Assembly (NCBI GenBank): GCA_040218735.1
Contig: JAVJQW010000042.1
Location: 64,001-128,000, forward strand
Direction: 5' to 3'
Origin: Deltaproteobacteria bacterium
GTDB taxonomy: Bacteria > Myxococcota > Kuafuiibacteriia > Kuafuiibacteriales > Kuafuiibacteriaceae
DNA length: 64,000 nucleotides
Below are positions 1 through 64,000 of this stretch, piece after piece. The translations under genes and the position numbers were made by a program. The notes beneath the pieces were generated by a model. That model was not told the DNA's origin and made no database searches. It saw only the letters and a program-made list of their open reading frames with translations. Position 1 is the stretch's first letter. The number at the start of each line of letters is the position of its first letter.

Positions 1-129
1 GGACACGCGGTCCTCCCCGAAGCGCGCCTCCCAGTCCCACGCCGGTGGCCCGCTGCCGACCCCCGGTGCCGCGGGGGACGAGGGAGGCGGCGCCGACCGC
101 TGTGGAGTGACTCGGTTGCCGTCGGACAT
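1..129 (-). CDS. Hypothetical protein, 5' part only (runs off the window edge)
   Basis: ATG at 129-127 preceded by AGGAGG; open to position 1 (MSDGNRVTPQRSAPPPSSPAAPGVGSGPPAWDWEARFGEDRVS); 22 nt downstream of the previous stop. Confidence 0.7.
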   Translation of the reverse strand, partial: MSDGNRVTPQRSAPPPSSPAAPGVGSGPPAWDWEARFGEDRVS

Positions 130-151
130 CGTCCCGCCTCCTCGCGTCGCG

Positions 152-1552
152 TCAGCTGTAGAGCTGCTGCGCGACCTGGTTCTTGTTGTCGAGGATCGTG
201 TTCGTGAGCAGCTTCAGGGCGCTCAGGTTCTCCTGAATCTGTTGCAACTCACGGGACAACAGCTCGGTGCCCTTCGGTCCGTCGCCGAAGACACCTTCGG
301 TCTCGCCGCCTCCGCCGTTCTCTCCGCCGCCCTCGACGTTGTTGCGTGTCCGCTCGTCGAGCTCCTTCGCCTTGTCGATGAGTTTGTCGTTGAGCACCTC
401 CACGAGGAGCGCGAGGATGATCGTGATGAGGATCTCCGCGTCGACCCCCGACGCGAGCAGGTCCGAGATCCGCCCGCCGAAGTCGCTCCCTCCGGGGCTC
501 TCGCGCGGCGCGGGCGTGTTGCCGGGCCCGGAGGTGCCGCCCGATCCGGAGGTGCTCCCCGACCCGGAGGTGTTGCCCGGCCCCGTTGGGTTGCCGTTGC
601 CCGACGTCGACTCGCTGCCGCCTGCACCGCCCTGGAGCGCCTCGAGCAGCTTCTCGAGGAGCTCGGTGAGGTCACCGTTCGACGTCGAGCCCTCCGTCCG
701 CGCCAACAACGCTTCGAGGAGCTGCTTCAACAGATCTTCGATCTCCCCCGTGTCGGCTTCGGGCGCGCCCCCCGCTCCGCCGGCGCCTTCCGCTCCGCCG
801 GCGCCTTCCGCGTCACCGAGGAGCACTTCGATGCGGTCGAGCAGGTCCGAGAGCGCGTCGAGCAGCTCCCCGAACTCCTCGGTGTTCGCCGCGCCGTCGA
901 GCGCCCGCTGCTGACGCGCGGTGATGCCCGACGCGGGCGAAGAGAGGTCGGAGCGCACCGTCGTGTCGTCGTTCAGGAAGTTCCGAACGGAGGGGTCGAG
1001 CCCATGCACGTCGTAGAACTCACCGTCCCGTTCGAGGACGGCGAACTCACCGTTGTCCTGCAGCGCAAAGATGCCGGACTCGTTTCCGGGCGCGGCGTCG
1101 CGGTTCGCGGCGTCGAACTCGACCCCGTCCTGGGTGATGCCGTCCACTCCGTCCTCACCCACGTGCAGCCGGTCGTTCCCCGAGATGATGTCGACGGCGG
1201 CGATGCGGTCGCGGTTGCCGTTGGTGGCTTCGAGGTCGAGGGAGATCTTCGTCCCGTCGGGGAGGATGAACGACGAGTCATCGCCGAAGTTGAAGAACTC
1301 ACCGCTCGCCGCCTCGAAGACGCGGTTGCCGGAGATGGACGCGATCAACTCACCCGCCGGGTCGTAGATCTGCACGGTGTTGTCGCGGTTCACGGCGACC
1401 TGGTATCCGTCCGGCGTCTGCACGCGTTGTTTCTCGTCGCCCTGCTCGGGGACCTTGTCCAGGCCCCCCTCGGTCTGAGGGGTCGGCGGGTCCTGCGCGA
1501 TGATGTCGCGGATGCGTTGCTCGTTCGGGTCTCGGTTGCGAATGGGGTACAT
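152..1552 (-). CDS. DUF1521-like domain protein with harpin-like composition
   Basis: Start MYPIRNRD with AGGAG RBS; N-terminal FNFGDDSSFILPDGTKISL resembles DUF1521; acidic, Gly-rich, no Cys or Trp; Leu-rich amphipathic helices; C-terminal hydrophobic helix and coiled coil. Confidence 0.7.
   Translation of the reverse strand: MYPIRNRDPNEQRIRDIIAQDPPTPQTEGGLDKVPEQGDEKQRVQTPDGYQVAVNRDNTVQIYDPAGELIASISGNRVFEAASGEFFNFGDDSSFILPDGTKISLDLEATNGNRDRIAAVDIISGNDRLHVGEDGVDGITQDGVEFDAANRDAAPGNESGIFALQDNGEFAVLERDGEFYDVHGLDPSVRNFLNDDTTVRSDLSSPASGITARQQRALDGAANTEEFGELLDALSDLLDRIEVLLGDAEGAGGAEGAGGAGGAPEADTGEIEDLLKQLLEALLARTEGSTSNGDLTELLEKLLEALQGGAGGSESTSGNGNPTGPGNTSGSGSTSGSGGTSGPGNTPAPRESPGGSDFGGRISDLLASGVDAEILITIILALLVEVLNDKLIDKAKELDERTRNNVEGGGENGGGGETEGVFGDGPKGTELLSRELQQIQENLSALKLLTNTILDNKNQVAQQLYS
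515..592. repeat. Degenerate 18-bp coding tandem repeat (GPGNTS/GSGSTS/GSGGTS linker)
   Basis: ccggaggtg recurs every 18 bp. Confidence 0.6.
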
Positions 1553-1587
1553 CGTTGTGGTTCTCCTGTGTTCGTTCTGAGTTGGAT

Positions 1588-1848
1588 CTAGGCGCGGAGC
1601 CGCTGCGACAGGACGTCGAGGCGTCGCCACATGGGGTGCTCGACGAACCGCGCCGCGCGACCACGGAACGCCTCGACCTTTTCGTCGTAGGCGGCGATGC
1701 GTCGGCGAAGCTCCCTTCGCTCGCGCACCGCGCTACGGCCGGTCCGCTCGATCGACTCGATGTTGCGCGCATCGAGGAGGATGCGTTCTTCGAGGCCTTC
1801 GAAGTACGCGGCGATTCTGAGTAGGGCGTTGGCGTTGGCTTGGTTCAT
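1588..1848 (-). CDS. Small helical hypothetical protein (86 aa)
   Basis: ATG with GGAG RBS; sits within a same-strand gene run; coiled-coil-like sequence. Confidence 0.75.
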   Translation of the reverse strand: MNQANANALLRIAAYFEGLEERILLDARNIESIERTGRSAVRERRELRRRIAAYDEKVEAFRGRAARFVEHPMWRRLDVLSQRLRA

Positions 1849-1875
1849 GAGTTGGTCTCCAGGTGAAAGGTGAGG

Positions 1876-3057
1876 TCAGGCCGCCTGCTTCCGCGCGAAG
1901 AACGCGCGGAGGCGTTGGGTTGCGGACATCGGCCCGGTCGTCGGCTCACCACCCCGCATGAATCCGGTCGCACCGGACTTCAGGCGGATGGGGCCGTTGA
2001 TCGAGTCGAGGAAAGTCTTCGTCATTCGGCAGAAGTCACCGTCGCCGAAACACGAGGGGCGCGAGAAACGTGCGGAGGCGCCTGCGTCGCGGCACGACGG
2101 TGCGCTGAAGTTGTTCTCCAACCACGCGATCAGCGCTGCTTCGTGGTGAGCGCTGATGAAGTAGTCTTCGAATCGGTACGTCTCCGTTCGTGCGCGCGGA
2201 AGAAATTGCCAGTCGTTTGCGATGAACGGATCGGGGCTCGCGAAGGTCATCGACCGCGCGGAGACCTCGTTCGGCGAGGCGCGCAGGCCGTAGCTCGTCG
2301 CGCCTTCCGCGAGGACCACGATGTCGTGGTGGTGGAGGCCGCGCGCCATGAGGAGCTGGAGCGGGTACCGCGGCGCGTAGAGGTACGCGCGCAGCTGTCG
2401 CGCGAGGGCCTTCGCCGGCGTACGGCCGTCGAAGTGCACGCGCAGGAATCGCTCGAGGTCGCGGACACGCGGAGCGAACGCGACGGCGACCATCGCGGCC
2501 CGGCGTGCGCCGACGACAGCGGCGTCGACGCGCGGCCCGGCGACGTACGTGATGAACGTGCGGCGGTCGCCCTCGGAGAGGACGTAGAAGGCCTCCGTGG
2601 CGACGAGCACCGCCATCGTCTTGCGCGACGCGCTGTGGTGACGGCTGCGGTCGAGCTCTTGGAGGAGGAAGAGCTGGGCGTCGGGTGTGAGGCGGGCGAG
2701 CCCCGAGTCGATGAGTGACTCGAAGTCCGCGGTGGCCGCGGCGTCGTCCGGGAGCTTCGCGAGCACGTCGAAGAAGAGCCGCTGCGCCCGCGGCGCGACG
2801 GCGGCGAAGGTCGGCTTGCGAGCGATCGACACCAACGCGTCGCGTGCGGCGTCGACCTGCGCACGCGCGGCGGCGCGGGTCAGCGCGACCTTCGTCGGCT
2901 CGGGCAGCGTCGCGAGCGCCGGCTCCTCCGCGAGCGCGGCGTAGCAGGAGGGCGGCACGTCGGCGTAGCGCGTGGTGTCGACCAGGCGGTGGAGCCGAAA
3001 CGCGATCTGCTCGCTCGTGACGAGGTTCTCCGGGCGGCGCGTCTCGCTCTCGTGCAT
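1876..3057 (-). CDS. Hypothetical protein (393 aa), first gene behind a sigma-54 promoter
   Basis: Typical high-GC3 coding frame; helical N-terminal half; ATG 13 nt downstream of the -12 element. Confidence 0.8.
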   Translation of the reverse strand: MHESETRRPENLVTSEQIAFRLHRLVDTTRYADVPPSCYAALAEEPALATLPEPTKVALTRAAARAQVDAARDALVSIARKPTFAAVAPRAQRLFFDVLAKLPDDAAATADFESLIDSGLARLTPDAQLFLLQELDRSRHHSASRKTMAVLVATEAFYVLSEGDRRTFITYVAGPRVDAAVVGARRAAMVAVAFAPRVRDLERFLRVHFDGRTPAKALARQLRAYLYAPRYPLQLLMARGLHHHDIVVLAEGATSYGLRASPNEVSARSMTFASPDPFIANDWQFLPRARTETYRFEDYFISAHHEAALIAWLENNFSAPSCRDAGASARFSRPSCFGDGDFCRMTKTFLDSINGPIRLKSGATGFMRGGEPTTGPMSATQRLRAFFARKQAA

Positions 3058-3070
3058 GACCTGGGTTCAA

Positions 3071-3086
3071 AGCAGGGCGCGTGCCA
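3071..3086 (-). promoter_or_regulatory. Sigma-54 (-24/-12) promoter
   Basis: Minus strand reads TGGCACGCGCCCTGCT, with GG-N10-GC spacing. Confidence 0.8.
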
Positions 3087-3115
3087 GCCCCGAGGGGGTG
3101 TTCGAAGGGCATGCG

Positions 3116-3195
3116 GTGCGCCACATCGGTCGCCGGTGCGTCAGCGGCGGTCGGGTCGCGCCAGGTGATGCGCCAGAGGCGGCGCGCGTGTGTCA
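3116..3195. promoter_or_regulatory. Phased TGCGCCA-like repeats, putative enhancer (UAS)
   Basis: GTGCGCCA 3116, GTGCGTCA 3136, TCGCGCCA 3156 (20-bp period); ATGCGCCA 3168 and GTGTGTCA 3188 (also 20 bp apart). Confidence 0.6.
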
Positions 3196-3297
3196 CGCCG
3201 GGCGCCGTGAGCACGCGATCCGCCTGGCGTCGAAAGTGCAGTCACCCTGCGCATGCGCTCGTTCGACGCCTACTCGCAGACACTCATCTCGGATCGC

Positions 3298-3522
3298 ATG
3301 GCGACGGTCGTCGAGCGTCCGACCCGAACGATCGTGTCGTTGCGTCCACCGTCGATCGCAGAAGAGCGGTGCGAGCCCACGCGGCGGATGACACGCGGAG
3401 CCACGCTCGTCGCGGTGGCCGGTCGCGAGCGCGCCGCGCGCGAGGACGTGAGCCTCCTCCTGTTCAGCGTCGTGCTCGGAGCGACCGCGGGGCTCGGGTT
3501 CTGCGCGGGGCTGTTGTTCTGA
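3298..3522 (+). CDS. Small protein with a C-terminal transmembrane helix
   Basis: MATVVERP...SLLLFSVVLGATAGLGFCAGLLF; fills the gap between genes. Confidence 0.55.
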   Translation: MATVVERPTRTIVSLRPPSIAEERCEPTRRMTRGATLVAVAGRERAAREDVSLLLFSVVLGATAGLGFCAGLLF

Positions 3523-3525
3523 GCA

Positions 3526-4751
<1,226 letters not shown>

Positions 4752-4755
<4 letters not shown>

Positions 4756-6194
4756 GAGCCAGCGAAGTATAGCCCCAGCACGGCGCCGATGACGCCGGAC
4801 ACGATCGACGCCGCGAGGAGCAGGAGGATCACCGTCCGCTTCGAGAGGGCGGGCGTCGCCTCGGGTCGTCGAGGGAGCTCCACCGTCGGGAGCAAGAACG
4901 TGGGTTTGGCGCGCCGGGGCTGCGGCGGACGCGCGATGTGCCAGTCGCTGAGGTCCGCGGGTTCCTCGTTCTCCGGCCGGAGTGTGTCGTCATGCTCCTC
5001 TGCGTCGCTGTCGTGACGGACGGTCGGGTCGGCGGTGGGATCCCACGGCGTCGCGGGATCGACGGTCGCCGCTTCGGCGCGCATCGTCGCGTCCCCGGCG
5101 CCTTCGTCGAGCGCGGGGCTCGCGCCGATGGTCGGTTGCGCTTCGTCGTGAACGAACCGCCGCGACACGTCGCTCCAGGCGGCGGCGTCCGGGTGCGCGA
5201 TGGCGCGGACGCGCTCCATCCGTGCCTCGTCCTTCTCCCGCTCTTTCGCGAAGACCACGGATAACCAGCTCGCGACGGTGGCGGCCTCGTGCGGCGACGG
5301 CGGTCCGGCGAAGCGCTCCAACCGCTCGAGCGCGACGCGCGCCGTGCGGATTCGTTTCGTCATGTTGGTCGCCATCATGGCCTGCACGAGCGCGACGAGC
5401 TCTGCCGGCAGATCGGGCCGCAGCGTTTCGAGGGGGCGCGGTTGTTCGGACACCGCCTTGAGCAACACCTCCGTGCCCTTCCCCAAGAACGGCGGTGTGC
5501 CGGTCAACAGGCGGTAGGCGACGGCGCCGGCGCCGTAGATGTCGGACGCGGTCGTGGGTGGGTCGCCGAGGACGATCTCGGGAGCGAGGTAACTCGGGGT
5601 GCCGATGACGAAGTCCTGCGTGAGGTCGTAGCGCTCCGTCAGCGCGGACTTCGCGATCCCGAAGTCCACGAGCTTGGTGCGACCGTCGTATCCGACGATG
5701 ACGTTCCCGGGCGTCACGTCGCGGTGGACGATGCCGGGTTGGCGGCCGTCGCCGACCGGGACCTCGTGCACGTAGGCGAGGGCGGTCAGGACGTCGCGCA
5801 GGATCGGGATCATCACGTCGGCCGGGACGTCGAGTTTACGTGCGCGGGTGGTGCGGGCGATCGCGAGCGCGTCGCGACCGAGGACGGGTTCGACCGCTAC
5901 GTACAGGCCCGCGGCGACGCGCCCGACGTGATACGTCTCGGCGAGGTTCGGATGGCGTAGGCGAACGGCGAGCTCGGCTTCGTGTCGGAAGCGTTCTACT
6001 GAAACGAAGTCCGTCTCCTTCGGGGTGAGCAATGACTTCACGACGGCCACGGGACGGTCCGGCCACGGGGTGCGCGCCAGGTGGAGCTGCCCCATGCCGC
6101 CGTGGGTGAAGGCCTCGACCAGCAAGAAGGGGCCGAAGCGAGGGTACGTCGGCTGGACGTCCGTATCGTCGTCGGGGCGATGTGTTTCACTCAT
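4752..6194 (-). CDS. Hanks-type Ser/Thr protein kinase with a C-terminal membrane anchor
   Basis: GGMG loop, AVVK, HRDVTPGN, DFG, GTPSYLAPE; terminal TM VILLLLAASIVSGVIGAVLGLYF; start taken at MSETHR. Confidence 0.92.
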
Positions 6195-6253
6195 CGACGG
6201 CCACCGTTCAGGCGCGATCGTTATAGCGTCGAGGGGCCCTTCGTTCCACACGG

Positions 6254-8383
6254 TCACGGCTCGTGATAGCTCGCGTACGCTTCGACGAACGCCTCGCGCG
6301 ATTGGAAGAACGCCTCGAGATCGGCGCCGATGCCCTCGCGCCACCGTCCGGGCTGAACGCCGCCCTCGACGAGCAGGGCCTTCGCGATGATGTCGATCGC
6401 CGCTGCGCTCGACCGCTCGAAGGGGTTCATGTTCGCGCCCCACCAGTGGAGGTTGGCGACGGCGTCGACGAGCGCGCGCGGTGACTCGGCGCCGCGTGCG
6501 TCGGACCACGCGACCTCCGCCTTCTCGAGGATCGCGTCGAACGAAGACGGCGGCGGGTGGCTCCAGCTGGGGCTTCGTCTCTTGCCGTTGCTGAACACGA
6601 GCTCGCCCTCGTGGGTCGTGAGTCGAATGCCGTCCTCCGTCGCGCGCCAGGTCTCCTCACCGAAGACGTCGAGCGACTCGACGCTCGGCGCTTGGTAGCC
6701 CTCGTACTTTCCGGTCATCGGCGTCGAGCTGGTGGCCGTGCGTGGTCGGCCGAACTCCCGCTGGTCCCACACGTCCGTTCGCTCGAGGTCGCGCATGATC
6801 TGGTTGATGGGCAGGGACACGAAGTCGAGCGCGTCCTGAAACGAATGAATTCCACCCACCGCGATGCCCTGCCGCAGCTCGGTCACGAGCTGCGCCGCCG
6901 CGTGTCCGTACGCTTCGTTGGTGCCGACGGTCTCCCATCCAGGGAGCCGCTGGATCAGCGAGGCTTCGAGCGGCACCGGAGCGCCGAGATGACCGTCGAG
7001 GACGGCGCGGTTCGCGGCGTCGACCTCTGCGTCCGAGCGTGTCCCGGGCGTGGGATTCCTCAGGACGTGGAACGGGAGCGGATCGCCGAACTGCGGCTCC
7101 TGCGACCTCCAGAGCACGTCCATCGGCTCGACCCCCGCGGTGACCAGCTCGACGGGGCTCGTCACGAGGCCGCCGATCCCCTCCAGGAGCACCTCACCGG
7201 GCTCCGTGATCGCACCCGTGGACCAGAGCTGTGCGACGGCCTCGCCCGAGGTGTCGACGCCCGTTTGAAACGCGAGGTTCGCCGTCTGCCCGCCGACGCC
7301 CCGACCGAACGGACTGCCGTACCCGATCGTCGCAAACACCGACACGGCGGCGGCTCGCCGTTCCGCAAAGGATTCCACCGACGCCATCAGCTCCGGGTCG
7401 CGCCACGCTTCGATCACCGCCGCCGCGTCGGTGACGTCGACGCCGTGAGCGACGAGTGATTCGCGGAGCGCGAAGCCGTACTCACTGCCGAACGACGCGG
7501 CGCCGGCCGCGATGCGTGCCCCCCACGGGCCGCCGATCCACGCGCCGAGCGCGCCGGCCGCGAACACGTCGGGTTGGCTGGCGACGCTGCTGAAGAACAC
7601 CTGCGACGCGACCTCCACGGCGTCGAGCCCGTCCGCCGTGAGGACGTCGTACGCCTCGCGGATCGTCACGGTGCGCGCGAGGCGATCGAGCAGAGGAGAG
7701 TGCGGAATCTCTGCGGCGGCTTGGTCGGCGCGCGCGGCGTTGGCGATGTTCGTCGGCACGCTCTCGCGCAGTCTATTGAGTAGCTTGGTGCGCCGTTCGG
7801 GATCCATCGCGAAGTACCCGGCGATTTCACCCGGGACGGTTTCGAGCCGTCGCGGCACGCCCTCGCCGGCTTCGATGCGCTCCAGGATCTCCAACACCCG
7901 CGCTTGGCCGCGGGCCCGCGAGTCGAACCAACGTGCTTGGAGGCGGTGCCATCCGCGCACGAGCGGGTGCCACACGTCGCGTTCGAAGACGCCGTGCTCG
8001 GCTTCGAAGTCGTGCTGCGCGACGTGGTCCCGCGCGGCCTGCTCGGCCTCCGGCGCGTCGTCGAGTCGGACGACGTAATCCCCGCGCGTGAGCTCGTCGA
8101 AGGAGACGCTGCCCGCGTCGAAGTGGACGCGGTCGTCGACACCGGTGACCGCGAGGTGGGGGCCGCCCGGCAGGCCGACGTGGACCCGTCCGCCTTCCTC
8201 GAGCGCGAGCCTGAGCACGGCTTCGAGTTGACGCGAGGCGAGCTTCGCAGCCTCGAACCGCAACGGCGGGGGCGTAGGCGTCGGGAGCGGCGCTTCGTAG
8301 GCGTCAGGGCGTTCGGGTTCCGGCTCGTCCGCCTCGGTCGCAGGAAGGCGCGGGAGCAGGGGGGCGGAGCGGTCGACGCGCAT
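6254..8383 (-). CDS. Multidomain protein with a C-terminal AvrB/AvrC-like (Fido-fold) domain
   Basis: C-terminus LHWWGANMNPFERSSAAAIDIIAKALL..GIGADLEAF..REAFVEAY recalls the AvrB-family pattern HW..xPxxRGSAA..GIxPDLEA; central Gly/Ala hydrophobic region; start MRVDRS directly behind a sigma-54 promoter. Confidence 0.7.
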   Translation of the reverse strand: MRVDRSAPLLPRLPATEADEPEPERPDAYEAPLPTPTPPPLRFEAAKLASRQLEAVLRLALEEGGRVHVGLPGGPHLAVTGVDDRVHFDAGSVSFDELTRGDYVVRLDDAPEAEQAARDHVAQHDFEAEHGVFERDVWHPLVRGWHRLQARWFDSRARGQARVLEILERIEAGEGVPRRLETVPGEIAGYFAMDPERRTKLLNRLRESVPTNIANAARADQAAAEIPHSPLLDRLARTVTIREAYDVLTADGLDAVEVASQVFFSSVASQPDVFAAGALGAWIGGPWGARIAAGAASFGSEYGFALRESLVAHGVDVTDAAAVIEAWRDPELMASVESFAERRAAAVSVFATIGYGSPFGRGVGGQTANLAFQTGVDTSGEAVAQLWSTGAITEPGEVLLEGIGGLVTSPVELVTAGVEPMDVLWRSQEPQFGDPLPFHVLRNPTPGTRSDAEVDAANRAVLDGHLGAPVPLEASLIQRLPGWETVGTNEAYGHAAAQLVTELRQGIAVGGIHSFQDALDFVSLPINQIMRDLERTDVWDQREFGRPRTATSSTPMTGKYEGYQAPSVESLDVFGEETWRATEDGIRLTTHEGELVFSNGKRRSPSWSHPPPSSFDAILEKAEVAWSDARGAESPRALVDAVANLHWWGANMNPFERSSAAAIDIIAKALLVEGGVQPGRWREGIGADLEAFFQSREAFVEAYASYHEP

Positions 8384-8397
8384 GGTGCTTCGTCGAG

Positions 8398-8413
8398 AGC
8401 ACGGCGCGTGCCA
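8398..8413 (-). promoter_or_regulatory. Sigma-54 (-24/-12) promoter
   Basis: Minus strand reads TGGCACGCGCCGTGCT, 15/16 identical to the promoter at 3071-3086. Confidence 0.8.
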
Positions 8414-8475
8414 CGGCGCGCCCGGAGAACCTTCGGGGCCTCGGTGCGACGACGCCGGTCGAGATGGGCGCGGCG

Positions 8476-8543
8476 TTGCGCCAGATGCGGAACGGTTGCG
8501 CCACGAAGGGATCGATTGCGCCAAGTCCGCCGTGGCGTTGTCA
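8476..8543. promoter_or_regulatory. TTGCGCCA x3 direct repeats with a 20-bp period, putative enhancer (UAS)
   Basis: Exact TTGCGCCA at 8476, 8496 and 8516; degenerate fourth copy (CGTTGTCA) at 8536. Confidence 0.7.
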
Positions 8544-8564
8544 CGACATCGATGCGGATCGAAG

Positions 8565-9338
8565 ATGCGAACCGTGCCGGTGAAGGCGGCCATGTTCCTC
8601 ACGCTCTTCGTCACGGATCCGAGCGCGGTGGTCCGACACGAGGTCGACGCCGCGATCGCTGCGGCGTCGTCCGACCGCGCGGGGCTTCGCATCATCACCG
8701 CGGAGGAGCGCTTCGTCCTCGCGGAGGACATCGAGGATCAGGTGCGCCGGTGCGGCTCGGACGTGGGTTGTGTCGCCGACCGTGTTCACGCCGTCCGCGC
8801 GGACTGGGTGGGCCTCGTGTTGATCGACGCGCCGTCGCGCCTCGTCGACGTACGCCTGATCGACGTCGCGGCGAGGAAGGCGATCGCCTCCGCGGCCGCG
8901 CGACCCGAGGGAGGGCCGGGCCCCACGCTGCAGCGCTTCGTGGGTGAGGCGCTCGACGCGGCTGGTCACCCGCGCAACGCGCGGCTCGAAGTGCGCGTCA
9001 CTCCCTCCGACGCGACGTTGCTGGTCGAACCCTCCGCGACCGCGCCGATCCGCGCCGGCACGCCCGCGGTGCTCGCACCCGGGACCTATCGAATCACCGC
9101 GACCCGCGACGACCACGTTGCTCACACCACCGAAATTACGTTGGCTGCGGAGGAGCACCGCACCGTCGACGTGCGGCTCGACGCGGTCCCGACGCTGGTG
9201 GAGCAGCCGTGGTTCTGGGGCGGTGTCGCGGTGGTCGTCGGCGCGGGGCTCGTCACGGCGCTCGTCGCGCTGGACGGACGAGCGACGTGTTACTGCGTGC
9301 GCCGCCCGGGTGTGGTGTGTCCGGAGTCTTGTCCTTAG
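8565..9338 (+). CDS. PEGA domain protein
   Basis: LEVRVTPSDATLLVE..LAPGTYRITATRDD; PWFWGGVAVVVGAG TM segment; Cys-rich tail; start uncertain. Confidence 0.75.
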   Translation: MRTVPVKAAMFLTLFVTDPSAVVRHEVDAAIAAASSDRAGLRIITAEERFVLAEDIEDQVRRCGSDVGCVADRVHAVRADWVGLVLIDAPSRLVDVRLIDVAARKAIASAAARPEGGPGPTLQRFVGEALDAAGHPRNARLEVRVTPSDATLLVEPSATAPIRAGTPAVLAPGTYRITATRDDHVAHTTEITLAAEEHRTVDVRLDAVPTLVEQPWFWGGVAVVVGAGLVTALVALDGRATCYCVRRPGVVCPESCP

Positions 9339-9362
9339 AGATCGCGTCCGTGGAGATCGGAT

Positions 9363-10397
9363 TCAACCGACGGATCGAATCGCAGCGCGCTGACCGGGCT
9401 CGTGCGCGACGAACCACTCCGACAGCTTCGACCACAGCCGATCCTTCGCCTTCGGCGAGACGACCGCGCCGACGTGACCGCCGTTGAGGTGAAGCTGCTT
9501 CTTGTCGGTGCTGGCGATTCTATCCAGTAGAATCGATGCGCTGGCGTGCGGGACGATGTGGTCGTGTTCGAACGTTACGACCATCGTCGGCGTTTCAATG
9601 GTCTCCAACCGCGCCGGCTGACCGGACAGCGTGAAGGTCCCCGCGAGGAGCGCGTTCCGCTGGTACAGCTCCTCGATGTAGCGTCGGTACGCCTCGCCCG
9701 GGAACGACACGTTGTCCGAGCCCCACCGCTCCGCGGCGAAGAAACCATCGAGGAACTCGTCGTCCTCCGCGCGGTCCAGCACCGCGACCATCTTCGCGAA
9801 GTTGAGCGTCGGCTTCAGCATGTGAAAGCTGGCTTGCATCAGCGGCCACGGCACGTTGCCGAACGCCTCGACAACCGAACCCACGTCGAATGACTTCGTG
9901 CGCGTCCACCGCGACAGCAGCCCCTCGTCGTAGAACTGAATCGGTGCGGCGAGGGCGACGTGCGAAGCGATACGCTCCGGACGAACCGCGTTGTGGATCG
10001 TCGTGAGCGTGCCACCGAGGCAGTAACCCAGCAGGTGCGCCCGATCCGAACCCGCGAGCCGCGTGCTCTTACGCAGCGCGCGCGCGATGTAGTTGTCCGC
10101 GTAGGTGTCGAACGTGAGGTACCGGTCCTCGGGCCCCGGCGTACCCCAGTCGATGATGAAGACGTCGTGGCCGCGCGACACCAGGTCCTCGACGACGCTC
10201 CGGCCGGGCGCGAGGTCCAAGACGTAGTGCCGGTTGATCAACGACGGCACCATGAGCACCGGCGTTCGGTACCGACGCGACGAACGATAACGAAGGAGCT
10301 TCCACTTGTTCTCGCGATGCACGACGTCGTGCGGCGTCTGGCCGACGGCCGGACGCCCTTTGGCGACGCGCTTCGCGAGGTTCAGCAGGCGCCTCAC
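9363..10397 (-). CDS. phaC: Class III-type PHA synthase, copy 1
   Basis: VPSLINRHYVLDL, IDWG, lipase box GYCLGG, catalytic Asp (EHDHIVP) and His (GGHVG). Confidence 0.88.
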   Translation of the reverse strand: MRRLLNLAKRVAKGRPAVGQTPHDVVHRENKWKLLRYRSSRRYRTPVLMVPSLINRHYVLDLAPGRSVVEDLVSRGHDVFIIDWGTPGPEDRYLTFDTYADNYIARALRKSTRLAGSDRAHLLGYCLGGTLTTIHNAVRPERIASHVALAAPIQFYDEGLLSRWTRTKSFDVGSVVEAFGNVPWPLMQASFHMLKPTLNFAKMVAVLDRAEDDEFLDGFFAAERWGSDNVSFPGEAYRRYIEELYQRNALLAGTFTLSGQPARLETIETPTMVVTFEHDHIVPHASASILLDRIASTDKKQLHLNGGHVGAVVSPKAKDRLWSKLSEWFVAHEPGQRAAIRSVG

Positions 10398-12037
10398 GCG
10401 TAGAGCGCCTCCAGACGCTCGCCGAACGCTTCGTAGACCTTCTTGCGACGGAGCTTCAGCGTCGGCGTCAGGAACCCGTCCTCCACCGTGAGCGGGCGCT
10501 CCATCACGCGGAAGCGCTTGATCGTCTCACAGCTCGCGAGGTTCTCGTTCACGGCGTCGACTGTGGCCTGAAGCCGCGCTTCGTCCCATGCGACGTCCGA
10601 CCGAACCCACACCCCCGCGACGAGGTACTTCTTGCCGTCCCCGTACACCACGAGGTGCTCGATGATCGGGTCGTCGTTGAACCGAACCTCGATGTTCGCC
10701 GGCGAGACGTTCTTGCCGCCCGCCGTCACGAGGATCTCCTTCTTACGTCCGACGATGCGAAGGAACCCACTCTCCGTGAACGCGCCGAGGTCACCGGTCT
10801 TGAACCAACCGTCCTCCGTGAACGCGGCCTTCGTGGCGATCGGATCGCGGTGGTACCCACCGAATACGTTGGGTCCCTTCGCGAGGATCTCACCGTCTTC
10901 GTCCAGTCTGAGCTCCACGGACGGGAACGGTTTGCCGACCGTGGTGAAGTCGAAGTCATCCGGTCGGTTCATCGTCAGCGTCGGCGATGTCTCGGTGAGC
11001 CCGTACCCTTCGATGATCAGCACACCCTCTTCGAGGAAGCGCTCCTTGATCTCACGCTTGAGACCGGCGCCGCCCGAGAGGCAGAAACGCAGGCGCCCGC
11101 CCGTGACCTCCGCGAACGACTTCTCCTTCGCGGCGAGCGCGATCTTCTCCCAGTAGGACGGCACGCTCATCAACGTTTGTGGTCGCACGATGGGGAGCAG
11201 CTCAATCACCTGCGGCGGCGTGCACATGTGGCTCGTCCAGCCGAGGAGGTTCCCGATGCACGCTTCGCCGTAGCCGAACACGTGGCTCATCGGCAGCCAC
11301 AGCAGATCGACGTCGCCCTCCGCGAGCTTCGGCGCGAGCACCCGCAGCCAGTCGCGCTGGTTCTCACCCATATTCGCGTGCGTGAGCGGGACGCCCTTCG
11401 GGTTGCCGGTCGTGCCGCTCGTGTAGAGCATGATGGCGCGGTCTTCGAGCTTCGCTTCTTCGAGGCGACGGTCGAGCTCGCCGGTGCGGAAGCGGTCGCG
11501 TCCGACGGTGCGCACGGTCGACCACGACACCACGCGGCGCTCGATCTCCGTGAAGTCGGGGCCGTGGTTCGCGTTCCGGCGGGCGCTGGCGAGATCGATG
11601 CCGTCGTCGAGACAGATCACCTGGGCGTCGGGCGCGAGTGCGTCCCACGCTTCGAAGACACGCGTCAGAAGCACCTCGGTGTCGACGAAGAGGAAGCGCG
11701 CGTCGGAGTGCGAGAGGATGTAACCCGCCTGCTCGGCGGTCGACGACGCGTAGATCGGGACCATCACGCCGCGCGCGGCTTCGGTCGCGAGCGCGGCCTC
11801 CATCCACTCCACGCGGTTGGGCGCGAAGATCGCGGCGACGCGGTCGGGGCCGAGCCCCTCGCTCACCAGGTACGCGGCGACTTCGCGGACCCGTTCGGCG
11901 TGCTCACCGAGCGTGACTTCGCGGGTGTTGCCCTCTGCGTCCCGAAGGACGTAGCGGACGTGATCCTTGTGCGCCGCCGCGGCGGAGAACAGGACCTGGG
12001 GTGCGGTGCGGACGTCGAGGTACTTCGAGACGTCCAT
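10394..12037 (-). CDS. fadD: Long-chain fatty acid-CoA ligase (AMP-forming)
   Basis: YTSGTTGNPKG, EGYGLTE, GWFKTGDLG, GRKKEILVTAGGKNVSP, LTPTLKLRR. Confidence 0.9.
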   Translation of the reverse strand: MDVSKYLDVRTAPQVLFSAAAAHKDHVRYVLRDAEGNTREVTLGEHAERVREVAAYLVSEGLGPDRVAAIFAPNRVEWMEAALATEAARGVMVPIYASSTAEQAGYILSHSDARFLFVDTEVLLTRVFEAWDALAPDAQVICLDDGIDLASARRNANHGPDFTEIERRVVSWSTVRTVGRDRFRTGELDRRLEEAKLEDRAIMLYTSGTTGNPKGVPLTHANMGENQRDWLRVLAPKLAEGDVDLLWLPMSHVFGYGEACIGNLLGWTSHMCTPPQVIELLPIVRPQTLMSVPSYWEKIALAAKEKSFAEVTGGRLRFCLSGGAGLKREIKERFLEEGVLIIEGYGLTETSPTLTMNRPDDFDFTTVGKPFPSVELRLDEDGEILAKGPNVFGGYHRDPIATKAAFTEDGWFKTGDLGAFTESGFLRIVGRKKEILVTAGGKNVSPANIEVRFNDDPIIEHLVVYGDGKKYLVAGVWVRSDVAWDEARLQATVDAVNENLASCETIKRFRVMERPLTVEDGFLTPTLKLRRKKVYEAFGERLEALYA

Positions 12038-12040
12038 GAC

Positions 12041-12337
12041 TCACGCTCCTTCGGCCGCGTCTTCGATCTGATCCTCGAGATCGATCAGCCGTCGCTCGAG
12101 CTCGTTGAGCGCGTGCAGCGTGCGCTCTTGGTCGTGTTTGGTCGGCAGGCCCATCTGACCCCACCACAGGCGAAGCGCCTGGTCCGAGGCGGCCTTCCCC
12201 TTCATCATCGTGGTCAGCATCTTCCCGGCCGGCTCCAGCACCAGCGGGCTCTCCAGCCAGACCTGCATCAGGTCCGACGTCGCCTTCTCCCAGACGTTGA
12301 AGCTCTTCTTGAACTGCTCCCAAGGCATCGTGCTCAT
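12041..12337 (-). CDS. Short PhaE-like PHA synthase partner subunit
   Basis: C-terminal GLPTKHDQERTLHALNELERRL resembles the PhaE LPTR..ELER box; GGAG RBS; PHA gene context. Confidence 0.7.
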   Translation of the reverse strand: MSTMPWEQFKKSFNVWEKATSDLMQVWLESPLVLEPAGKMLTTMMKGKAASDQALRLWWGQMGLPTKHDQERTLHALNELERRLIDLEDQIEDAAEGA

Positions 12338-12366
12338 CCTCTCGGCTCCCTCCGGCGACACTTTGT

Positions 12367-12378
12367 TGCGCCGCACAA
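12367..12378. promoter_or_regulatory. PhaR-binding box
   Basis: TGCGCCGCACAA fits the TGC-N3-GCA PhaR-type operator; lies between the divergent phaE-like gene and phaR. Confidence 0.7.
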
Positions 12379-12479
12379 TATCGATGAGGGCCAACCTAGG
12401 CATCAAGCCGCCGCGTCGTCAACCGTCTTACTGCGCCGCCGCAATTCCTTCCTGGACCCCCGCGCTCGGGTGCGGCACC

Positions 12480-13091
12480 ATGGCGGCGGTGCAGCAACCC
12501 AAGGGCATCGTCGTCATCAAGAAATACAGTAATCGGCGGCTCTACGACACGGGCGAAAGTCGGTACGTGACGCTCGACGAGCTGGCGGAGAAGATCCGCA
12601 GCGGGTTCGACGTCCGCGTCGTCGACGCGAAGTCCAACGCCGACCTCACCCAGCCCACGCTCGCCCAGATCATCCTCGAGAGCCGCCGCGCGGCGCGTCT
12701 CCTCCCTTCGTCGCTCTTGCTGCAGCTGATTCGCATGGACGACGACACCCTCGCCGAATTCTTCGGAAACTGGCTCTCCTGGGCCCTCGAGGTGTACCGC
12801 TTCGGTCGTCAGGGGGCGCAGGCCATCGCGCCGATCAACCCGTTCGCGACGCTCCCGTTCACGGCGACCAACGCCATCGCGCGGATGTTCTCGCAGGGCC
12901 AGGCGCCCTGGGGACAGCAGCAATCCGCGCCGCCTCCGCCTCCGCCGTTCACGGAGGAGACCCCTCCGCCGCCCGACGACGAGGGGCAGGAGGCCCCGGC
13001 GGCCGCAGACCAACGCGGCGACGACATCGCGGAGCTGCGTGCCGAGATCGCCGCGCTGAAGGATGCGCTCCTCGCTGGCCGCAAAGATTGA
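12480..13091 (+). CDS. phaR: PHA synthesis repressor
   Basis: IKKYSNRRLYDT..SRYVTLDEL..VVDAKS..DLT..TLAQIILE DNA-binding domain. Confidence 0.92.
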   Translation: MAAVQQPKGIVVIKKYSNRRLYDTGESRYVTLDELAEKIRSGFDVRVVDAKSNADLTQPTLAQIILESRRAARLLPSSLLLQLIRMDDDTLAEFFGNWLSWALEVYRFGRQGAQAIAPINPFATLPFTATNAIARMFSQGQAPWGQQQSAPPPPPPFTEETPPPPDDEGQEAPAAADQRGDDIAELRAEIAALKDALLAGRKD

Positions 13092-13110
13092 CGCGCCACA
13101 GCAAAATTTT

Positions 13111-13122
13111 TGCACCGCACAA
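13111..13122. promoter_or_regulatory. PhaR-binding box
   Basis: TGCACCGCACAA in an A/T-tract context, immediately upstream of the phasin -35. Confidence 0.75.
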
Positions 13123-13130
13123 AAAATCGG

Positions 13131-13159
13131 TTGACGGTCTCCCTTTCGAGCCTTAGTCT
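13131..13159 (+). promoter_or_regulatory. Sigma-70-type promoter of the phasin operon
   Basis: TTGACG-N17-TAGTCT. Confidence 0.65.
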
Positions 13160-13213
13160 GCTCGGCGTAGGACGGCACAGGGTCGTCCAAAAAGGCGAAA
13201 AGGAACCAAACCA

Positions 13214-13504
13214 ATGGCGACGAAACGTACTACGCAGGCGCAGCAAGACGGTGCCGAAAAGGTCGAAGCGGCCGCCGAAGCCCACATCGCGCGGGTGGAG
13301 GCCATGTTCGGTGAGCTCGAGAAGCTCCAGAAGACCAACATCGAGCAGTTCGAGATGGCGGTCGACGAGAGCGCGAAGCTCATGAAGGCCTCCGCCGACT
13401 ACACGGCGAAGATGATGGACGAGTGGCGTCGGGTGGCCCTGACCACGAGCCGGCAGGCGGTCTCGGCCTTCTCCTCGATGTCCACGATCCCCTTCGCGAG
13501 CTGA
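13214..13504 (+). CDS. Phasin-like granule-associated protein
   Basis: 96-aa amphipathic helical protein, AAGGA RBS, PhaR box upstream, followed by phaC. Confidence 0.65.
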   Translation: MATKRTTQAQQDGAEKVEAAAEAHIARVEAMFGELEKLQKTNIEQFEMAVDESAKLMKASADYTAKMMDEWRRVALTTSRQAVSAFSSMSTIPFAS

Positions 13505-13508
13505 ACCG

Positions 13509-14501
13509 ATGAAGATCGCGCCCACGCCAAAGGACGAGATTTTCTCCGAAGGCACGGCGCGGCTGTATCGATTCCGCCGGCCCTCCGATGACGTCTCGGA
13601 GGTGCCGGCGACCCGGTACCCGCTGCTGGTCGTCCCTTCGCTGATCAATCGCTGGTATATCCTCGATCTACTCAGTGGAATGAGCGTCGTCGAAGCCTGC
13701 TCACAACAGCTCGACACCTACTTGCTCGATTGGGGCGTCCCGAACGACGAGGACCGGTACCTCACTTGGAACCACGTACTCAAACGCCTCGCGCGCGCCG
13801 TGCGCCGCGTGAAGCGCGCGACGGGCTCGCCCAAGGTCTCGATCCTCGGGTACTGCATGGGCGGGACGCTGTCGTCGATCTACACGGCGCTCCACCCCGA
13901 TCAGGTGAGCGCGCTCGTGAACCTCGCCGGCCCGATCGACTTTTCGAAGGGCGGGCGGCTGCAGAACATGACGGACCCGCGCTGGTTCGACGTGGATGCG
14001 ATCGTCGCGACGGGTAACCTCGCCGCGCCGCAGATGCAGAGCGGCTTCACGATGCTGCGTCCGCTGCTGTCGATCTCGAAGTGGGTCAACTACCCGGACA
14101 TCGCGTTCGACCCGGCGAAGAAGGAGCACTTCGAGGCGATGGAGCAGTGGGCGAGCGACAACACGCCGTTCCCCGCGGCGGCGTACCGCACGTACATCCA
14201 CGACCTCTATCAGAACAACGCGCTCGTGAACGGCTCGCACCGAGCCCTCGGTCGCGCGGTGGATCTCGCCGAGATCACGTGTCCGGTTCTGTCCATCGTT
14301 GCTTCGAAGGACGGGATCTGTCCGGCCCCGGCGGCGACCGCGCTCAACGACGCGGTGTCCAGCAAACGCACGGACGTGCTGGAGATCCGCGGAGGACACG
14401 TCGGCGCCGTCGTCGGTCCGCGCGCTTCGACCACGCTCTATCCGGGCCTCGTCGACTGGCTCATGAAGAACACCGCGCGCGCACCCGTTGCCCTCGTCTG
14501 A
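13509..14501 (+). CDS. phaC: Class III-type PHA synthase, copy 2
   Basis: VPSLINRWYILDL, LDWG, GYCMGG, Asp (SKDGICP), His (GGHVG). Confidence 0.88.
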   Translation: MKIAPTPKDEIFSEGTARLYRFRRPSDDVSEVPATRYPLLVVPSLINRWYILDLLSGMSVVEACSQQLDTYLLDWGVPNDEDRYLTWNHVLKRLARAVRRVKRATGSPKVSILGYCMGGTLSSIYTALHPDQVSALVNLAGPIDFSKGGRLQNMTDPRWFDVDAIVATGNLAAPQMQSGFTMLRPLLSISKWVNYPDIAFDPAKKEHFEAMEQWASDNTPFPAAAYRTYIHDLYQNNALVNGSHRALGRAVDLAEITCPVLSIVASKDGICPAPAATALNDAVSSKRTDVLEIRGGHVGAVVGPRASTTLYPGLVDWLMKNTARAPVALV

Positions 14502-14525
14502 ACGAGCGTCTAAGAGGGCCGCACC

Positions 14526-16484
14526 ATGCAAGTTGGGGTGATTGGCTCGGGGTCCATCGGACCCGATCTCGCTTACGGATTTGTCTCTGCGATCGCGCGC
14601 CGCCCGGGCGCGAAGGTCTTCCTCGTCGACATTCGACAGGAGGCCCTCGACCAAGGGCTCGCGCGCATCGACAAGTACCTGGCGAAGGCACGCGACAAGG
14701 GGAAGCTCAACGAGAAGGCGGAGGCCGCCGTGCGTGCCGCGCTCGTACCGACGCTCTCGCTCGCAGATCTGAAGGACTGTGAGTACGTGCTCGAAGCGGC
14801 GAGTGAAGACCTCCCGATCAAGAAGAAGATCCTCGCCGACCTCGAAGAGGTCGTGTCGAAGGACTGCCTGATCGGCTTCGCGACGTCCGGCATCCCGCGC
14901 GCGCAGATCGCCGACGCGGCGAAGCACCCGGAGCGTTGTTTCGTGAACCACCCGTTCTACCCGGCGTGGCGTTCGCCGCCGGTCGAGGTCGTGTTGTCGG
15001 GTGACGACGCGCTCGGCGAGCGGATGATGAAGACGCTGAAGACGCTCGGGAAGGTCCCGGTGGTCACGAAGGACATCGAGTGCTTCGCGATCGACGACAT
15101 CTTCTGCAACTACGTCTCCGAGGCGGCGCGCATCGTCGCCGAGGGCGTCGCGACGCCCGCGCAGGTCGACGCGATCGTCAACGACGCGATCGGTGGCGGC
15201 GGTCCGCTCACCGTCATGGATCTCACGCGCGGGAACATGCTCGTCGTGAAGTGTCAGCGCCTCATGCAAAACGCGCCGCACGGGAACGACTGGTTCGCGC
15301 CGCCGAAGATCCTCGAGGAGACCGGCCGCTGGCACGACCGCGAGAACCCGGGCGATCGCAAGTACGACGACACACTCGCGGAGGCGGTCCTCAGCCGCAT
15401 CCTCGCGGTGCTCTTGGCTCGGACGTTCTTCGTCGCCGACGAGGGTGTGTGCTCGCACACCGAGCTGAACTGGATGTCGCGGATGGCGCTCGGGTTCAGC
15501 AAGGGCGTGCTGGAGATCGCGGATCAGGTCGGCGCCGAGAAGGTGCGGGAGCTGTGTGTCGCCTACAAGGCGAACAACCCCGGCTTCACGTTCACGCGGA
15601 GCATCAGCGACGCGACGTTCCCGAAGTACAAGGCAAACGTGCTCGTGGAGCGCGACGGGGACATCGGCACGGTGCGGGTGTTCCGGCCCGAGGTGATGAA
15701 CGCGCTGTCGAGCCGCACGATCGCGGAGATCGACGAGGCCTTCGACGAGCTGCTCGGTGACGACAAGATCAGGGGCGTGGTCTTCACCAGCTCGAACGGC
15801 GCGCTGGCGGGTGCGGACATCCGCGAGCTCGCTGCGCTCCCGACCGCCGAGGCGTGCACGGCGATCTGCATGACGACGCACCCGATCATGCGCAAGTTCG
15901 AGAAGGCCAAGAAACCCGTCGTCGCAGCGCTCGACGGCCCGGTGATGGGTGGCGGCGCGGAGTTCTCGATGGCGTGCCACGGGCGCGTGGTCGGCAAGTC
16001 GCTGATCATGAGCCAGCCCGAGGTGAACCTCGGCATCATCCCCGGCTACGGCGGGACGATGCGTCTGCCGCGGTTGGTGGGCGTCGAGCTCGCGGCGGAG
16101 CTGGTGCGCACGGGTCGCGTCGTGAAGGCGGACGAAGCTGCGCGCATCGGGTGGGCCACCGAGCAGACGGTCGGCGACGTGGAGGTCGCGGCGAAGCGTT
16201 TGATTCGTCGGCACCTCGAAGGCTCCGCGATCGTGGAGCCGGTGTCGGAGGCGCCGATGGAGATCGGTGAGCTGCCGAACGTCGAGCTCGGGCACCTATC
16301 CCGCGCGATCGACGCGGTGATCGTTCACGTCTTGCAAGACGGGTTGACGAAGTCACTCGACGAGGGGCTCGCGGTCGAGGCGGAAGCGTTCGGTCGCTGC
16401 CGCGACATCGAGGACATGCAGATCGGCATGCAGAACTTCATGAAGAACGGGCCGCGCGTGAAGGCTCAGTTCGTTCACCGCTGA
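14526..16484 (+). CDS. 3-hydroxyacyl-CoA dehydrogenase / enoyl-CoA hydratase fusion (dehydrogenase N-terminal)
   Basis: GVIGSGSIG, EAASEDLPIKK, HPFYP; crotonase motifs AGADI, GGGAEF, QPEVNLGIIPGYGG. Confidence 0.9.
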   Translation: MQVGVIGSGSIGPDLAYGFVSAIARRPGAKVFLVDIRQEALDQGLARIDKYLAKARDKGKLNEKAEAAVRAALVPTLSLADLKDCEYVLEAASEDLPIKKKILADLEEVVSKDCLIGFATSGIPRAQIADAAKHPERCFVNHPFYPAWRSPPVEVVLSGDDALGERMMKTLKTLGKVPVVTKDIECFAIDDIFCNYVSEAARIVAEGVATPAQVDAIVNDAIGGGGPLTVMDLTRGNMLVVKCQRLMQNAPHGNDWFAPPKILEETGRWHDRENPGDRKYDDTLAEAVLSRILAVLLARTFFVADEGVCSHTELNWMSRMALGFSKGVLEIADQVGAEKVRELCVAYKANNPGFTFTRSISDATFPKYKANVLVERDGDIGTVRVFRPEVMNALSSRTIAEIDEAFDELLGDDKIRGVVFTSSNGALAGADIRELAALPTAEACTAICMTTHPIMRKFEKAKKPVVAALDGPVMGGGAEFSMACHGRVVGKSLIMSQPEVNLGIIPGYGGTMRLPRLVGVELAAELVRTGRVVKADEAARIGWATEQTVGDVEVAAKRLIRRHLEGSAIVEPVSEAPMEIGELPNVELGHLSRAIDAVIVHVLQDGLTKSLDEGLAVEAEAFGRCRDIEDMQIGMQNFMKNGPRVKAQFVHR

Positions 16485-16487
16485 GCC

Positions 16488-19085
16488 TCACGGGCCGAAC
16501 ATCCGGAACGCTGCCCAGTCCGAGTCCGGCGCTGCCTCGCGTGTCTGCTGTTGCGCAGCGCGGAATGCGGCGTCGAACGTCTCCTCTTCCTTCAAAGCTC
16601 GGTAGAACACACGCGCGAAGCGAACGGCGTCATCATCGGCGACCGGACGTACCGCTGCGACCACGCGCTGCGCTCCGCGGACCACGAACGCCTGCGCGGC
16701 GCCGAGCGTGAGGGTGGTCGCGAGTGGCTCGGAGCGCGCGAGATCACACCCCGCGAGGACGATGGTCTCGGGGACGCGCGGGAGGTGGAGGATGTCGCTC
16801 GTGGTGAGCTGGAGGTGCTCGGAGATCTTCAGCGCGCTCTCGATGCCGTCGGGGCCGGCGGACCTTCCGTGGCCGGCGAAGTGGAAGTGTTCGGCCGTGG
16901 CGAGCGCGTCGTAGAGCGCCGACGGCGTGGCACCGGCGGATGAAGTCTCGAGCGCGGCACGTACTGCGGCCTCCTCGGCGTCGGCGTTGCGGAGGGTGCC
17001 GGTGCGGTCGCGGGCGATGAGCGCGCGACGCGGTGTGGGTGCGTTGCCGGCGACGGCGAGGTCCAAGGCGTAGCGCACCGACTTCGTCTCGCCGAGGGGG
17101 TGCCCGTCCAGGTCGAGGGCGTGGAAATCCACATCCTCGAGCGCCCCGGGCGCGACGAACACGACGTGTGCGTTCGCGCGGAGCAGCGGCGCGAACCGCT
17201 TCACGATGTCCGCGGGCGTCTGGACCCGCTCGATTCGCGTCTGTTCTGCAGTGAGCGCAAAGGCCGCCCAGGTCTCCGTGTCGAGCGGGTGCAGCACGAG
17301 CATCACCTCGTCCGTCGCCGGACGGCGCGGCTCGGTGTTCGTCGCCGTGATCAGCTTCGCGTCGAGAGTGTCCCGGAGTGACGCGCGGATCGAAGCCATC
17401 TGGTCGTGCAGCGCGCTCGACTCCTCCTCCGCGAGTCGCCACGACGAACCCGATTCCCCCTGCAAGCTGCGTTGACGCCGCTGATAGTCCGCGAGTAGAG
17501 CCTCCCACCGCGATCGGCTCTCGGAGTCCAGGGCCGCGAGCCGCGAAGCCCGCACCAGGTTGTCGACGTTGCGCCGCAGGCTCCGCCGCGCGACCAGCGC
17601 CGCCTCCTCCTTTCGCTCGAGACGAAGCAGTACGTTCAAGAGTCGAAGTGTCCCGGGGCTCCGCGCGTCGGCGAAGCTCGCGCGTCCCTCGCCGAACGGC
17701 ACGAGCGCGAGCTGACGATCCACGCTGCGCTCGGCCGCGCGGTACGCCTCGGCAGCTTCCTCCCAGCGCTCGGTGATCTCCAGCGCTCGCCCGCGCCCGA
17801 GCGCGGCGCGCCAGCGCGCCTGTTCGTCGGCGCGCGCGACGCCGAACGCATCGAGCCTCGCGAACGCCGAGAGCGCCTCGTCGTGTCGACCGCGCAGGCG
17901 CGCGATGTGCCCGCGAAGCTCCATCCGCCACGCCCGCGTGCGCGCGTCGTCGCCCGTGAGCTCGGCCTCGGCGCGGAGCAGCTCGGCCTCGGCCTCGTCG
18001 GCGCGGCGGAGCTCGACGTGGAGGAACGCCAGGTTGAGACGGATGAACGGAGCGACCTGGGAGCCGCAAGCCGGCGCGTCCTCGAGTGCGGCCGCGAACA
18101 GCTGCTCGATGGCGGAGACTTCCAAGAGCGGGCGCTGAGCCTCGGCGGCGATCATCGCGGTCCAGGCACGTTGGTTGGCGAACATGGCGCGCTGGCAGGG
18201 GGCGTCTTCGGGGAGCGTACGGTTCAGCAATGACGCGGCGTCTTCGAAGCGCCCGACGCTACGAAGGAGGCGCGCCTTCTGTTCGACGGCAAGGAGAAGG
18301 ACGTCGTGAAGCCCAAGGCGTCGCAAGCGAGTGATGGACCGGTCGAAGTACTGGAGCGCGAGGCGTACGTTGAATGTCTCCAACGCCAGCATGCCCTCGT
18401 AGTACGGCCAGAGCGCCTCATGTGTCGGGCTGTACTTCGTGCAGCTCTGGCCTCCGTCCAGCGCCGCATTCGCCATTCGCGTGCGCAGGCCCTCCTTGGC
18501 GAAGTACGCCCAGGCTAAACGAACATCGCAGGCCTCCGACAGCCAGCCCTGCATCTCGAGATCGACCACGGCGCTCTCGAAGATGTGCGCTGCGGCGCCG
18601 ATCCCACGGGTTGCCGCCACGATTCGAGCCCGTACTCCCACGGCCCTCTCCCTGAGCTTAGGAGGGAGCGCGTCGATCTCGGCGAGCGCCCGTTCTGGAG
18701 CCGAACGTCGGAGGTGGTCGATGCGTTCGAGCTCAGTGGGTTCGAGCTGACCGATCTCGAGGGCCCACAACTGTGAGCTCTTCACCTCGAGCCTCCTCGA
18801 ACTCACTCCGACGAGGACCGTGTACTGCGCACCACCGGCGAGCCTCGTCGACGGAGCCTCCACCGGCTCGCCATTCAACGAAATCGTGACGGACGCGCCG
18901 AGCTCGTCGGGCACCCAGAGCGTGAGCGTACTGGTCCGAGACAGCAGACAAACCGGTCCCGAACGCACGGACTGACAGCCTGTCCACGCGATGTCAGCCG
19001 GTGGCGCCGTCTCGCGAAGCGCAAGCCACGACGCCCCCGCGGTGAGCACGCACGCGCCGACGAGCGCGATGACTGCGCGCTTCAT
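16488..19085 (-). CDS. Exported TPR-CHAT (caspase-like) protease
   Basis: N-terminal signal/TM, TPR-like helices, catalytic HFAGHG and VLAGC, C-terminal WAAF. Confidence 0.88.
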   Translation of the reverse strand: MKRAVIALVGACVLTAGASWLALRETAPPADIAWTGCQSVRSGPVCLLSRTSTLTLWVPDELGASVTISLNGEPVEAPSTRLAGGAQYTVLVGVSSRRLEVKSSQLWALEIGQLEPTELERIDHLRRSAPERALAEIDALPPKLRERAVGVRARIVAATRGIGAAAHIFESAVVDLEMQGWLSEACDVRLAWAYFAKEGLRTRMANAALDGGQSCTKYSPTHEALWPYYEGMLALETFNVRLALQYFDRSITRLRRLGLHDVLLLAVEQKARLLRSVGRFEDAASLLNRTLPEDAPCQRAMFANQRAWTAMIAAEAQRPLLEVSAIEQLFAAALEDAPACGSQVAPFIRLNLAFLHVELRRADEAEAELLRAEAELTGDDARTRAWRMELRGHIARLRGRHDEALSAFARLDAFGVARADEQARWRAALGRGRALEITERWEEAAEAYRAAERSVDRQLALVPFGEGRASFADARSPGTLRLLNVLLRLERKEEAALVARRSLRRNVDNLVRASRLAALDSESRSRWEALLADYQRRQRSLQGESGSSWRLAEEESSALHDQMASIRASLRDTLDAKLITATNTEPRRPATDEVMLVLHPLDTETWAAFALTAEQTRIERVQTPADIVKRFAPLLRANAHVVFVAPGALEDVDFHALDLDGHPLGETKSVRYALDLAVAGNAPTPRRALIARDRTGTLRNADAEEAAVRAALETSSAGATPSALYDALATAEHFHFAGHGRSAGPDGIESALKISEHLQLTTSDILHLPRVPETIVLAGCDLARSEPLATTLTLGAAQAFVVRGAQRVVAAVRPVADDDAVRFARVFYRALKEEETFDAAFRAAQQQTREAAPDSDWAAFRMFGP

Positions 19086-19168
19086 GCGCGCGTGCCGAGC
19101 GCATCGAAGCTCTGGTCGCGGGGCACGACCGGAGGGTCGGGCGCGCCATGCGTGGAGTCAACTCGAGG

Positions 19169-21085
19169 TCAGGGCAAGCGGATGTCACCCAGCGGCTCGC
19201 GGATGGACTCACCGCGGTCGGTCGTGCCGGTGAGGTGCGCTTCGCGAATGTCAGCGCCAGGGTGCGGCAGCCCCGTGACCTCGTACCGTTTCCCGCCCAT
19301 GAGCGTCGCACCCGCCTCCCAGAGGTTGTATCGGAAATCACCAGACGCCGTGCGCAGAAGGACCGATGGCGTGTGGACCTCGGTCACGACGGCAGCATCG
19401 ATCTCGAGATAGACGGTCACCGTCGGCCCTTCGCGGTAGAAGCATTGGGGACACACCGTCGGATCCGGCTGCGGCACTACGTCCGGATGCGCCCACCCCG
19501 AGTACCCCTGCTTGTCCGGGCAGGGCGCCTCCGCCGGCTGCTCCATCCCCACCGGCCGAAACAGCACCGCGTCACACGCCCCCGCGCCCGTCGCGACCAA
19601 CGGCGGCATCGCGACCACGTAGTCCGGCGCCGGCAGGTAACTCGTCAGCACGTCGGGTCGCGCGTCCTCGTACGCACCCCGCGGCGCGCACGTCACCATC
19701 GGGCACTGCTCGAGCGGGCCGTCCGGCGTCATGCACACCGACTCCACCGCGCCGCACACCGAGACACGATGCACCATCGCGCACGTGCCCACGCACATCC
19801 CCGGGCTCGCGAAGTAGTTCAGGTCCACGCCGCTCGCGTAGACCGCGTCGGCGATCTCGACCGCCGGAACGTCCGGAACGAACGCCCACGCGAGCGCCGC
19901 CGCGGTCGACGCCACGCCCGCCGACACCGACGTCCCCGTCAGCATCCCCAACGCGGAGCCGCCCAGCGTGTGCGCCGTCCCGCGGAACCCCGGCGCCACC
20001 AACCGCGGCGTGCTCGCCGCGCGCCCGTTCGGAAGCGGCCAGTCCCGACCGTCCACACCGCCGACCGCCTCGACCAAACCGCCCGCCGCCGAGTACCCCG
20101 GCGCCGGGCCCTCCAGCTGATCACAACGGCCCACCGAAGGCCGCGCCTCGTCGTTCCACGCCGCTGGCAGGATCGCGCCGGTGTGATGCGAAGTCCCGCC
20201 GGACCAGTTTCCCGCCGCCGCGACCACCAGCGCGCCGTGGCACACCGCCTCTTCGATCGCGGTGTGCACCGCGCGCACCGGTGTCTCGCCGCCGGGCGCG
20301 CTCCCGAACGCCGGCAACCACCCGAGGCTCAGGTTGATCACCAAACGGTCCGCAGGGCTCGCGCGATCCGCGAGGTAGCGCTGCACCGCGCGGTGCGTCG
20401 CCGCCGCGAGATCACTTTGGTACCCGAAGTCCCCACCCGCAGCGGACTTCTTCCAGGTCGTCCCGTCGAAGCGCCACGGCAACGCCAGCTCGTGGTGCAC
20501 GTGCACATTGCAACCTGGCTTGCTCGGTCCATCCGGACACCCGACGCTCCGAGCGATGCGCCCCAGCACGTAGCCGTGTTCGCTGTTGCCCGGCATCGCT
20601 TCGCCGTCACCGACCGGCGACGGCGGCGAGCTGTCGACGATGCCCACCCACGTTCGTGAAGGCGCCGTCGCGACTGGGACGCCCGGATCGATCTGCCCGA
20701 GGAACGCGGAGTAGTGCGCGTTCCACATCGGCGTCGCGGCCGGGGTCACGACGAGGCAATCGGGATCCGCGGCACCGCCCGCGGGCACGAGCGAAGCCAC
20801 CGCCGCCGCCGAAGGCTCGCCGCTCCCCAGATACTCGTAACGACAGAACGCCATCAGCGCCGAGGCGGTCGCACCCGGAAACACGCGCGACTCCGCCCAA
20901 CCGCTCTTCGAGTCACACGCACCCCCCGGGTCGAACACGATGGTCCGCCGCGAAGAACAGAGCGCCCCCGGCGCCGGGAAGGGATCGAACACGATGCGCG
21001 CGGACTTCGTCGCCACCGGCTCGCCGGGGCTGCACCCGCCCATCGCGCCGACAACGAGGATCGCGGAGGTCAGATTTCGCATCAC
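19169..21085 (-). CDS. S8 (subtilisin-like) serine peptidase, Cys-rich lipoprotein
   Basis: Lipobox MGGC; triad GIVDS / EHG / GTS; INLSLG, AAAGN. Confidence 0.88.
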   Translation of the reverse strand: MMRNLTSAILVVGAMGGCSPGEPVATKSARIVFDPFPAPGALCSSRRTIVFDPGGACDSKSGWAESRVFPGATASALMAFCRYEYLGSGEPSAAAVASLVPAGGAADPDCLVVTPAATPMWNAHYSAFLGQIDPGVPVATAPSRTWVGIVDSSPPSPVGDGEAMPGNSEHGYVLGRIARSVGCPDGPSKPGCNVHVHHELALPWRFDGTTWKKSAAGGDFGYQSDLAAATHRAVQRYLADRASPADRLVINLSLGWLPAFGSAPGGETPVRAVHTAIEEAVCHGALVVAAAGNWSGGTSHHTGAILPAAWNDEARPSVGRCDQLEGPAPGYSAAGGLVEAVGGVDGRDWPLPNGRAASTPRLVAPGFRGTAHTLGGSALGMLTGTSVSAGVASTAAALAWAFVPDVPAVEIADAVYASGVDLNYFASPGMCVGTCAMVHRVSVCGAVESVCMTPDGPLEQCPMVTCAPRGAYEDARPDVLTSYLPAPDYVVAMPPLVATGAGACDAVLFRPVGMEQPAEAPCPDKQGYSGWAHPDVVPQPDPTVCPQCFYREGPTVTVYLEIDAAVVTEVHTPSVLLRTASGDFRYNLWEAGATLMGGKRYEVTGLPHPGADIREAHLTGTTDRGESIREPLGDIRLP

Positions 21086-21094
21086 AGCGTTCGA

Positions 21095-21121
21095 TACAAG
21101 GTGCCCTCCACGAATCTAACG
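21095..21121 (-). promoter_or_regulatory. Putative ECF promoter (copy before the S8 gene)
   Basis: CGTTAGAT-N13-CTTGTA. Confidence 0.65.
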
Positions 21122-21139
21122 TGACGCGATCGATCTTTT

Positions 21140-21823
21140 TCACTCGCGCGTTTGCACCGGCTGAACGACCCACCGCCACGCCGGATCGCGGCCTTGCACC
21201 TGCGCAACGTTGGGCGCCATCCCATCGCCGACCGCCGCCACGATCTGCGCAGCACCCCACGAACCGACCGTTCCGCTCGCCCGTACCGCGCCGGAAGCAT
21301 CGCGTTCCAAAGTCACGTCGACCGGCGTCACTGCGTCGCCCTTCACGACGAACAGCCACGCGTCGACCTCGCGGCCCACGCGCGTCGCGGGTCGTAACAG
21401 CATCGTGAACCGATCGCCGACGCGCGCCTCGATCGCGGCGTCCTCGGAGCGATACTCTACCGCGACCTGCACCCGCCCCGAGTAGTCCGGGAGCGGCGTG
21501 GGCTGCCCGAGCAGCAGGAACCCCGCGACCAAAGAAGCCGCGAGCGCCCCCGCGCCGCCGATCCACAACGCGCGCGTCGGCCGGATCGTGTGCACCTTCA
21601 TCGCCTGCTCGGCGCCGTCGGCGAGCTGCTCGAAGAAGGCGTCCGCCTTCGGCTCGCACAGCTCGACCACCCGCATCAGCGCCGGGTCTTGCTCTGCCGC
21701 GCGCATCAGCTCGGCGCGCTCGGGCTCCGAGAGCTCTCCGGCTGCGAGTCGGGCGAGCTGATCCACCTGTCGCTCGTCGCGAGCGACCTCGACGATCGCG
21801 TCCATCAACTCCGTCTCCTTCAT
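21140..21823 (-). CDS. Putative membrane-anchored anti-sigma factor
   Basis: Start overlaps the ECF stop (ATGA); helical N-domain, single TM ALWIGGAGALAASLVAGFLLL, beta-rich C-domain. Confidence 0.7.
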   Translation of the reverse strand: MKETELMDAIVEVARDERQVDQLARLAAGELSEPERAELMRAAEQDPALMRVVELCEPKADAFFEQLADGAEQAMKVHTIRPTRALWIGGAGALAASLVAGFLLLGQPTPLPDYSGRVQVAVEYRSEDAAIEARVGDRFTMLLRPATRVGREVDAWLFVVKGDAVTPVDVTLERDASGAVRASGTVGSWGAAQIVAAVGDGMAPNVAQVQGRDPAWRWVVQPVQTRE

Positions 21824-22479
21824 CGCTCCGACGCCTCCGGCATCTTGCGCTCATCTTCGCTGACAAGCTCGTCGAACAGCTCACGTGCCCGGTTCGCCAC
21901 GCGGTTTCGCCACGCGTACAGCGCCGACGGCTTCATCTCGAACGACGCCGCGACCTCCTGAAGCGGCACCTCCTCCAGGTACACCTGGTCGAACAACTCG
22001 CGTCCGCGCGGCGTGAGCCACACATCCAAACGCAGGCACAACTCCCGGAGCAGATCGCGGTACACCACGCGGCGCTCGCCGTCGGTCTGTACCGCGTACA
22101 CCTCGACGTCCTCCGTGGGGCGCTCCTTCTCGTTGCGCGGCGTGCGGCGTGCGCTCACCAGGACGTTCGAAACCTCCCGCTCCGCCACCATCCCGGCGAA
22201 GCTCTCCAGCGACAACCCACGCGACGGATCCCACGCGCGGAGCGCTCGCCCGTCGTTGGTGAAGAGCCGCACGAAGACCTCCTGCGTCAGGTCGTCCACG
22301 TCGGCGCGGAGCTCTCGCGAACGTCCCGAGCTCCGTTTCGCGAGCGCCCGCGCGACCCGGACCTGAATCGTCGGGGTCAGCCGACGCGCCAGCTCGACGA
22401 GCGCGCGACGATCCTTGGAGAGCGCCCGTTCGACGAGCTCGCGCTCGGCGTCCGGAGTCTGGGGCGCGACGTCAGCCAC
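21820..22479 (-). CDS. ECF sigma-70 family factor
   Basis: Region 2 DVDDLTQEVFVRL..LRAWDP; region 4 EVPLQEVAASFEMKPSALYAWRNR; GTG 22479 preferred because the 22503 start lies inside the promoter motif. Confidence 0.9.
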   Translation of the reverse strand: MADVAPQTPDAERELVERALSKDRRALVELARRLTPTIQVRVARALAKRSSGRSRELRADVDDLTQEVFVRLFTNDGRALRAWDPSRGLSLESFAGMVAEREVSNVLVSARRTPRNEKERPTEDVEVYAVQTDGERRVVYRDLLRELCLRLDVWLTPRGRELFDQVYLEEVPLQEVAASFEMKPSALYAWRNRVANRARELFDELVSEDERKMPEASER

Positions 22480-22491
22480 TTCGACATGACC

Positions 22492-22518
22492 TACAACGAA
22501 CACGCCCCAGATCTCACG
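22492..22518 (-). promoter_or_regulatory. Putative ECF autoregulatory promoter
   Basis: CGTGAGAT-N13-GTTGTA. Confidence 0.65.
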
Positions 22519-22524
22519 CGCGAC

Positions 22525-24756
22525 CTACAAACAAGTCCCCGGGCCGCTCGGCGCGCCCGCCGGTGCCGGCGTCACGGCCGTGCCTGGCTCGAACAGCGTC
22601 GCGCTCGCGTCGCAGACGCCGAATCCGATGTTCTCCTGCACCCACGCCTCGCCGAACACTTCGCCGCAGATCGCTACGACGCCCGCGAGCTCGTTGCCGA
22701 ACGCCGGGTCGTTCTCGACCACCCGGGCGATGACGTTCCGCGTCGCGTGGTTCTGCTCCTGCGAGACCGGCTGGCAAAGGAAGTCGAGGAACGCATCGAT
22801 GCACTGCGCTTCGGCTTCGTTCGAAGCGAACGTCTCGAGCGCCTCCGAGCGATCCTCACACGCGCCTTCGATCTCCATGTCGCCGTACACGCAGATCTCT
22901 GCGCTGGGCGTCGAACCCGGATCGAACGACGGCTCACACGGCGGCGGCGTCTCGGGCAGCTCGGGGACCTCACCCTCGATGCAGGACTGCACCGTGCTCG
23001 GGAAGCTCGCGAACTCCGGGTGCCCGGGGAAGTGCGAGAGCACGTCGGGTTGGCTCGTCACGTCGCCGCTGCGCGCGCTCGTCCCGATGCGCAATCGATT
23101 CGCCTCGGGCCAAGGGTCGTCTTCGTAGCTCGCGAGCGACGTGGTGTAGTCGTAGATGACGAAGTCCCACGAGGCGAACAGCACCTTGGCGTGCACCCAC
23201 GCTTTCGACGCGAAGCTCAGGTCCGCCTCCATGTGCGGCGTTACGACAAGACCGGTGGTCGGCTCGAAGTCGGGCCGCAACGAAGCGCGCTCCGCGTCGC
23301 GGACGTCGTGCACCATCTGGCCGGTGCCCTCCAGGCCGCCCTGGATGTTGAACTGAAGTGCGAGGAGTCCGACGTCGATGCCCGCGCTCCCGAGCAGCGC
23401 GCCCGACATCGTCATTCCGGCTCGCGACGTCCGGCCGTAGTCGGCGTCCTGGATGGCCCGGGTGAGGAACGGATCGTTCGGCGCGAGGAAGTCGCCCACG
23501 CCGTTCGCGTTCACGAAGATCGGCGAAGTTCCGGGCACCGTGCTCGCGAGGCTCCACGTTCCATCGTAGTACCCGGCGGTTCCGTAGGTCTCCCACGTGT
23601 AGGGCGGCGTTCCGGCGCGCGGGGGCGAGAACGTCGGCGGCGGCGAAGCGAGCACGGCGTCGGTGATGGGTTTGCCGTCGCCCGCGAACATCTCGAGCCC
23701 GAGCTGGAGCTGCGCCTTGAACACGAAGATGTCGAAGAGCGGGATCGGCGGGAAGGTCCCCTCCGCGTTCCACTGAGAAGAAACGACGTCCTCCCCGAAC
23801 GTCACCGTGTGGTGCGTCTTGGCGTAGATCGGCTCTTCGCTGTTCACCTCGAGCTGCTCGGAGGCGTTCTCAACCTCGGTGTCACCGACCACGAAAGTCA
23901 CGGGCGTACGAACCTCCGGGAAGCTCGGGATGCCGAGCCCGCGAATCGGCGAAAAGCGCGTACCGAGCGACAGCGGAACGGCGAACGCCTGCGCGCCGTC
24001 GACGTTGGCCGTGTCGAGGAACCGCTCGGGGGGGTGCACCACGGCGGTCGGCTCGATCACCATGAAGTCGATGCGCTGCCCGAAGATGTCGAGCCCGCCG
24101 GCGGAGCGTGAGCCCATCGTCACGCCGCTGCCCGGCTGGTTCATGACGGCTTCACGCGCCGCGCAGTACAGACGTGCACCGCGCATCCGCAGCTCGTCGA
24201 AGTGCTCGGGGTCGGGGTAGGGCGTCGTCGTGAGCGGGCAGTTCGGATACTGCGGACAAGTCTCCGTGTCCGACGACTGCCAGCGCGCCTGCACGGGCTC
24301 GTACCCCGCGTGAGCCGTCGTTCGCGTGACACTCGCCGAGCCGCCGAGGCCCGAGAACATTGCGGAGATCGCGGCGGTGCTGATCTCCGACTCACGGTTC
24401 TCGGCCATCGTCTGCGCCGACGAGAGCAGCGGATCGAGCGCCGGCTGCGCCGAGAACGGATCCGAAGTCACCGCCGCTCGCCACGTCGCGGCGTTCGACG
24501 AGGGGTTGTTGTTGAGGTCGAAGCCGTTGGTGTAGACCCCGCCGGGAACGTCCGGCGGGAACGCGCCGCCGCCCAGGACGAGGTTCGACAACGGTGGGAT
24601 CGTCCCGGACGTGCTCGGGCCTGCGGGTGTATTGAATAGATTGACGACGCGATCCCTTGCGTCGGCGACGACGTCTTCGGCGGCGCTACATCCTGCGAGG
24701 ACGAACAGGGTCGTGGCCGCGCCGAACGGGCGCAGCCGCTTTGAGAAAGCACTCAT
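22525..24756 (-). CDS. Large hypothetical lipoprotein, beta-rich core and Cys-rich C-terminus
   Basis: MSAFSKRLRPFGAATTLFVLAGC lipobox; AAGGAG RBS. Confidence 0.82.
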   Translation of the reverse strand: MSAFSKRLRPFGAATTLFVLAGCSAAEDVVADARDRVVNLFNTPAGPSTSGTIPPLSNLVLGGGAFPPDVPGGVYTNGFDLNNNPSSNAATWRAAVTSDPFSAQPALDPLLSSAQTMAENRESEISTAAISAMFSGLGGSASVTRTTAHAGYEPVQARWQSSDTETCPQYPNCPLTTTPYPDPEHFDELRMRGARLYCAAREAVMNQPGSGVTMGSRSAGGLDIFGQRIDFMVIEPTAVVHPPERFLDTANVDGAQAFAVPLSLGTRFSPIRGLGIPSFPEVRTPVTFVVGDTEVENASEQLEVNSEEPIYAKTHHTVTFGEDVVSSQWNAEGTFPPIPLFDIFVFKAQLQLGLEMFAGDGKPITDAVLASPPPTFSPPRAGTPPYTWETYGTAGYYDGTWSLASTVPGTSPIFVNANGVGDFLAPNDPFLTRAIQDADYGRTSRAGMTMSGALLGSAGIDVGLLALQFNIQGGLEGTGQMVHDVRDAERASLRPDFEPTTGLVVTPHMEADLSFASKAWVHAKVLFASWDFVIYDYTTSLASYEDDPWPEANRLRIGTSARSGDVTSQPDVLSHFPGHPEFASFPSTVQSCIEGEVPELPETPPPCEPSFDPGSTPSAEICVYGDMEIEGACEDRSEALETFASNEAEAQCIDAFLDFLCQPVSQEQNHATRNVIARVVENDPAFGNELAGVVAICGEVFGEAWVQENIGFGVCDASATLFEPGTAVTPAPAGAPSGPGTCL

Positions 24757-24804
24757 GATTTCAGGGCTCCTTGGGAGGGGTGGTTGGTTGGGTTCGTCGA
24801 GGTC

Positions 24805-24831
24805 TACAAGGCGGCGCGCTCGGACCTCACG
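24805..24831 (-). promoter_or_regulatory. Putative ECF promoter (copy before the lipoprotein gene)
   Basis: CGTGAGGT-N13-CTTGTA. Confidence 0.65.
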
Positions 24832-24917
24832 TGACCGATCCGACCTGGGACCCATGGCCCAGGTGTCTGGTCCGCCATTCTTGCCGGTGCATCCTGTCGC
24901 CTCCTACCGTGGTCTGC

Positions 24918-26567
24918 ATGTCCTCCGATGTGCGCAATGACGTCCCCGTCTCCCGAGTCGCGCTCTCGCAGCCCGTCGACGTGACGCAGCCTCCGGCGCC
25001 CAAGGCGCTCGCGGTGCCGCTCGCGCCCGCGCAGACCGGCGAGGCTCCGAAGCCCGCCCTCGGCCACGGCGGGAGCCAGGGCGTCAGCCGTCTGGCCGAG
25101 CTGCGATCGACCGCCGCGATCACGCCCGTGGAGATCGCGGTGCCGTCGTCCGCTTCCCACGCGGTCGCCAAGTCCGCCGGGCCCCGCCCGGTCGCGTTGC
25201 CGGGCATCAGCGCGCACGCGCGCGAGCTCGGCGCGCTGAGCGCGACCGAGACGGCACGCCTGATCCGAAGCGGTGAGCTCAGCCGTCGCGAAGTCACCGA
25301 GACCGCTATCGAGCGCGCCGAGGCGTCGCAAGCCCTGGTGCACGGCATCGCCGCGCGGCACTACGACGAAGCTCGCTCGAACGCGGAAGGCGCCGGCACC
25401 GGCGGCCCGCTCGACGGCGTGCCGACCGCCATCAAGGACATCGTCGCGGTGAAGGGCTTCGTCACGACCGCCGGGAGCCGCGCGCTCCCGAACACGCCGG
25501 CGGCGGAGTCGTCACAGGACGTCCAAGACTTCCTCGCGCTCGGCGGCAACCCGATCGTGCAGACGACGTCGTCCGAGTTCGGCTTCACGTGCACCGTCGA
25601 ACCCGTCGGCGGGAAGCCGACGCGCAACCCGTACGACCCGACGCGGTCCACCGGTGGCTCATCCGGGGGTTCCGCGGCGCTCGTCGCCGCGGGTGTCATC
25701 CCGTTCGCGCACACCACCGACGGCGGTGGTTCGACGCGCATCCCTGCGAACTGGTGTGGGCTCTACGGCCTGAAGGCCACGCGTGGTCGTCAGACTTCGC
25801 TGGTGAGCGGGAAGAAGATGCCCGTCGAGATCAACGCGGCCGGCGCCGTCACGCGGACCGTCGAAGACCTCGCGACGGTCATGCACGGCCTCGATCGAGG
25901 CGTCGAGAAGGGGATGAAGCCGCTCGGGTTGGTCGAAGGGCCCGGCAATGAGCGCCTCCGTGTCGGCTTCTATGTCGACCCGTTAGGCGGAAAGGCGGAC
26001 CCGGAGGTCGCGCAAGCTGTGTTGCGAACCGCGGAGGCGCTCGAGAAGCAGGGCCACATCGTCGAGGAGATGGCGCCGCCTTACACGCAGGCCTTCAACC
26101 GCGACTTCCTGCAGCACTACTCGCTGATCGCGTTGCTCGTTAACCTCCGCCTGCGCTTCATGGACGGGGCGGACGTCGACCAGCTCGAACCGTTCTCCAA
26201 GGGCCTCGCGAAGCGTGCGCTGACGCCGACGAACCTCCTCACGATGCCCTACAACGTCTGGCGACTCTCCCGGTTCGAACACGAATACACCAAGCAGTTC
26301 GACCAGCGCGACATCATCCTCAGCCCAGTCACGGCGACGACGGCGCCGAAGCTCGGCCACCTGTCGCCCGGGCTCGACTTCGATACGCACCTCGAGCGAC
26401 TCCTCGAGGTCGTTGCGTTCACGCCGATTCAGAACGCCTCCGGTGGGCCGGCGCTCTCGATGCCCGCGGGGTTCTCGGAGGACGGTCTGCCGATCGGCGT
26501 GCAGCTCGCGTCGAACCTCGGCGAAGACCGCCGCCTGATCGAGCTGGCGTTCGCGCTGAAGGACTAA
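24918..26567 (+). CDS. Amidase signature family enzyme with a long Pro/Ala-rich N-terminal extension
   Basis: GVPTAIKD, GGSSGGSAA, DGGGSTRIPA, GLPIGVQL. Confidence 0.9.
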   Translation: MSSDVRNDVPVSRVALSQPVDVTQPPAPKALAVPLAPAQTGEAPKPALGHGGSQGVSRLAELRSTAAITPVEIAVPSSASHAVAKSAGPRPVALPGISAHARELGALSATETARLIRSGELSRREVTETAIERAEASQALVHGIAARHYDEARSNAEGAGTGGPLDGVPTAIKDIVAVKGFVTTAGSRALPNTPAAESSQDVQDFLALGGNPIVQTTSSEFGFTCTVEPVGGKPTRNPYDPTRSTGGSSGGSAALVAAGVIPFAHTTDGGGSTRIPANWCGLYGLKATRGRQTSLVSGKKMPVEINAAGAVTRTVEDLATVMHGLDRGVEKGMKPLGLVEGPGNERLRVGFYVDPLGGKADPEVAQAVLRTAEALEKQGHIVEEMAPPYTQAFNRDFLQHYSLIALLVNLRLRFMDGADVDQLEPFSKGLAKRALTPTNLLTMPYNVWRLSRFEHEYTKQFDQRDIILSPVTATTAPKLGHLSPGLDFDTHLERLLEVVAFTPIQNASGGPALSMPAGFSEDGLPIGVQLASNLGEDRRLIELAFALKD

Positions 26568-26716
26568 CGCTGGTGCATCCGCGCGGCCTTCGCGCCGGCG
26601 CCCGCTTCGTCCCACTCGATGATCATGTAGGCGGCCGCGGCCACGACGACCATGCACACGATCCCCAGCCCGATCATAACGTAGACCGCGCCGCTCCCCT
26701 TCTTCGGAGGTTTCAT
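26564..26716 (-). CDS. 50-aa single-pass membrane protein (absent from the ORF track)
   Basis: MKPPKKGSGAVYVMIGLGIVCMVVVAAAAYMIIEWDEAGAGAKAARMHQR; ATGA overlap with the DUF1015 stop. Confidence 0.65.
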   Translation of the reverse strand: MKPPKKGSGAVYVMIGLGIVCMVVVAAAAYMIIEWDEAGAGAKAARMHQR

Positions 26717-28026
26717 CGGACGAGCCCTCGCGCTTCCATGTAGAAGCGTTTCTCGTCCGCCTCGCCCATGGAGAACGTCTTGCGCGGTAGTGCGCCGTCG
26801 AGCGCGACGCTCTTGAACAGGTCGCTCTTGTCCATGCCCGGGAGGAAGAAACCCAGGTTGTTCGGCTTCTTGCCGAGCCGGTCGGTTGCCTCGGTGCCGT
26901 GCACGTAGTCGACCTCCCGGAACCGCTTGGCCTCCTCGAGCTCGCTGAGGAACGGCTGAAGCGTCGACACCGCGAGGTTGCCCTTCGGCGCCTTGATCCG
27001 ACCGACGCGATAGCCGCTCGCGTCGATGATCCCCACGCTCTGCGTGTCGGCATCTACCGCGGCTGTCATCGCTTCGAGCGAATCCACTGAAGAGATCTCC
27101 ACGCCACCGTACTCGCTCAGCGCGCCGACGACGTCGAACCCGTCCTCCACGTCGAACAGGACCCGGTGGATCGGCTCGAACTCCAGCGAAGCGTCGTGAA
27201 CGTTCACCAGCTCCACGAGCGCGTAGCGACGTGGGTCGTCGGGGCCCGCGTCCGCCTTCACCTTCTCCCAGATCGCCTTGGCCGTCGCGAGGGAGTGGTT
27301 GCCGTCGCCCATCGCGTAGAGCAGGACGGGGGCGTCGTCACCGAGCCCGTAGCGCTCGGCGAACCGCTTCGGCTCGGCGAGCCGAGCGAGCGCCGCCGTG
27401 ATGCGGTCTTCCTGCTCGGACGACACGGCGAACCCGGTGAGGTGCCCGCCCTTCATCATCAGGTCGAAGTCGTAGACCTTCTCGAGCGAAGCGCCCGCGA
27501 GCGGGCCGATCACCGTGTCTTCGGGATCGTCGATCAGCACCATGATGTGCGGCAGCTCGATCGGCGCCCCTTCACGCACGCGGATGCGCGGCGGGAGGCG
27601 GTCCACGATCGTCCCCTCCGTCGCGCGCACGAGGGAGCTGGAGCCCGCGGTGTAGTCGTACGCGTCGAGGTCCATCGCGACCATGAGCCCGCGCCGCGTC
27701 TTGTTCGCCGCAACGCGCTCCACGTACAGGAAGGACTCGCGCGCTTCGAGCACGTCGTTCGCGAGGTAGTCCTTCATCGCGGCGTTGATCCGCGCGATGC
27801 GCTCGTCGCCCCCGGGCGCGTTCAGGTACACCTCCGGAAAGATGCAGTGCAGCGTCGACGGCGCGTCGCCGACGAGCCCCTCGACCTCCGCCCAGTACTC
27901 CGGCTCCGAGGTGTACTGGTCACACGCCACGACCGCCCACTTCGTGAGGTCCACGGAGGCGTTGGGGAGCAGGACCTTCGGGACACCGATGCCGATCGCG
28001 TCGTACGTCTTCACGGGCGCGACCAA
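26713..28026 (-). CDS. DUF1015 family protein
   Basis: KWAVVACDQYTS, RATEGT..RLPPR, AMGDGNHSLATAK, LPRKTFSMG. Confidence 0.85.
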   Translation of the reverse strand: MVAPVKTYDAIGIGVPKVLLPNASVDLTKWAVVACDQYTSEPEYWAEVEGLVGDAPSTLHCIFPEVYLNAPGGDERIARINAAMKDYLANDVLEARESFLYVERVAANKTRRGLMVAMDLDAYDYTAGSSSLVRATEGTIVDRLPPRIRVREGAPIELPHIMVLIDDPEDTVIGPLAGASLEKVYDFDLMMKGGHLTGFAVSSEQEDRITAALARLAEPKRFAERYGLGDDAPVLLYAMGDGNHSLATAKAIWEKVKADAGPDDPRRYALVELVNVHDASLEFEPIHRVLFDVEDGFDVVGALSEYGGVEISSVDSLEAMTAAVDADTQSVGIIDASGYRVGRIKAPKGNLAVSTLQPFLSELEEAKRFREVDYVHGTEATDRLGKKPNNLGFFLPGMDKSDLFKSVALDGALPRKTFSMGEADEKRFYMEARGLVR

Positions 28027-28047
28027 AGCAGGTGTGGTCGCGCGGGT

Positions 28048-30000
28048 CTAGCGGACGGCGACACCGTGGGTGTGCGCCGCGAGCGCTTGCGACTTCTTCA
28101 CGAGCGCGAGCAGCTCCTTGCGGTCCGCGTCCGTGGCCACGTCCGACAACAGCGACGCCACGCGCGGGTAACTCCACGCGCCGGCCCACTCGCTCCCGCG
28201 CCACAGCTCGGCGGCGCCCATCGCGGCGACCGCGAACTTGAGATCCTGCGGCGCCGCGTCGAACGAACGCGCGACCCGGCGGAGCTCCACCGCGCGCGCG
28301 ACCTCCTTCGCCTTCGTCCCGCCGGGACGCTTCGACCGGACGCGCACCGTCGCGACGTTGGTCGTCCCGTCTCCGTCAACCAGCTCCAGCTCGTACAGAG
28401 CGGTGACCTGGTGGCCGGCGCCGATCTCCCCCGCGTCGACGCGGTCGTTCCGAAAGTCCTCGTCCGCCACGGCGCGGTTCTCGTAGCCCACCAGGCGATA
28501 GGTCTTCACGGTCGCCGGGTCGAACTCGACCTGGATCTTCACGTCCTGCGCGACGTCCTGGACCATCTTCGTGAAGTCTCGCCCGAACACGCGCTGCGCC
28601 ATGCGCATCGAGTCGACGTAGAAGTAGTTGCCGTTCCCGTCGTTCGCGAGCTGCTCCATCGTCGCGTCGCGGTAGTTGCCGTCGCCGAAGCCGATCGTCG
28701 ACAGCCGAATGCCCTCGTCCACGTAGCCACGCACCTGCTTCAGCATCGCCTCGTGCGACGTCGCGCCGATGTTGGCGTCGCCGTCCGAGCACACGATGAT
28801 GCGGGTCGTCGTCCCGTCGCGGTGCATCTGCGCCGCCTGCCGGTACGCGAGCTTCAGACCGGAAGACATCGCCGTGCCCCCCGCCGTGCGCAACCCCGAC
28901 AGCGCCGCCTTGATCTTGCTCTTCTTCGCGCCGCTCGTCGGCGGGAGCACCAACCGCACGCCCCCCGCGTACGTCGTGATCGCGACGCGGTCCTTCGACG
29001 TGAGCTGATCTACCGCGACGCTCAACGACTTCGTCGCCAGCGCGAGTTTGTCGCCGGAGGTCATCGAGCAGCTCGTGTCGACGAGGAACACGAGGTTCAC
29101 CGGGAGCCGCTGTGCGTCGGGGACGACGCGAGCCTGCAGTCCGACGCGCAGGTAGTGCTTCGTCGAATCGACGGGGGACTGCGCACCGTCGACCTGAATC
29201 GAGAACGGCGCGTCCGTCGGCGGATCGTAGTCGTACGCGAAGTAGTTGATCGTCTCCTCGACGCGCACGAGCGACGTCGTGGGGAGACGCCCGGACTGCA
29301 GCGTGCGGCGCGCGATCGCGTAGGCCGCGGTGTCGACGTCCGCCGCGAACGTGGAGAGCGCGTCCTCGGTCGTCTTCGTCCGCGCGTTCACCGTCGCGTC
29401 GGCGCGGCCGGAGAACTCACCGGTGTCGCCCTTCAATGCGCCGAGGATCCCCGCGCTCCGCGCGACGCCGTGACCGACCGCGGCCGTCCCTCGCGCACCG
29501 AGCCCGCCGGATCCGCGACCGTAGCCGATCCCACCGCCTCCCGCGCCGGTACCGAGACTCCCCAGGCCCACGCCCTTGCCGGCGCCTCCGCCGCGCGTGC
29601 CGAGGCCACCGACGCCGCCCGCGTCGCCCATCGAAGTGCCCGCGAGGCCGCCCATCCCCAAGTTGATGCCTTCGCCGCCGTAGGCACCGACGACGTTCCC
29701 GCGCGGGCCGCCCGACTTCGCGCCGAGCACCTGCGGCGTGCCCTGGACGACGCGGGGCGAACGGCTCCCCGTCTTGTCTTTCGCGGGTGCGTCGGGCGCC
29801 TTGGCGATCGTGTCCCGGGGCGCTTGCGATTGGCCGAGCGAGCCTTCCTCGCCCTTCACGGCGTTGGCCTTCCCAACCGTGTCGAGCGCCAACGCCTCCG
29901 TGCTCTCCGCGGGTGCGGGGGCCTCCTTCGGTGCGTCCGCCTCACAGGCGACGAGGGTCAGGAAGAGGAGCGAAGAGACGACGACACACAAACGTTCCAT
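28048..30000 (-). CDS. YfbK-like von Willebrand factor A lipoprotein
   Basis: Lipobox LVAC, Gly-rich linker, STFAADVDTA, VRVEETINYF, MIDAS DTSCS, YRLVGYENR, DAGEIGAGH. Confidence 0.88.
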   Translation of the reverse strand: MERLCVVVSSLLFLTLVACEADAPKEAPAPAESTEALALDTVGKANAVKGEEGSLGQSQAPRDTIAKAPDAPAKDKTGSRSPRVVQGTPQVLGAKSGGPRGNVVGAYGGEGINLGMGGLAGTSMGDAGGVGGLGTRGGGAGKGVGLGSLGTGAGGGGIGYGRGSGGLGARGTAAVGHGVARSAGILGALKGDTGEFSGRADATVNARTKTTEDALSTFAADVDTAAYAIARRTLQSGRLPTTSLVRVEETINYFAYDYDPPTDAPFSIQVDGAQSPVDSTKHYLRVGLQARVVPDAQRLPVNLVFLVDTSCSMTSGDKLALATKSLSVAVDQLTSKDRVAITTYAGGVRLVLPPTSGAKKSKIKAALSGLRTAGGTAMSSGLKLAYRQAAQMHRDGTTTRIIVCSDGDANIGATSHEAMLKQVRGYVDEGIRLSTIGFGDGNYRDATMEQLANDGNGNYFYVDSMRMAQRVFGRDFTKMVQDVAQDVKIQVEFDPATVKTYRLVGYENRAVADEDFRNDRVDAGEIGAGHQVTALYELELVDGDGTTNVATVRVRSKRPGGTKAKEVARAVELRRVARSFDAAPQDLKFAVAAMGAAELWRGSEWAGAWSYPRVASLLSDVATDADRKELLALVKKSQALAAHTHGVAVR

Positions 30001-30006
30001 GCAGCT

Positions 30007-30034
30007 TCGGACCACGCTGCGGTCCCGAAGTTCC
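30007..30034 (-). promoter_or_regulatory. Putative RpoE-like ECF promoter
   Basis: GGAACTT-N15-GTCCGA ending 6 nt before the VWA gene ATG. Confidence 0.5.
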
Positions 30035-30045
30035 CATGACGTTCG

Positions 30046-31161
30046 TCACGGTCGCGCGATGTCGCGGTAGAGCCGTTCGTAGCGATCGAACATCGCCTCG
30101 GTGGAGAAGTCGTTCACCGCGCGCCGTCGAGCGTTCTCTCCGAGCGCGCGCCGTCGCTCCGGATCGCGCACGAGCTCCGCGAGCGCGTCCCCCATCGCGA
30201 CCTCGTCACCCTTCGGCACCATCACGCCGACCGGCGCGCCGTCGTAGCCGGGCTCGACGATCTCCACGACACCGCCCACCGCCGTCGCGACACACGGGCG
30301 CGCCATCGCCATCGCCTCCAACAGCGCGTTGGGCATGGCTTCGGTGTCACTCGACAGCACGAACACATCGACGTCCGCCAGGAACTTCGGCACGTCCTCG
30401 ACGTGCCCGAGGAAGTGGACACGATCCCGAATTCCGAGCTGCTCCGCGAGCTCCCCGAGCGCGACGTGGTCCGGACCGTGCCCGGCGATGCGCACCTCGA
30501 CGTCGAGGCCCGCCTTCACGACCCGCGCGGCCGATGAGATCAGCAGCGGGAAGTTCTTCACGTTGGTGTGATAGAGCCGGCCCATCCCGCCGATCACCAA
30601 GCGCCCGGGCTTGGCTTCGAACGGCGGCGGATCGAAGCGCGACGTGTCGACCCCGTTGTGCAGCACGTCGATTCGCTCCCGCTGCAACCCATACTCCGTC
30701 ACGAGGAACTCACGCGCCGCGTTGCTCACCGAGAAGAGCTTGGTCGTGATCTTCGCCATCGCCTGGAACGCGAGGCGTCGCTCCAGCGGCACCTTCGTCG
30801 ACTCGAGCCCGTGGAAGCTGAACACCAACGGCGGACGCGGGTGACACGCGACCCGCGCGATCGCGGTGTCCGGCCACGCAGCCCAGTTGCGCGCGTGCAC
30901 CACGTTCGGCCGAAGCTTCGCGATCAGCTGACGAATCTGCAGCGGGACGGTGCGGTCCTTCGACTCCGCCGTGATGCGATGCAGCGGCGCGTGCTCGCCG
31001 AAGTCGATGATGTCGGTGCGGTGACTCAGCAGCAGCACCGAGTGCCGAAAGCCGCGTTCGTTCAACGCGACGACGATGCGGTAGAGGTTCTTCTCCATGC
31101 CGCCGCCGTCGCCGAGCGTGCGGACCACGTGCAGCACGTGAATGGGTTCGCCGCCCGTCAT
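30046..31161 (-). CDS. Glycosyltransferase family 4
   Basis: GGMEK, HNGVDT, FVLSSDTEAMPNALLEAMA, VGGVVEIV. Confidence 0.9.
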   Translation of the reverse strand: MTGGEPIHVLHVVRTLGDGGGMEKNLYRIVVALNERGFRHSVLLLSHRTDIIDFGEHAPLHRITAESKDRTVPLQIRQLIAKLRPNVVHARNWAAWPDTAIARVACHPRPPLVFSFHGLESTKVPLERRLAFQAMAKITTKLFSVSNAAREFLVTEYGLQRERIDVLHNGVDTSRFDPPPFEAKPGRLVIGGMGRLYHTNVKNFPLLISSAARVVKAGLDVEVRIAGHGPDHVALGELAEQLGIRDRVHFLGHVEDVPKFLADVDVFVLSSDTEAMPNALLEAMAMARPCVATAVGGVVEIVEPGYDGAPVGVMVPKGDEVAMGDALAELVRDPERRRALGENARRRAVNDFSTEAMFDRYERLYRDIARP

Positions 31162-32327
31162 ACCAAGTTCGCCCACCGTGCGAAGTCTTCGAGCACGGTC
31201 ATCGTCGTGTCGAAGTCGAATCGAGCTTCGTAGTCGATGAGTCGCTTCGCCTTGCTCGCGTCGATCGTGACATCGGCGCCGAACAGCGCGCGCTGGTGCG
31301 CGTTGGGGAGGTGAAGGCGAGCGTCATCCGGCGGCGTACGCGGGGGCGGCGGCGCGGACGGACCCGCGGCGAGCGCGACCGGTTCGTCGTCGCGCTTTCG
31401 TTTCATCGACTGCCAGACCTTCGGGAGGTGCCGGCGCGCGACGTCGAACGTCTCCTCCACGTACGGGATTCGCTCCGCGCGGATGATGATCTCCTCGTCC
31501 GAAAGCGCCGCCATCAGATCCCCGAGCCCTTGCCGCGCCACGGATCGAACGATGCGGCCGTAGTCCTTCTTCGAGTCTGCGTACGTCAAGCGCTCGTGGC
31601 CGAACATCCGCTCGAGTCGTTCGTAGTACGCCGACCAGCGCGCCGTCGCGCCGGCGATCAACATGCGCTCCCCGTGCAGCCGCGGCGTAGTCCCCGCGGC
31701 GACGAGCGCACGCGCGACGTCGTCGACGAACACGAAGTTCATCGAACCCTGGCCGCGGTTCGGGAGCACGATCCACCCGGATTGAAACTGCTCGATCGGC
31801 CGCTCCAGCCACGGCTTCGAGTACGGCCCCAAGATCACCGGCGCCTGGAGCACGACGGCGTCCGGCGCCTCCGTGAGCAGCAGCGCTTCGACGCCCGCCT
31901 TCGACGCCGCGAACGCCTTGTTCTTCGTGGGTTTCAGCGGCGACGACTCGTCGAGGCGCCCGCTCCCGAAGTACGCGTCGCCGTAGACCTCCGCGGATCC
32001 GAGATACACCACGCGTGCGTCGTTGCGGCGCGCGACCTCCGCGACGTGCTTCGCCGCGACCCGGTTCGTCTCGGCGCTGTCCGCGTGGTTCACATCGTGC
32101 GCGAGGTGAAAGATCAGTCGGCACCCCTGCGCCGCCGACGCGATCATCTCCAGGTCGGTGATGGGGCCGATGCACATCTCGACGCCGTAGCGTCCCACCA
32201 TCGTCGCGGTCATCGCGTCGCGCATGTAGACGACGGGCTTCGCGCCCATCGATGCGAGCCGCTCGACGAGGTGCGAACCGACGAACCCCGTCCCGCCGGT
32301 GACGAAGACACGCCTACCCGCGAGCAC
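31158..32327 (-). CDS. NAD-dependent epimerase/dehydratase
   Basis: VTGGTGFVGSHL, IFHLA, FVDDVA; usual YxxxK reads FAASK. Confidence 0.85.
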   Translation of the reverse strand: MLAGRRVFVTGGTGFVGSHLVERLASMGAKPVVYMRDAMTATMVGRYGVEMCIGPITDLEMIASAAQGCRLIFHLAHDVNHADSAETNRVAAKHVAEVARRNDARVVYLGSAEVYGDAYFGSGRLDESSPLKPTKNKAFAASKAGVEALLLTEAPDAVVLQAPVILGPYSKPWLERPIEQFQSGWIVLPNRGQGSMNFVFVDDVARALVAAGTTPRLHGERMLIAGATARWSAYYERLERMFGHERLTYADSKKDYGRIVRSVARQGLGDLMAALSDEEIIIRAERIPYVEETFDVARRHLPKVWQSMKRKRDDEPVALAAGPSAPPPPRTPPDDARLHLPNAHQRALFGADVTIDASKAKRLIDYEARFDFDTTMTVLEDFARWANLV

Positions 32328-33399
32328 CGTTCACCTCTCGCACGCGCCGAAGGTGCGGGGGCTCGAGCGGCTCCCGCATCCCGTAACACACCTCGACGAA
32401 GTCGACGGAGCGGCGCCCCTCGCTCGAAGGCACCCACGGTGGATGTTCACCGCGCACCGCGCCGAGGAAGTCGTCGAGCTGCTTCTTCATCAGCGCGTCG
32501 AAGTCCTCGACCCACAGCGGCTTGCCATTCAGGCGCCACGTGACGCGGTCGCGCTCCGGTCCATTCAAACGATCGCCGTGTCGGTCGGTGGGGCGCAGTC
32601 CCATCCCGACGACCTGCGTCTCACCGTCCATCGTGAACGCGAGCTGGTTGCCCTTCTCGGCGCCCATCTCGATCAGGCCCTTCGTTCCCTTCAGTAGAAA
32701 CGTGTTCCGGAGCTGCCGCGTGCGCGAGAACTCGACGAACCCGGTCGCGCCCTTCTTGGTGCGGACCTCGACCTCGCAGTTCGCCTCGACGCCCCCCTCC
32801 GCGTCGTCGCGGTAGGCGAGCACTTCGAGGTCGCCGAGCCAGTAGAGCAGCAGGTCCACGAGGTGCGGGCCCATGTCCATGAGGCACCCGCCGCCGGCGC
32901 GCTGGCGCTCGAACAGGTACGTCGACGCGAGCGGCCACGCGAACTGCCAGCCGTCGCGCACTTCGAAGGAGACGAGCTCGCCGATCAACGAGCGCTCCAT
33001 CGCCGTCTTCACCCAGGCGGTGGTCGCCCAGAAGCGCCGCGGGTGGCCCATCGCGAGCACCGCGCCGCCCTTCGCTTCCGCCGCCTGGATCAGGTCGCAG
33101 TCGGCGCCGTTCAGCCCCATGGGTTTTTCGAGGAGCACGTGCACGCCACGTTCGAGGAGCGTGCTCGCGATCGGTGCGTGGAGGTGATTGGGCACGGCGA
33201 CGATCGCCGCGTCGGCGTGGGCGAAGACGTCGTTCAGATCCTTCGAGACGTTCGGCACGCCGTGTCGCGCGGCGAGCATCTTCGTGCGCGCTTCGTTGGT
33301 GTCGACGAGGAGCGTCACCTCGCCGGCTTGCACCGCGAGCGGGAGGTGATGCGCCTCGGTGATCGCGCCGCAGCCGACGAGGGCGATTCGTACGGACAC
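32314..33399 (-). CDS. Gfo/Idh/MocA oxidoreductase
   Basis: ALVGCGAI, HVLLEKPM, GGGCLMDMGPH. Confidence 0.9.
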   Translation of the reverse strand: MSVRIALVGCGAITEAHHLPLAVQAGEVTLLVDTNEARTKMLAARHGVPNVSKDLNDVFAHADAAIVAVPNHLHAPIASTLLERGVHVLLEKPMGLNGADCDLIQAAEAKGGAVLAMGHPRRFWATTAWVKTAMERSLIGELVSFEVRDGWQFAWPLASTYLFERQRAGGGCLMDMGPHLVDLLLYWLGDLEVLAYRDDAEGGVEANCEVEVRTKKGATGFVEFSRTRQLRNTFLLKGTKGLIEMGAEKGNQLAFTMDGETQVVGMGLRPTDRHGDRLNGPERDRVTWRLNGKPLWVEDFDALMKKQLDDFLGAVRGEHPPWVPSSEGRRSVDFVEVCYGMREPLEPPHLRRVREVNGARG

Positions 33400-33400
33400 G

Positions 33401-35086
33401 TCAGGCGGCGAGGACGCGGTCGATCGCCTCTTCGGTGTCGAACCACTGCTGCTTGGCGGAGAAGCCGAGGTCCGCCGGCCGCTGCTGGCTGCGCACCCCC
33501 TTGAGCTGCTCCTCGTTGTACTTCAGCACGCGCTTCTTGATGTCCGCGGCGACGATCTCCTTCGCCGGCCCCTCCGGCATCTTCTCCAAGCCGTCGATCA
33601 TGTCGATCATCGCGCGGGTCTCGTCGATCATCTGCATCGCCGGCTCGAAGAACGTGGTGGGCAGCTGGCCGTACTTGTTCTTGAGCACGTACAGCGAACG
33701 CACCACGTCGTAGGACAGGTCGAGGAGCTGCTGGCGCGACAGCCAGTTCGTCTCGTAGTTGAGGCGGTCGCGCCAGTTGAGGCTCACCAACGCCTGCCGG
33801 TGATCCTCCAGCGACTTGTGGATGATCTTGTAGCCGTGCTCCTCCGGGAAGTCGTAACAGTCGCTCCCCGGATCGAGGAACGGCACCATCGGCGCGATGT
33901 ACGGGTGCACGCGCTTGCCCTGGTACTTCTTCAGGAGGTGCTCGCAGTAGTCGAGCGTGTTCCACACCGACATCTCGTCCTGCTTCGACAGGCCGACCAT
34001 GTAATAGACCTCGGCCGCGTAGATGTGGTCGATGGTCTGGTCGAGCATGTCCTCCATCTGCTGCATCGTGTAGTGCCCGCGCCCCGACGCCTTCGCGACC
34101 TCGTCGTCGTGGGAATCGGGTGACAGCTCGAGCAGCGCGCGCTTCCCGAACGACTTCACCTTCTCCGCCGTGGGCAGCCGGGCGAGGCAGTAGTGGATGT
34201 TGCCGAACTTGTCGGAGTCGAGGACGTCCTGCGCCGGGCGGAACATGTCTTTGCGCTGGTGCCAGAAGTCGATCATCACGACCGTCTGCCGGCCCTTCGT
34301 CTGCGCGTTCTTCAGGGACTCGAGCTCCTTGACGAGGGCCTCGGGTGTCTTCGGCATGACCCCCTTCTTCGTACCCATGTGCCGACGGAACGCGCTGCGC
34401 GAGCCGGCGCACCAGTGACAGTTGTACTCACAACCCGCCTGCGGGATGAGCTCGGAGTGCAGCGTCAGGCCCTTGCGGTCCGGCGTGAACACCTTCGACC
34501 AGTCGATCTCTGCGCTGTAGTTCTTCGGCGTGTACGCGAGGTCGTTGAAGTGGGTTTCGTCGCCGACCTTCCAGCAGAGGTTCGGGACGTCCTTCAGCTT
34601 CATCGGGTCGTTCTTCGCCTCGACGAGTTTCTCGATCGGGTAGAGCGTGTCGTAGCCGCGCACGACGTAGTCGACGCAGTCGTACTCCATGAGATCGCGG
34701 AAGAAGTAACTCGACGCGATCCCGCCGATCATCACCTTGGTGTTCGGGTGGTACGACTTGTACAGGCGCGCGAGCTCGATGGCGCCGTGTGCGTGGGCCA
34801 GCCAGTGCAGGTCGATGCCGACGTAGTCCGCGTCGAAGCGCTTGAAGAAGTCGTCGACGTCGAACTCGGGGTCCTTCAGCATCCGCGACGCCACGTTGAA
34901 GTACTCGACGTTGAGCCCGCACTTCTCCATGTGTTGTTTGATCGAGATGATGCCCACCGGCGGCATCTCGAACGCGGAGCTCACGTGCACTGTCGCGGAG
35001 GTGTTGAGATACGCGAACAGGACGTCGTCACGCCCGCGGAAGTCGTAGACGCTCGGAGCGTGGAGCAGGACCATGTCGTACTTCAT
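33401..35086 (-). CDS. Cobalamin-binding radical SAM protein (TIGR04190-like)
   Basis: LLHAPSVYDFR, GIDLHWLAHAHG, CEYNCHWC. Confidence 0.85.
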   Translation of the reverse strand: MKYDMVLLHAPSVYDFRGRDDVLFAYLNTSATVHVSSAFEMPPVGIISIKQHMEKCGLNVEYFNVASRMLKDPEFDVDDFFKRFDADYVGIDLHWLAHAHGAIELARLYKSYHPNTKVMIGGIASSYFFRDLMEYDCVDYVVRGYDTLYPIEKLVEAKNDPMKLKDVPNLCWKVGDETHFNDLAYTPKNYSAEIDWSKVFTPDRKGLTLHSELIPQAGCEYNCHWCAGSRSAFRRHMGTKKGVMPKTPEALVKELESLKNAQTKGRQTVVMIDFWHQRKDMFRPAQDVLDSDKFGNIHYCLARLPTAEKVKSFGKRALLELSPDSHDDEVAKASGRGHYTMQQMEDMLDQTIDHIYAAEVYYMVGLSKQDEMSVWNTLDYCEHLLKKYQGKRVHPYIAPMVPFLDPGSDCYDFPEEHGYKIIHKSLEDHRQALVSLNWRDRLNYETNWLSRQQLLDLSYDVVRSLYVLKNKYGQLPTTFFEPAMQMIDETRAMIDMIDGLEKMPEGPAKEIVAADIKKRVLKYNEEQLKGVRSQQRPADLGFSAKQQWFDTEEAIDRVLAA

Positions 35087-35120
35087 GTGGTCACCATGAG
35101 GCGATGTTTCGGAGTTGTGA

Positions 35121-35846
35121 TCAAGTCGGTGGCCCGTGGAGTCGTTCGCCCAAGGGGATCTTCACGATGCGACGTCGCTTGAAGCGCTCGAGCTCGTAGA
35201 GGACACCACCGACGATCGCGAAGCGCCCGGCGATGCGGTGCTCGGTGAATCGCCCGAACTCCTGCCAGCCCGTCACGCGGTACGACCACAGCGGCGCGGT
35301 GTCCCAGGCCCAGACGTACCCGTACGCGTGTGTGAAGCCCGATTCGAAGAGCGCCTGGTAGGTCGCGCGGAACATCGGGATTCCGCGACCACGCAGGGCG
35401 GGCGGGATGAACGAGTCGAATGAGTAGACTTCTTTGTCACACAGCTCGATCCCGAGCCACTCCAGGTCGGGGTAGGGCGCTCGCCCAGGCGTGTTCGTCT
35501 CGTAGAAGACGTACGCGACCACCTCTCCGTCCTCGTACGTCACCCAACCGGGGGTGCCGTCGTCGAGCCGCATCCGGATCTGGTCGATGCGATCCGGCTC
35601 GCTACTGCGCAACATCTTCGCGATCGGGTCGAAGTGGGAGGCGTCGAACGGCTGGATGTCGAAGTCGTAGCGCTCGATCTCCTTCTTCTTCCGGTGTGCC
35701 TTCGGGTTCGAGAGATCGAGCTTCAGGAGGATGACCTCGCGGTTCGCGTCGACGACGTGGGAGGCCGCCGACTTCGCGATCGACTTGGCGCCTTCCTTGA
35801 GACCTTTGTCCTGGAAGCGCCCGATGATCTTGTTGGCGATGCCCAC
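35121..35846 (-). CDS. Putative GNAT-fold protein
   Basis: FIPPALRGRGI acyl-CoA-binding-like motif; GGAGG RBS. Confidence 0.6.
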   Translation of the reverse strand: MGIANKIIGRFQDKGLKEGAKSIAKSAASHVVDANREVILLKLDLSNPKAHRKKKEIERYDFDIQPFDASHFDPIAKMLRSSEPDRIDQIRMRLDDGTPGWVTYEDGEVVAYVFYETNTPGRAPYPDLEWLGIELCDKEVYSFDSFIPPALRGRGIPMFRATYQALFESGFTHAYGYVWAWDTAPLWSYRVTGWQEFGRFTEHRIAGRFAIVGGVLYELERFKRRRIVKIPLGERLHGPPT

Positions 35847-35873
35847 GTCGCGAAACCTCCCTTGCCGCCGGCC

Positions 35874-36350
35874 TCAGATCAAGAAACTCAGATTCGCGGT
35901 GGTCGACAGGTCGAACACGATACGTCGGCGCACGAGGCGCCAAGTGCCGTCCTCGTTCGCCCACGAATCCTCGCGCGCGCCCGAGACGACGCGCGCGGGT
36001 TGCTCCCAACGACTCACCGTCGCGAGAAACGAAGCCGCGAGCTCGACTTGGTCCTCCGTCTGCTCGAGCAGCAGGACGTTGGAGATCAGCCGCCGCACGC
36101 GGGTCGCGGGTTGCTCCGCGTGGGCGTGCCCGGTGCGGATGCGCTTCACGCGGGTGACGAGGTCGGCTTTGCGATCGTCGAACAGAGCGAGGAGGCGGGG
36201 GCGATCCAGATCCTCGTCGGCGAGGTTGGAGCGCACCGGCGCAAAGTAGTGGAGGCGATCCGAGAGCATCTCGAGCCACGCTTCGTAGTCGCAGCGGTCG
36301 AGGTGGCGTGCCTCGCGGTACAGGAGCTGCTCGAAGTCGGTGACGTTCAT
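35874..36350 (-). CDS. Aromatic ring-hydroxylating dioxygenase beta subunit
   Basis: EQLLYREARHLD..YEAWL, RVRRLISNV, WRLVRRRI; start overlaps the alpha stop. Confidence 0.9.
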   Translation of the reverse strand: MNVTDFEQLLYREARHLDRCDYEAWLEMLSDRLHYFAPVRSNLADEDLDRPRLLALFDDRKADLVTRVKRIRTGHAHAEQPATRVRRLISNVLLLEQTEDQVELAASFLATVSRWEQPARVVSGAREDSWANEDGTWRLVRRRIVFDLSTTANLSFLI

Positions 36351-37576
36351 GCTTCGCTCCGCATCAGCTCGTGCCACCGCGAGAAGAAGCCGAAGTTCGC
36401 GTGCTCGGACGGAATGGCGGACAGGTCGCCCGGGAGATGCGCGAGGGCTTCGACGGGGCGCTTCGGGAGCGCGTAGGAGACGGGTTTGCCGTTGCGCTGC
36501 GCACCGGCGACGCCGCGGTGGCACTCCTCCCAGACCTCCAGGTCGTCCTGCTCGAGCATCCCGGTCGGGGAGAAGTAGCGCGACAGGAGGCGCTTCGAAT
36601 TCACCGCGACGTTGTCCGGCGCGTGGGAGGGCACGAGGCCCGACGACCAGATCTCGGTCTTGTCCGGCGCGACGGGTTGCCAGACACGCACGGAGAGGAA
36701 GCCCGGGTAGCTGACGATGGAGAAGTTCGGAAACACGGTGCCGATGTAGAGGCAGCGCAGCAGCTCGGCTTGGTCTTCGGTGAGGCGCTGGCGCGCGGAC
36801 TCGATGAGGTCGCGCTGGAACCGCGTCATGAGGATGCGGTTGCGCGGCGCCATGTTGAGGAGGCCGTGGCCGTTGTCGAAGCGCGCGACGAAGTCCTGCT
36901 GCTTGTCGCCGAAGTTCACGTCGAAGCCGAGCTGCCCCATGCTGCGATGGACGCCGTACTGGTGGCTCGGGTCGCCGGTGAACTGCTCGGCGGGGAACTT
37001 CCAGTTGGCGTCGAAGGTCCAGCGGTGGATGCCTTCGAAGATCGTACGCTCGGTGCCGGCCTGCGCGAGGATGACTTCGAGGTACCACTTCATGTCGCCG
37101 AGGTAGTCCTCGAGCGGGATGATGTTCGCGTCGAAGCTCGCGAACACGAGGCCCTCGAAGGTCTCGACGCGGGGGACTTCGATGAGCCCCGCGTGGACGA
37201 CGTCGAGGTCGGCGAGCTTTGCGCCGGCGATGCCGATCAGCGTCCCGGCCGTGTCGAACGTGCGCACGTGGTACGGGCAGACGAAGCTCTTGGTGTTGCC
37301 GCGGTCCTCGCGGCAGTACCGGGCGCCCTTGTGCGGGCAGGAGTTGAGGAAGACGCGGAGCTGTTGGTCCTTACCGCGGCAGACGACGACGGGGTCGCGG
37401 CCCATGTTCGCGGTGACGAAGTCTCCGGGGTTTTCGAGCTGAGATCGGTGGGCGACGTAGAGCCAGGACCGGCCGAAGACCCTGTTCTGCTCGAGGTCGA
37501 AGAGGGCGCGGTCGGTGAACACGGACGCGCGTACGCTCCTGTGCTCGTAGTCGACGACGTCTTCGATCGCGGTCAT
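36347..37576 (-). CDS. Rieske aromatic ring-hydroxylating dioxygenase alpha subunit
   Basis: CPH-x17-CPYH, NWKFPAEQF, D-x2-H-x4-H, EQDDLEVW. Confidence 0.92.
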   Translation of the reverse strand: MTAIEDVVDYEHRSVRASVFTDRALFDLEQNRVFGRSWLYVAHRSQLENPGDFVTANMGRDPVVVCRGKDQQLRVFLNSCPHKGARYCREDRGNTKSFVCPYHVRTFDTAGTLIGIAGAKLADLDVVHAGLIEVPRVETFEGLVFASFDANIIPLEDYLGDMKWYLEVILAQAGTERTIFEGIHRWTFDANWKFPAEQFTGDPSHQYGVHRSMGQLGFDVNFGDKQQDFVARFDNGHGLLNMAPRNRILMTRFQRDLIESARQRLTEDQAELLRCLYIGTVFPNFSIVSYPGFLSVRVWQPVAPDKTEIWSSGLVPSHAPDNVAVNSKRLLSRYFSPTGMLEQDDLEVWEECHRGVAGAQRNGKPVSYALPKRPVEALAHLPGDLSAIPSEHANFGFFSRWHELMRSEA

Positions 37577-37672
37577 GGGGCGGCGAGATCGTGCGCCGTG
37601 CCGAGCGTGCCCGCAAGGCGGCCATCGGTGAGTGTGCGGTCGGGGGTGCGCTGTGACGGGGATTCGGGCGAT

Positions 37673-38530
37673 CTACTCGCCGGCGTCGGCGAGGCGCCCT
37701 TCGAGCTCGGCGAGGCGGCGCGCGAGGGTTTCGGCGCGATCGCGCTCGGCGTCGGCGCGGCGGGCGGCGTCGGCGGCGCGCTCGCGCTCGGCCTCGGCGT
37801 CGCGCTGCGCGGCGTGCGCGGCTTCCTGGGCTTCCTCGGCTCTACGTTCGGCGGCCTGGGCCTCGCGTCGCGTGGCCGCGAGCGCTTGCTCGACCTCGTT
37901 GGTCTTCCGCCCGACCTCGTTCGCGGTCGGTAGCACGCGACCCTCGGCGTCGATCCACCGGAGCATCGGCTCCGTGCCGCCCGGGATGGCGGTTTCACGC
38001 ATCCCGAGCCGCAGCCCGAGCGGCGCGCAGTCGAGGCTGCCGTCCTCGGCCGGCTCGAGCGGGACGTAGACGCCGCCTTCGAGCGCCCATCCCTGGAACG
38101 TCTTCTCGATGGGGTGGAAGACGAAGTAGCGCGCGACCTTGAGGGTGTTCCGGTAGATCTCCTTCTTCGGGCCGAGGTCGTTGGCCTCCGTGGTGGGGGA
38201 GGTCAGCTCGACGACGACGTCCGGCGAGCGCCCGTCCTCTTCCCAGACCACCCAGCTCTTGCGGGGGTGGGGCCGCGTGCCCAGGACCACAAAGACGTCG
38301 GGGCCGAGGAAGTCGTTCTTCTTCGCCTGGGTCTCGGAGAAGTAGAGGAACATGTTCCCGCCGACGAAGAAGTCGTCGCGCTCCATCCATGCGTCCTTCA
38401 ACGAACGGATGAGCAGCGCCATCTGGTCGACGTGTTGGTAACTCTCCATCGGCTTCCCGTCGCTGTACGGGAGGTCCTCGCCCCGCGGAGGCATGCTCGG
38501 CGGGTAGGCAACCAGCGGGTGTTCGCTCAT
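37673..38530 (-). CDS. Uma2 family (PD-(D/E)XK) protein with a coiled-coil tail
   Basis: SDGKPMES, GPDVFVV, PDVVVELTSP, KKEIY; AERERA repeats. Confidence 0.88.
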   Translation of the reverse strand: MSEHPLVAYPPSMPPRGEDLPYSDGKPMESYQHVDQMALLIRSLKDAWMERDDFFVGGNMFLYFSETQAKKNDFLGPDVFVVLGTRPHPRKSWVVWEEDGRSPDVVVELTSPTTEANDLGPKKEIYRNTLKVARYFVFHPIEKTFQGWALEGGVYVPLEPAEDGSLDCAPLGLRLGMRETAIPGGTEPMLRWIDAEGRVLPTANEVGRKTNEVEQALAATRREAQAAERRAEEAQEAAHAAQRDAEAERERAADAARRADAERDRAETLARRLAELEGRLADAGE

Positions 38531-38649
38531 GGCCCTCACGATGACGCTCGGACGGCGGGTTTTGCAAGCTGGCGGCCCGGTCGTCCGAGTGACTTTCGAA
38601 CGCTCGCGTTGCGTCGACCTCGGTCCTTTGCTCTAGTGCCTCGCGCCCC

Positions 38650-39303
38650 ATGAGCGAACGCGACATCAAGGCCGACTCCCTCCTCGGGATGGCGGGGACG
38701 CTGCGTCGTGTCGCGCTCCTCGACGTCGATGCGGTGACGCTCGAGACGCGCGTGCAGACGGTCTTCGGGATCATCCGGTCCTGTTCGTTTGCGTCGGCGG
38801 TCGCGGCGCTCCAGCCGATCCCGCTCCTCGACACCCCCCTGTTGATCCCGATCCAGGTGCGCATGGTGCAGGCCCTGGGGCGCGCGCACGGCAAACAGAT
38901 GGACACGGGCTCGGTCCTCGAGATCCTCGACCTCTACGGCGCGGGGATCGCCGCCCAGTTCGCCCTGTTCGGGGCGGCGAAGCTCGTCCCGGTCGTCGGG
39001 TCCGTCTCGGTGGCGCCGCTCGCGTACTCACTCACGCTCTCGATCGGCGAGCTGTCCGATCACTACATCCAGCACGGCCGAAACGTGCTCCCGCGCCCCC
39101 TGGAGGCCGCGTGGCTGGAGGACGAGAAGGTCGCGAAGGCCTTCAAGCGGATCTTCGCGCGTAATCGGGCCGCCGCGGAGGCCAAGTTCGCGGAGAACAA
39201 CCTCGGCGATCGCCTGCAGCAGCTGCAGGATGCGCACAAACGGGGCCTCCTCACGGACGCCGAGCTGGCCGCCAAGCGCGACGCGCTCCTCCAGCAGTTG
39301 TGA
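38650..39303 (+). CDS. DUF697-like protein with a C-terminal SHOCT domain
   Basis: QPIPLLD..IQVRMVQALG; LQQLQDAHKRGLLTDAELAAKRDALL. Confidence 0.75.
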   Translation: MSERDIKADSLLGMAGTLRRVALLDVDAVTLETRVQTVFGIIRSCSFASAVAALQPIPLLDTPLLIPIQVRMVQALGRAHGKQMDTGSVLEILDLYGAGIAAQFALFGAAKLVPVVGSVSVAPLAYSLTLSIGELSDHYIQHGRNVLPRPLEAAWLEDEKVAKAFKRIFARNRAAAEAKFAENNLGDRLQQLQDAHKRGLLTDAELAAKRDALLQQL

Positions 39304-39337
39304 GACCGGGCCGCGCGGCCTACGATGGGAATTAGCT

Positions 39338-40246
39338 ATGTCTGCGCGCATGTCCGACCGCATCAACGTCATCGCGGTGACGTGGAACATGACCGATCAC
39401 TGCAACTTGACTTGCGCGAACTGCAATCACTCGTCGCCGCTGATGGACCGAGGATTCCTCGACCTCGAGCAGTTCGAACGTGACCTCGGCGTGCTCGAGA
39501 ACGTGATGCACGCCGAAGAGATCAAGCTCCTCGGCGGCGAACCGATGCTCCACCCGAAGATCTCGGACGCCGTGAAGCTCGCGAAGGCGAGCAAGGTCGC
39601 CGACAAGGTCCGCATCATCTCCAACGGCGTGCTCCTCCACCGCGCCGACGACGACTTCTGGAGCAACATCGACATCCTCGAGATCAGCGTCTACCCCGGC
39701 GTGAAGTACAAGGGGGGCGGCGAGGACGGCCTGCAAGCCTACCGCGACAAGGCGGCGGAGCACGGCGTGCACTTCTATCTACCGCCGCGCTGGGACTTCA
39801 AGAAGACGCTCCTCAACAACCGCATCGAGGATCCGGTCCTCGTCGATTACATCTATCGAAACTGCGGACAGATCTCGAAGTGGGGCTGCCACACCGTTCA
39901 AGACGGCCGCTACTACAAGTGCGGCCCCGCGCCGTACCTCGAGCCTCGCATGGCGAAGCGCGGCGAGCCGGTGAAGAACAAAGAGATCGACTCGGTCCCG
40001 CTGCACGACAACCCGAACCTGCGACAGGAGCTCGCCGAGTACCTCAACAGCGAGAAGCCGCTGAAGGCGTGTGAGTACTGCCTCGGCGAGAACGGCGTGA
40101 TGGTCGAACACAAGATGCTCCGCAAGCAGGAGATCATCGACGAGAACATGGCGGACGACGGCGACATCCAGAAGCAGGTCTACTTCCCTCCCGCGCAGCG
40201 CGTTCAGATGATGGTGAAGCGGAAGCTCCTGCGCGTCATTCAGTAG
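39338..40246 (+). CDS. Radical SAM protein
   Basis: CNLTCANC, LLGGEPMLHP, SNG; extra C-terminal cysteines (YYKC, CEYC). Confidence 0.88.
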   Translation: MSARMSDRINVIAVTWNMTDHCNLTCANCNHSSPLMDRGFLDLEQFERDLGVLENVMHAEEIKLLGGEPMLHPKISDAVKLAKASKVADKVRIISNGVLLHRADDDFWSNIDILEISVYPGVKYKGGGEDGLQAYRDKAAEHGVHFYLPPRWDFKKTLLNNRIEDPVLVDYIYRNCGQISKWGCHTVQDGRYYKCGPAPYLEPRMAKRGEPVKNKEIDSVPLHDNPNLRQELAEYLNSEKPLKACEYCLGENGVMVEHKMLRKQEIIDENMADDGDIQKQVYFPPAQRVQMMVKRKLLRVIQ

Positions 40247-40261
40247 GCACCGCGGCCGCGC

Positions 40262-41671
40262 TCACTCGTAGCGCTTCTTGAGGCCGTGTTTCTTGATCTT
40301 GTCGACCAGCGTTCGGACCGCGATGCCGAGCCGTTTCGCGGCCTCGGTTTGATTTCCGTTCGTCGCTTCGAGCGCGGCGCGGATGCAGTTGGCCTCGAAC
40401 GCAGCGGTCCGGGTCTTCAAGTTCTCGCTGGCGTCGAGATCGGTGGGCCCGTCGACGCTCGGTCGGTCGAGGACGCGGCTCGGAAGGTCGTCGGCGCACA
40501 TCGCCGGCCCAGACCCGATGACGACGGCGCTCTCGATCGCGTTCTTCAGCTCACGCACGTTGCCTCTCCATTCGAGTGATTCGAGCATCGTCATGACTTC
40601 TTCGGAGATCGTCTTCACGCGGCCGTTGGGGAAGCGCGTGTTGGCGTCGGCGAGGAACTCGAGCGCCAGGGGGCGGATCTCGGACTTGCGCTCCCGGAGC
40701 GGAGGAATCTCGAACGCGATGCCGCGAAGTCGCCACAAGAGGTCTTCGCGGAACTCACCGCGCGCCACCATGGCCTCGAGGTCGCGATGAGTCGCTGCGA
40801 TGATGCGGCAGTCCACCGCTCTCTCCTCGTGTGCCCCCACCGCAGTGACGCGTCGGGTGTCCAACACACGAAGGAGCGCGACCTGTGTTTGCGGGCGAAG
40901 CTCTCCGACTTCGTCCAGGAAGACGTACCCGGGACCTGCTGCCTCGAAGACACCAGCCCTCCGTTCCGTCGCGCCGGTGAACGCGCCCTTCTCGTGACCG
41001 AACAACGTGCTCTCGATCAGGTCCTTCGGGATCGCGCCGCAGTTGACCGCGAGGAAGGGCGCGTTCGCGAGCGCGCTCCTCGCGTGGATCGATCGCGCAA
41101 CGACCTCCTTGCCGACACCCGTCTCCCCGAGCAGGAGCACGCTGACCGGCGCTTCCGCGACGCGGTCGAGTCGAGCGTGGAGTGCTCGCATGACGTCGCT
41201 CGCAATGACAACGCCGTCCTCACTCGTGTCGCGACTCGACGTCTCTTCGTTCGGCGCGTCCAGCACATGAATCTCGACGTCTCCCGCGAGGAGCGCCTCG
41301 CCCACACGGAGCTCGGCGCGTGTCACGCGTTCCCCGCGTACCTCGATGCCGGAGCGTGACTCGAGATCTTCGACGACGAGGTGTCCGCCGACGCGGCGCA
41401 TCCGAGCGTGTCGCTCGCAGAGGCTGGGATCCGAGACGACGACGTCGGCGTCGACGCCACGACCGAAGACGATCGCGCGCCGATCCGAGAGGCTGATCGT
41501 CTGGACACCGGAGGTGTGATCGAAACGCAAGGTGACTTGCCGCCGTCGCTCGGCGGGTGCCGCGTCGTGCGCTCTTGCGAACACCGGCTGCTCGCCAGGC
41601 GAGCGTCCCGTGGGTTCTCCAAGCGCGAGGCGACGGTCATCCTGACCAGGCTCGCTACGCTTCGTCGTCAC
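40262..41671 (-). CDS. FHA-domain sigma-54 activator
   Basis: FGR..ERHA..DLESRSG FHA; [25 protein letters not shown]; start uncertain. Confidence 0.9.
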
Positions 41672-41926
41672 AACTCTTCTTGTGCGCTATCCGTGTATCC
41701 TAAACACGCGTCTCGATGACTTGCGCACGTGATCTGACTCGGCGGGAAATGGGTTGGACCTAAGGAACGACATCGTCCCTCGCGATGACTTCGTATCAGT
41801 CGGAAACGATCCGAGTCTGAACCTGCCCGATCGTTCAGCGAGCGGTGCCGGCGGTTCTCCGCGCGAAAGCGCAAACTCCCTCCACAGCCCACCATCGCCC
41901 AGGCGACGTCCAGACGGCGTCGTCGT

Positions 41927-41942
41927 TGGTACGGTCCTTGGA
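41927..41942 (+). promoter_or_regulatory. Possible variant sigma-54 promoter
   Basis: TGGTACGGTCCTTGGA (GG instead of GC at -12), 13 nt before ATG 41956. Confidence 0.35.
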
Positions 41943-41955
41943 ACTCGTCGAGCGT

Positions 41956-42978
41956 ATGAAGACGCAGCGAAGAGATGACCACGACATGACGATGACTTGG
42001 CGGGCGAGGCTCGATGTCGACGAGCTCGTCGGTCGGAGCCAGTCTCTGGCCGACGTCTTCGAACGCATTAGCGCGGTGTGCGGGTTCGAGGGGCTCGCGA
42101 CGTTGATCACGGGCGCGACCGGAACGGGCAAGACTGCGGTCGCGCGAGCGATTCATCGCAACAGTCATCGCGGCGGTCACTTCGCGATGGTGAACTGCGC
42201 AGCCCTCCCCGACGCGCTCGTCGAGAGTGAGTTGTTCGGCGCAGAGCGTGGAAGTCACTCGACGGCTGACGCGCGGCGCGTCGGAAAGGTGGAAGCGGCG
42301 ACCGGCGGAACACTCTTCCTCGATGAGATCGCCGACCTGTCGATGACCGCGCAGGCGAAGCTCCTGACTGTGCTCCAGTCGCGCGAGCTCTACCGTTTGG
42401 GTGGGCTCGAACCCATCCACGTCGACTTCCGCCTGGTCTGCGCGACGAACGTAGACCTTCACGCGCGGGTCGCGGAGGGGCGCTTCCGCCTCGACCTCCT
42501 GCACCGCATCGACGGCTTCCCGATTCGAATGCCGGGCCTCGACGAGCGTCGTGAAGACGTTCCGCTCCTCGCCGAGCACGTTCTCACGAACTTCGCGCGG
42601 CAGTGCCGTCGCGACGTGCTCCGCCTGGCCCCGTCCGCGGCCATCGCACTGATCACTCGGACGTGGCCGGGTCACGTCCGCGAGCTCGAGAACGTCGTTC
42701 GTAGGGGCGCCGTCGTTGCATGGATGGCAGGCGCGCAGACGTTGGACGTCCCCCACCTGTACTGCGACAAGCCCGTGCAGGCCCCCGTGTCTCTTCGCAG
42801 CGCGGTGACGGGATTCAAGCGAGCGGTGCTCTTGGAGGTCCTCGGCCGGACGGGGTGGAGCACGTCAGCCGCCGCGAGCGCGCTCGGCATCGCGCGGTCA
42901 CACGTCTACAACCTCATCCGCGACTACGACATCGTGCTTCCGTCGGCGCGTCACGCCGACGCGGGTTGCGCGAGGTAG
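41956..42978 (+). CDS. Sigma-54 activator-like AAA+ protein with GSHSTA in place of GAFTGA and no sensory domain
   Basis: GATGTGKT, ESELFG, FLDEIAD, WPGHVRELEN, C-terminal HTH. Confidence 0.85.
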   Translation: MKTQRRDDHDMTMTWRARLDVDELVGRSQSLADVFERISAVCGFEGLATLITGATGTGKTAVARAIHRNSHRGGHFAMVNCAALPDALVESELFGAERGSHSTADARRVGKVEAATGGTLFLDEIADLSMTAQAKLLTVLQSRELYRLGGLEPIHVDFRLVCATNVDLHARVAEGRFRLDLLHRIDGFPIRMPGLDERREDVPLLAEHVLTNFARQCRRDVLRLAPSAAIALITRTWPGHVRELENVVRRGAVVAWMAGAQTLDVPHLYCDKPVQAPVSLRSAVTGFKRAVLLEVLGRTGWSTSAAASALGIARSHVYNLIRDYDIVLPSARHADAGCAR

Positions 42979-44486
42979 TTCTTCACCAAGGCGCGCTCTA
43001 GCTCCGCCTCGCGCGCGAGCAGCCACACCGGTTGGGCGTTGTTCGGCAAGTTGGCTTGCACGGCCGAGGTGACCGTTTGGTCCAGCGGATCCTTCGCGGC
43101 GAGGTAGACGAGCTCGGTCTCGCCTTCCCGCTTGAGCGCGACCGGGAGGACGCGGTGCTCTGTCGCGAGCTCACGAGGGACCGCCTGCAATACGCGAGGG
43201 TGGATATGCGGAGCCGTCGGTCGCCAGATGTCCAGGCCGAGCTGTCGGCTCAGCGCATTGAGCAGGCGGTCCTCGGTGATGGCGCCGCGTTCGACGAGCA
43301 GGCGACCGAGCCGGTGTTTGGTGGTGGGTTGGACCGCGAGCGCTTCTTCGAGCGCGCTCGGCGTGATCATGCCCATCTGCACGAGGAGCTCGCCGAGGAG
43401 TCCACCGACACCCTGCCGCGGATTCTTGGGCGGGCGTGGTGAATCCGTCGTGGCCTCGAGGTCACGAGAGAGCGAGGCGAACAAATCACTCGACGGCGAC
43501 TGCGCCTCGTAGCGCCGGTTGCGATCGCGCTCCGCGACCGACCGCACGTGTTGCCGTGAGGGACGCAGGCTCCGACTGTTGAGGCGATCGATCTCCAGCA
43601 CGACCTCGTCCGCGCTCGACGGGCGATCCGCCGGATCCTTCTCCAGCAACGCCATCGCGATCTTCTCGAGCCCGCCCACGTCGCGGAGCGGCGGCGGCGG
43701 ATCCTTCACGTGTCGGACGAGCTGCTCGACCGGGTTCGGATCCGGGAAGATGCGACGCCCCGCGAGCATCTCGTAGAGGATCGCGCCCAACGCGTAGAGG
43801 TCACAGCTCGCGGTGATGTCACGGTCGAGCGCTTGCTCCGGCGCCATGTACCCCGGCGTCCCCATCAACAACCCCGTGCGTGTCATACGGGTGTCGCCGG
43901 GGCCTTCGGTGTCGTAGACCACGCCGAAGTCCAACAGCTTCACGTACTCGAACCCCGCCTCGCTCGTGAGCATGACGTTGGCGGGTTTGAGGTCGCGGTG
44001 CACGAGGCCGACGGCGTGCGCCGCGGACAAGCCGCTCGCGAGCTGCCGGGTGATCGACGCCGCGCGCGCCGCCGGGAACCGCGCGTGACGATCGAGCGCG
44101 TCCTTCAGGTTGAGGCCCTGCACGTGTTCCATGACGAGGAAGCGCAAGCCCTCCTTCGTCCCGCCGAACGCACGCACCGCGACGACGTTCGGGTGACGCA
44201 CGCGCGATAGTGACTTTGCCTCGAGCTCGAAGCGACGAACGATCGTGCGGTTCGCCGCGAGCTCTCCGGCCATCACCTTGAGCGCGTGGATCTGTCCGGT
44301 CTCGGTGTCCTCGACGCGGTAGACGTTGCCCATCCCGCCGGAGCCGATGCACTCCAGGACGCGGAAGCGATGGATCGTCTGGCCGACGACCGGGTCGTCG
44401 ACCTGGTCGACGAGCTGCGTCCCGTCGACGCCGCAGAACGCGACGTCTTCGCGATAGACCGCAGCGCACTTCGGACAGACGCGCAC
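42951..44486 (-). CDS. Ser/Thr kinase with a C-terminal MshEN/T2SSE_N domain
   Basis: CPKC..CGVD ribbon, GSGGMG, HRDLKPAN, DFG, GTPGYMAPE; LLGELLVQMG..ALAVQ..RLGRLLVERG..ALSRQ. Confidence 0.9.
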   Translation of the reverse strand: MRVCPKCAAVYREDVAFCGVDGTQLVDQVDDPVVGQTIHRFRVLECIGSGGMGNVYRVEDTETGQIHALKVMAGELAANRTIVRRFELEAKSLSRVRHPNVVAVRAFGGTKEGLRFLVMEHVQGLNLKDALDRHARFPAARAASITRQLASGLSAAHAVGLVHRDLKPANVMLTSEAGFEYVKLLDFGVVYDTEGPGDTRMTRTGLLMGTPGYMAPEQALDRDITASCDLYALGAILYEMLAGRRIFPDPNPVEQLVRHVKDPPPPLRDVGGLEKIAMALLEKDPADRPSSADEVVLEIDRLNSRSLRPSRQHVRSVAERDRNRRYEAQSPSSDLFASLSRDLEATTDSPRPPKNPRQGVGGLLGELLVQMGMITPSALEEALAVQPTTKHRLGRLLVERGAITEDRLLNALSRQLGLDIWRPTAPHIHPRVLQAVPRELATEHRVLPVALKREGETELVYLAAKDPLDQTVTSAVQANLPNNAQPVWLLAREAELERALVKNYLAQPASA

Positions 44487-44508
44487 CGCGCGAAGGGTAG
44501 CGCGACGT

Positions 44509-45507
44509 TCAACCGATCCGCGAGCGCACCGCCGCCTTCATCAGATCCAGGTAGGCGCGGCGCTGCCGAGGATACGCCTGGATCGACCGGGTGAACGCGC
44601 GCTGCGCATCCGCCCAGTCTCCCGTACGCGCGGCGGCGGTCCCCGTCTGGTAGTACGCGGCGCCCGCGACGCGGTCGACGACCTCCCGGTGCGCTTCGTA
44701 GAACCCCGGGACGCGACGCCACACGTCTTCGACCAGGTGCAGAATTCCGGCCGCCGCTGCGGTGGGGTTCTTCGAGATCTGATCCGGGTGCCGACGGTAG
44801 TGCATCACGGGGACGTCCACGTAGGCGATCGGGTGGCGTAGTGCGATGCGTGCGACCAGGTGCCAGTCCTCGTACTGCCCGACGCGTTCGTCGAAACCGC
44901 CCACCTCTTCGAGTGCATCTTTTCGAAACAGTGAAGCGTTCCCCCAGCACAGGTGCATCAGCGCGATCAGCGGCGCGGCGCGGCCGGCGTACACGTGACG
45001 GTCGACGTGTTGCCCCGGCACCGGGAGGCCAAGCTCGCGGCACGTCTTGTGCGCACCGAACGCCCGCGCCAACTCTTCGGCGAAGGGGCGCTGCGTGGGG
45101 CCGATCCAGAAGTGATGGAGCGCGTGTTCGACCGTCACCCGCCCGTCGACGAGCTCCGACAGATCCCCACCGACGAGCGCGATCTCGGCGAAGCGTTCGA
45201 GCACCGCGAGGTGGGTCGCGATTCGGTGCGAGAGCTGGATGTCGTCGGCGTCGCAGAACGCCACGTAGTCGCTGCGCGCCGCGCGGATGCCCGCGTTGCG
45301 CGCGGCGCTCGGGCCCGCGTTGGCTTGGAAGATCCCGCGGACGCGATCGCCGAACGACTCGATGACGGCGCGGCTGCCGTCGGTCGAGCCGTCATCGACG
45401 AGGATGATTTCCAGGTCTTGGTGGTCTTGCGCGAGGATCGAGTCCACCGCCGCCGCGAGGTAGGCCTCGGCGTTGTAGACGGGGACGACGACGCTGACGC
45501 GCGGCAC
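44509..45507 (-). CDS. Glycosyltransferase family 2
   Basis: VSVVVPVYN, VDDGSTD, ARNAG, DADD, EDW. Confidence 0.92.
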   Translation of the reverse strand: MPRVSVVVPVYNAEAYLAAAVDSILAQDHQDLEIILVDDGSTDGSRAVIESFGDRVRGIFQANAGPSAARNAGIRAARSDYVAFCDADDIQLSHRIATHLAVLERFAEIALVGGDLSELVDGRVTVEHALHHFWIGPTQRPFAEELARAFGAHKTCRELGLPVPGQHVDRHVYAGRAAPLIALMHLCWGNASLFRKDALEEVGGFDERVGQYEDWHLVARIALRHPIAYVDVPVMHYRRHPDQISKNPTAAAAGILHLVEDVWRRVPGFYEAHREVVDRVAGAAYYQTGTAAARTGDWADAQRAFTRSIQAYPRQRRAYLDLMKAAVRSRIG

Positions 45508-45512
45508 GAAGC

Positions 45513-45749
45513 TCAGCTCTTCTTGGACTCGAGCAGCTTCACGATGTCGGCGACGGTGTCGAAGTTGTCCGGCGTCAGCTCGGCGTCTTCGATGACGATC
45601 GAGAACTCACTCTCGATGAACTGTACGAGCTTCATGATGCCGAGGGAGTCGATGATGCCGCTCTCGACGAGCGAGTCGTCGTCGAGGTCGATGTTGCGGT
45701 CGGCGGCCTCCTTCTCGAGGAACGCCTGGAGCTTCTCTTTGTAAGCCAC
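45513..45749 (-). CDS. Acyl carrier protein
   Basis: GIIDSL phosphopantetheine site; acidic, 78 aa; GTG start. Confidence 0.85.
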   Translation of the reverse strand: MAYKEKLQAFLEKEAADRNIDLDDDSLVESGIIDSLGIMKLVQFIESEFSIVIEDAELTPDNFDTVADIVKLLESKKS

Positions 45750-45823
45750 GCGCCGGGCATAACACGACCCTGTGACGCGGCCAACGTAGCGCGGCACCGG
45801 TCGAGCCGGGTAGTCTGAGGTCC

Positions 45824-47335
45824 GTGGCGCGGCGGTGGTTGTGGGTTCTTGGTGCTTGGCTCGCGGCCTGTAGCGGCGGACCGGTGGAGACCCCATCGAC
45901 GCTGATCGACGCGGGTGAGATCGCCGACGGAGGGCGCGACGCCGGGCGCCGCGACGCAGGCGGCACGAACGACGCCGGAGCGCCGGACGGCGGCGCACGC
46001 GATGCAGGCCCGCGCGACGCCGGACCCGACGGCGGCGTGCGTGACGGCGGTCCGCGCGACGGCGGAGCGCGCGATGGCGGGCCGGACGGTGGCCTCCGCG
46101 ACGGTGGCTTCCGCGACGGTGGGCCCCGCGACGGCGGGCGCGACGGCGGTGTGATGGACGCGACCCCGCCGAGCGGCTTCGTCGACACGCTGATCGACGA
46201 CACGTTCCTGCAGGGCACGGACCTCGACCTCGTCGACATCGACGGCGACACGGACCTCGACGCCGTCGCCTCGTTCTCGGGCACCGAGACCGTCCGCCTC
46301 TACGTGAACGGGGGGCCCGGAGTGGTGGGCGACGGATCGACGTGGACGAGCGTCGACGTGGCGCCGCTGAATTCGATCGTCGCGTCGGGCCACGCCGAAG
46401 GTGACTTCGACGGGGACACCCGCCTCGACATCGTCGCGTTCGGTGCCTACACGGTCGGCGCGCCGTTCATGTCGCCGAGTCGCATCGCCTGGTACGCGCA
46501 GCCGACCGTCGTGAACGGTGCGTGGACCGAGAACGTCGTGCTCACCACCGGCATCTACGGGTTGTCGGCGATCGCGGTGGGCGACCTGTCGGGCGATGGG
46601 TTGCCGGATCTGATCGTCGGCGCGGAACCCACGAACGACGAAAACGGGATGGCGACGGGCGACGGGATCTTCTGGCTCCGCAACCAGGGCGGCGGTGTGT
46701 TCACGGCGCCGATCATCATCGACCTCGGATTGTCGGCGGTGGTGCAGATCCGGATCGCGGACATCGATCGCGACGGGGTGGACGACATCGTCGCGTCGGG
46801 ACGGGGGAGCAACAAGATCACCTGGTACGAGAACCCGCGGACGGCGGGGATGACCGACGACAACCCGATCTTCGTCGCTCACGACGTGGTGCTGGTGACG
46901 GAGGCCAACGGGTTCGACCTCGGGCAGCTCGACGCCGACGCGGACCTCGAGCTGGTCGTGGGTTACGACGACGGCGTGGGCGGCGCGATCGCGGCCTACG
47001 ATCCCCCGCTGGACCCCACGATGCCCTGGACGGCCTCCGTCATCGACGCGACGCTGGGAGGCCCCACGCAGCCCCTGCGCGTGTCGATCGCGGACTTCAA
47101 CGGCGATGGCCTCATGGACGTGGTTGCGACCTCCAACGCGGCGGCCACGATGCGCGTGTACACCCGCCTCTTCGGCGGGGGCTGGTTCCCCCAGACCGTC
47201 ACGTCACAGTTGACCGGTTTGCTCGACGTCGATACGGGAGACATCGACGGGGACGGCCTCGACGACCTGTCGACCGTCACGCGCGATCTCGCGCTGACCC
47301 GAGACGAGCTCAGCTGGTGGCGAACGCAACCCTGA
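45824..47335 (+). CDS. FG-GAP/VCBS repeat lipoprotein
   Basis: Lipobox LAAC; repeated DIDGD/DFNGDG motifs. Confidence 0.85.
   Translation: MARRWLWVLGAWLAACSGGPVETPSTLIDAGEIADGGRDAGRRDAGGTNDAGAPDGGARDAGPRDAGPDGGVRDGGPRDGGARDGGPDGGLRDGGFRDGGPRDGGRDGGVMDATPPSGFVDTLIDDTFLQGTDLDLVDIDGDTDLDAVASFSGTETVRLYVNGGPGVVGDGSTWTSVDVAPLNSIVASGHAEGDFDGDTRLDIVAFGAYTVGAPFMSPSRIAWYAQPTVVNGAWTENVVLTTGIYGLSAIAVGDLSGDGLPDLIVGAEPTNDENGMATGDGIFWLRNQGGGVFTAPIIIDLGLSAVVQIRIADIDRDGVDDIVASGRGSNKITWYENPRTAGMTDDNPIFVAHDVVLVTEANGFDLGQLDADADLELVVGYDDGVGGAIAAYDPPLDPTMPWTASVIDATLGGPTQPLRVSIADFNGDGLMDVVATSNAAATMRVYTRLFGGGWFPQTVTSQLTGLLDVDTGDIDGDGLDDLSTVTRDLALTRDELSWWRTQP
45908..46160 (+). repeat. Low-complexity (R)DAG/(R)DGG coding repeat
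   Basis: Many consecutive DAG/DGG units; cgcgacgg recurs every 12-15 bp. Confidence 0.8.
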
Positions 47336-48909
47336 ACCCCGACGCGATCAAACAGGCGGCAGAACGCCTGGGCTTCGAGTCGTTGCGCCCCGAGCAGGAG
47401 CGCGCGATCGAAGCGGTGGCCTCCGGGCGCGATGCGCTCGTGGTGCTGCCGACGGGCTTTGGCAAGTCAGCTTGCTACCAGATCCCGTCGATGGTGCTCG
47501 ACAAGCCGGTGCTCTTGATCTCGCCGCTGCTCGCGCTGCTGTCGGACCAGTACGACAAGCTGGTGAAGCGCAACATCCCTTGCGTTCGTTTGGATGGAAC
47601 GGTGCGCGGGAAGCGCCGCCGCGAAGCGTACCGGCGGATCTTCGAGGGCGGGCCGCTGCTCGTCATGACCACGCCCGAGACGTTGCGTCTCCCGGCGGTG
47701 GTGGAGCTGCTGAGATACGTCGGCGTCTCGGTCGCGGCGGTCGATGAAGCGCACTGCATCTCGGAGTGGGGTTACGACTTCCGTCCGGCGTACATCGAGC
47801 TGGGCGCGCGGCTGGACGAGATCGGCGCGAAGGCGCGCATGGCGCTGACGGCGACGGCGATGGAGGACGTCCGCGCGGACATCGTGCGGTTCCTGCGGAT
47901 CACGGATCCGGAGGTGATCGCGTCGTCGCCGGATCGGAAGAACCTCGCGTACGACGTGATCGTCGCGAGCGACAACGCGCGCGTGAACGCGATGGTGCGG
48001 CTGATGAAGCGGCTGCGTCGCCCCGGGATCATCTACTGCGCGACGACGCGCCACGTGGACGAGCTGTACGTCGTGATGCGGAAGCTCGGGATGCCGGTGC
48101 ATCGCTACCACGGGAAGATGGGGCAGAGCGGGCGCGAGGAGGAGCAGGCGAAGTTCATGAAGCGCGGTCGTCGCTCGATCATGATCGCGACGAACGCGTT
48201 CGGCCTCGGCATCGACAAACGCGACATCCGCTACATCATCCACGCGCAGACGCCGGCCTCCCTCGAGCAGTACGTGCAGGAGGCGGGGCGCGCCGGGCGC
48301 GACGGCAAGAAGTCGGACTGCATCCTCCTGTACTCGGGTTACGACCGCCCGATCCACGAGCAGCTGTTGGCGAAGAGCCGCATCAAGCCGGAGCGGCTCG
48401 CGCAGCTCGGCCGCGCGCTGCGCGCGTGGGCGAAGGAGGGGCGCCAGCCGACGCTCGAGGCGTTGTCCGTCTCGGCGGACATGGGTCCGCGCATGGTCAC
48501 GGCGCTGCTGGGCGTCGCCGACGACGCGGGGATCCTGCGTTACTCGGGCGGCACGATCGACGTGCCGGGGGATCCGGACGAGATCCTCGAAAAGATGAAG
48601 AGCCTCGCGTCGCGCTTCGAGAACCTGCGCACGAACGACGCGCGCCGCCTGGACTCGGTCTCGCAGTACGCCTACCTCGAGACCTGCCGCGGCCAGCACC
48701 TGCGAACCTACTTCGGCGAAGAAGAAGGCGAGCCGTGCGGCCTCTGCGACATCTGCCGCAACCGCGCCGAGCGCCCGTCGAGTTTCTTCGTCCCGCTCGG
48801 CAAGAAGGCCTTCAAGAAGAAGAAGCGCCGGCGTCGCCGGAGGCGAAGGAAGAAGAAGGGCGGCGGCGGCGAGCAGGGCCAGGGCGCGCCGCAGCAACCC
48901 AAGAGTTGA
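47317..48909 (+). CDS. recQ: RecQ family ATP-dependent DNA helicase
   Basis: PTGFGKS, DEAHCISEWGYDFRP, TAT, QEAGRAGRDG, Zn site CR..CGLCDIC; GTG start approximate. Confidence 0.9.
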   Translation: MANATLNPDAIKQAAERLGFESLRPEQERAIEAVASGRDALVVLPTGFGKSACYQIPSMVLDKPVLLISPLLALLSDQYDKLVKRNIPCVRLDGTVRGKRRREAYRRIFEGGPLLVMTTPETLRLPAVVELLRYVGVSVAAVDEAHCISEWGYDFRPAYIELGARLDEIGAKARMALTATAMEDVRADIVRFLRITDPEVIASSPDRKNLAYDVIVASDNARVNAMVRLMKRLRRPGIIYCATTRHVDELYVVMRKLGMPVHRYHGKMGQSGREEEQAKFMKRGRRSIMIATNAFGLGIDKRDIRYIIHAQTPASLEQYVQEAGRAGRDGKKSDCILLYSGYDRPIHEQLLAKSRIKPERLAQLGRALRAWAKEGRQPTLEALSVSADMGPRMVTALLGVADDAGILRYSGGTIDVPGDPDEILEKMKSLASRFENLRTNDARRLDSVSQYAYLETCRGQHLRTYFGEEEGEPCGLCDICRNRAERPSSFFVPLGKKAFKKKKRRRRRRRRKKKGGGGEQGQGAPQQPKS

Positions 48910-48931
48910 GGAAAAGCGGTACCCTCACTTC

Positions 48932-49717
48932 ATGGTGTCGGTCCCGCTCCTGCTCCTCACACTCGCGGCGGCGTCGCCACGAGGCACCGACGTCGACGTC
49001 ATCCTGAAGCTCTTCCCCAAGGCGAAGGCGCAGCAGGCCGAAACACACTGGGGCAAGAAGCAGCCGACCCGTTACCTCGGACCGATCTTTCGCGGTCGTC
49101 GAATGGGTTACGTGCTCGCGGGGGAGGTGCGGTCCGTCGAGCTGGGCCGTGCTCGGCTCATCGTCTTTCCGATCTATCTCACCGACAGGACGAAGGGCCT
49201 GAGGGTCGAGTCACTCGTCACCGGGACGAAGCACGCCGAGTCACCGAAGAGCGTGACGCTCATCCAGGCGATCCTCGTGGACAGCGCGACCGGCAAGCTC
49301 ATCGGTAAGGCGCCGACGTTTCCACTCGAACGAAGCGGTGGATGGACACACGCCTACGCGGGCCGCAACTTCGCCGTCTTCGGGCTCGACGTCGTCGACA
49401 TGTCCGGAGTGACCGGGGCGCGGATGACCTACGGAACCGGTGAGGATGCCCGCGTGCGCTTCTTCGCCACGACCGAGGACGGCAAGCTCGACGCGAGCCA
49501 AGAAAGCACGCCGTTCACGACCGAGGCCGTGGCCCACCCGGAGGGGTGCGAGGAGGCGTCGGTCGCGCGCAAGGCCATCATTCACGAGCCGCGCGCGTAC
49601 TTCAGCCTCGAGTACGCGACGAAGTGCGCGTGTGACGCCGACGCGTGCAAGCGGTCCGGGCTCTCGGTCGGTGACGGGACCCGGACGATCAACCTGAAGT
49701 CCGCGGCGGGCTCCTGA
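48932..49717 (+). CDS. Secreted hypothetical protein
   Basis: Signal-like MVSVPLLLLTLAAA; host-like codon usage. Confidence 0.75.
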   Translation: MVSVPLLLLTLAAASPRGTDVDVILKLFPKAKAQQAETHWGKKQPTRYLGPIFRGRRMGYVLAGEVRSVELGRARLIVFPIYLTDRTKGLRVESLVTGTKHAESPKSVTLIQAILVDSATGKLIGKAPTFPLERSGGWTHAYAGRNFAVFGLDVVDMSGVTGARMTYGTGEDARVRFFATTEDGKLDASQESTPFTTEAVAHPEGCEEASVARKAIIHEPRAYFSLEYATKCACDADACKRSGLSVGDGTRTINLKSAAGS

Positions 49718-49851
49718 GCCGCCTGACCGTTGCGCAATCCTCCCCGATCCGAACGCAGTAGTTGGCATCGGCTCAAGCGAAGTATGGTAGTCCCGGCGAG
49801 TCGGATTCTTTTCAAAATCACCGGCCGCTGCTATCTAGAACCGAAACGTAG

Positions 49852-50181
49852 ATGGGACAGCCGTACCGAGGATCAGTTCAAGCGCAGGGAAGCGACATTG
49901 GAGTTGCGGGAGGCTATACGTCGTCGTGGGCCCAATACGTAGCCCTTACGGCGGACGAGGGAAATATCCGGTTGGATGCCCTTGAGTCCCAATGCTCACG
50001 ACAGCAACTGCATCAGAGAACTCGAGCATTCAAGAAGGCGCGTCGCTTTATCGAGAACGCACGTGCCCAGGGTGGAGTTGGGCCTGAGTCACAGCCGCAC
50101 TCGTTCCAAGACCCCAAACGCACTATCTCGGACGCTCGTGTTGATATCGAGATCAACGCTGGCCTCACTTTCGTTCCGTAG
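49852..50181 (+). CDS. Small hypothetical protein resembling a stand-alone polymorphic-toxin C-terminal domain
   Basis: RGSVQAQG..SWAQ..FKKARRFIENA..GGV..RVDIEI..G..FVP pattern (recalled similarity, unverified); 2 nt from the next ATG. Confidence 0.6.
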   Translation: MGQPYRGSVQAQGSDIGVAGGYTSSWAQYVALTADEGNIRLDALESQCSRQQLHQRTRAFKKARRFIENARAQGGVGPESQPHSFQDPKRTISDARVDIEINAGLTFVP

Positions 50182-50183
50182 CC

Positions 50184-51797
50184 ATGGCAACACTCCGTAG
50201 CCAAGTGGAGCAGATGCTCACGACCGACGCGCTCGATGAAGCACGCGCGTTGATTCGAGCCTTCAGTGAATCGACCGAGAAACAGGGAGCCGCCTCCTCG
50301 GTCGCTGCACTTCTGGTTCTAGGGCCAGATCAGGCATTCGAGGTCGCACTCGGCGAACTTGCGAGGCAAGCCAACTATCGTCGAGTCTCTGAGTCGGACC
50401 TCGCATTGTGGCTAGCGGCGGCTTTGGCGCGAACTCACGTTCCTAGTACTAGTCCGGCACGAGTTAGCATGCTTGCCATACTGGCTCAGGTTGCTAATTG
50501 GCGTGCGCCCGTGTTCGCACTGATGGCGCCCGGCGTTGACCAATGGATCAACTCGGGACTCGAGAACGACTCCGCGATGGTACGGGAGCAGACGGTAGAC
50601 TTTCTCGCAACCTGGTCGCAGTACTGGCGGGCGCCGAGACGCGCTCGGGTCCGTCGAGCTATTCGCGACGCTGCGCTGCAAGCGATAGCGTTAGTGGACG
50701 ATAGCGAACTGGCTGAAGACTGGGAGAGCGGGCTACGCGATTTCAGTTCGGCCAAGAACGCCTCCCTAGAGCCTGACTCTGCGGTCTGGTCGGCACCCGG
50801 CGCACTCCTGGCGATGCTGTCCCACGCTGATCCCGACCACGCTGACCTTGCTCGCCACTTGTCGAGCGCAACGACCGGATGGTTGGCCGAACTTGCGTCG
50901 ACTAACCCAGCTGCAGGAAAGCTCGTGGGCGCGGTCAGAGTAGAAGGCACAGATCAACGTCTCTCGTGGTCGCAGGTTGCCGGTGTAATTAGCGTCGCGG
51001 AGAGGTTCGTTCAGGAGGTCGCCGACCGAGCCTGGAAAAGCGTCTCGAACCTACCGACATTCGTACCTGCTGCTGCTGCTGGCGGTTCCTGGACGGTAAC
51101 GCTGAGTGCAACGATGTCAACACGTCAGGCTTTCCAACTCGTAGACATGTTCGATAGCCTTGGGCGGTTCGACGATGCGATCGAAGCCTCTGATGACCTT
51201 CGAGAGGAATGGCAACGACTGTGCGCTGAGGCCATTGGAGGACGGTTCGTCGTGTACTTCGCGGTGGCCAGCGCTGCGTCAGACGTTCCGTACGCGTCCG
51301 TTGTAGCCAGCACTGATGGTCAGGGGCAGGCCAGAGCGACGCCTTTGGTGCTGTCTCGCGACGTTCCGCAAGCCGACACGCTCGCACGTGTTGTTGAGCT
51401 TACGAGATTGTTCGTTGAGCGCCCCGGAGAGATCGAACTCGTCCGAGAACGCTTCATCTCGCGCGATGGAATCACTGGCCGCCAGTTCTCGTACTACCGT
51501 CGCGCATCCGAGACTCTCGGCCTGCTTACCTTCACTGGGCATCCTACGCGAGCGGGGGCACTCCTTGCCCGCGTGGGAGATGCCCGTCGGTCTGAGATCC
51601 TAAGGCATCAGTTCTCTGTCTCGGAGGTTGGCGCAGCGTGGTTGAGGTGGGCACAAGTCGACAGCGTTGAAGAACTACACAGCCGATCGGCTTTTGCCTT
51701 TGTTCGTGATGTTGCACCGAGCCTGTCTGAGTCGACTGCGAGACGGCGCTCTCGAACCCTTGTTGGATGGCTTGAGGAACTTACCGAAGCGGATTGA
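50184..51797 (+). CDS. Hypothetical protein with a C-terminal DUF7226-like (restriction-associated winged-helix) region
   Basis: VPQADTLARV..RQFSYYRRASETLGLL..LSESTARRRSRTLVGW. Confidence 0.65.
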   Translation: MATLRSQVEQMLTTDALDEARALIRAFSESTEKQGAASSVAALLVLGPDQAFEVALGELARQANYRRVSESDLALWLAAALARTHVPSTSPARVSMLAILAQVANWRAPVFALMAPGVDQWINSGLENDSAMVREQTVDFLATWSQYWRAPRRARVRRAIRDAALQAIALVDDSELAEDWESGLRDFSSAKNASLEPDSAVWSAPGALLAMLSHADPDHADLARHLSSATTGWLAELASTNPAAGKLVGAVRVEGTDQRLSWSQVAGVISVAERFVQEVADRAWKSVSNLPTFVPAAAAGGSWTVTLSATMSTRQAFQLVDMFDSLGRFDDAIEASDDLREEWQRLCAEAIGGRFVVYFAVASAASDVPYASVVASTDGQGQARATPLVLSRDVPQADTLARVVELTRLFVERPGEIELVRERFISRDGITGRQFSYYRRASETLGLLTFTGHPTRAGALLARVGDARRSEILRHQFSVSEVGAAWLRWAQVDSVEELHSRSAFAFVRDVAPSLSESTARRRSRTLVGWLEELTEAD

Positions 51798-52545
51798 CCG
51801 ATGAGATTATTTCGTCGATCGATGATGACTCGGAGCAAAATGAGAGTAGACGTTTCCTGGTCACCTCCACCGCTTCCTCACAGGTGTCGTTTCCCATGAA
51901 GGAGCGCCCAAGTTTGACCGCGGCCTCTCCTGTGCTTCCCGATCCCATGAAGGGATCCGCAACTATTTCACCAGGAAATGAACTCTGCTTGACAAGGATT
52001 TCGATTAGGGCGGAAGGCTTCTCTGTTGGGTATCCGCGCCAGATGCGCGGGACCGCAAGGATGTCTGGCACTCCCAAGTCACTCAGCTTCCGCTTCCCTT
52101 TCTCGAAGAAGAGAATGCGTTCACATCTTGATCGGTAATGGTACCCCATTCCAATCTTCATCTTGTCCCAGATCAGCGGCTTCCAGAACTTAAATCCGAC
52201 CTCCTCGGCGACCGGTTTGGCGAAGAACATCGTCTCCGCGTCACAAAAGAAGTAAAAGTGAGAGTGGCGTGCAAGCACGCGATACACCTCACGGAATAGT
52301 TCATGGAATCGGCGGTTCGGAAATATGTCGAACCACTTATTGCTCGATGCTTTGCTGTTCTTCAGGCGCGTGGTTGTTCCAACCGCTCGGTGCTTCTCCA
52401 AGGATTCGTACGGCGGATCCGTGACGATCAGGTCAACTGAACTCGATGGGAGGCCCCTTAGCCAGTCGATCGCATCAACCTTGCTGAGGGCGAACCTAAC
52501 ACTCGGTGCTTCGGCTGTTTGCCTCTCGACCCTACGCTTCGGCAC
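51781..52545 (-). CDS. Site-specific DNA methyltransferase (N4/N6, beta class)
   Basis: VDLIVTDPPY precedes YPTEKP and DPFMGSGST; start uncertain. Confidence 0.9.
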   Translation of the reverse strand: MPKRRVERQTAEAPSVRFALSKVDAIDWLRGLPSSSVDLIVTDPPYESLEKHRAVGTTTRLKNSKASSNKWFDIFPNRRFHELFREVYRVLARHSHFYFFCDAETMFFAKPVAEEVGFKFWKPLIWDKMKIGMGYHYRSRCERILFFEKGKRKLSDLGVPDILAVPRIWRGYPTEKPSALIEILVKQSSFPGEIVADPFMGSGSTGEAAVKLGRSFMGNDTCEEAVEVTRKRLLSFCSESSSIDEIISSVNPLR

Positions 52546-52645
52546 CGCATCGAATCGTACTGGAGGAGACTGAACAAAACAACAGGTCTTCTGGCCGCAC
52601 GGAGTCGGGATCCTTCGTGGACTCACCCTTGTGACCCGGCAGGCG

Positions 52646-55489
52646 ATGTTGCGCATTGCGCCCGGATCTAGCAGTCCCGTTTGCGTGGCCCGTTCGGCGA
52701 CAATCACGCTAGTGTTTCTCCTCTGCGCCTGCGGGAGCAGTGACCCCGAGGGCATCCGCGAGGTCGAGACCGAGCTGACGCGTGTCATCCCCACGCTCGA
52801 GGCCGACGTGTTCGTACTGCGCGCGGAGAACGACGTCGCGCACATCTACGCGGAGAACCTCCTCGACGCGCACCGGGTGCAGGGCTTCGTCACGGCGCAG
52901 GATCGTTACGTTCAGCTCGAGCTCCTCCGGCGCCTCGGGGCGGGGTCGACGCACGAGCTGCTCGGCTCGCTCGGCGTGGACATCGACGCGATCGCGCGCG
53001 GCCAAGGGTTGAAGGCGGTGGCCGACGCGATCTGGGCGTCGCTCTCCGCGGATCTGAAGCAGCGCTTCGAGGCCTACGCGGAGGGCGTGAACGCGTACAT
53101 CGAGGTCGTGCAGCGCGGGCAGCTCCCGTTGCCGGAGGAGATCGAGATCGTCGCGGGGCTCGTCGACATCGACCGCCCCGCGGACGCGATGCAGCCGATC
53201 TCTGGCTACGACATAGCGGCCGTCGCGGCGGTCGTGGTGAGCCGCCTCGGCTACGAGACCACCGACCTCAAGCGCCAGTCCGCCGCGCAGAAACTCGCGG
53301 CGCTCCCCGACGGCAAGGTGAAAGACGGCTTGCTCTACGATCTCTTCGGCGCCGTCGCGCCCGTGCACGCGATCTCCGAAGTCGCGCCGGGCCAGGGCCT
53401 CAGCCCCCGCTTCGAACGCCAGCTCCGCGCGCTCGACGTCGAAGGCTCGATGCTCGACCGCCTCGTGAATCGCACCACGACGTTCTCGCGGTGGATCGGC
53501 AAGAACGATCGTGAGTTCGGCTCCAACGCCTGGGCCGTTTCGTCCAAGGGCACCGGCGGCGGATCGATCCTCGCGAACGACGGCCACCTCTCGCTCACGA
53601 TCCCGTCGCTGTTCTACCAGCAGTGCATCGACGTCGCGTACTTCGGCGACGAAGACGACGACCACCTCTGCGGTCTCTACTTCCCCGGCTTCCCGCTCCT
53701 CGCGGTCGGCACCAACGGCCACGTCGCGTGGGGCCAGACGTACCTCGACGCCGACGTCACCGACTTCTACGCCGAGCAAATCCAGCTCGGCACCGACGGC
53801 CTCCCGCAGGCGACGATGTTCCAAGGACAGTGGCGCGACGTCCGCCGCGTCGACGAGACCTACGGCGACGTCGTCGTCCCACGCTTCGAGACGTTCGACG
53901 GGCGCTACCTGATCTCGGTCGAGGGCGAGATGAGCAGCTCGGGTTTCTTCGCGCTCGGCGACTGGATCACCCCCGGCGACACCAACGGCGACCAGGTCAT
54001 CGAAGGCGTCAGCTTCGACTGGACCGCCTTCGACGTCGGCCAGACGATCGAAGCCGTCGCCGGTTTCTCGCGTTCGCGCTCCGTCGCGGACTTCAAGGCG
54101 CAGACGAAGAAACTCGTCGGCTACTCGCAGAACGTCATCGTCGCCGACGAACACGGCGACGTCATGTACACCGGCTACCACGCGCTCCCCTGCCGCGACG
54201 GCCTGGAGAAGGACGAAGGCGGCTGGGTCGAAGGCGCCAACCCGATGCAGGTCCTCGACGGCACCACGTACGGAGCGTTCGACATCGACCTCGCCGCGCC
54301 GAGCGGCTGCCTGATCCCCTTCGAAGCTGGCCCTCGCGTCGAGACGCCCGCGTCCGGGTTCGTCGTCACCGCGAACCACGACCCGCTCGGCAACACGTTC
54401 GACGACGATCTCGCGAACGACACCCACTACATCGGCGGCCCCTACGCGCTCGGCTACCGCGCGAAGACGATCTCGGACGGCCTCGCGGCGAGCGTCGCCA
54501 CGGGGGCATCGTCGATCGCCGACACCCAAACGATCCAAGCCGACCACCACTCCCCCCTCGGGCTCCGCTACGGCCCGCTGCTGGAGCAAGCCCTCGACGA
54601 CAGCGACCCGCGCTTCGCCGAGGTCAAGTCGCGCCTCACCGCGTGGCGCGACCGCGGCGCTCTCGCGAAGTCCGGCGTCGACACCTTCTACGCGACCTTC
54701 GCCGCGGAAGAGCGCGCCGACGCCGTCGCCACGATGATCTTCAACGCGTGGATGCGCCGCTTCGTCGAGCTCGTCTTCGACGAAGAGCTCGCGCGCGACG
54801 CGATGGTCACCAGCGCCGCGCGCACCGCGTTCCGCACCCTCGACCGGATGCTGATGTCGCGCGGCGAGAACACCGCCGGCCTGCGCTCCTACGACGACGC
54901 GCGCGGGGAGTCGGTGTTGTTCGACCTCGTCGCGACCGCGTCCGTCACCGAGACCAGCGACGACGTCATGCAAATCGCGATGGTCGACGCCCTCGACGCG
55001 CTCGCCTCCGATCGCTACTTCGACACGGACGACATGGACGCCTGGCTCTGGGGCCTCGAGCACCAGGTGCGCTTCATCGCGCTCATCGAAGAAGCCGGCG
55101 CGGACAACCCGCTCGTCGGGTTGCTCTCGTTCAAGTTCGGCCTCACCACGAAGGACCTCCCGCTCGAAGGCGGCCCCGGCACAGAGTCGCTCGAACACTT
55201 CCCGCGCAACGGGGACTGGTTCGGCGTGGACGCCGCGAACCCGGGTCTCTTCCGCCGCGACTACGACTACACCCACGGCCCGGTGATGCGCATGGTCATC
55301 CAGCTGAACGACGGCGAGGTGCGCGGCGAGAACGTCCTCCCGGGCGGGCAGTCCGGGCTCCTCGAAGACGAACACTTCGCCGACCAGGCCGCGCTCTGGC
55401 TCGGCAACCGCACCATCCCGCTGCGGTACTTCGCCGAAGAGGCGGTCGCGGGGATGCAGTCGGCGGAGCGCTTCACGAAGGCGCGTTGA
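52646..55489 (+). CDS. Penicillin acylase family (Ntn hydrolase) lipoprotein
   Basis: AHIYA..QGFVTAQDR, GSNAWAV nucleophile site, LANDGHL, TANH, LPGGQSG; lipobox LCAC; start uncertain (52631/52646). Confidence 0.9.
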   Translation: MLRIAPGSSSPVCVARSATITLVFLLCACGSSDPEGIREVETELTRVIPTLEADVFVLRAENDVAHIYAENLLDAHRVQGFVTAQDRYVQLELLRRLGAGSTHELLGSLGVDIDAIARGQGLKAVADAIWASLSADLKQRFEAYAEGVNAYIEVVQRGQLPLPEEIEIVAGLVDIDRPADAMQPISGYDIAAVAAVVVSRLGYETTDLKRQSAAQKLAALPDGKVKDGLLYDLFGAVAPVHAISEVAPGQGLSPRFERQLRALDVEGSMLDRLVNRTTTFSRWIGKNDREFGSNAWAVSSKGTGGGSILANDGHLSLTIPSLFYQQCIDVAYFGDEDDDHLCGLYFPGFPLLAVGTNGHVAWGQTYLDADVTDFYAEQIQLGTDGLPQATMFQGQWRDVRRVDETYGDVVVPRFETFDGRYLISVEGEMSSSGFFALGDWITPGDTNGDQVIEGVSFDWTAFDVGQTIEAVAGFSRSRSVADFKAQTKKLVGYSQNVIVADEHGDVMYTGYHALPCRDGLEKDEGGWVEGANPMQVLDGTTYGAFDIDLAAPSGCLIPFEAGPRVETPASGFVVTANHDPLGNTFDDDLANDTHYIGGPYALGYRAKTISDGLAASVATGASSIADTQTIQADHHSPLGLRYGPLLEQALDDSDPRFAEVKSRLTAWRDRGALAKSGVDTFYATFAAEERADAVATMIFNAWMRRFVELVFDEELARDAMVTSAARTAFRTLDRMLMSRGENTAGLRSYDDARGESVLFDLVATASVTETSDDVMQIAMVDALDALASDRYFDTDDMDAWLWGLEHQVRFIALIEEAGADNPLVGLLSFKFGLTTKDLPLEGGPGTESLEHFPRNGDWFGVDAANPGLFRRDYDYTHGPVMRMVIQLNDGEVRGENVLPGGQSGLLEDEHFADQAALWLGNRTIPLRYFAEEAVAGMQSAERFTKAR

Positions 55490-56925
55490 TGCGGCGTGTC
55501 CTGATCATCGCGGCCGTCGTCTGCGTGGTGTTCGGCGTCTGGGTCTGGCGCGTCGCGGAGCCGTTCGCGCCCGAGTACGACGCGACCTACGTCGGCAGCG
55601 CGCAGTGCGGCCAGTGCCACACGCAGGTCTACGAGGACTGGCGCGAGTCGTCGCACGCGAAGATGACGCGACGCCCGACGCCCGAGTCGGTGGTCGGCGA
55701 CTTCGACGACCACGCCTGGACGCTCCCGCCCGACGCGCAACGCAGCCTCGCCGACACCGAGCCGGCGGCACGTATGTACCGCGAGGGCGACAAGTACTTC
55801 ATGGCGCTGCGCCACCCCGAGCAGCCGGGCTACGTGCCCTTCGAGATCGCGTGGGTGATTGGCTACCAGTACCGGCAAGTCTACTTGACGCTCGAACCGA
55901 AGGGCGTGCTGCGCCGCCTCCCGCTGCAGTGGTCGGTGCCGCGCCAAGCGTTCTTCCCGTACTGGAACATGCAGGAGGCGAGCACGCCCTCCGTCACCGA
56001 CTTCTGGATGCAGATGCGCTCGCAGAACTCCGCGTGGAACCTTTTCTGCGCGCGCTGCCACACGACCAACCTGGAGATCCTCGCGAAGGACAAGGACCAC
56101 ACCGCGGCGGACACGCGGTGGACCGAACCGGGCATCGCCTGCGAGGCGTGCCACGGCCCGGGGAGCCTGCACCTCGAATATTTTCGAACGAACTACGCGA
56201 ACCGCTTCTTCGGGTTCCTGGACTCCGACGTACGCGGCCGCCGCGCCGCGTACATCGCGAGCGCTCCGAAGCTCTCCAAGGGCACCGCGATGAGCGTGTG
56301 CGCGCGCTGCCACGGCACGGACATCCGGCTCTCCTCGACGGACGTCTTCCGCGAGTACGAGCCGGGCTTCAGCCGGACCGGCAAGACCAACGACCTGTCT
56401 TCACACTTCAAGGAGGTGCCGCTCACGCCGAACCGCACGACGCCGACCGTGGAGATCTACGCGGACGGCCAACCGAAGGGGATCGGCATGCTCTTTCGCT
56501 CGATGATCGAGTCGAAGTGTTACGAGCAGGCCGACGTCCGCTGCCACGACTGCCACGACGCACACGACAACCGGAAGCCCGCCGTCGAAGGGATCCTCGA
56601 GCCGTCCGCCGCGAGTGACGCGTACTGCCTCGGCTGCCACGAGGGCATCGCGGCGCGCGTCGACCAACACAATCGCCACGAACCGAACACCCCCGGCGCG
56701 CACTGTTACGACTGCCACCTACCGAAATCGATCGTGAAGATCGCGGCCGGCATCGACGACTTCACGCGGACCCACGAGCTCAGCTCGATCCCTCGCCCGG
56801 CGAACACGGTGCGCTTCGGACAGCACCGCGCCCCGAACGCGTGCACGGGGTGCCACGCGGATCGGTCGCCCGCGTGGGCCGACGAGCTGGTGCGATCCTG
56901 GTCGACGACGTCCGCCGCGCGCTGA
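55489..56925 (+). CDS. Octaheme c-type cytochrome, membrane-anchored
   Basis: Eight CxxCH motifs (CGQCH, CARCH, CEACH, CARCH, CHDCH, CLGCH, CYDCH, CTGCH); N-terminal TM; TGATG overlap with the acylase stop. Confidence 0.9.
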   Translation: MRRVLIIAAVVCVVFGVWVWRVAEPFAPEYDATYVGSAQCGQCHTQVYEDWRESSHAKMTRRPTPESVVGDFDDHAWTLPPDAQRSLADTEPAARMYREGDKYFMALRHPEQPGYVPFEIAWVIGYQYRQVYLTLEPKGVLRRLPLQWSVPRQAFFPYWNMQEASTPSVTDFWMQMRSQNSAWNLFCARCHTTNLEILAKDKDHTAADTRWTEPGIACEACHGPGSLHLEYFRTNYANRFFGFLDSDVRGRRAAYIASAPKLSKGTAMSVCARCHGTDIRLSSTDVFREYEPGFSRTGKTNDLSSHFKEVPLTPNRTTPTVEIYADGQPKGIGMLFRSMIESKCYEQADVRCHDCHDAHDNRKPAVEGILEPSAASDAYCLGCHEGIAARVDQHNRHEPNTPGAHCYDCHLPKSIVKIAAGIDDFTRTHELSSIPRPANTVRFGQHRAPNACTGCHADRSPAWADELVRSWSTTSAAR

Positions 56926-56933
56926 CCCGCGGT

Positions 56934-58373
56934 TTATTGGATGAGGTTCACGACCCCCGCGACCTTCAAGCCGTCGAACGCCTTCGCGTCCCCGGCCAGC
57001 ACGAGGTCGACGTGCTCGGGGACGTACTTCTTGGCGACGCGCTCCACGTCTTCCGCGGTGATCGCGTCGATCGCCGCGTCGACGGCCTCGAACCACGCGG
57101 CGTCGCGTCCCGAGCAGAACGCCAGGCCGAGCTGGATGGTCGCGGCGTCGGGGTCCTGGAGCGAGTAGGTGCGCCGGTAGGCGGCCTTGGCGGCGCGGAG
57201 CTCTTCGGCGCCGACGCCCTCGGAGCGGACGCGTCGGACCTCCGCACGGATGAGCGTCGCGACGCTCGCGACTTCGTCGTTGTCCACCGCAGCGGCGAGC
57301 TCGACGTACCCGGCGTTCTTGTGTGGCGTGTACGTCGCGCCGGCGCTGTAGGTGAGACCGCGTTCGTGGCGCAAGCGAACCTGCGTACGGGAGGTGAGGG
57401 GGCCGCCGAGGATCTGAGCGAGGATGTGCACGGCGTGCATGTCGCCGTGTCCGAATGGCGGCGCGGTGAAGCCGGCCATCACGGTGGCGTCTTCTTCGTC
57501 CGCCGGCAGCAGGAACGTCACCGCGTCGTCGTGCTCACGCTGAACGAACCGCTGCGAGTCGCGGAGCGGTTCACCGGGGTCGTCGCTCCAGTCACCGAAG
57601 TGGCGTTCGACGAGCGCAAAGGCCGCCGTCGCCGTGATCGCTCCGTTCAGGACGACGGCGCTGTGGCGCGGGATGAAGACCGTGCGGTGGTACTTGCGGA
57701 TGTCCACGGGCGTGAGCTCCGAGGCGACCTCCTTCAGCGCCTTCGGTTCGAGCGCCCACGCGTGGGTCGCGCCGTACCAACGTTCGAACAGGAGCCGACG
57801 CATCCGCGTTCGCAGCGCGCTCTTCTGCCGTGGGAACGCGCGGACGACGCCCGAGCTCGCGTCGGCGAGGTGTGTCGCGCCCAACGCGGGGGTGCGCACC
57901 ATGCGTGCGATCATCGCGACGGCGGTGCTGAAACCGCGCTCGCCGACCGTCACCCCGGCGAAGGTCCCGTCCTCGAAGGCAAACGCGTACGGGCGGCGGC
58001 CCGCGATGCGGAGGTCTTCGATGATGGTGTCCTCGTCGATCGCCGTGCCCTCCAGGAGCGCGCTCGCCGTCATGGAGGCGAGGCCGATCGGGCGGTCTTC
58101 TGCGTCCTGAAACTCCTGGGCGGCGCGGTTGATGTAGCCGATCGACGTGAGCGGCACGCCGGGTTGCTCGACGACGAACACGGTGAGGCCGTTGTCGAGC
58201 TTCTGCTGAACGATCGGCGCCGGCTTCGGGCCGTCGATCTCCTCCAGCGGCGTCGGTCGTGTCGCGTACTTCGGTGCCTCGGCGGTTCGATTCAACGGGA
58301 GCGACGGCGGAGGGAGGCTCGCGCGGCACGCGGTGGCGAGTGTCGCGAAGGCGATGAGCGCGACGGCCCTCAT
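56934..58373 (-). CDS. M16 peptidase family, non-catalytic subunit (lipoprotein)
   Basis: LDNGLTV, GLASMTASALLEG (no HxxEH), LRHERGLTYS; ATAC lipobox. Confidence 0.85.
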   Translation of the reverse strand: MRAVALIAFATLATACRASLPPPSLPLNRTAEAPKYATRPTPLEEIDGPKPAPIVQQKLDNGLTVFVVEQPGVPLTSIGYINRAAQEFQDAEDRPIGLASMTASALLEGTAIDEDTIIEDLRIAGRRPYAFAFEDGTFAGVTVGERGFSTAVAMIARMVRTPALGATHLADASSGVVRAFPRQKSALRTRMRRLLFERWYGATHAWALEPKALKEVASELTPVDIRKYHRTVFIPRHSAVVLNGAITATAAFALVERHFGDWSDDPGEPLRDSQRFVQREHDDAVTFLLPADEEDATVMAGFTAPPFGHGDMHAVHILAQILGGPLTSRTQVRLRHERGLTYSAGATYTPHKNAGYVELAAAVDNDEVASVATLIRAEVRRVRSEGVGAEELRAAKAAYRRTYSLQDPDAATIQLGLAFCSGRDAAWFEAVDAAIDAITAEDVERVAKKYVPEHVDLVLAGDAKAFDGLKVAGVVNLIQ

Positions 58374-59725
58374 CGACGTTTGTCTCCCACCACGAAGCGG
58401 AAGTCGTCGAGCTCTTCGACGTCGATGCGGTTCGCCGATCGACCACGGCTCAGCTCCAACACCTCGTCGGCGACGAGCATCCGGTCGTAGCGGATCCAGT
58501 GCGCGAAGAGCTGGCGGACGTCTTCGACGGTCACGGACTTCATGCGTTCCTGGATCGCCAGGAGGTCCGGCGGCGGGTGCGCCCGGCTCGTCGCGAGGCG
58601 CTGCGCGCGGGTGTGGAGCGTTCGGTACTCGAGCAACCAGTCTGTCTGCGCCGAGACCGACATGGGGACGAGCTCGGCGCGGTCGGGGCCTGCCTCCCAC
58701 AGCTCGACGAGGACCCGTTGCACCGCGCGCTCGCGTTCGTCGAGCGACGGTCCGACGACATGACCGCCGAGGGTCAGCGCCATCACCAGGTGGTTGCCGC
58801 GGTCACCGAGGTCGAGGCGGAACCGCGTCCTGGTGTCGTTCGCGAGCTCGTTGCGGAGGCGGTGCTCCAAGACCGCGTGCGCGACGTACGCGATCGCGCG
58901 GTCCTCGGTGTCGTCACAGGGGAGGTGCCAGACGAGGTGGCGCAGGGGGAGCAACGAGAGCCACGAGCGTACGCGCACCCGGCCGCGTCCTCGGAACAAG
59001 ACGCGGTCGACGACGTCGCGCGGCACGGGCGCGGGCGGGCGGCCGATCGCTTCGAAGTAGTCGGCCACGAGGGTGCGCGCTCGTTCGGGATCGAAGTTGC
59101 CGGTGATGACGAGCGTCGCGTTGTCGGGGCGGTAGTAGCGCTGGAAGAACCACTGCACGTTGGCGAGGGTGATGCCGTCCGCCTCGTTGGCGAGGGAGTG
59201 GCCGCGCGCGTAGAGGTGGCCCGGCGGGTACTCGGCTTCGGCGATCAGCGCGTGCGCGTCGCTGTAGATCCAAGGCCCGTAGATCCGTTTGCGTTCGTCC
59301 TGTTCGCGGGCGACGACGGCGATCTCGCGCTCGACCTTCGCGGCGTCGAACGACTCCAGCGCGAACGCCATGCGCTCCGCTTCGATCCACAGCATCACCG
59401 GGAGCTCGCGCGCCGGTGCGGTCACGAAGTAGCGCGTGTGGTCGTGGAGGGTGTGGGCGTTGAAGTCACCGCCGAGCTCCGCGAGGGTCTTCGCCATCGC
59501 GAGGCCGGGGAGGTGTTTCGTCCCGGTGAAGGTCAGGTGCTCGACGAGGTGTGCGAGGTTCTCGTAGCCGTCCGGATCGTGCGCGCGCCCGACGTCGTAG
59601 CGGACGAGCACGGCGACGTCGGTGCTGAAGTCATCGGGGTGGAGGACGACGCGCAGACCGTTGCCGAGCTCGTAGGGGGGGAGGGGGGCCGCGAGCTGGA
59701 GCGCGAGGAGGCCGACCGCGAACAC
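58370..59725 (-). CDS. M16 (pitrilysin-like) zinc peptidase subunit
   Basis: LGNGLRVVL, HLVEH, FNAHT, EAERM, YYRPDNA; start approximate. Confidence 0.87.
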   Translation of the reverse strand: MFAVGLLALQLAAPLPPYELGNGLRVVLHPDDFSTDVAVLVRYDVGRAHDPDGYENLAHLVEHLTFTGTKHLPGLAMAKTLAELGGDFNAHTLHDHTRYFVTAPARELPVMLWIEAERMAFALESFDAAKVEREIAVVAREQDERKRIYGPWIYSDAHALIAEAEYPPGHLYARGHSLANEADGITLANVQWFFQRYYRPDNATLVITGNFDPERARTLVADYFEAIGRPPAPVPRDVVDRVLFRGRGRVRVRSWLSLLPLRHLVWHLPCDDTEDRAIAYVAHAVLEHRLRNELANDTRTRFRLDLGDRGNHLVMALTLGGHVVGPSLDERERAVQRVLVELWEAGPDRAELVPMSVSAQTDWLLEYRTLHTRAQRLATSRAHPPPDLLAIQERMKSVTVEDVRQLFAHWIRYDRMLVADEVLELSRGRSANRIDVEELDDFRFVVGDKRR

Positions 59726-59766
59726 ACTCCAGGGATACCGCGGAACGGGGTCGCGTTGAAGGCGGC

Positions 59767-61983
59767 TCAGTTCGCGGCGTAGAGCGCGCGGACTTCGCGG
59801 GGCGTGATCGATCGGGCGTAGAAGCGGACGTCGTCGATGAGACCTTCGTACAGGTCGACGTCCACGCGGCGCCCCACGCCTCCGCCGATGATCCACTCGC
59901 CGACCGCGACGTTGTGCTCGGAGTCGTCGGCGATCGCGTCGACGAGCACGCCGTCGTAGTAGATCTCGAAGGTGTCCGCCTCGTAGAAACCTTCGCTTCG
60001 ATCCACGAGCACGCCGACGATGTGGTGCCAGCCGGAGGTCACGTTGTTGGTGTCCTCGACGAGGCCGATGAACTGACCGTACGAGGTGCCGGTTCCGCCG
60101 ACGCCCTCGGGCGACACCCACAGCGCGTTCCAGGTGTCGAAGCTCGGGTCGTGGTCGAGCAAGCCCTGTTGCACGCCGGGCGTCAGGTTCTCGGGGCGAA
60201 TCCACAGCGACCACGCGGCGCCGCCGCGGTAGTGGCGGTCGAACACGTCACCGATGAGTCGGGAGGAACCGTCGAAGCGGAGCGCGCCGCCGGACACGCC
60301 GTGGCGATCCGTCGCGGGGGTGGCGCCTTCGTTGACGAAGTCTTCGCCGATCGCCGCCGTCGCGTCGCCGTCCATCGGGAGGTACGTCGCTGGGCGCACG
60401 TCGGTGGGGTCGTCGTCGAGGTCGTCGCGGACCCCGTCGCGGTCGGTGTCTTCGTGGTTCGGGTCGGTGCCGAGCATGCGCTCTTGGGCGTCGTCGAGGC
60501 CGTCGATGTCGATGTCGGCGGTGGCCGGGCTCGAGTAGACGCGGTCCTTCAGGTCGAGGATGACCGGGACGTCCCAGCCCACGCGCGCCTCTTCGAAGTC
60601 GTTCAGGCCGTCGCCGTCGGTGTCGACGGAGGTGTCCGACGCGCCGGCGAGGAACTCTTCACGAGCGAGCAGGCCGTCGCCGTCGTTGTCTTCGACGTAC
60701 ACGAGCTCGAGGACCGAGCCAGGGCGAAGCTGGAGCGTGTCGAGGTCCGCGGCGCTGACCTCGGGGTCGAACACGGTGCGTTCCGTGGACACGCCGTCGC
60801 CGGTCGTGAGGGCGACGATCCACCGACCGGCGTCGGTCGCGGAGACGTCGCGCACGGCGACCAGCGCGCCGCCGCGGATCTCGAAGGGGACGCGGACGAT
60901 GTCGTCGAGCGCGTCGCGGGCGGAGATCGAGCGACGCTCGAAGTCCGTGACCGCCGAGACGAAGTGCTCTTCGACCGGCCGGCCGCGACCGTTCGGTCCG
61001 GGGCCGAAGTCGACGGAGACACGCGCACACTTGGCGCCGATGGTCTCGAGCGGAGCGTTGAACGAGCGGCCCTCGATGTCGGAGGCGGCCCAAACGGCGG
61101 GTTCGAGGATGAGGTTGCGCGAGGACTCGAGGAGCGCGAGCGCGGTGTCGAGGTCGAGCTCGGCGCCGAAGATCAGCTGGTCGCTGGAGGTTCCGTTCGG
61201 ACCGATCTCGATCGTCGGGAAGCCGTTGTTGCTCTCGAAGTCGAGGTTGGTGATCGGCGTGAAGCGGCCCGGCTGGCGTGGGTCGGCGCGGAGCGCGGCG
61301 ATGACGAGGTCGTCGATGCGGACGCTCTGGTAGCCGCGGTTCACGATGCCGAGCGTGACGCGCAGCGCGCCGCCGGTTCGTTCGATGCCTTCCTCTCGCG
61401 CGTAGCTGTTCGACTCGGTGAGGGCGCGCCGGTTCTCGCGCGTCTGCTCGTCGGTCCAACTCATCGACTGACTCATGCTCTCGGAGATCGAGCCACTCAC
61501 GCCGAAGCTGGGCGTGAGGCTGAGCGTCGCCTCCGTGGTGAGCGTCTCCTCGATCGCGTGGCTCTGCTCGCGCGTCTGGCTGGAGCTCACCGTGCGAGCC
61601 GACTCGTTCGTGCGCTCCACGCCGCGGGTCGTCGTGGTCCCTTCGCTCGTCGTGTAGTGGATGCGGATGTCGGGGAGCGCGGAGATCTCGAACGACAGCC
61701 GCGGCAGGTCCGCGATGCGCGGGTTGAAGCGGAAGTTGTTGCTCGCCGGATCGAAGTTGCGGTCGACGACCTCCTCGAAGTCCGTGAGCCCGTCGCCGTC
61801 GGTGTCGTCGGTGCGCGGGGAGGTGCCGAGCTCGGCTTCCTCGCAGTCGGGGAGCCCGTCGCCGTCGGCGTCCGGGGAGCGGCACGCGACCGTGACGCCG
61901 TCGATCGGGTCGCCGGTGGGCGCGAAGTTGGCGCCGCCGGAGCAGGCAGCGAGCGTGAGCAGGAGGGCGGCGTAGCGCTTCAT
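59767..61983 (-). CDS. Lipoprotein with binary-toxin-B/protective-antigen-like domains and a C-terminal LamG domain
   Basis: Lipobox LAAC; DxDGDGLxDxEE Ca-binding motifs, NPRIAD, Ser/Thr-rich hairpin region; WHHIVGV..IYYDG..GLIDDVRFY. Confidence 0.75.
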   Translation of the reverse strand: MKRYAALLLTLAACSGGANFAPTGDPIDGVTVACRSPDADGDGLPDCEEAELGTSPRTDDTDGDGLTDFEEVVDRNFDPASNNFRFNPRIADLPRLSFEISALPDIRIHYTTSEGTTTTRGVERTNESARTVSSSQTREQSHAIEETLTTEATLSLTPSFGVSGSISESMSQSMSWTDEQTRENRRALTESNSYAREEGIERTGGALRVTLGIVNRGYQSVRIDDLVIAALRADPRQPGRFTPITNLDFESNNGFPTIEIGPNGTSSDQLIFGAELDLDTALALLESSRNLILEPAVWAASDIEGRSFNAPLETIGAKCARVSVDFGPGPNGRGRPVEEHFVSAVTDFERRSISARDALDDIVRVPFEIRGGALVAVRDVSATDAGRWIVALTTGDGVSTERTVFDPEVSAADLDTLQLRPGSVLELVYVEDNDGDGLLAREEFLAGASDTSVDTDGDGLNDFEEARVGWDVPVILDLKDRVYSSPATADIDIDGLDDAQERMLGTDPNHEDTDRDGVRDDLDDDPTDVRPATYLPMDGDATAAIGEDFVNEGATPATDRHGVSGGALRFDGSSRLIGDVFDRHYRGGAAWSLWIRPENLTPGVQQGLLDHDPSFDTWNALWVSPEGVGGTGTSYGQFIGLVEDTNNVTSGWHHIVGVLVDRSEGFYEADTFEIYYDGVLVDAIADDSEHNVAVGEWIIGGGVGRRVDVDLYEGLIDDVRFYARSITPREVRALYAAN

Positions 61984-62148
61984 CACCCCCTGACGCCGAG
62001 CCCGGTCGCGGAAGTGATCATCGGGCGCGTCGAATTTCTTTGGGGATCCGTCGTGGGTGGCGTCGAACGGAGTCTGCATCGCAGCGGTCCCTACGCAGGG
62101 GTCTGCGCGGTGGGCCGGTCGCGCCGCGAATTTCCTTGGGTACCGGAC

Positions 62149-62934
62149 TCAGGGCGCGTACGTGAGCTCACACCGCTCCGGGGCGATCGACTGTACGTTG
62201 ATCGGCAGCGCCGTCGAGGAGGGGAGGCTCCGTCCGTCCGCGAGCCGATTCCCGCTGCGGCTGCGGTTCTTGTAGCAGCGGTCGACTGCGGCCGGTGTCA
62301 CCGCGCCGGTCATCGGGTCGATCGTGTAGAACGCCGGCTCTTCGCCCCACTCCTCGACGAGCACCTGCCCGTCCTCCGTCCAAACGAACGGGCCGTAGCG
62401 GAGTGTGCGCTCCGACGCGACGGTCGCGATGAGGGTGTCCGCGTCGTAGAAGTAGAAGTCCTGGATTTCGTGCAGGCCGTCGCCCGCGGTGCTCGTCGAG
62501 ACGACCTGTACGAGGAGATCACCGTCCTGTGAGGGCGCCCAGTACCCCCCCGACGCTCCGCTGTACTCCGTCAGCGGTTCGACGTTGCCGTCGAGGTCGA
62601 TGCGCATCGCGGGCCCGTCTCCGCCCTGAACGACCACGTACCCCTTCGACCGCACGTAGAACGCGCCGGCCGAGTACGCGGGTGACAGCTCCGCGAGCAG
62701 CTCGCCCTCGATGACCTGATCACCCACGACGTCCGCCAGGTAGACCTCTCGCGCGATGGCGACGTCCCGGTTGGGGCCCAGGCACGACGTCCCCGAGCAG
62801 TCCTCCTCGAGCTCGACGCGCACGTAGGCGGCCTTCGAAGTGTCGTCGTCCGCGAACACCGGGAAGAACTTCTCGTACGTCGTCGCGCCACAGGCGGTGA
62901 GGAGGAGGGAGGCGATCAATGGCGTCTTGTTCAT
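62149..62934 (-). CDS. Hypothetical lipoprotein (beta-propeller-like)
   Basis: MNKTPLIASLLLTAC lipobox. Confidence 0.75.
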   Translation of the reverse strand: MNKTPLIASLLLTACGATTYEKFFPVFADDDTSKAAYVRVELEEDCSGTSCLGPNRDVAIAREVYLADVVGDQVIEGELLAELSPAYSAGAFYVRSKGYVVVQGGDGPAMRIDLDGNVEPLTEYSGASGGYWAPSQDGDLLVQVVSTSTAGDGLHEIQDFYFYDADTLIATVASERTLRYGPFVWTEDGQVLVEEWGEEPAFYTIDPMTGAVTPAAVDRCYKNRSRSGNRLADGRSLPSSTALPINVQSIAPERCELTYAP

Positions 62935-63005
62935 GGGCGGACACGTTATCCGACCCGTGAGTTACTAAAAAACCTTCGGAGTCAGTATGATCGCCGCCAC
63001 GCGAC

Positions 63006-64000
63006 TCAGACGAAGTTCTTCTGCCACCACTTCTCGAGGAACAGCACCGACCAGATCTGCCCGGAGAGATCCGCGTGGCCGTGTTCGTCGAGCAGCGCTT
63101 GCACGGACTCTCGCCGCAGCGGCGCGTAGAACTCCCCCTTCGGGTGCCGGGCACGCAGGCTGTTCGCGAGGCCCTCGAGCCCCTGCTCGCCCTTCAGCCA
63201 GTACTCGAGTGGTACGCCGAACCCCATCTTCGGTCGGTCGATCAGCTCCTGCGGGACGCGCCGAGCGAGGTGTCGTTTGAGCGCAACCTTGCCTGCACCG
63301 TCGCCGAACCCTTCGCGTGCCGGCACCGACGCCGCCCACCCCACGAACTCGTGGTCGAGGAGCGGCACGCGCACCTCCAAGGAACAGGCCATGCTCGCGC
63401 GGTCGACCTTCGTGAGGATGTCCCCCGGGAGGTAGCTGTTGAGGTCCACCCACTGCGCGCGCAGCACGTCGTCCGCGCCAGGCGCGTTGTCGAAAAGCGC
63501 GGCGAGCGACCACGGCACTTCGCGGTCCAGCTCCGGCGTGCAGAGCTCGCGGATGCGCCGACGCGAGAACATGTTGAGCTCGTGCTCGTACTGTTCGTTC
63601 ATCGGCAGGCTCATCCGCTGCAAGCGAGCTTGCCCCCGCACCCCGCTCGGAATCGCGCGCGCGGCGAGCCCGGTCAGGCTCCGCGCAGGCCCCGGGAGCT
63701 CGTGGTACGCAGCGAGCTTCTGGTACCGCCGGTACCCACCGAAGACTTCGTCGCCACCGTCGCCCGACAGCGCCACGGTCACGTGGCGGCTCGCCATCTC
63801 ACACAGCTTGAACGTGGGGATCGCGGAGGAGTCCGAGAAGGGTTCGTCGTAGATGTCGACGAGGCGGTCCAACAGATCGAGCGCCTCGATTTGCATGACC
63901 TCGACGTTGCACGCCAACCCGAGTGACTCCGCGACACGCACCGCGTGCGGCGACTCGTCGTACTTGGGCTCCGGGAACCCGATCGTGAACGTGCTGGGCC
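63006..64000 (-). CDS. asnB: Asparagine synthase (glutamine-hydrolysing) family amidotransferase, 3' part
   Basis: DEPFSDSS, ALSGDGGDEVFGGY, KVDRASMA.SLEVRVPLLD, RPKMGF; 5' end outside the window. Confidence 0.9.
   Translation of the reverse strand, partial: PSTFTIGFPEPKYDESPHAVRVAESLGLACNVEVMQIEALDLLDRLVDIYDEPFSDSSAIPTFKLCEMASRHVTVALSGDGGDEVFGGYRRYQKLAAYHELPGPARSLTGLAARAIPSGVRGQARLQRMSLPMNEQYEHELNMFSRRRIRELCTPELDREVPWSLAALFDNAPGADDVLRAQWVDLNSYLPGDILTKVDRASMACSLEVRVPLLDHEFVGWAASVPAREGFGDGAGKVALKRHLARRVPQELIDRPKMGFGVPLEYWLKGEQGLEGLANSLRARHPKGEFYAPLRRESVQALLDEHGHADLSGQIWSVLFLEKWWQKNFV

Follow-up and report, generated by a model that had tools for sequence, protein, structure and literature searches.

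Gene content and layout of the locus

The window, a 64-kb stretch of DNA that was analysed as a whole, carries five co-oriented ORFs on its minus strand, and these encode a lipoprotein, an ECF sigma factor, a single-pass anti-sigma-like protein (ASF), an S8 subtilase and a predicted exported TPR-CHAT protein. An earlier, sequence-only reading had proposed these five ORFs as a module, and their presence and orientation were confirmed. The genes and the promoter-like motifs among them are as follows.

16488..19085, minus strand: TPR-CHAT protein, 865 aa (PF12770), with a lipobox-like N-terminus, a two-Cys N-domain, a TPR region and a CHAT domain with H739 and C780
19169..21085, minus strand: S8 subtilase, 638 aa (PF00082), with a lipobox-like MGGC and D151, H170, N293 and S386
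21094..21120, minus strand: weaker promoter-like motif, GTTAGATT-N13-TTGTAT, 8 nt ahead of the S8 GTG start; it fits a relaxed, post hoc pattern
21140..21823, minus strand: ASF, anti-sigma-like protein, 227 aa, with N-domain, TM helix, LPxY and Ig-like domain (from family alignment and AlphaFold model)
21820..22503, minus strand: ECF sigma factor, 227 aa as listed (Sigma70_r2 and TIGR02937)
22491..22517, minus strand: promoter-like motif, GTGAGATC-N13-TTGTAG, exact pattern match at the 5' end of the sigma gene; the in-frame GTG 22479 lies 11 nt further on
22525..24756, minus strand (listed as 22525-24855): lipoprotein, 743 aa, without known family, with a LAGC lipobox and a C-terminal part rich in Cys
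24804..24830, minus strand: promoter-like motif, GTGAGGTC-N13-TTGTAG, exact pattern match, last base 47 nt before the lipoprotein ATG 24756

Translation of the lipoprotein likely starts at ATG 24756, which an AAGGAG ribosome-binding site precedes and which gives 743 aa beginning MSAFSKRL...LAGC; the true start of the sigma gene is probably GTG 22479, which gives 219 aa. The flanking genes belong to fatty-acid and PHA metabolism and include an amidase. No CRISPR-like array was found within the 64-kb window, and PADLOC matched none of the 8 locus and flank proteins. A scan for sigma-70-type promoters returned 0 promoters, and an intrinsic terminator scan returned 2 terminator-like sites, which is below the shuffle mean.

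The ECF sigma factor matched Sigma70_r2 in Pfam at 28.2 bits and TIGR02937 in NCBIfam at 54.3 bits, the latter a general model and the only NCBIfam match above cut-off. The WDPxRG and QEVF motifs are conserved in an alignment of 20 family members, and a search of the PDB with the single sigma sequence retrieved designed repeat proteins only. The sigma and ASF genes overlap by 4 nt, an arrangement that points to translational coupling.

ASF matched no Pfam family above cut-off. It has one hydrophobic span (residues about 85-103, with a TM helix at about 85-106) that separates a predicted cytoplasmic, helical N-domain from the LPxY motif and an Ig-like periplasmic domain at residues 109-227. The window protein is without the zinc motif HxxxCxxC, which is present in only 5 of 49 family members; 4 of 12 ASF paralogues, however, carry it and match Pfam zf-HC2 (best E 5.7e-7), and these can be aligned with the window ASF from end to end and share its helices. 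The best solved matches of the ASF profile were the anti-sigma domains of RslA (3hug_B, E 0.0014) and ChrR (E 0.03), a likeness that is marginal, and a single-sequence PDB search gave one chance-level match. The AlphaFold model (pLDDT 82.7) shows an ectodomain with a generic Ig/filamin-like beta-sandwich fold (Z about 9), for which fold searches found no specific family; the helical N-domain is barely probed by such searches. Because its gene is coupled to the sigma gene, its paralogues include zf-HC2 proteins and its profile matches RslA and ChrR, we read ASF as an anti-sigma factor, and the window protein is the predicted cognate partner of the ECF sigma factor. The family numbers 2270 cluster representatives at E<=1e-10 and has no Pfam model. 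One residue of the ectodomain, R125, is invariant in the 49 sequences in which conservation was measured. The two features that mark Arg125 as a candidate cleavage site are this invariance and a loop of low confidence in the model.

The sequence-only reading had called both proteases catalytically intact, and the alignments bear this out. The S8 subtilase matched PF00082 at 37.7 bits (cut-off 21.8), and all 41 aligned sequences share its catalytic D151, H170, N293 and S386. The CHAT domain matched PF12770 at 84.5 bits over residues 637-864, with H739 and C780 invariant in all 27 aligned family members; TPR_12 reached 29.9 bits, just below its cut-off of 30.1, and the N-domain holds two conserved Cys. 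Export signals were judged by eye and with a crude regex. By these means the TPR-CHAT N-terminus (MKR followed by AVIALVGAC) is export-type and lipobox-like, that of S8 has a hydrophobic stretch followed by MGGC, and all 14 long CHAT paralogues have export-type N-termini and are without a cytoplasmic partner domain. Both the TPR-CHAT protein and S8 look to be exported and located in the envelope.

Promoter-like motif and the conserved unit

The promoter motif ascribed to the module in the sequence-only reading was located: the 64-kb window has two exact copies of GTGAGRTC-N13-TTGTAG, one at 22491-22517(-) and one at 24804-24830(-). With up to 2 mismatches allowed, 4 copies were found in the window against 0.24 expected. 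The same sequences had served to derive the pattern, and the relaxed form was made after the third site had been seen. In the 11.6-Mb genome there are 4 exact and 5 relaxed matches; the 3 relaxed matches in the window all lie at this locus, preceding the lipoprotein, the sigma gene and S8 with no other site in the window, and the two remaining genome matches are antisense within coding frames. The closest orthologous locus, L027, has an exact copy upstream of its ECF gene, and L038 and L029 have copies with 2 mismatches in that place. In L027 and L038 a copy also lies 8 nt before the S8 start, the geometry seen in the window, while the CHAT gene of L027 has none within 2 mismatches. The regions upstream of 19 sigma genes, drawn from both paralogous and orthologous modules, shared no motif in a k-mer count; among the modules compared, this putative promoter motif is specific to that of the window and its closest orthologues. 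The sigma factor appears to drive its own gene and the lipoprotein gene through the shared motif, as had been suggested earlier, and the lipoprotein gene is a probable sigma target.

The lipoprotein has no Pfam, NCBIfam or PADLOC family, a protein atlas gave no usable match, and a word-indexed search of 5.8 billion proteins found only 10 homologues at E<=1e-3. Since none of 13 homologous loci has the sigma, ASF or S8 gene nearby, we regard the lipoprotein as a local add-on outside the module. The five-gene module that had been proposed is in this respect one gene too large; the conserved unit is the four genes for sigma, ASF, CHAT and S8.

Content of this unit is retained between loci, although the gene order expected from the earlier reading is permuted. 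Ten of 16 loci from other genomes that were found via CHAT have all four genes, and the remaining 6 are short or cut contigs. When loci were found through sigma alone, ASF was present in 27, CHAT in 25 and S8 in 17 of the 29 (3 of which duplicate loci of the CHAT-found set), and 36 weaker sigma matches had none of the three. A sigma gene without partners was seen at L070, which has full flanks, and in the weaker relatives L072 and L073. The named relatives are Myxococcota and Acidobacteriota MAGs. The host genome itself, from a soil-type member of the Myxococcota, holds about a dozen copies; modules with sigma, ASF and CHAT number 11, and a CHAT paralogue is found no further than 3.5 kb from 12 of 13 ECF paralogue matches. 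The neighbours of the paralogous modules, their presumed outputs, differ and include FG-GAP proteins and MauG-like and SpvB/TcdB-like proteins.

Separate genes encode ASF and TPR-CHAT in the window, as they do in each of the 14 long paralogues. At two loci from Haliangium MAGs (L051 and L059), however, ASD-TM-LPxY-Ig-TPR-CHAT is encoded in a single stop-free frame. An ASF-alignment search found no further fused forms among longer proteins, which is weak evidence, and a single-sequence PDB search with the fused L051 protein gave no match. For ECF, ASF and CHAT, pairwise distances were correlated with one another over 44 modules (r 0.62-0.71, reached in 0 of 2000 permutations) and more strongly within the host's own 11 modules (r 0.78-0.90). 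The natural fusion, together with this correlated divergence, suggests a joint function of ASF and CHAT.

In 12 of the 29 sigma-found loci S8 is missing, and in one paralogous module (L020) a trypsin-like S1 protease stands in its place. Because a sigma-type motif directly precedes the S8 start here and in two other genomes, S8 more probably acts as an output or in feedback than as the CHAT trigger that the sequence-only reading had tentatively made of it.

Relation to characterised systems

The same reading had taken Csx29/Csx30 as the closest analogue, a comparison that gives way to DdvA/DdvS. Among solved structures the CHAT profile matched DdvA best (8rot_B, E 1.8e-10), whereas other PDB chains named 'CHAT domain protein', which we take to be Csx29, were matched at only about 2e-3. 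The likeness to DdvA is restricted to the CHAT domain in sequence comparison, and a single-sequence PDB search with CHAT gave no match. DdvA/DdvS is, to our knowledge, the only anti-sigma system with a periplasmic caspase-like domain to have been studied so far.

DdvA of Myxococcus xanthus is described as a cytoplasmic anti-sigma domain, a TM helix and a periplasmic TPR-CHAT in one polypeptide, with 8ROT as the DdvA-DdvS structure, a CHAT active site without the three-helix motif and a dimeric, arrow-shaped assembly (PMC11506125). RseP-dependent loss of DdvA after removal of the TPR-CHAT is shown there, self-cleavage by CHAT is proposed as the site-1 step, validation of that cleavage is said to be possible only once the signal is known, and only a subset of DdvA-like pairs is placed near defence systems (PMC11506125). 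Like the window locus, DdvA/DdvS consists of an ECF sigma factor and a single-pass anti-sigma factor with a periplasmic TPR-CHAT and a His-Cys dyad (PMC11506125, PMC6061681); it is from Myxococcota, with several pairs per genome, and its operon has an extra exported peptidase, of C25 type instead of S8. L051 and L059 are fused in the manner of DdvA. In the window, by contrast, two genes encode anti-sigma factor and TPR-CHAT, and the latter bears a signal or lipobox of its own. The anti-sigma factor continues beyond its TM helix with an Ig-like domain and is without the cytoplasmic CHCC zinc site, and no CBASS or CRISPR system lies near the locus by PADLOC or the array search in the window. The window sigma factor is also not close to DdvS: because DdvS is absent among the 7 PDB matches of the sigma profile (E<=1e-3), we assign it to a different ECF group.

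The combination of sigma, +1 protein, subtilase and TPR-CHAT is already catalogued for actinobacterial ECF54, where ECF is followed by a beta-sandwich-type protein (+1), a subtilase (+2) and a TPR-CHAT protein (+3), the same content and order as here (Casas-Pastor et al. 2021, PMC7826278). ECF54 is given there as 100% actinobacterial and without an anti-sigma factor, with a promoter of GTATCAG at -35 and CTCC at -10 (PMC7826278), and proteolytic control has been proposed for it (PMC7826278; review PMC8999054). The window module, in contrast, is from Myxococcota with Acidobacteriota relatives, its +1 protein is the predicted anti-sigma factor, and its motif, GTGAGRTC-N13-TTGTAG, differs from that ECF54 promoter. 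A literature search over a limited collection, in part covering 2023 or 2024 onwards, found no split sigma/anti-sigma/TPR-CHAT system.

Proposed mechanism and competing explanations

The ASF-CHAT fusions and the best match of CHAT to DdvA led us to view the cassette as a split switch of the DdvA/DdvS type and not as a Csx29/Csx30 analogue. It is probable, if well short of certain, that the four genes form such a split version of DdvA/DdvS and serve envelope signalling. At rest, the ASF N-domain would keep sigma at the membrane while the TPR-CHAT lipoprotein would be docked on the Ig-like ectodomain. The TPR part would detect a cue in the periplasm, probably a protein, and the His-Cys dyad, thereby activated, would clip the ectodomain, perhaps within an exposed loop that contains the invariant Arg125. 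What remained of ASF would be cleared by a site-2 protease of the RseP type together with cytoplasmic proteases, and the freed sigma would transcribe from three GTGAGRTC-N13-TTGTAG-type promoters, those of its own operon, of S8 and of the upstream orphan lipoprotein, with S8 and the lipoprotein as outputs. The sequences themselves show the gene content and its conservation, the kinship of ASF with anti-sigma factors, the natural fusion, the intact catalytic residues and the motif sites; every binding and cleavage event, as well as the cue and promoter activity, we infer. Regulated intramembrane proteolysis of this kind is known from E. coli RseA, which is cut by DegS at site 1 and then by RseP at site 2; the proposed scheme likewise begins with cleavage of a single-pass anti-sigma factor at site 1 in the periplasm and continues with an M50 site-2 protease, but its site-1 candidate is a cassette-encoded, caspase-like Cys protease instead of a PDZ serine protease, and its ectodomain is Ig-like. 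M50 site-2 protease genes are encoded in the genome, a finding that does not discriminate because a control shows M50 to be nearly universal.

The DdvA data are also consistent with a TPR-CHAT that merely shields the anti-sigma factor. Much as RseB protects RseA, the TPR-CHAT protein could be a co-anti-sigma that guards ASF through its Ig-like ectodomain until a cue arrives, with S8, or the trypsin-like protease of the paralogous module, making the site-1 cut; since S8 would be sigma-induced, this would amount to positive feedback. For DdvA, exposure of the anti-sigma factor to RseP upon TPR-CHAT removal is experimental and CHAT proteolysis merely proposed, and a second exported protease recurs, as S8 in 17 of 29 loci, as S1 in L020 and as the C25-type enzyme in the ddvS operon (PMC11506125); S8 moreover has its own sigma-type motif. 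The invariance of the CHAT His and Cys (27 of 27) nevertheless points to a catalytic function. A general site-1 role for S8 is excluded by its absence from 12 of 29 loci that retain ECF, ASF and mostly CHAT, and a site-1 protease produced only after induction cannot initiate the signal. We therefore hold pure shielding to be rather unlikely. Less likely again is that the Ig-like ectodomain alone senses the cue and both proteases are mere regulated products for feeding, predation or envelope remodelling. The sigma-type motifs before S8 and the lipoprotein, the position of CHAT downstream of S8 in the same direction in the window and the variable presumed outputs of paralogous modules would agree with this. 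It is opposed by the two natural ASF-TPR-CHAT fusions, by the presence of CHAT in 25 of 29 sigma-found loci with a divergence that tracks sigma and ASF, by the L027 locus, where S8 has the motif and CHAT is without one within 2 mismatches, and by DdvA as a precedent.

Very improbable, in our view, is a craspase-like defence in which the TPR-CHAT protein acts as Csx29, cuts a Csx30-like anti-sigma factor and frees an RpoE-like sigma factor upon phage attack. Craspase (Cas7-11/Csx29, Csx30, RpoE) does tie a TPR-CHAT protease to a sigma factor and its inhibitor, and DdvA/DdvS itself controls a CBASS-CRISPR island, but craspase is cytoplasmic, is activated by RNA-guided Cas7-11 and sits in a CRISPR locus (PMC11506125), none of which applies to the window. 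Against it also stand the export-type N-termini of CHAT and its 14 long paralogues without cytoplasmic partner domain, the 0 of 8 PADLOC matches, the metabolic flanks and the far better CHAT profile match to DdvA. The export-type N-termini and the lack of an array in the window uphold the earlier view of a CRISPR-independent, envelope-located unit that joins sigma, anti-sigma and proteases.

Returning to the split DdvA/DdvS-type switch, we put forward a more specific version as a tentative possibility that we would not bet on: the exported TPR-CHAT protein may be a trans-acting, caspase-like site-1 protease that cuts ASF on the periplasmic side at the Arg125-Gly/Ser loop, and the roughly 11 co-diverged modules of the host may be insulated sensing channels, tuned by their TPRs to distinct extracellular protein cues (prey, phage, kin) and each with a small regulon. 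In DdvA, self-cleavage by CHAT cannot be put to the test, since protease and presumed substrate share one polypeptide and the signal would have to be known first. The split form keeps the two apart, so that each can be mixed, mutated and titrated independently and the question becomes directly testable.

Proteins of the ASF family are probably annotated as hypothetical. As the family lies outside Pfam, many ECF sigma factors now classed as having no anti-sigma factor may in fact have one. If the proposal is true, thousands of unannotated metagenomic ASF-family proteins would mark a widespread and unrecognised mode of transmembrane signalling.

Gene content, paralogues and conservation of the cassette

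Five ORFs, all in the same orientation on the minus strand, were found at 16488-24855, in agreement with the five co-oriented genes described in the sequence-only reading:

TPR-CHAT protein (CHAT), minus strand, 865 aa; Pfam CHAT PF12770, 84.5 bits, residues 637-864
S8 subtilase (S8), minus strand, 638 aa; Pfam Peptidase_S8, 37.7 bits
21140..21823, minus strand, anti-sigma-like membrane protein (ASF), 227 aa; one hydrophobic span at about 85-103
ECF sigma factor, minus strand, 227 aa; Pfam Sigma70_r2, 28.2 bits; NCBIfam TIGR02937, 54.3 bits
22525-24756, minus strand, lipoprotein, 743 aa from the ATG at 24756; lipobox LAGC at the N-terminus

The TPR-CHAT protein also matched TPR_12 slightly below the Pfam cut-off (29.9 bits), and no Pfam family scored above cut-off for ASF, whose reading frame shares its first 4 nt with the end of the sigma gene. 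The lipoprotein most likely begins at the ATG at 24756, which has an AAGGAG ribosome-binding site in front of it, rather than at 24855. The cassette is flanked by a FadB-like gene, PHA-related genes and an amidase; those adjoining it at 12210-16484 converge on it and belong to ordinary metabolism (a PhaR-like regulator with PHB_acc_N, an alpha/beta hydrolase with a PhaC N-terminal match, and a fused 3-hydroxyacyl-CoA dehydrogenase/enoyl-CoA hydratase). PADLOC matched 0/8 locus and flank proteins and no CRISPR-like array was found within the 64-kb window, as expected of the CRISPR-independent system that had been proposed. A GC-rich tandem repeat at 45935-46153 (periods 15, 42 and 57) is probably a low-complexity coding repeat and is unrelated to the cassette.

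The 11.6-Mb assembly was searched by tblastn with the five window proteins as queries. CHAT gave 14 long and 2 short matches, the sigma factor 13, S8 five and ASF two, and the lipoprotein matched only itself; 12 of the 13 sigma matches lie at most 3.5 kb from a CHAT match. With a profile built from the small membrane proteins beside sigma genes, an ASF homologue was found at 14 places, and sigma, ASF and CHAT occur together in 11 modules of this genome. At least 10 further ECF/ASF/CHAT modules (fetched as loci L013, L015-L016, L018-L020 and L022-L025) lie on contigs C42, C50, C58, C54 (two), C64, C17 (two), C61 and C59 of the same genome (G000). The order CHAT > ASF > ~770-aa protein > ECF is seen in L019, L022, L024 and L025, where Pfam (three loci) and the S8 profile (all four) identify the ~770-aa product as a divergent S8. 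Four own-genome modules with the order CHAT > ASF > S8 > ECF have a zinc-finger anti-sigma. A trypsin-like protease takes the S8 slot in L020, and a single CHAT gene stands between two sigma/ASF pairs in L013.

Conservation was assessed in two sets of loci from other genomes. In the first, 16 loci of the same family and phylum found via CHAT, all four genes (ECF, ASF, CHAT and S8) were present in 10; the remaining 6 lie on short or truncated contigs and carry CHAT with or without S8, one of them with part of an ASF where the contig ends. The second set, 65 loci found via sigma alone in a species-representative genome collection, is a less circular test. Among its 29 strong sigma matches (profile E<=1e-54; three duplicate first-set loci), ASF was present in 27, CHAT in 25 and S8 in 17. 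The misses fall mostly at contig ends, with one true exception (L070), a sigma gene that has full flanks yet no partners. None of ASF, CHAT or S8 accompanied any of the 36 weaker matches, mainly from Stellaceae and other Alphaproteobacteria. According to record titles, the strong matches come from Myxococcota (Polyangiales, Haliangium, Sandaracinus and Nannocystaceae) and Acidobacteriota (Thermoanaerobaculia). ECF > ASF > CHAT > S8 is the most frequent order, and that of the window is ECF > ASF > S8 > CHAT; gene order is thus permuted while gene content is kept.

Pairwise distances of ECF, ASF and CHAT were correlated across 44 modules (r 0.62-0.71; 0/2000 permutations as high) and across the 11 own-genome modules alone (r 0.78-0.90). 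The correlation shows that each cassette was passed on and duplicated as a unit, and it is not in itself proof of co-evolution.

A proposed split counterpart of the DdvA anti-sigma factor

The 12 own-genome ASF members are alignable end to end and share one layout: about 80 aa of helical cytoplasmic sequence, then a TM helix, an LPxY motif immediately outside the membrane and a beta-rich domain spanning about 120 aa. HxxxCxxC occurs in four of the 12, together with a Pfam zf-HC2 match (best E 5.7e-7). The window ASF has AEQDPALMR in its place, which marks it as a non-zinc version. The best solved matches of the family profile, RslA (3hug_B, E 0.0014) and ChrR (E 0.03), are marginal and carry weight only in combination with the other evidence; both serve as reference zinc anti-sigma domains in the DdvA paper (PMC11506125). 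The window ASF is accordingly best described as a predicted anti-sigma factor, a non-zinc member of a family with zinc relatives.

In an AlphaFold model of ASF from the 12-row alignment (mean pLDDT 82.7), five N-terminal helices are followed by a helix formed by residues 90-105, and residues 114-226 form a beta-sandwich. Fold comparison assigned the sandwich a generic Ig/filamin-like fold (Z ~9) and found no specific relative. R125, P145 and G178 never vary across 49 family members from all fetched loci; P112 is present in 46 of them and Y114 in 47, and Gly or Ser directly follows R125 in 43; R125 sits in a loop (121-130) of low model confidence. The zinc motif is present in only 5/49. Searched against 1.84 billion cluster representatives, the ASF profile gave 4849 matches at E<=1e-3, of which 2270 also pass E<=1e-10 and 317 pass E<=1e-30. 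With few exceptions, the best 150 have lengths of 213-290 aa, and among 34 sampled matches zf-HC2 was found in 3 and no Pfam match in 30.

The CHAT protein consists of a signal, a domain with two conserved Cys (GCxxxxxGxxC), a TPR region and the CHAT domain. All 14 long own-genome paralogues have a short basic and hydrophobic N-terminus, often with a lipobox-like Cys at its end, and no anti-sigma domain was found in any of them; these export-type N-termini support the envelope location proposed earlier. A crude lipobox regex was satisfied by 12/27 CHAT and 12/41 S8 family members, the others being unclassified by it. The best solved match of the CHAT profile was 8rot_B (E 1.8e-10, CHAT domain only); other 'CHAT domain protein' chains, which we take to be Csx29, scored about 2e-3.

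8ROT is the DdvA-DdvS complex of Myxococcus xanthus (Science Advances 2024, PMC11506125). The anti-sigma DdvA crosses the membrane once, between a zinc anti-sigma domain on the inner side and a TPR-CHAT of some 900 residues on the outer side (PMC11506125). The anti-sigma and TPR-CHAT that form one chain in DdvA are two genes in the window, and the published search for DdvA homologues demanded both parts in one protein (PMC11506125), so that split forms would have escaped it. In two Haliangium MAGs (L051:9492-13085 and L059:9585-13151), the ASF and CHAT profiles match the same stop-free frame, which in L051 runs through cytoplasmic part, TM, LPLY, Ig-like part, GC...C domain, TPR, HYAGHG and LAGCET. 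Each frame is a natural fusion of the two genes separate in the window and a bridge to DdvA, and the window arrangement is thus best read as a split DdvA-type anti-sigma. The sigma factors themselves are not close: DdvS is absent from the 7 PDB matches of our sigma profile at E<=1e-3, which are led by sigma-ShbA, an ECF40 member.

The main uncertainty is whether CHAT acts as the site-1 protease or as a shield. DdvA without its TPR-CHAT becomes an RseP substrate, and the experiments described in PMC11506125 demonstrate shielding only; that a signal induces CHAT molecules to cleave one another in trans, as site-1 cut, is put forward there as the authors' proposal. H735, G738, H739 and C780 are invariant in 27/27 CHAT sequences, in keeping with the earlier description of CHAT as catalytically intact, and this invariant dyad (H739 and C780) favours catalysis.

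A promoter-like motif and the place of S8 and the lipoprotein

Comparison of upstream regions identified GTGAGATC-N13-TTGTAGG ahead of the sigma gene both in the window and at L027, the closest orthologous locus; L038 and L029 have variants of it. The form GTGAGRTC-N13-TTGTAG has exactly two exact copies in the window, in line with the claim that the module has its own promoter motif, and a weaker copy, GTTAGATT-N13-TTGTAT, lies before S8:

22491-22517, minus strand, exact copy at the 5' end of the sigma gene
24804-24830, minus strand, exact copy 47 nt upstream of the lipoprotein ATG
21085-21120, span from the weaker third copy, which ends 8 nt before the S8 GTG, to that start

At up to 2 mismatches, 4 occurrences were observed in the window against 0.24 expected. 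The genome holds 4 exact copies, and the two outside the locus are antisense inside long high-GC3 frames. A relaxed pattern that takes in the weaker copy gave 3 window matches, all at the locus, against 0.00 expected, and 5 in the genome, but it was drawn up after the sites had been seen and these statistics are flattering. Independent support comes from the same geometry in other genomes: in L027 a copy with 2 mismatches stops 8 nt short of the S8 GTG, and in L038 the same distance separates the end of a copy from the S8 ATG. L027 also has a small secreted ORF between CHAT and S8 (L027:6593-7390, minus strand, internal start MPRLSAL...), with its own motif copy in front and no counterpart in the window.

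The listed start of the sigma gene falls within the motif, and the next GTG in the same frame (22479) comes 11 nt beyond the motif. Spacings of 8-11 nt between motif and start codon in three genomes (window 22479-22517 and 21085-21120; L027:6524-6559; L038:8897-8934) point to leaderless or nearly leaderless transcripts, from which sigma and S8 are probably translated. No motif copy precedes the window CHAT. S8 had been suggested as the possible trigger of the cascade; this is unlikely, as S8 appears sigma-dependent by its motif, is missing in 12/29 loci and can be substituted by a protease of another class in the same slot.

The lipoprotein, previously counted as a module member, has no known domain in Pfam or NCBIfam. 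A word-indexed protein search returned only 10 homologues of this rare family, which has nine invariant Cys in its C-terminal third and has a patchy distribution across Polyangiaceae, Sorangium, Kofleriaceae, Haliangiales, Acidobacteriota and a Planctomycetales MAG. Within 9 kb of 13 homologous lipoprotein loci in other genomes, no ECF, ASF or S8 of the cassette type was found, which places the lipoprotein outside the cassette; a CHAT fragment stands at the edge of one of these loci. Bearing the motif in its own genome, it is the best candidate for a specific output. Large exported proteins that differ between modules lie downstream of other paralogous modules, among them FG-GAP proteins with SpvB and TcdB-mid Pfam matches (L019:1305-4544, C54) or with an alpha/beta hydrolase part (L016:12950-15100, C58) and a protein with a MauG-like di-haem peroxidase domain (L018:10344-13739, C54). 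These may be module-specific outputs.

Relation to ECF54

The combination of ECF, subtilase and TPR-CHAT is the conserved context of actinobacterial ECF54 (PMC7826278), in the very order of the window. The ECF54 +1 position is occupied by a 'carboxypeptidase regulatory-like' protein, and ECF54 is described there as being without an anti-sigma (PMC7826278). Judged by the description of that group, the window cassette differs from it in taxonomy, in promoter and in the 'no anti-sigma' criterion.

The cassette is real. This window contributes the size of the paralogue set within one genome, the zinc/non-zinc continuum of the anti-sigma family and the size of that family, the natural ASF-CHAT fusions, and a three-site promoter motif that would put S8 and the local lipoprotein in the regulon.
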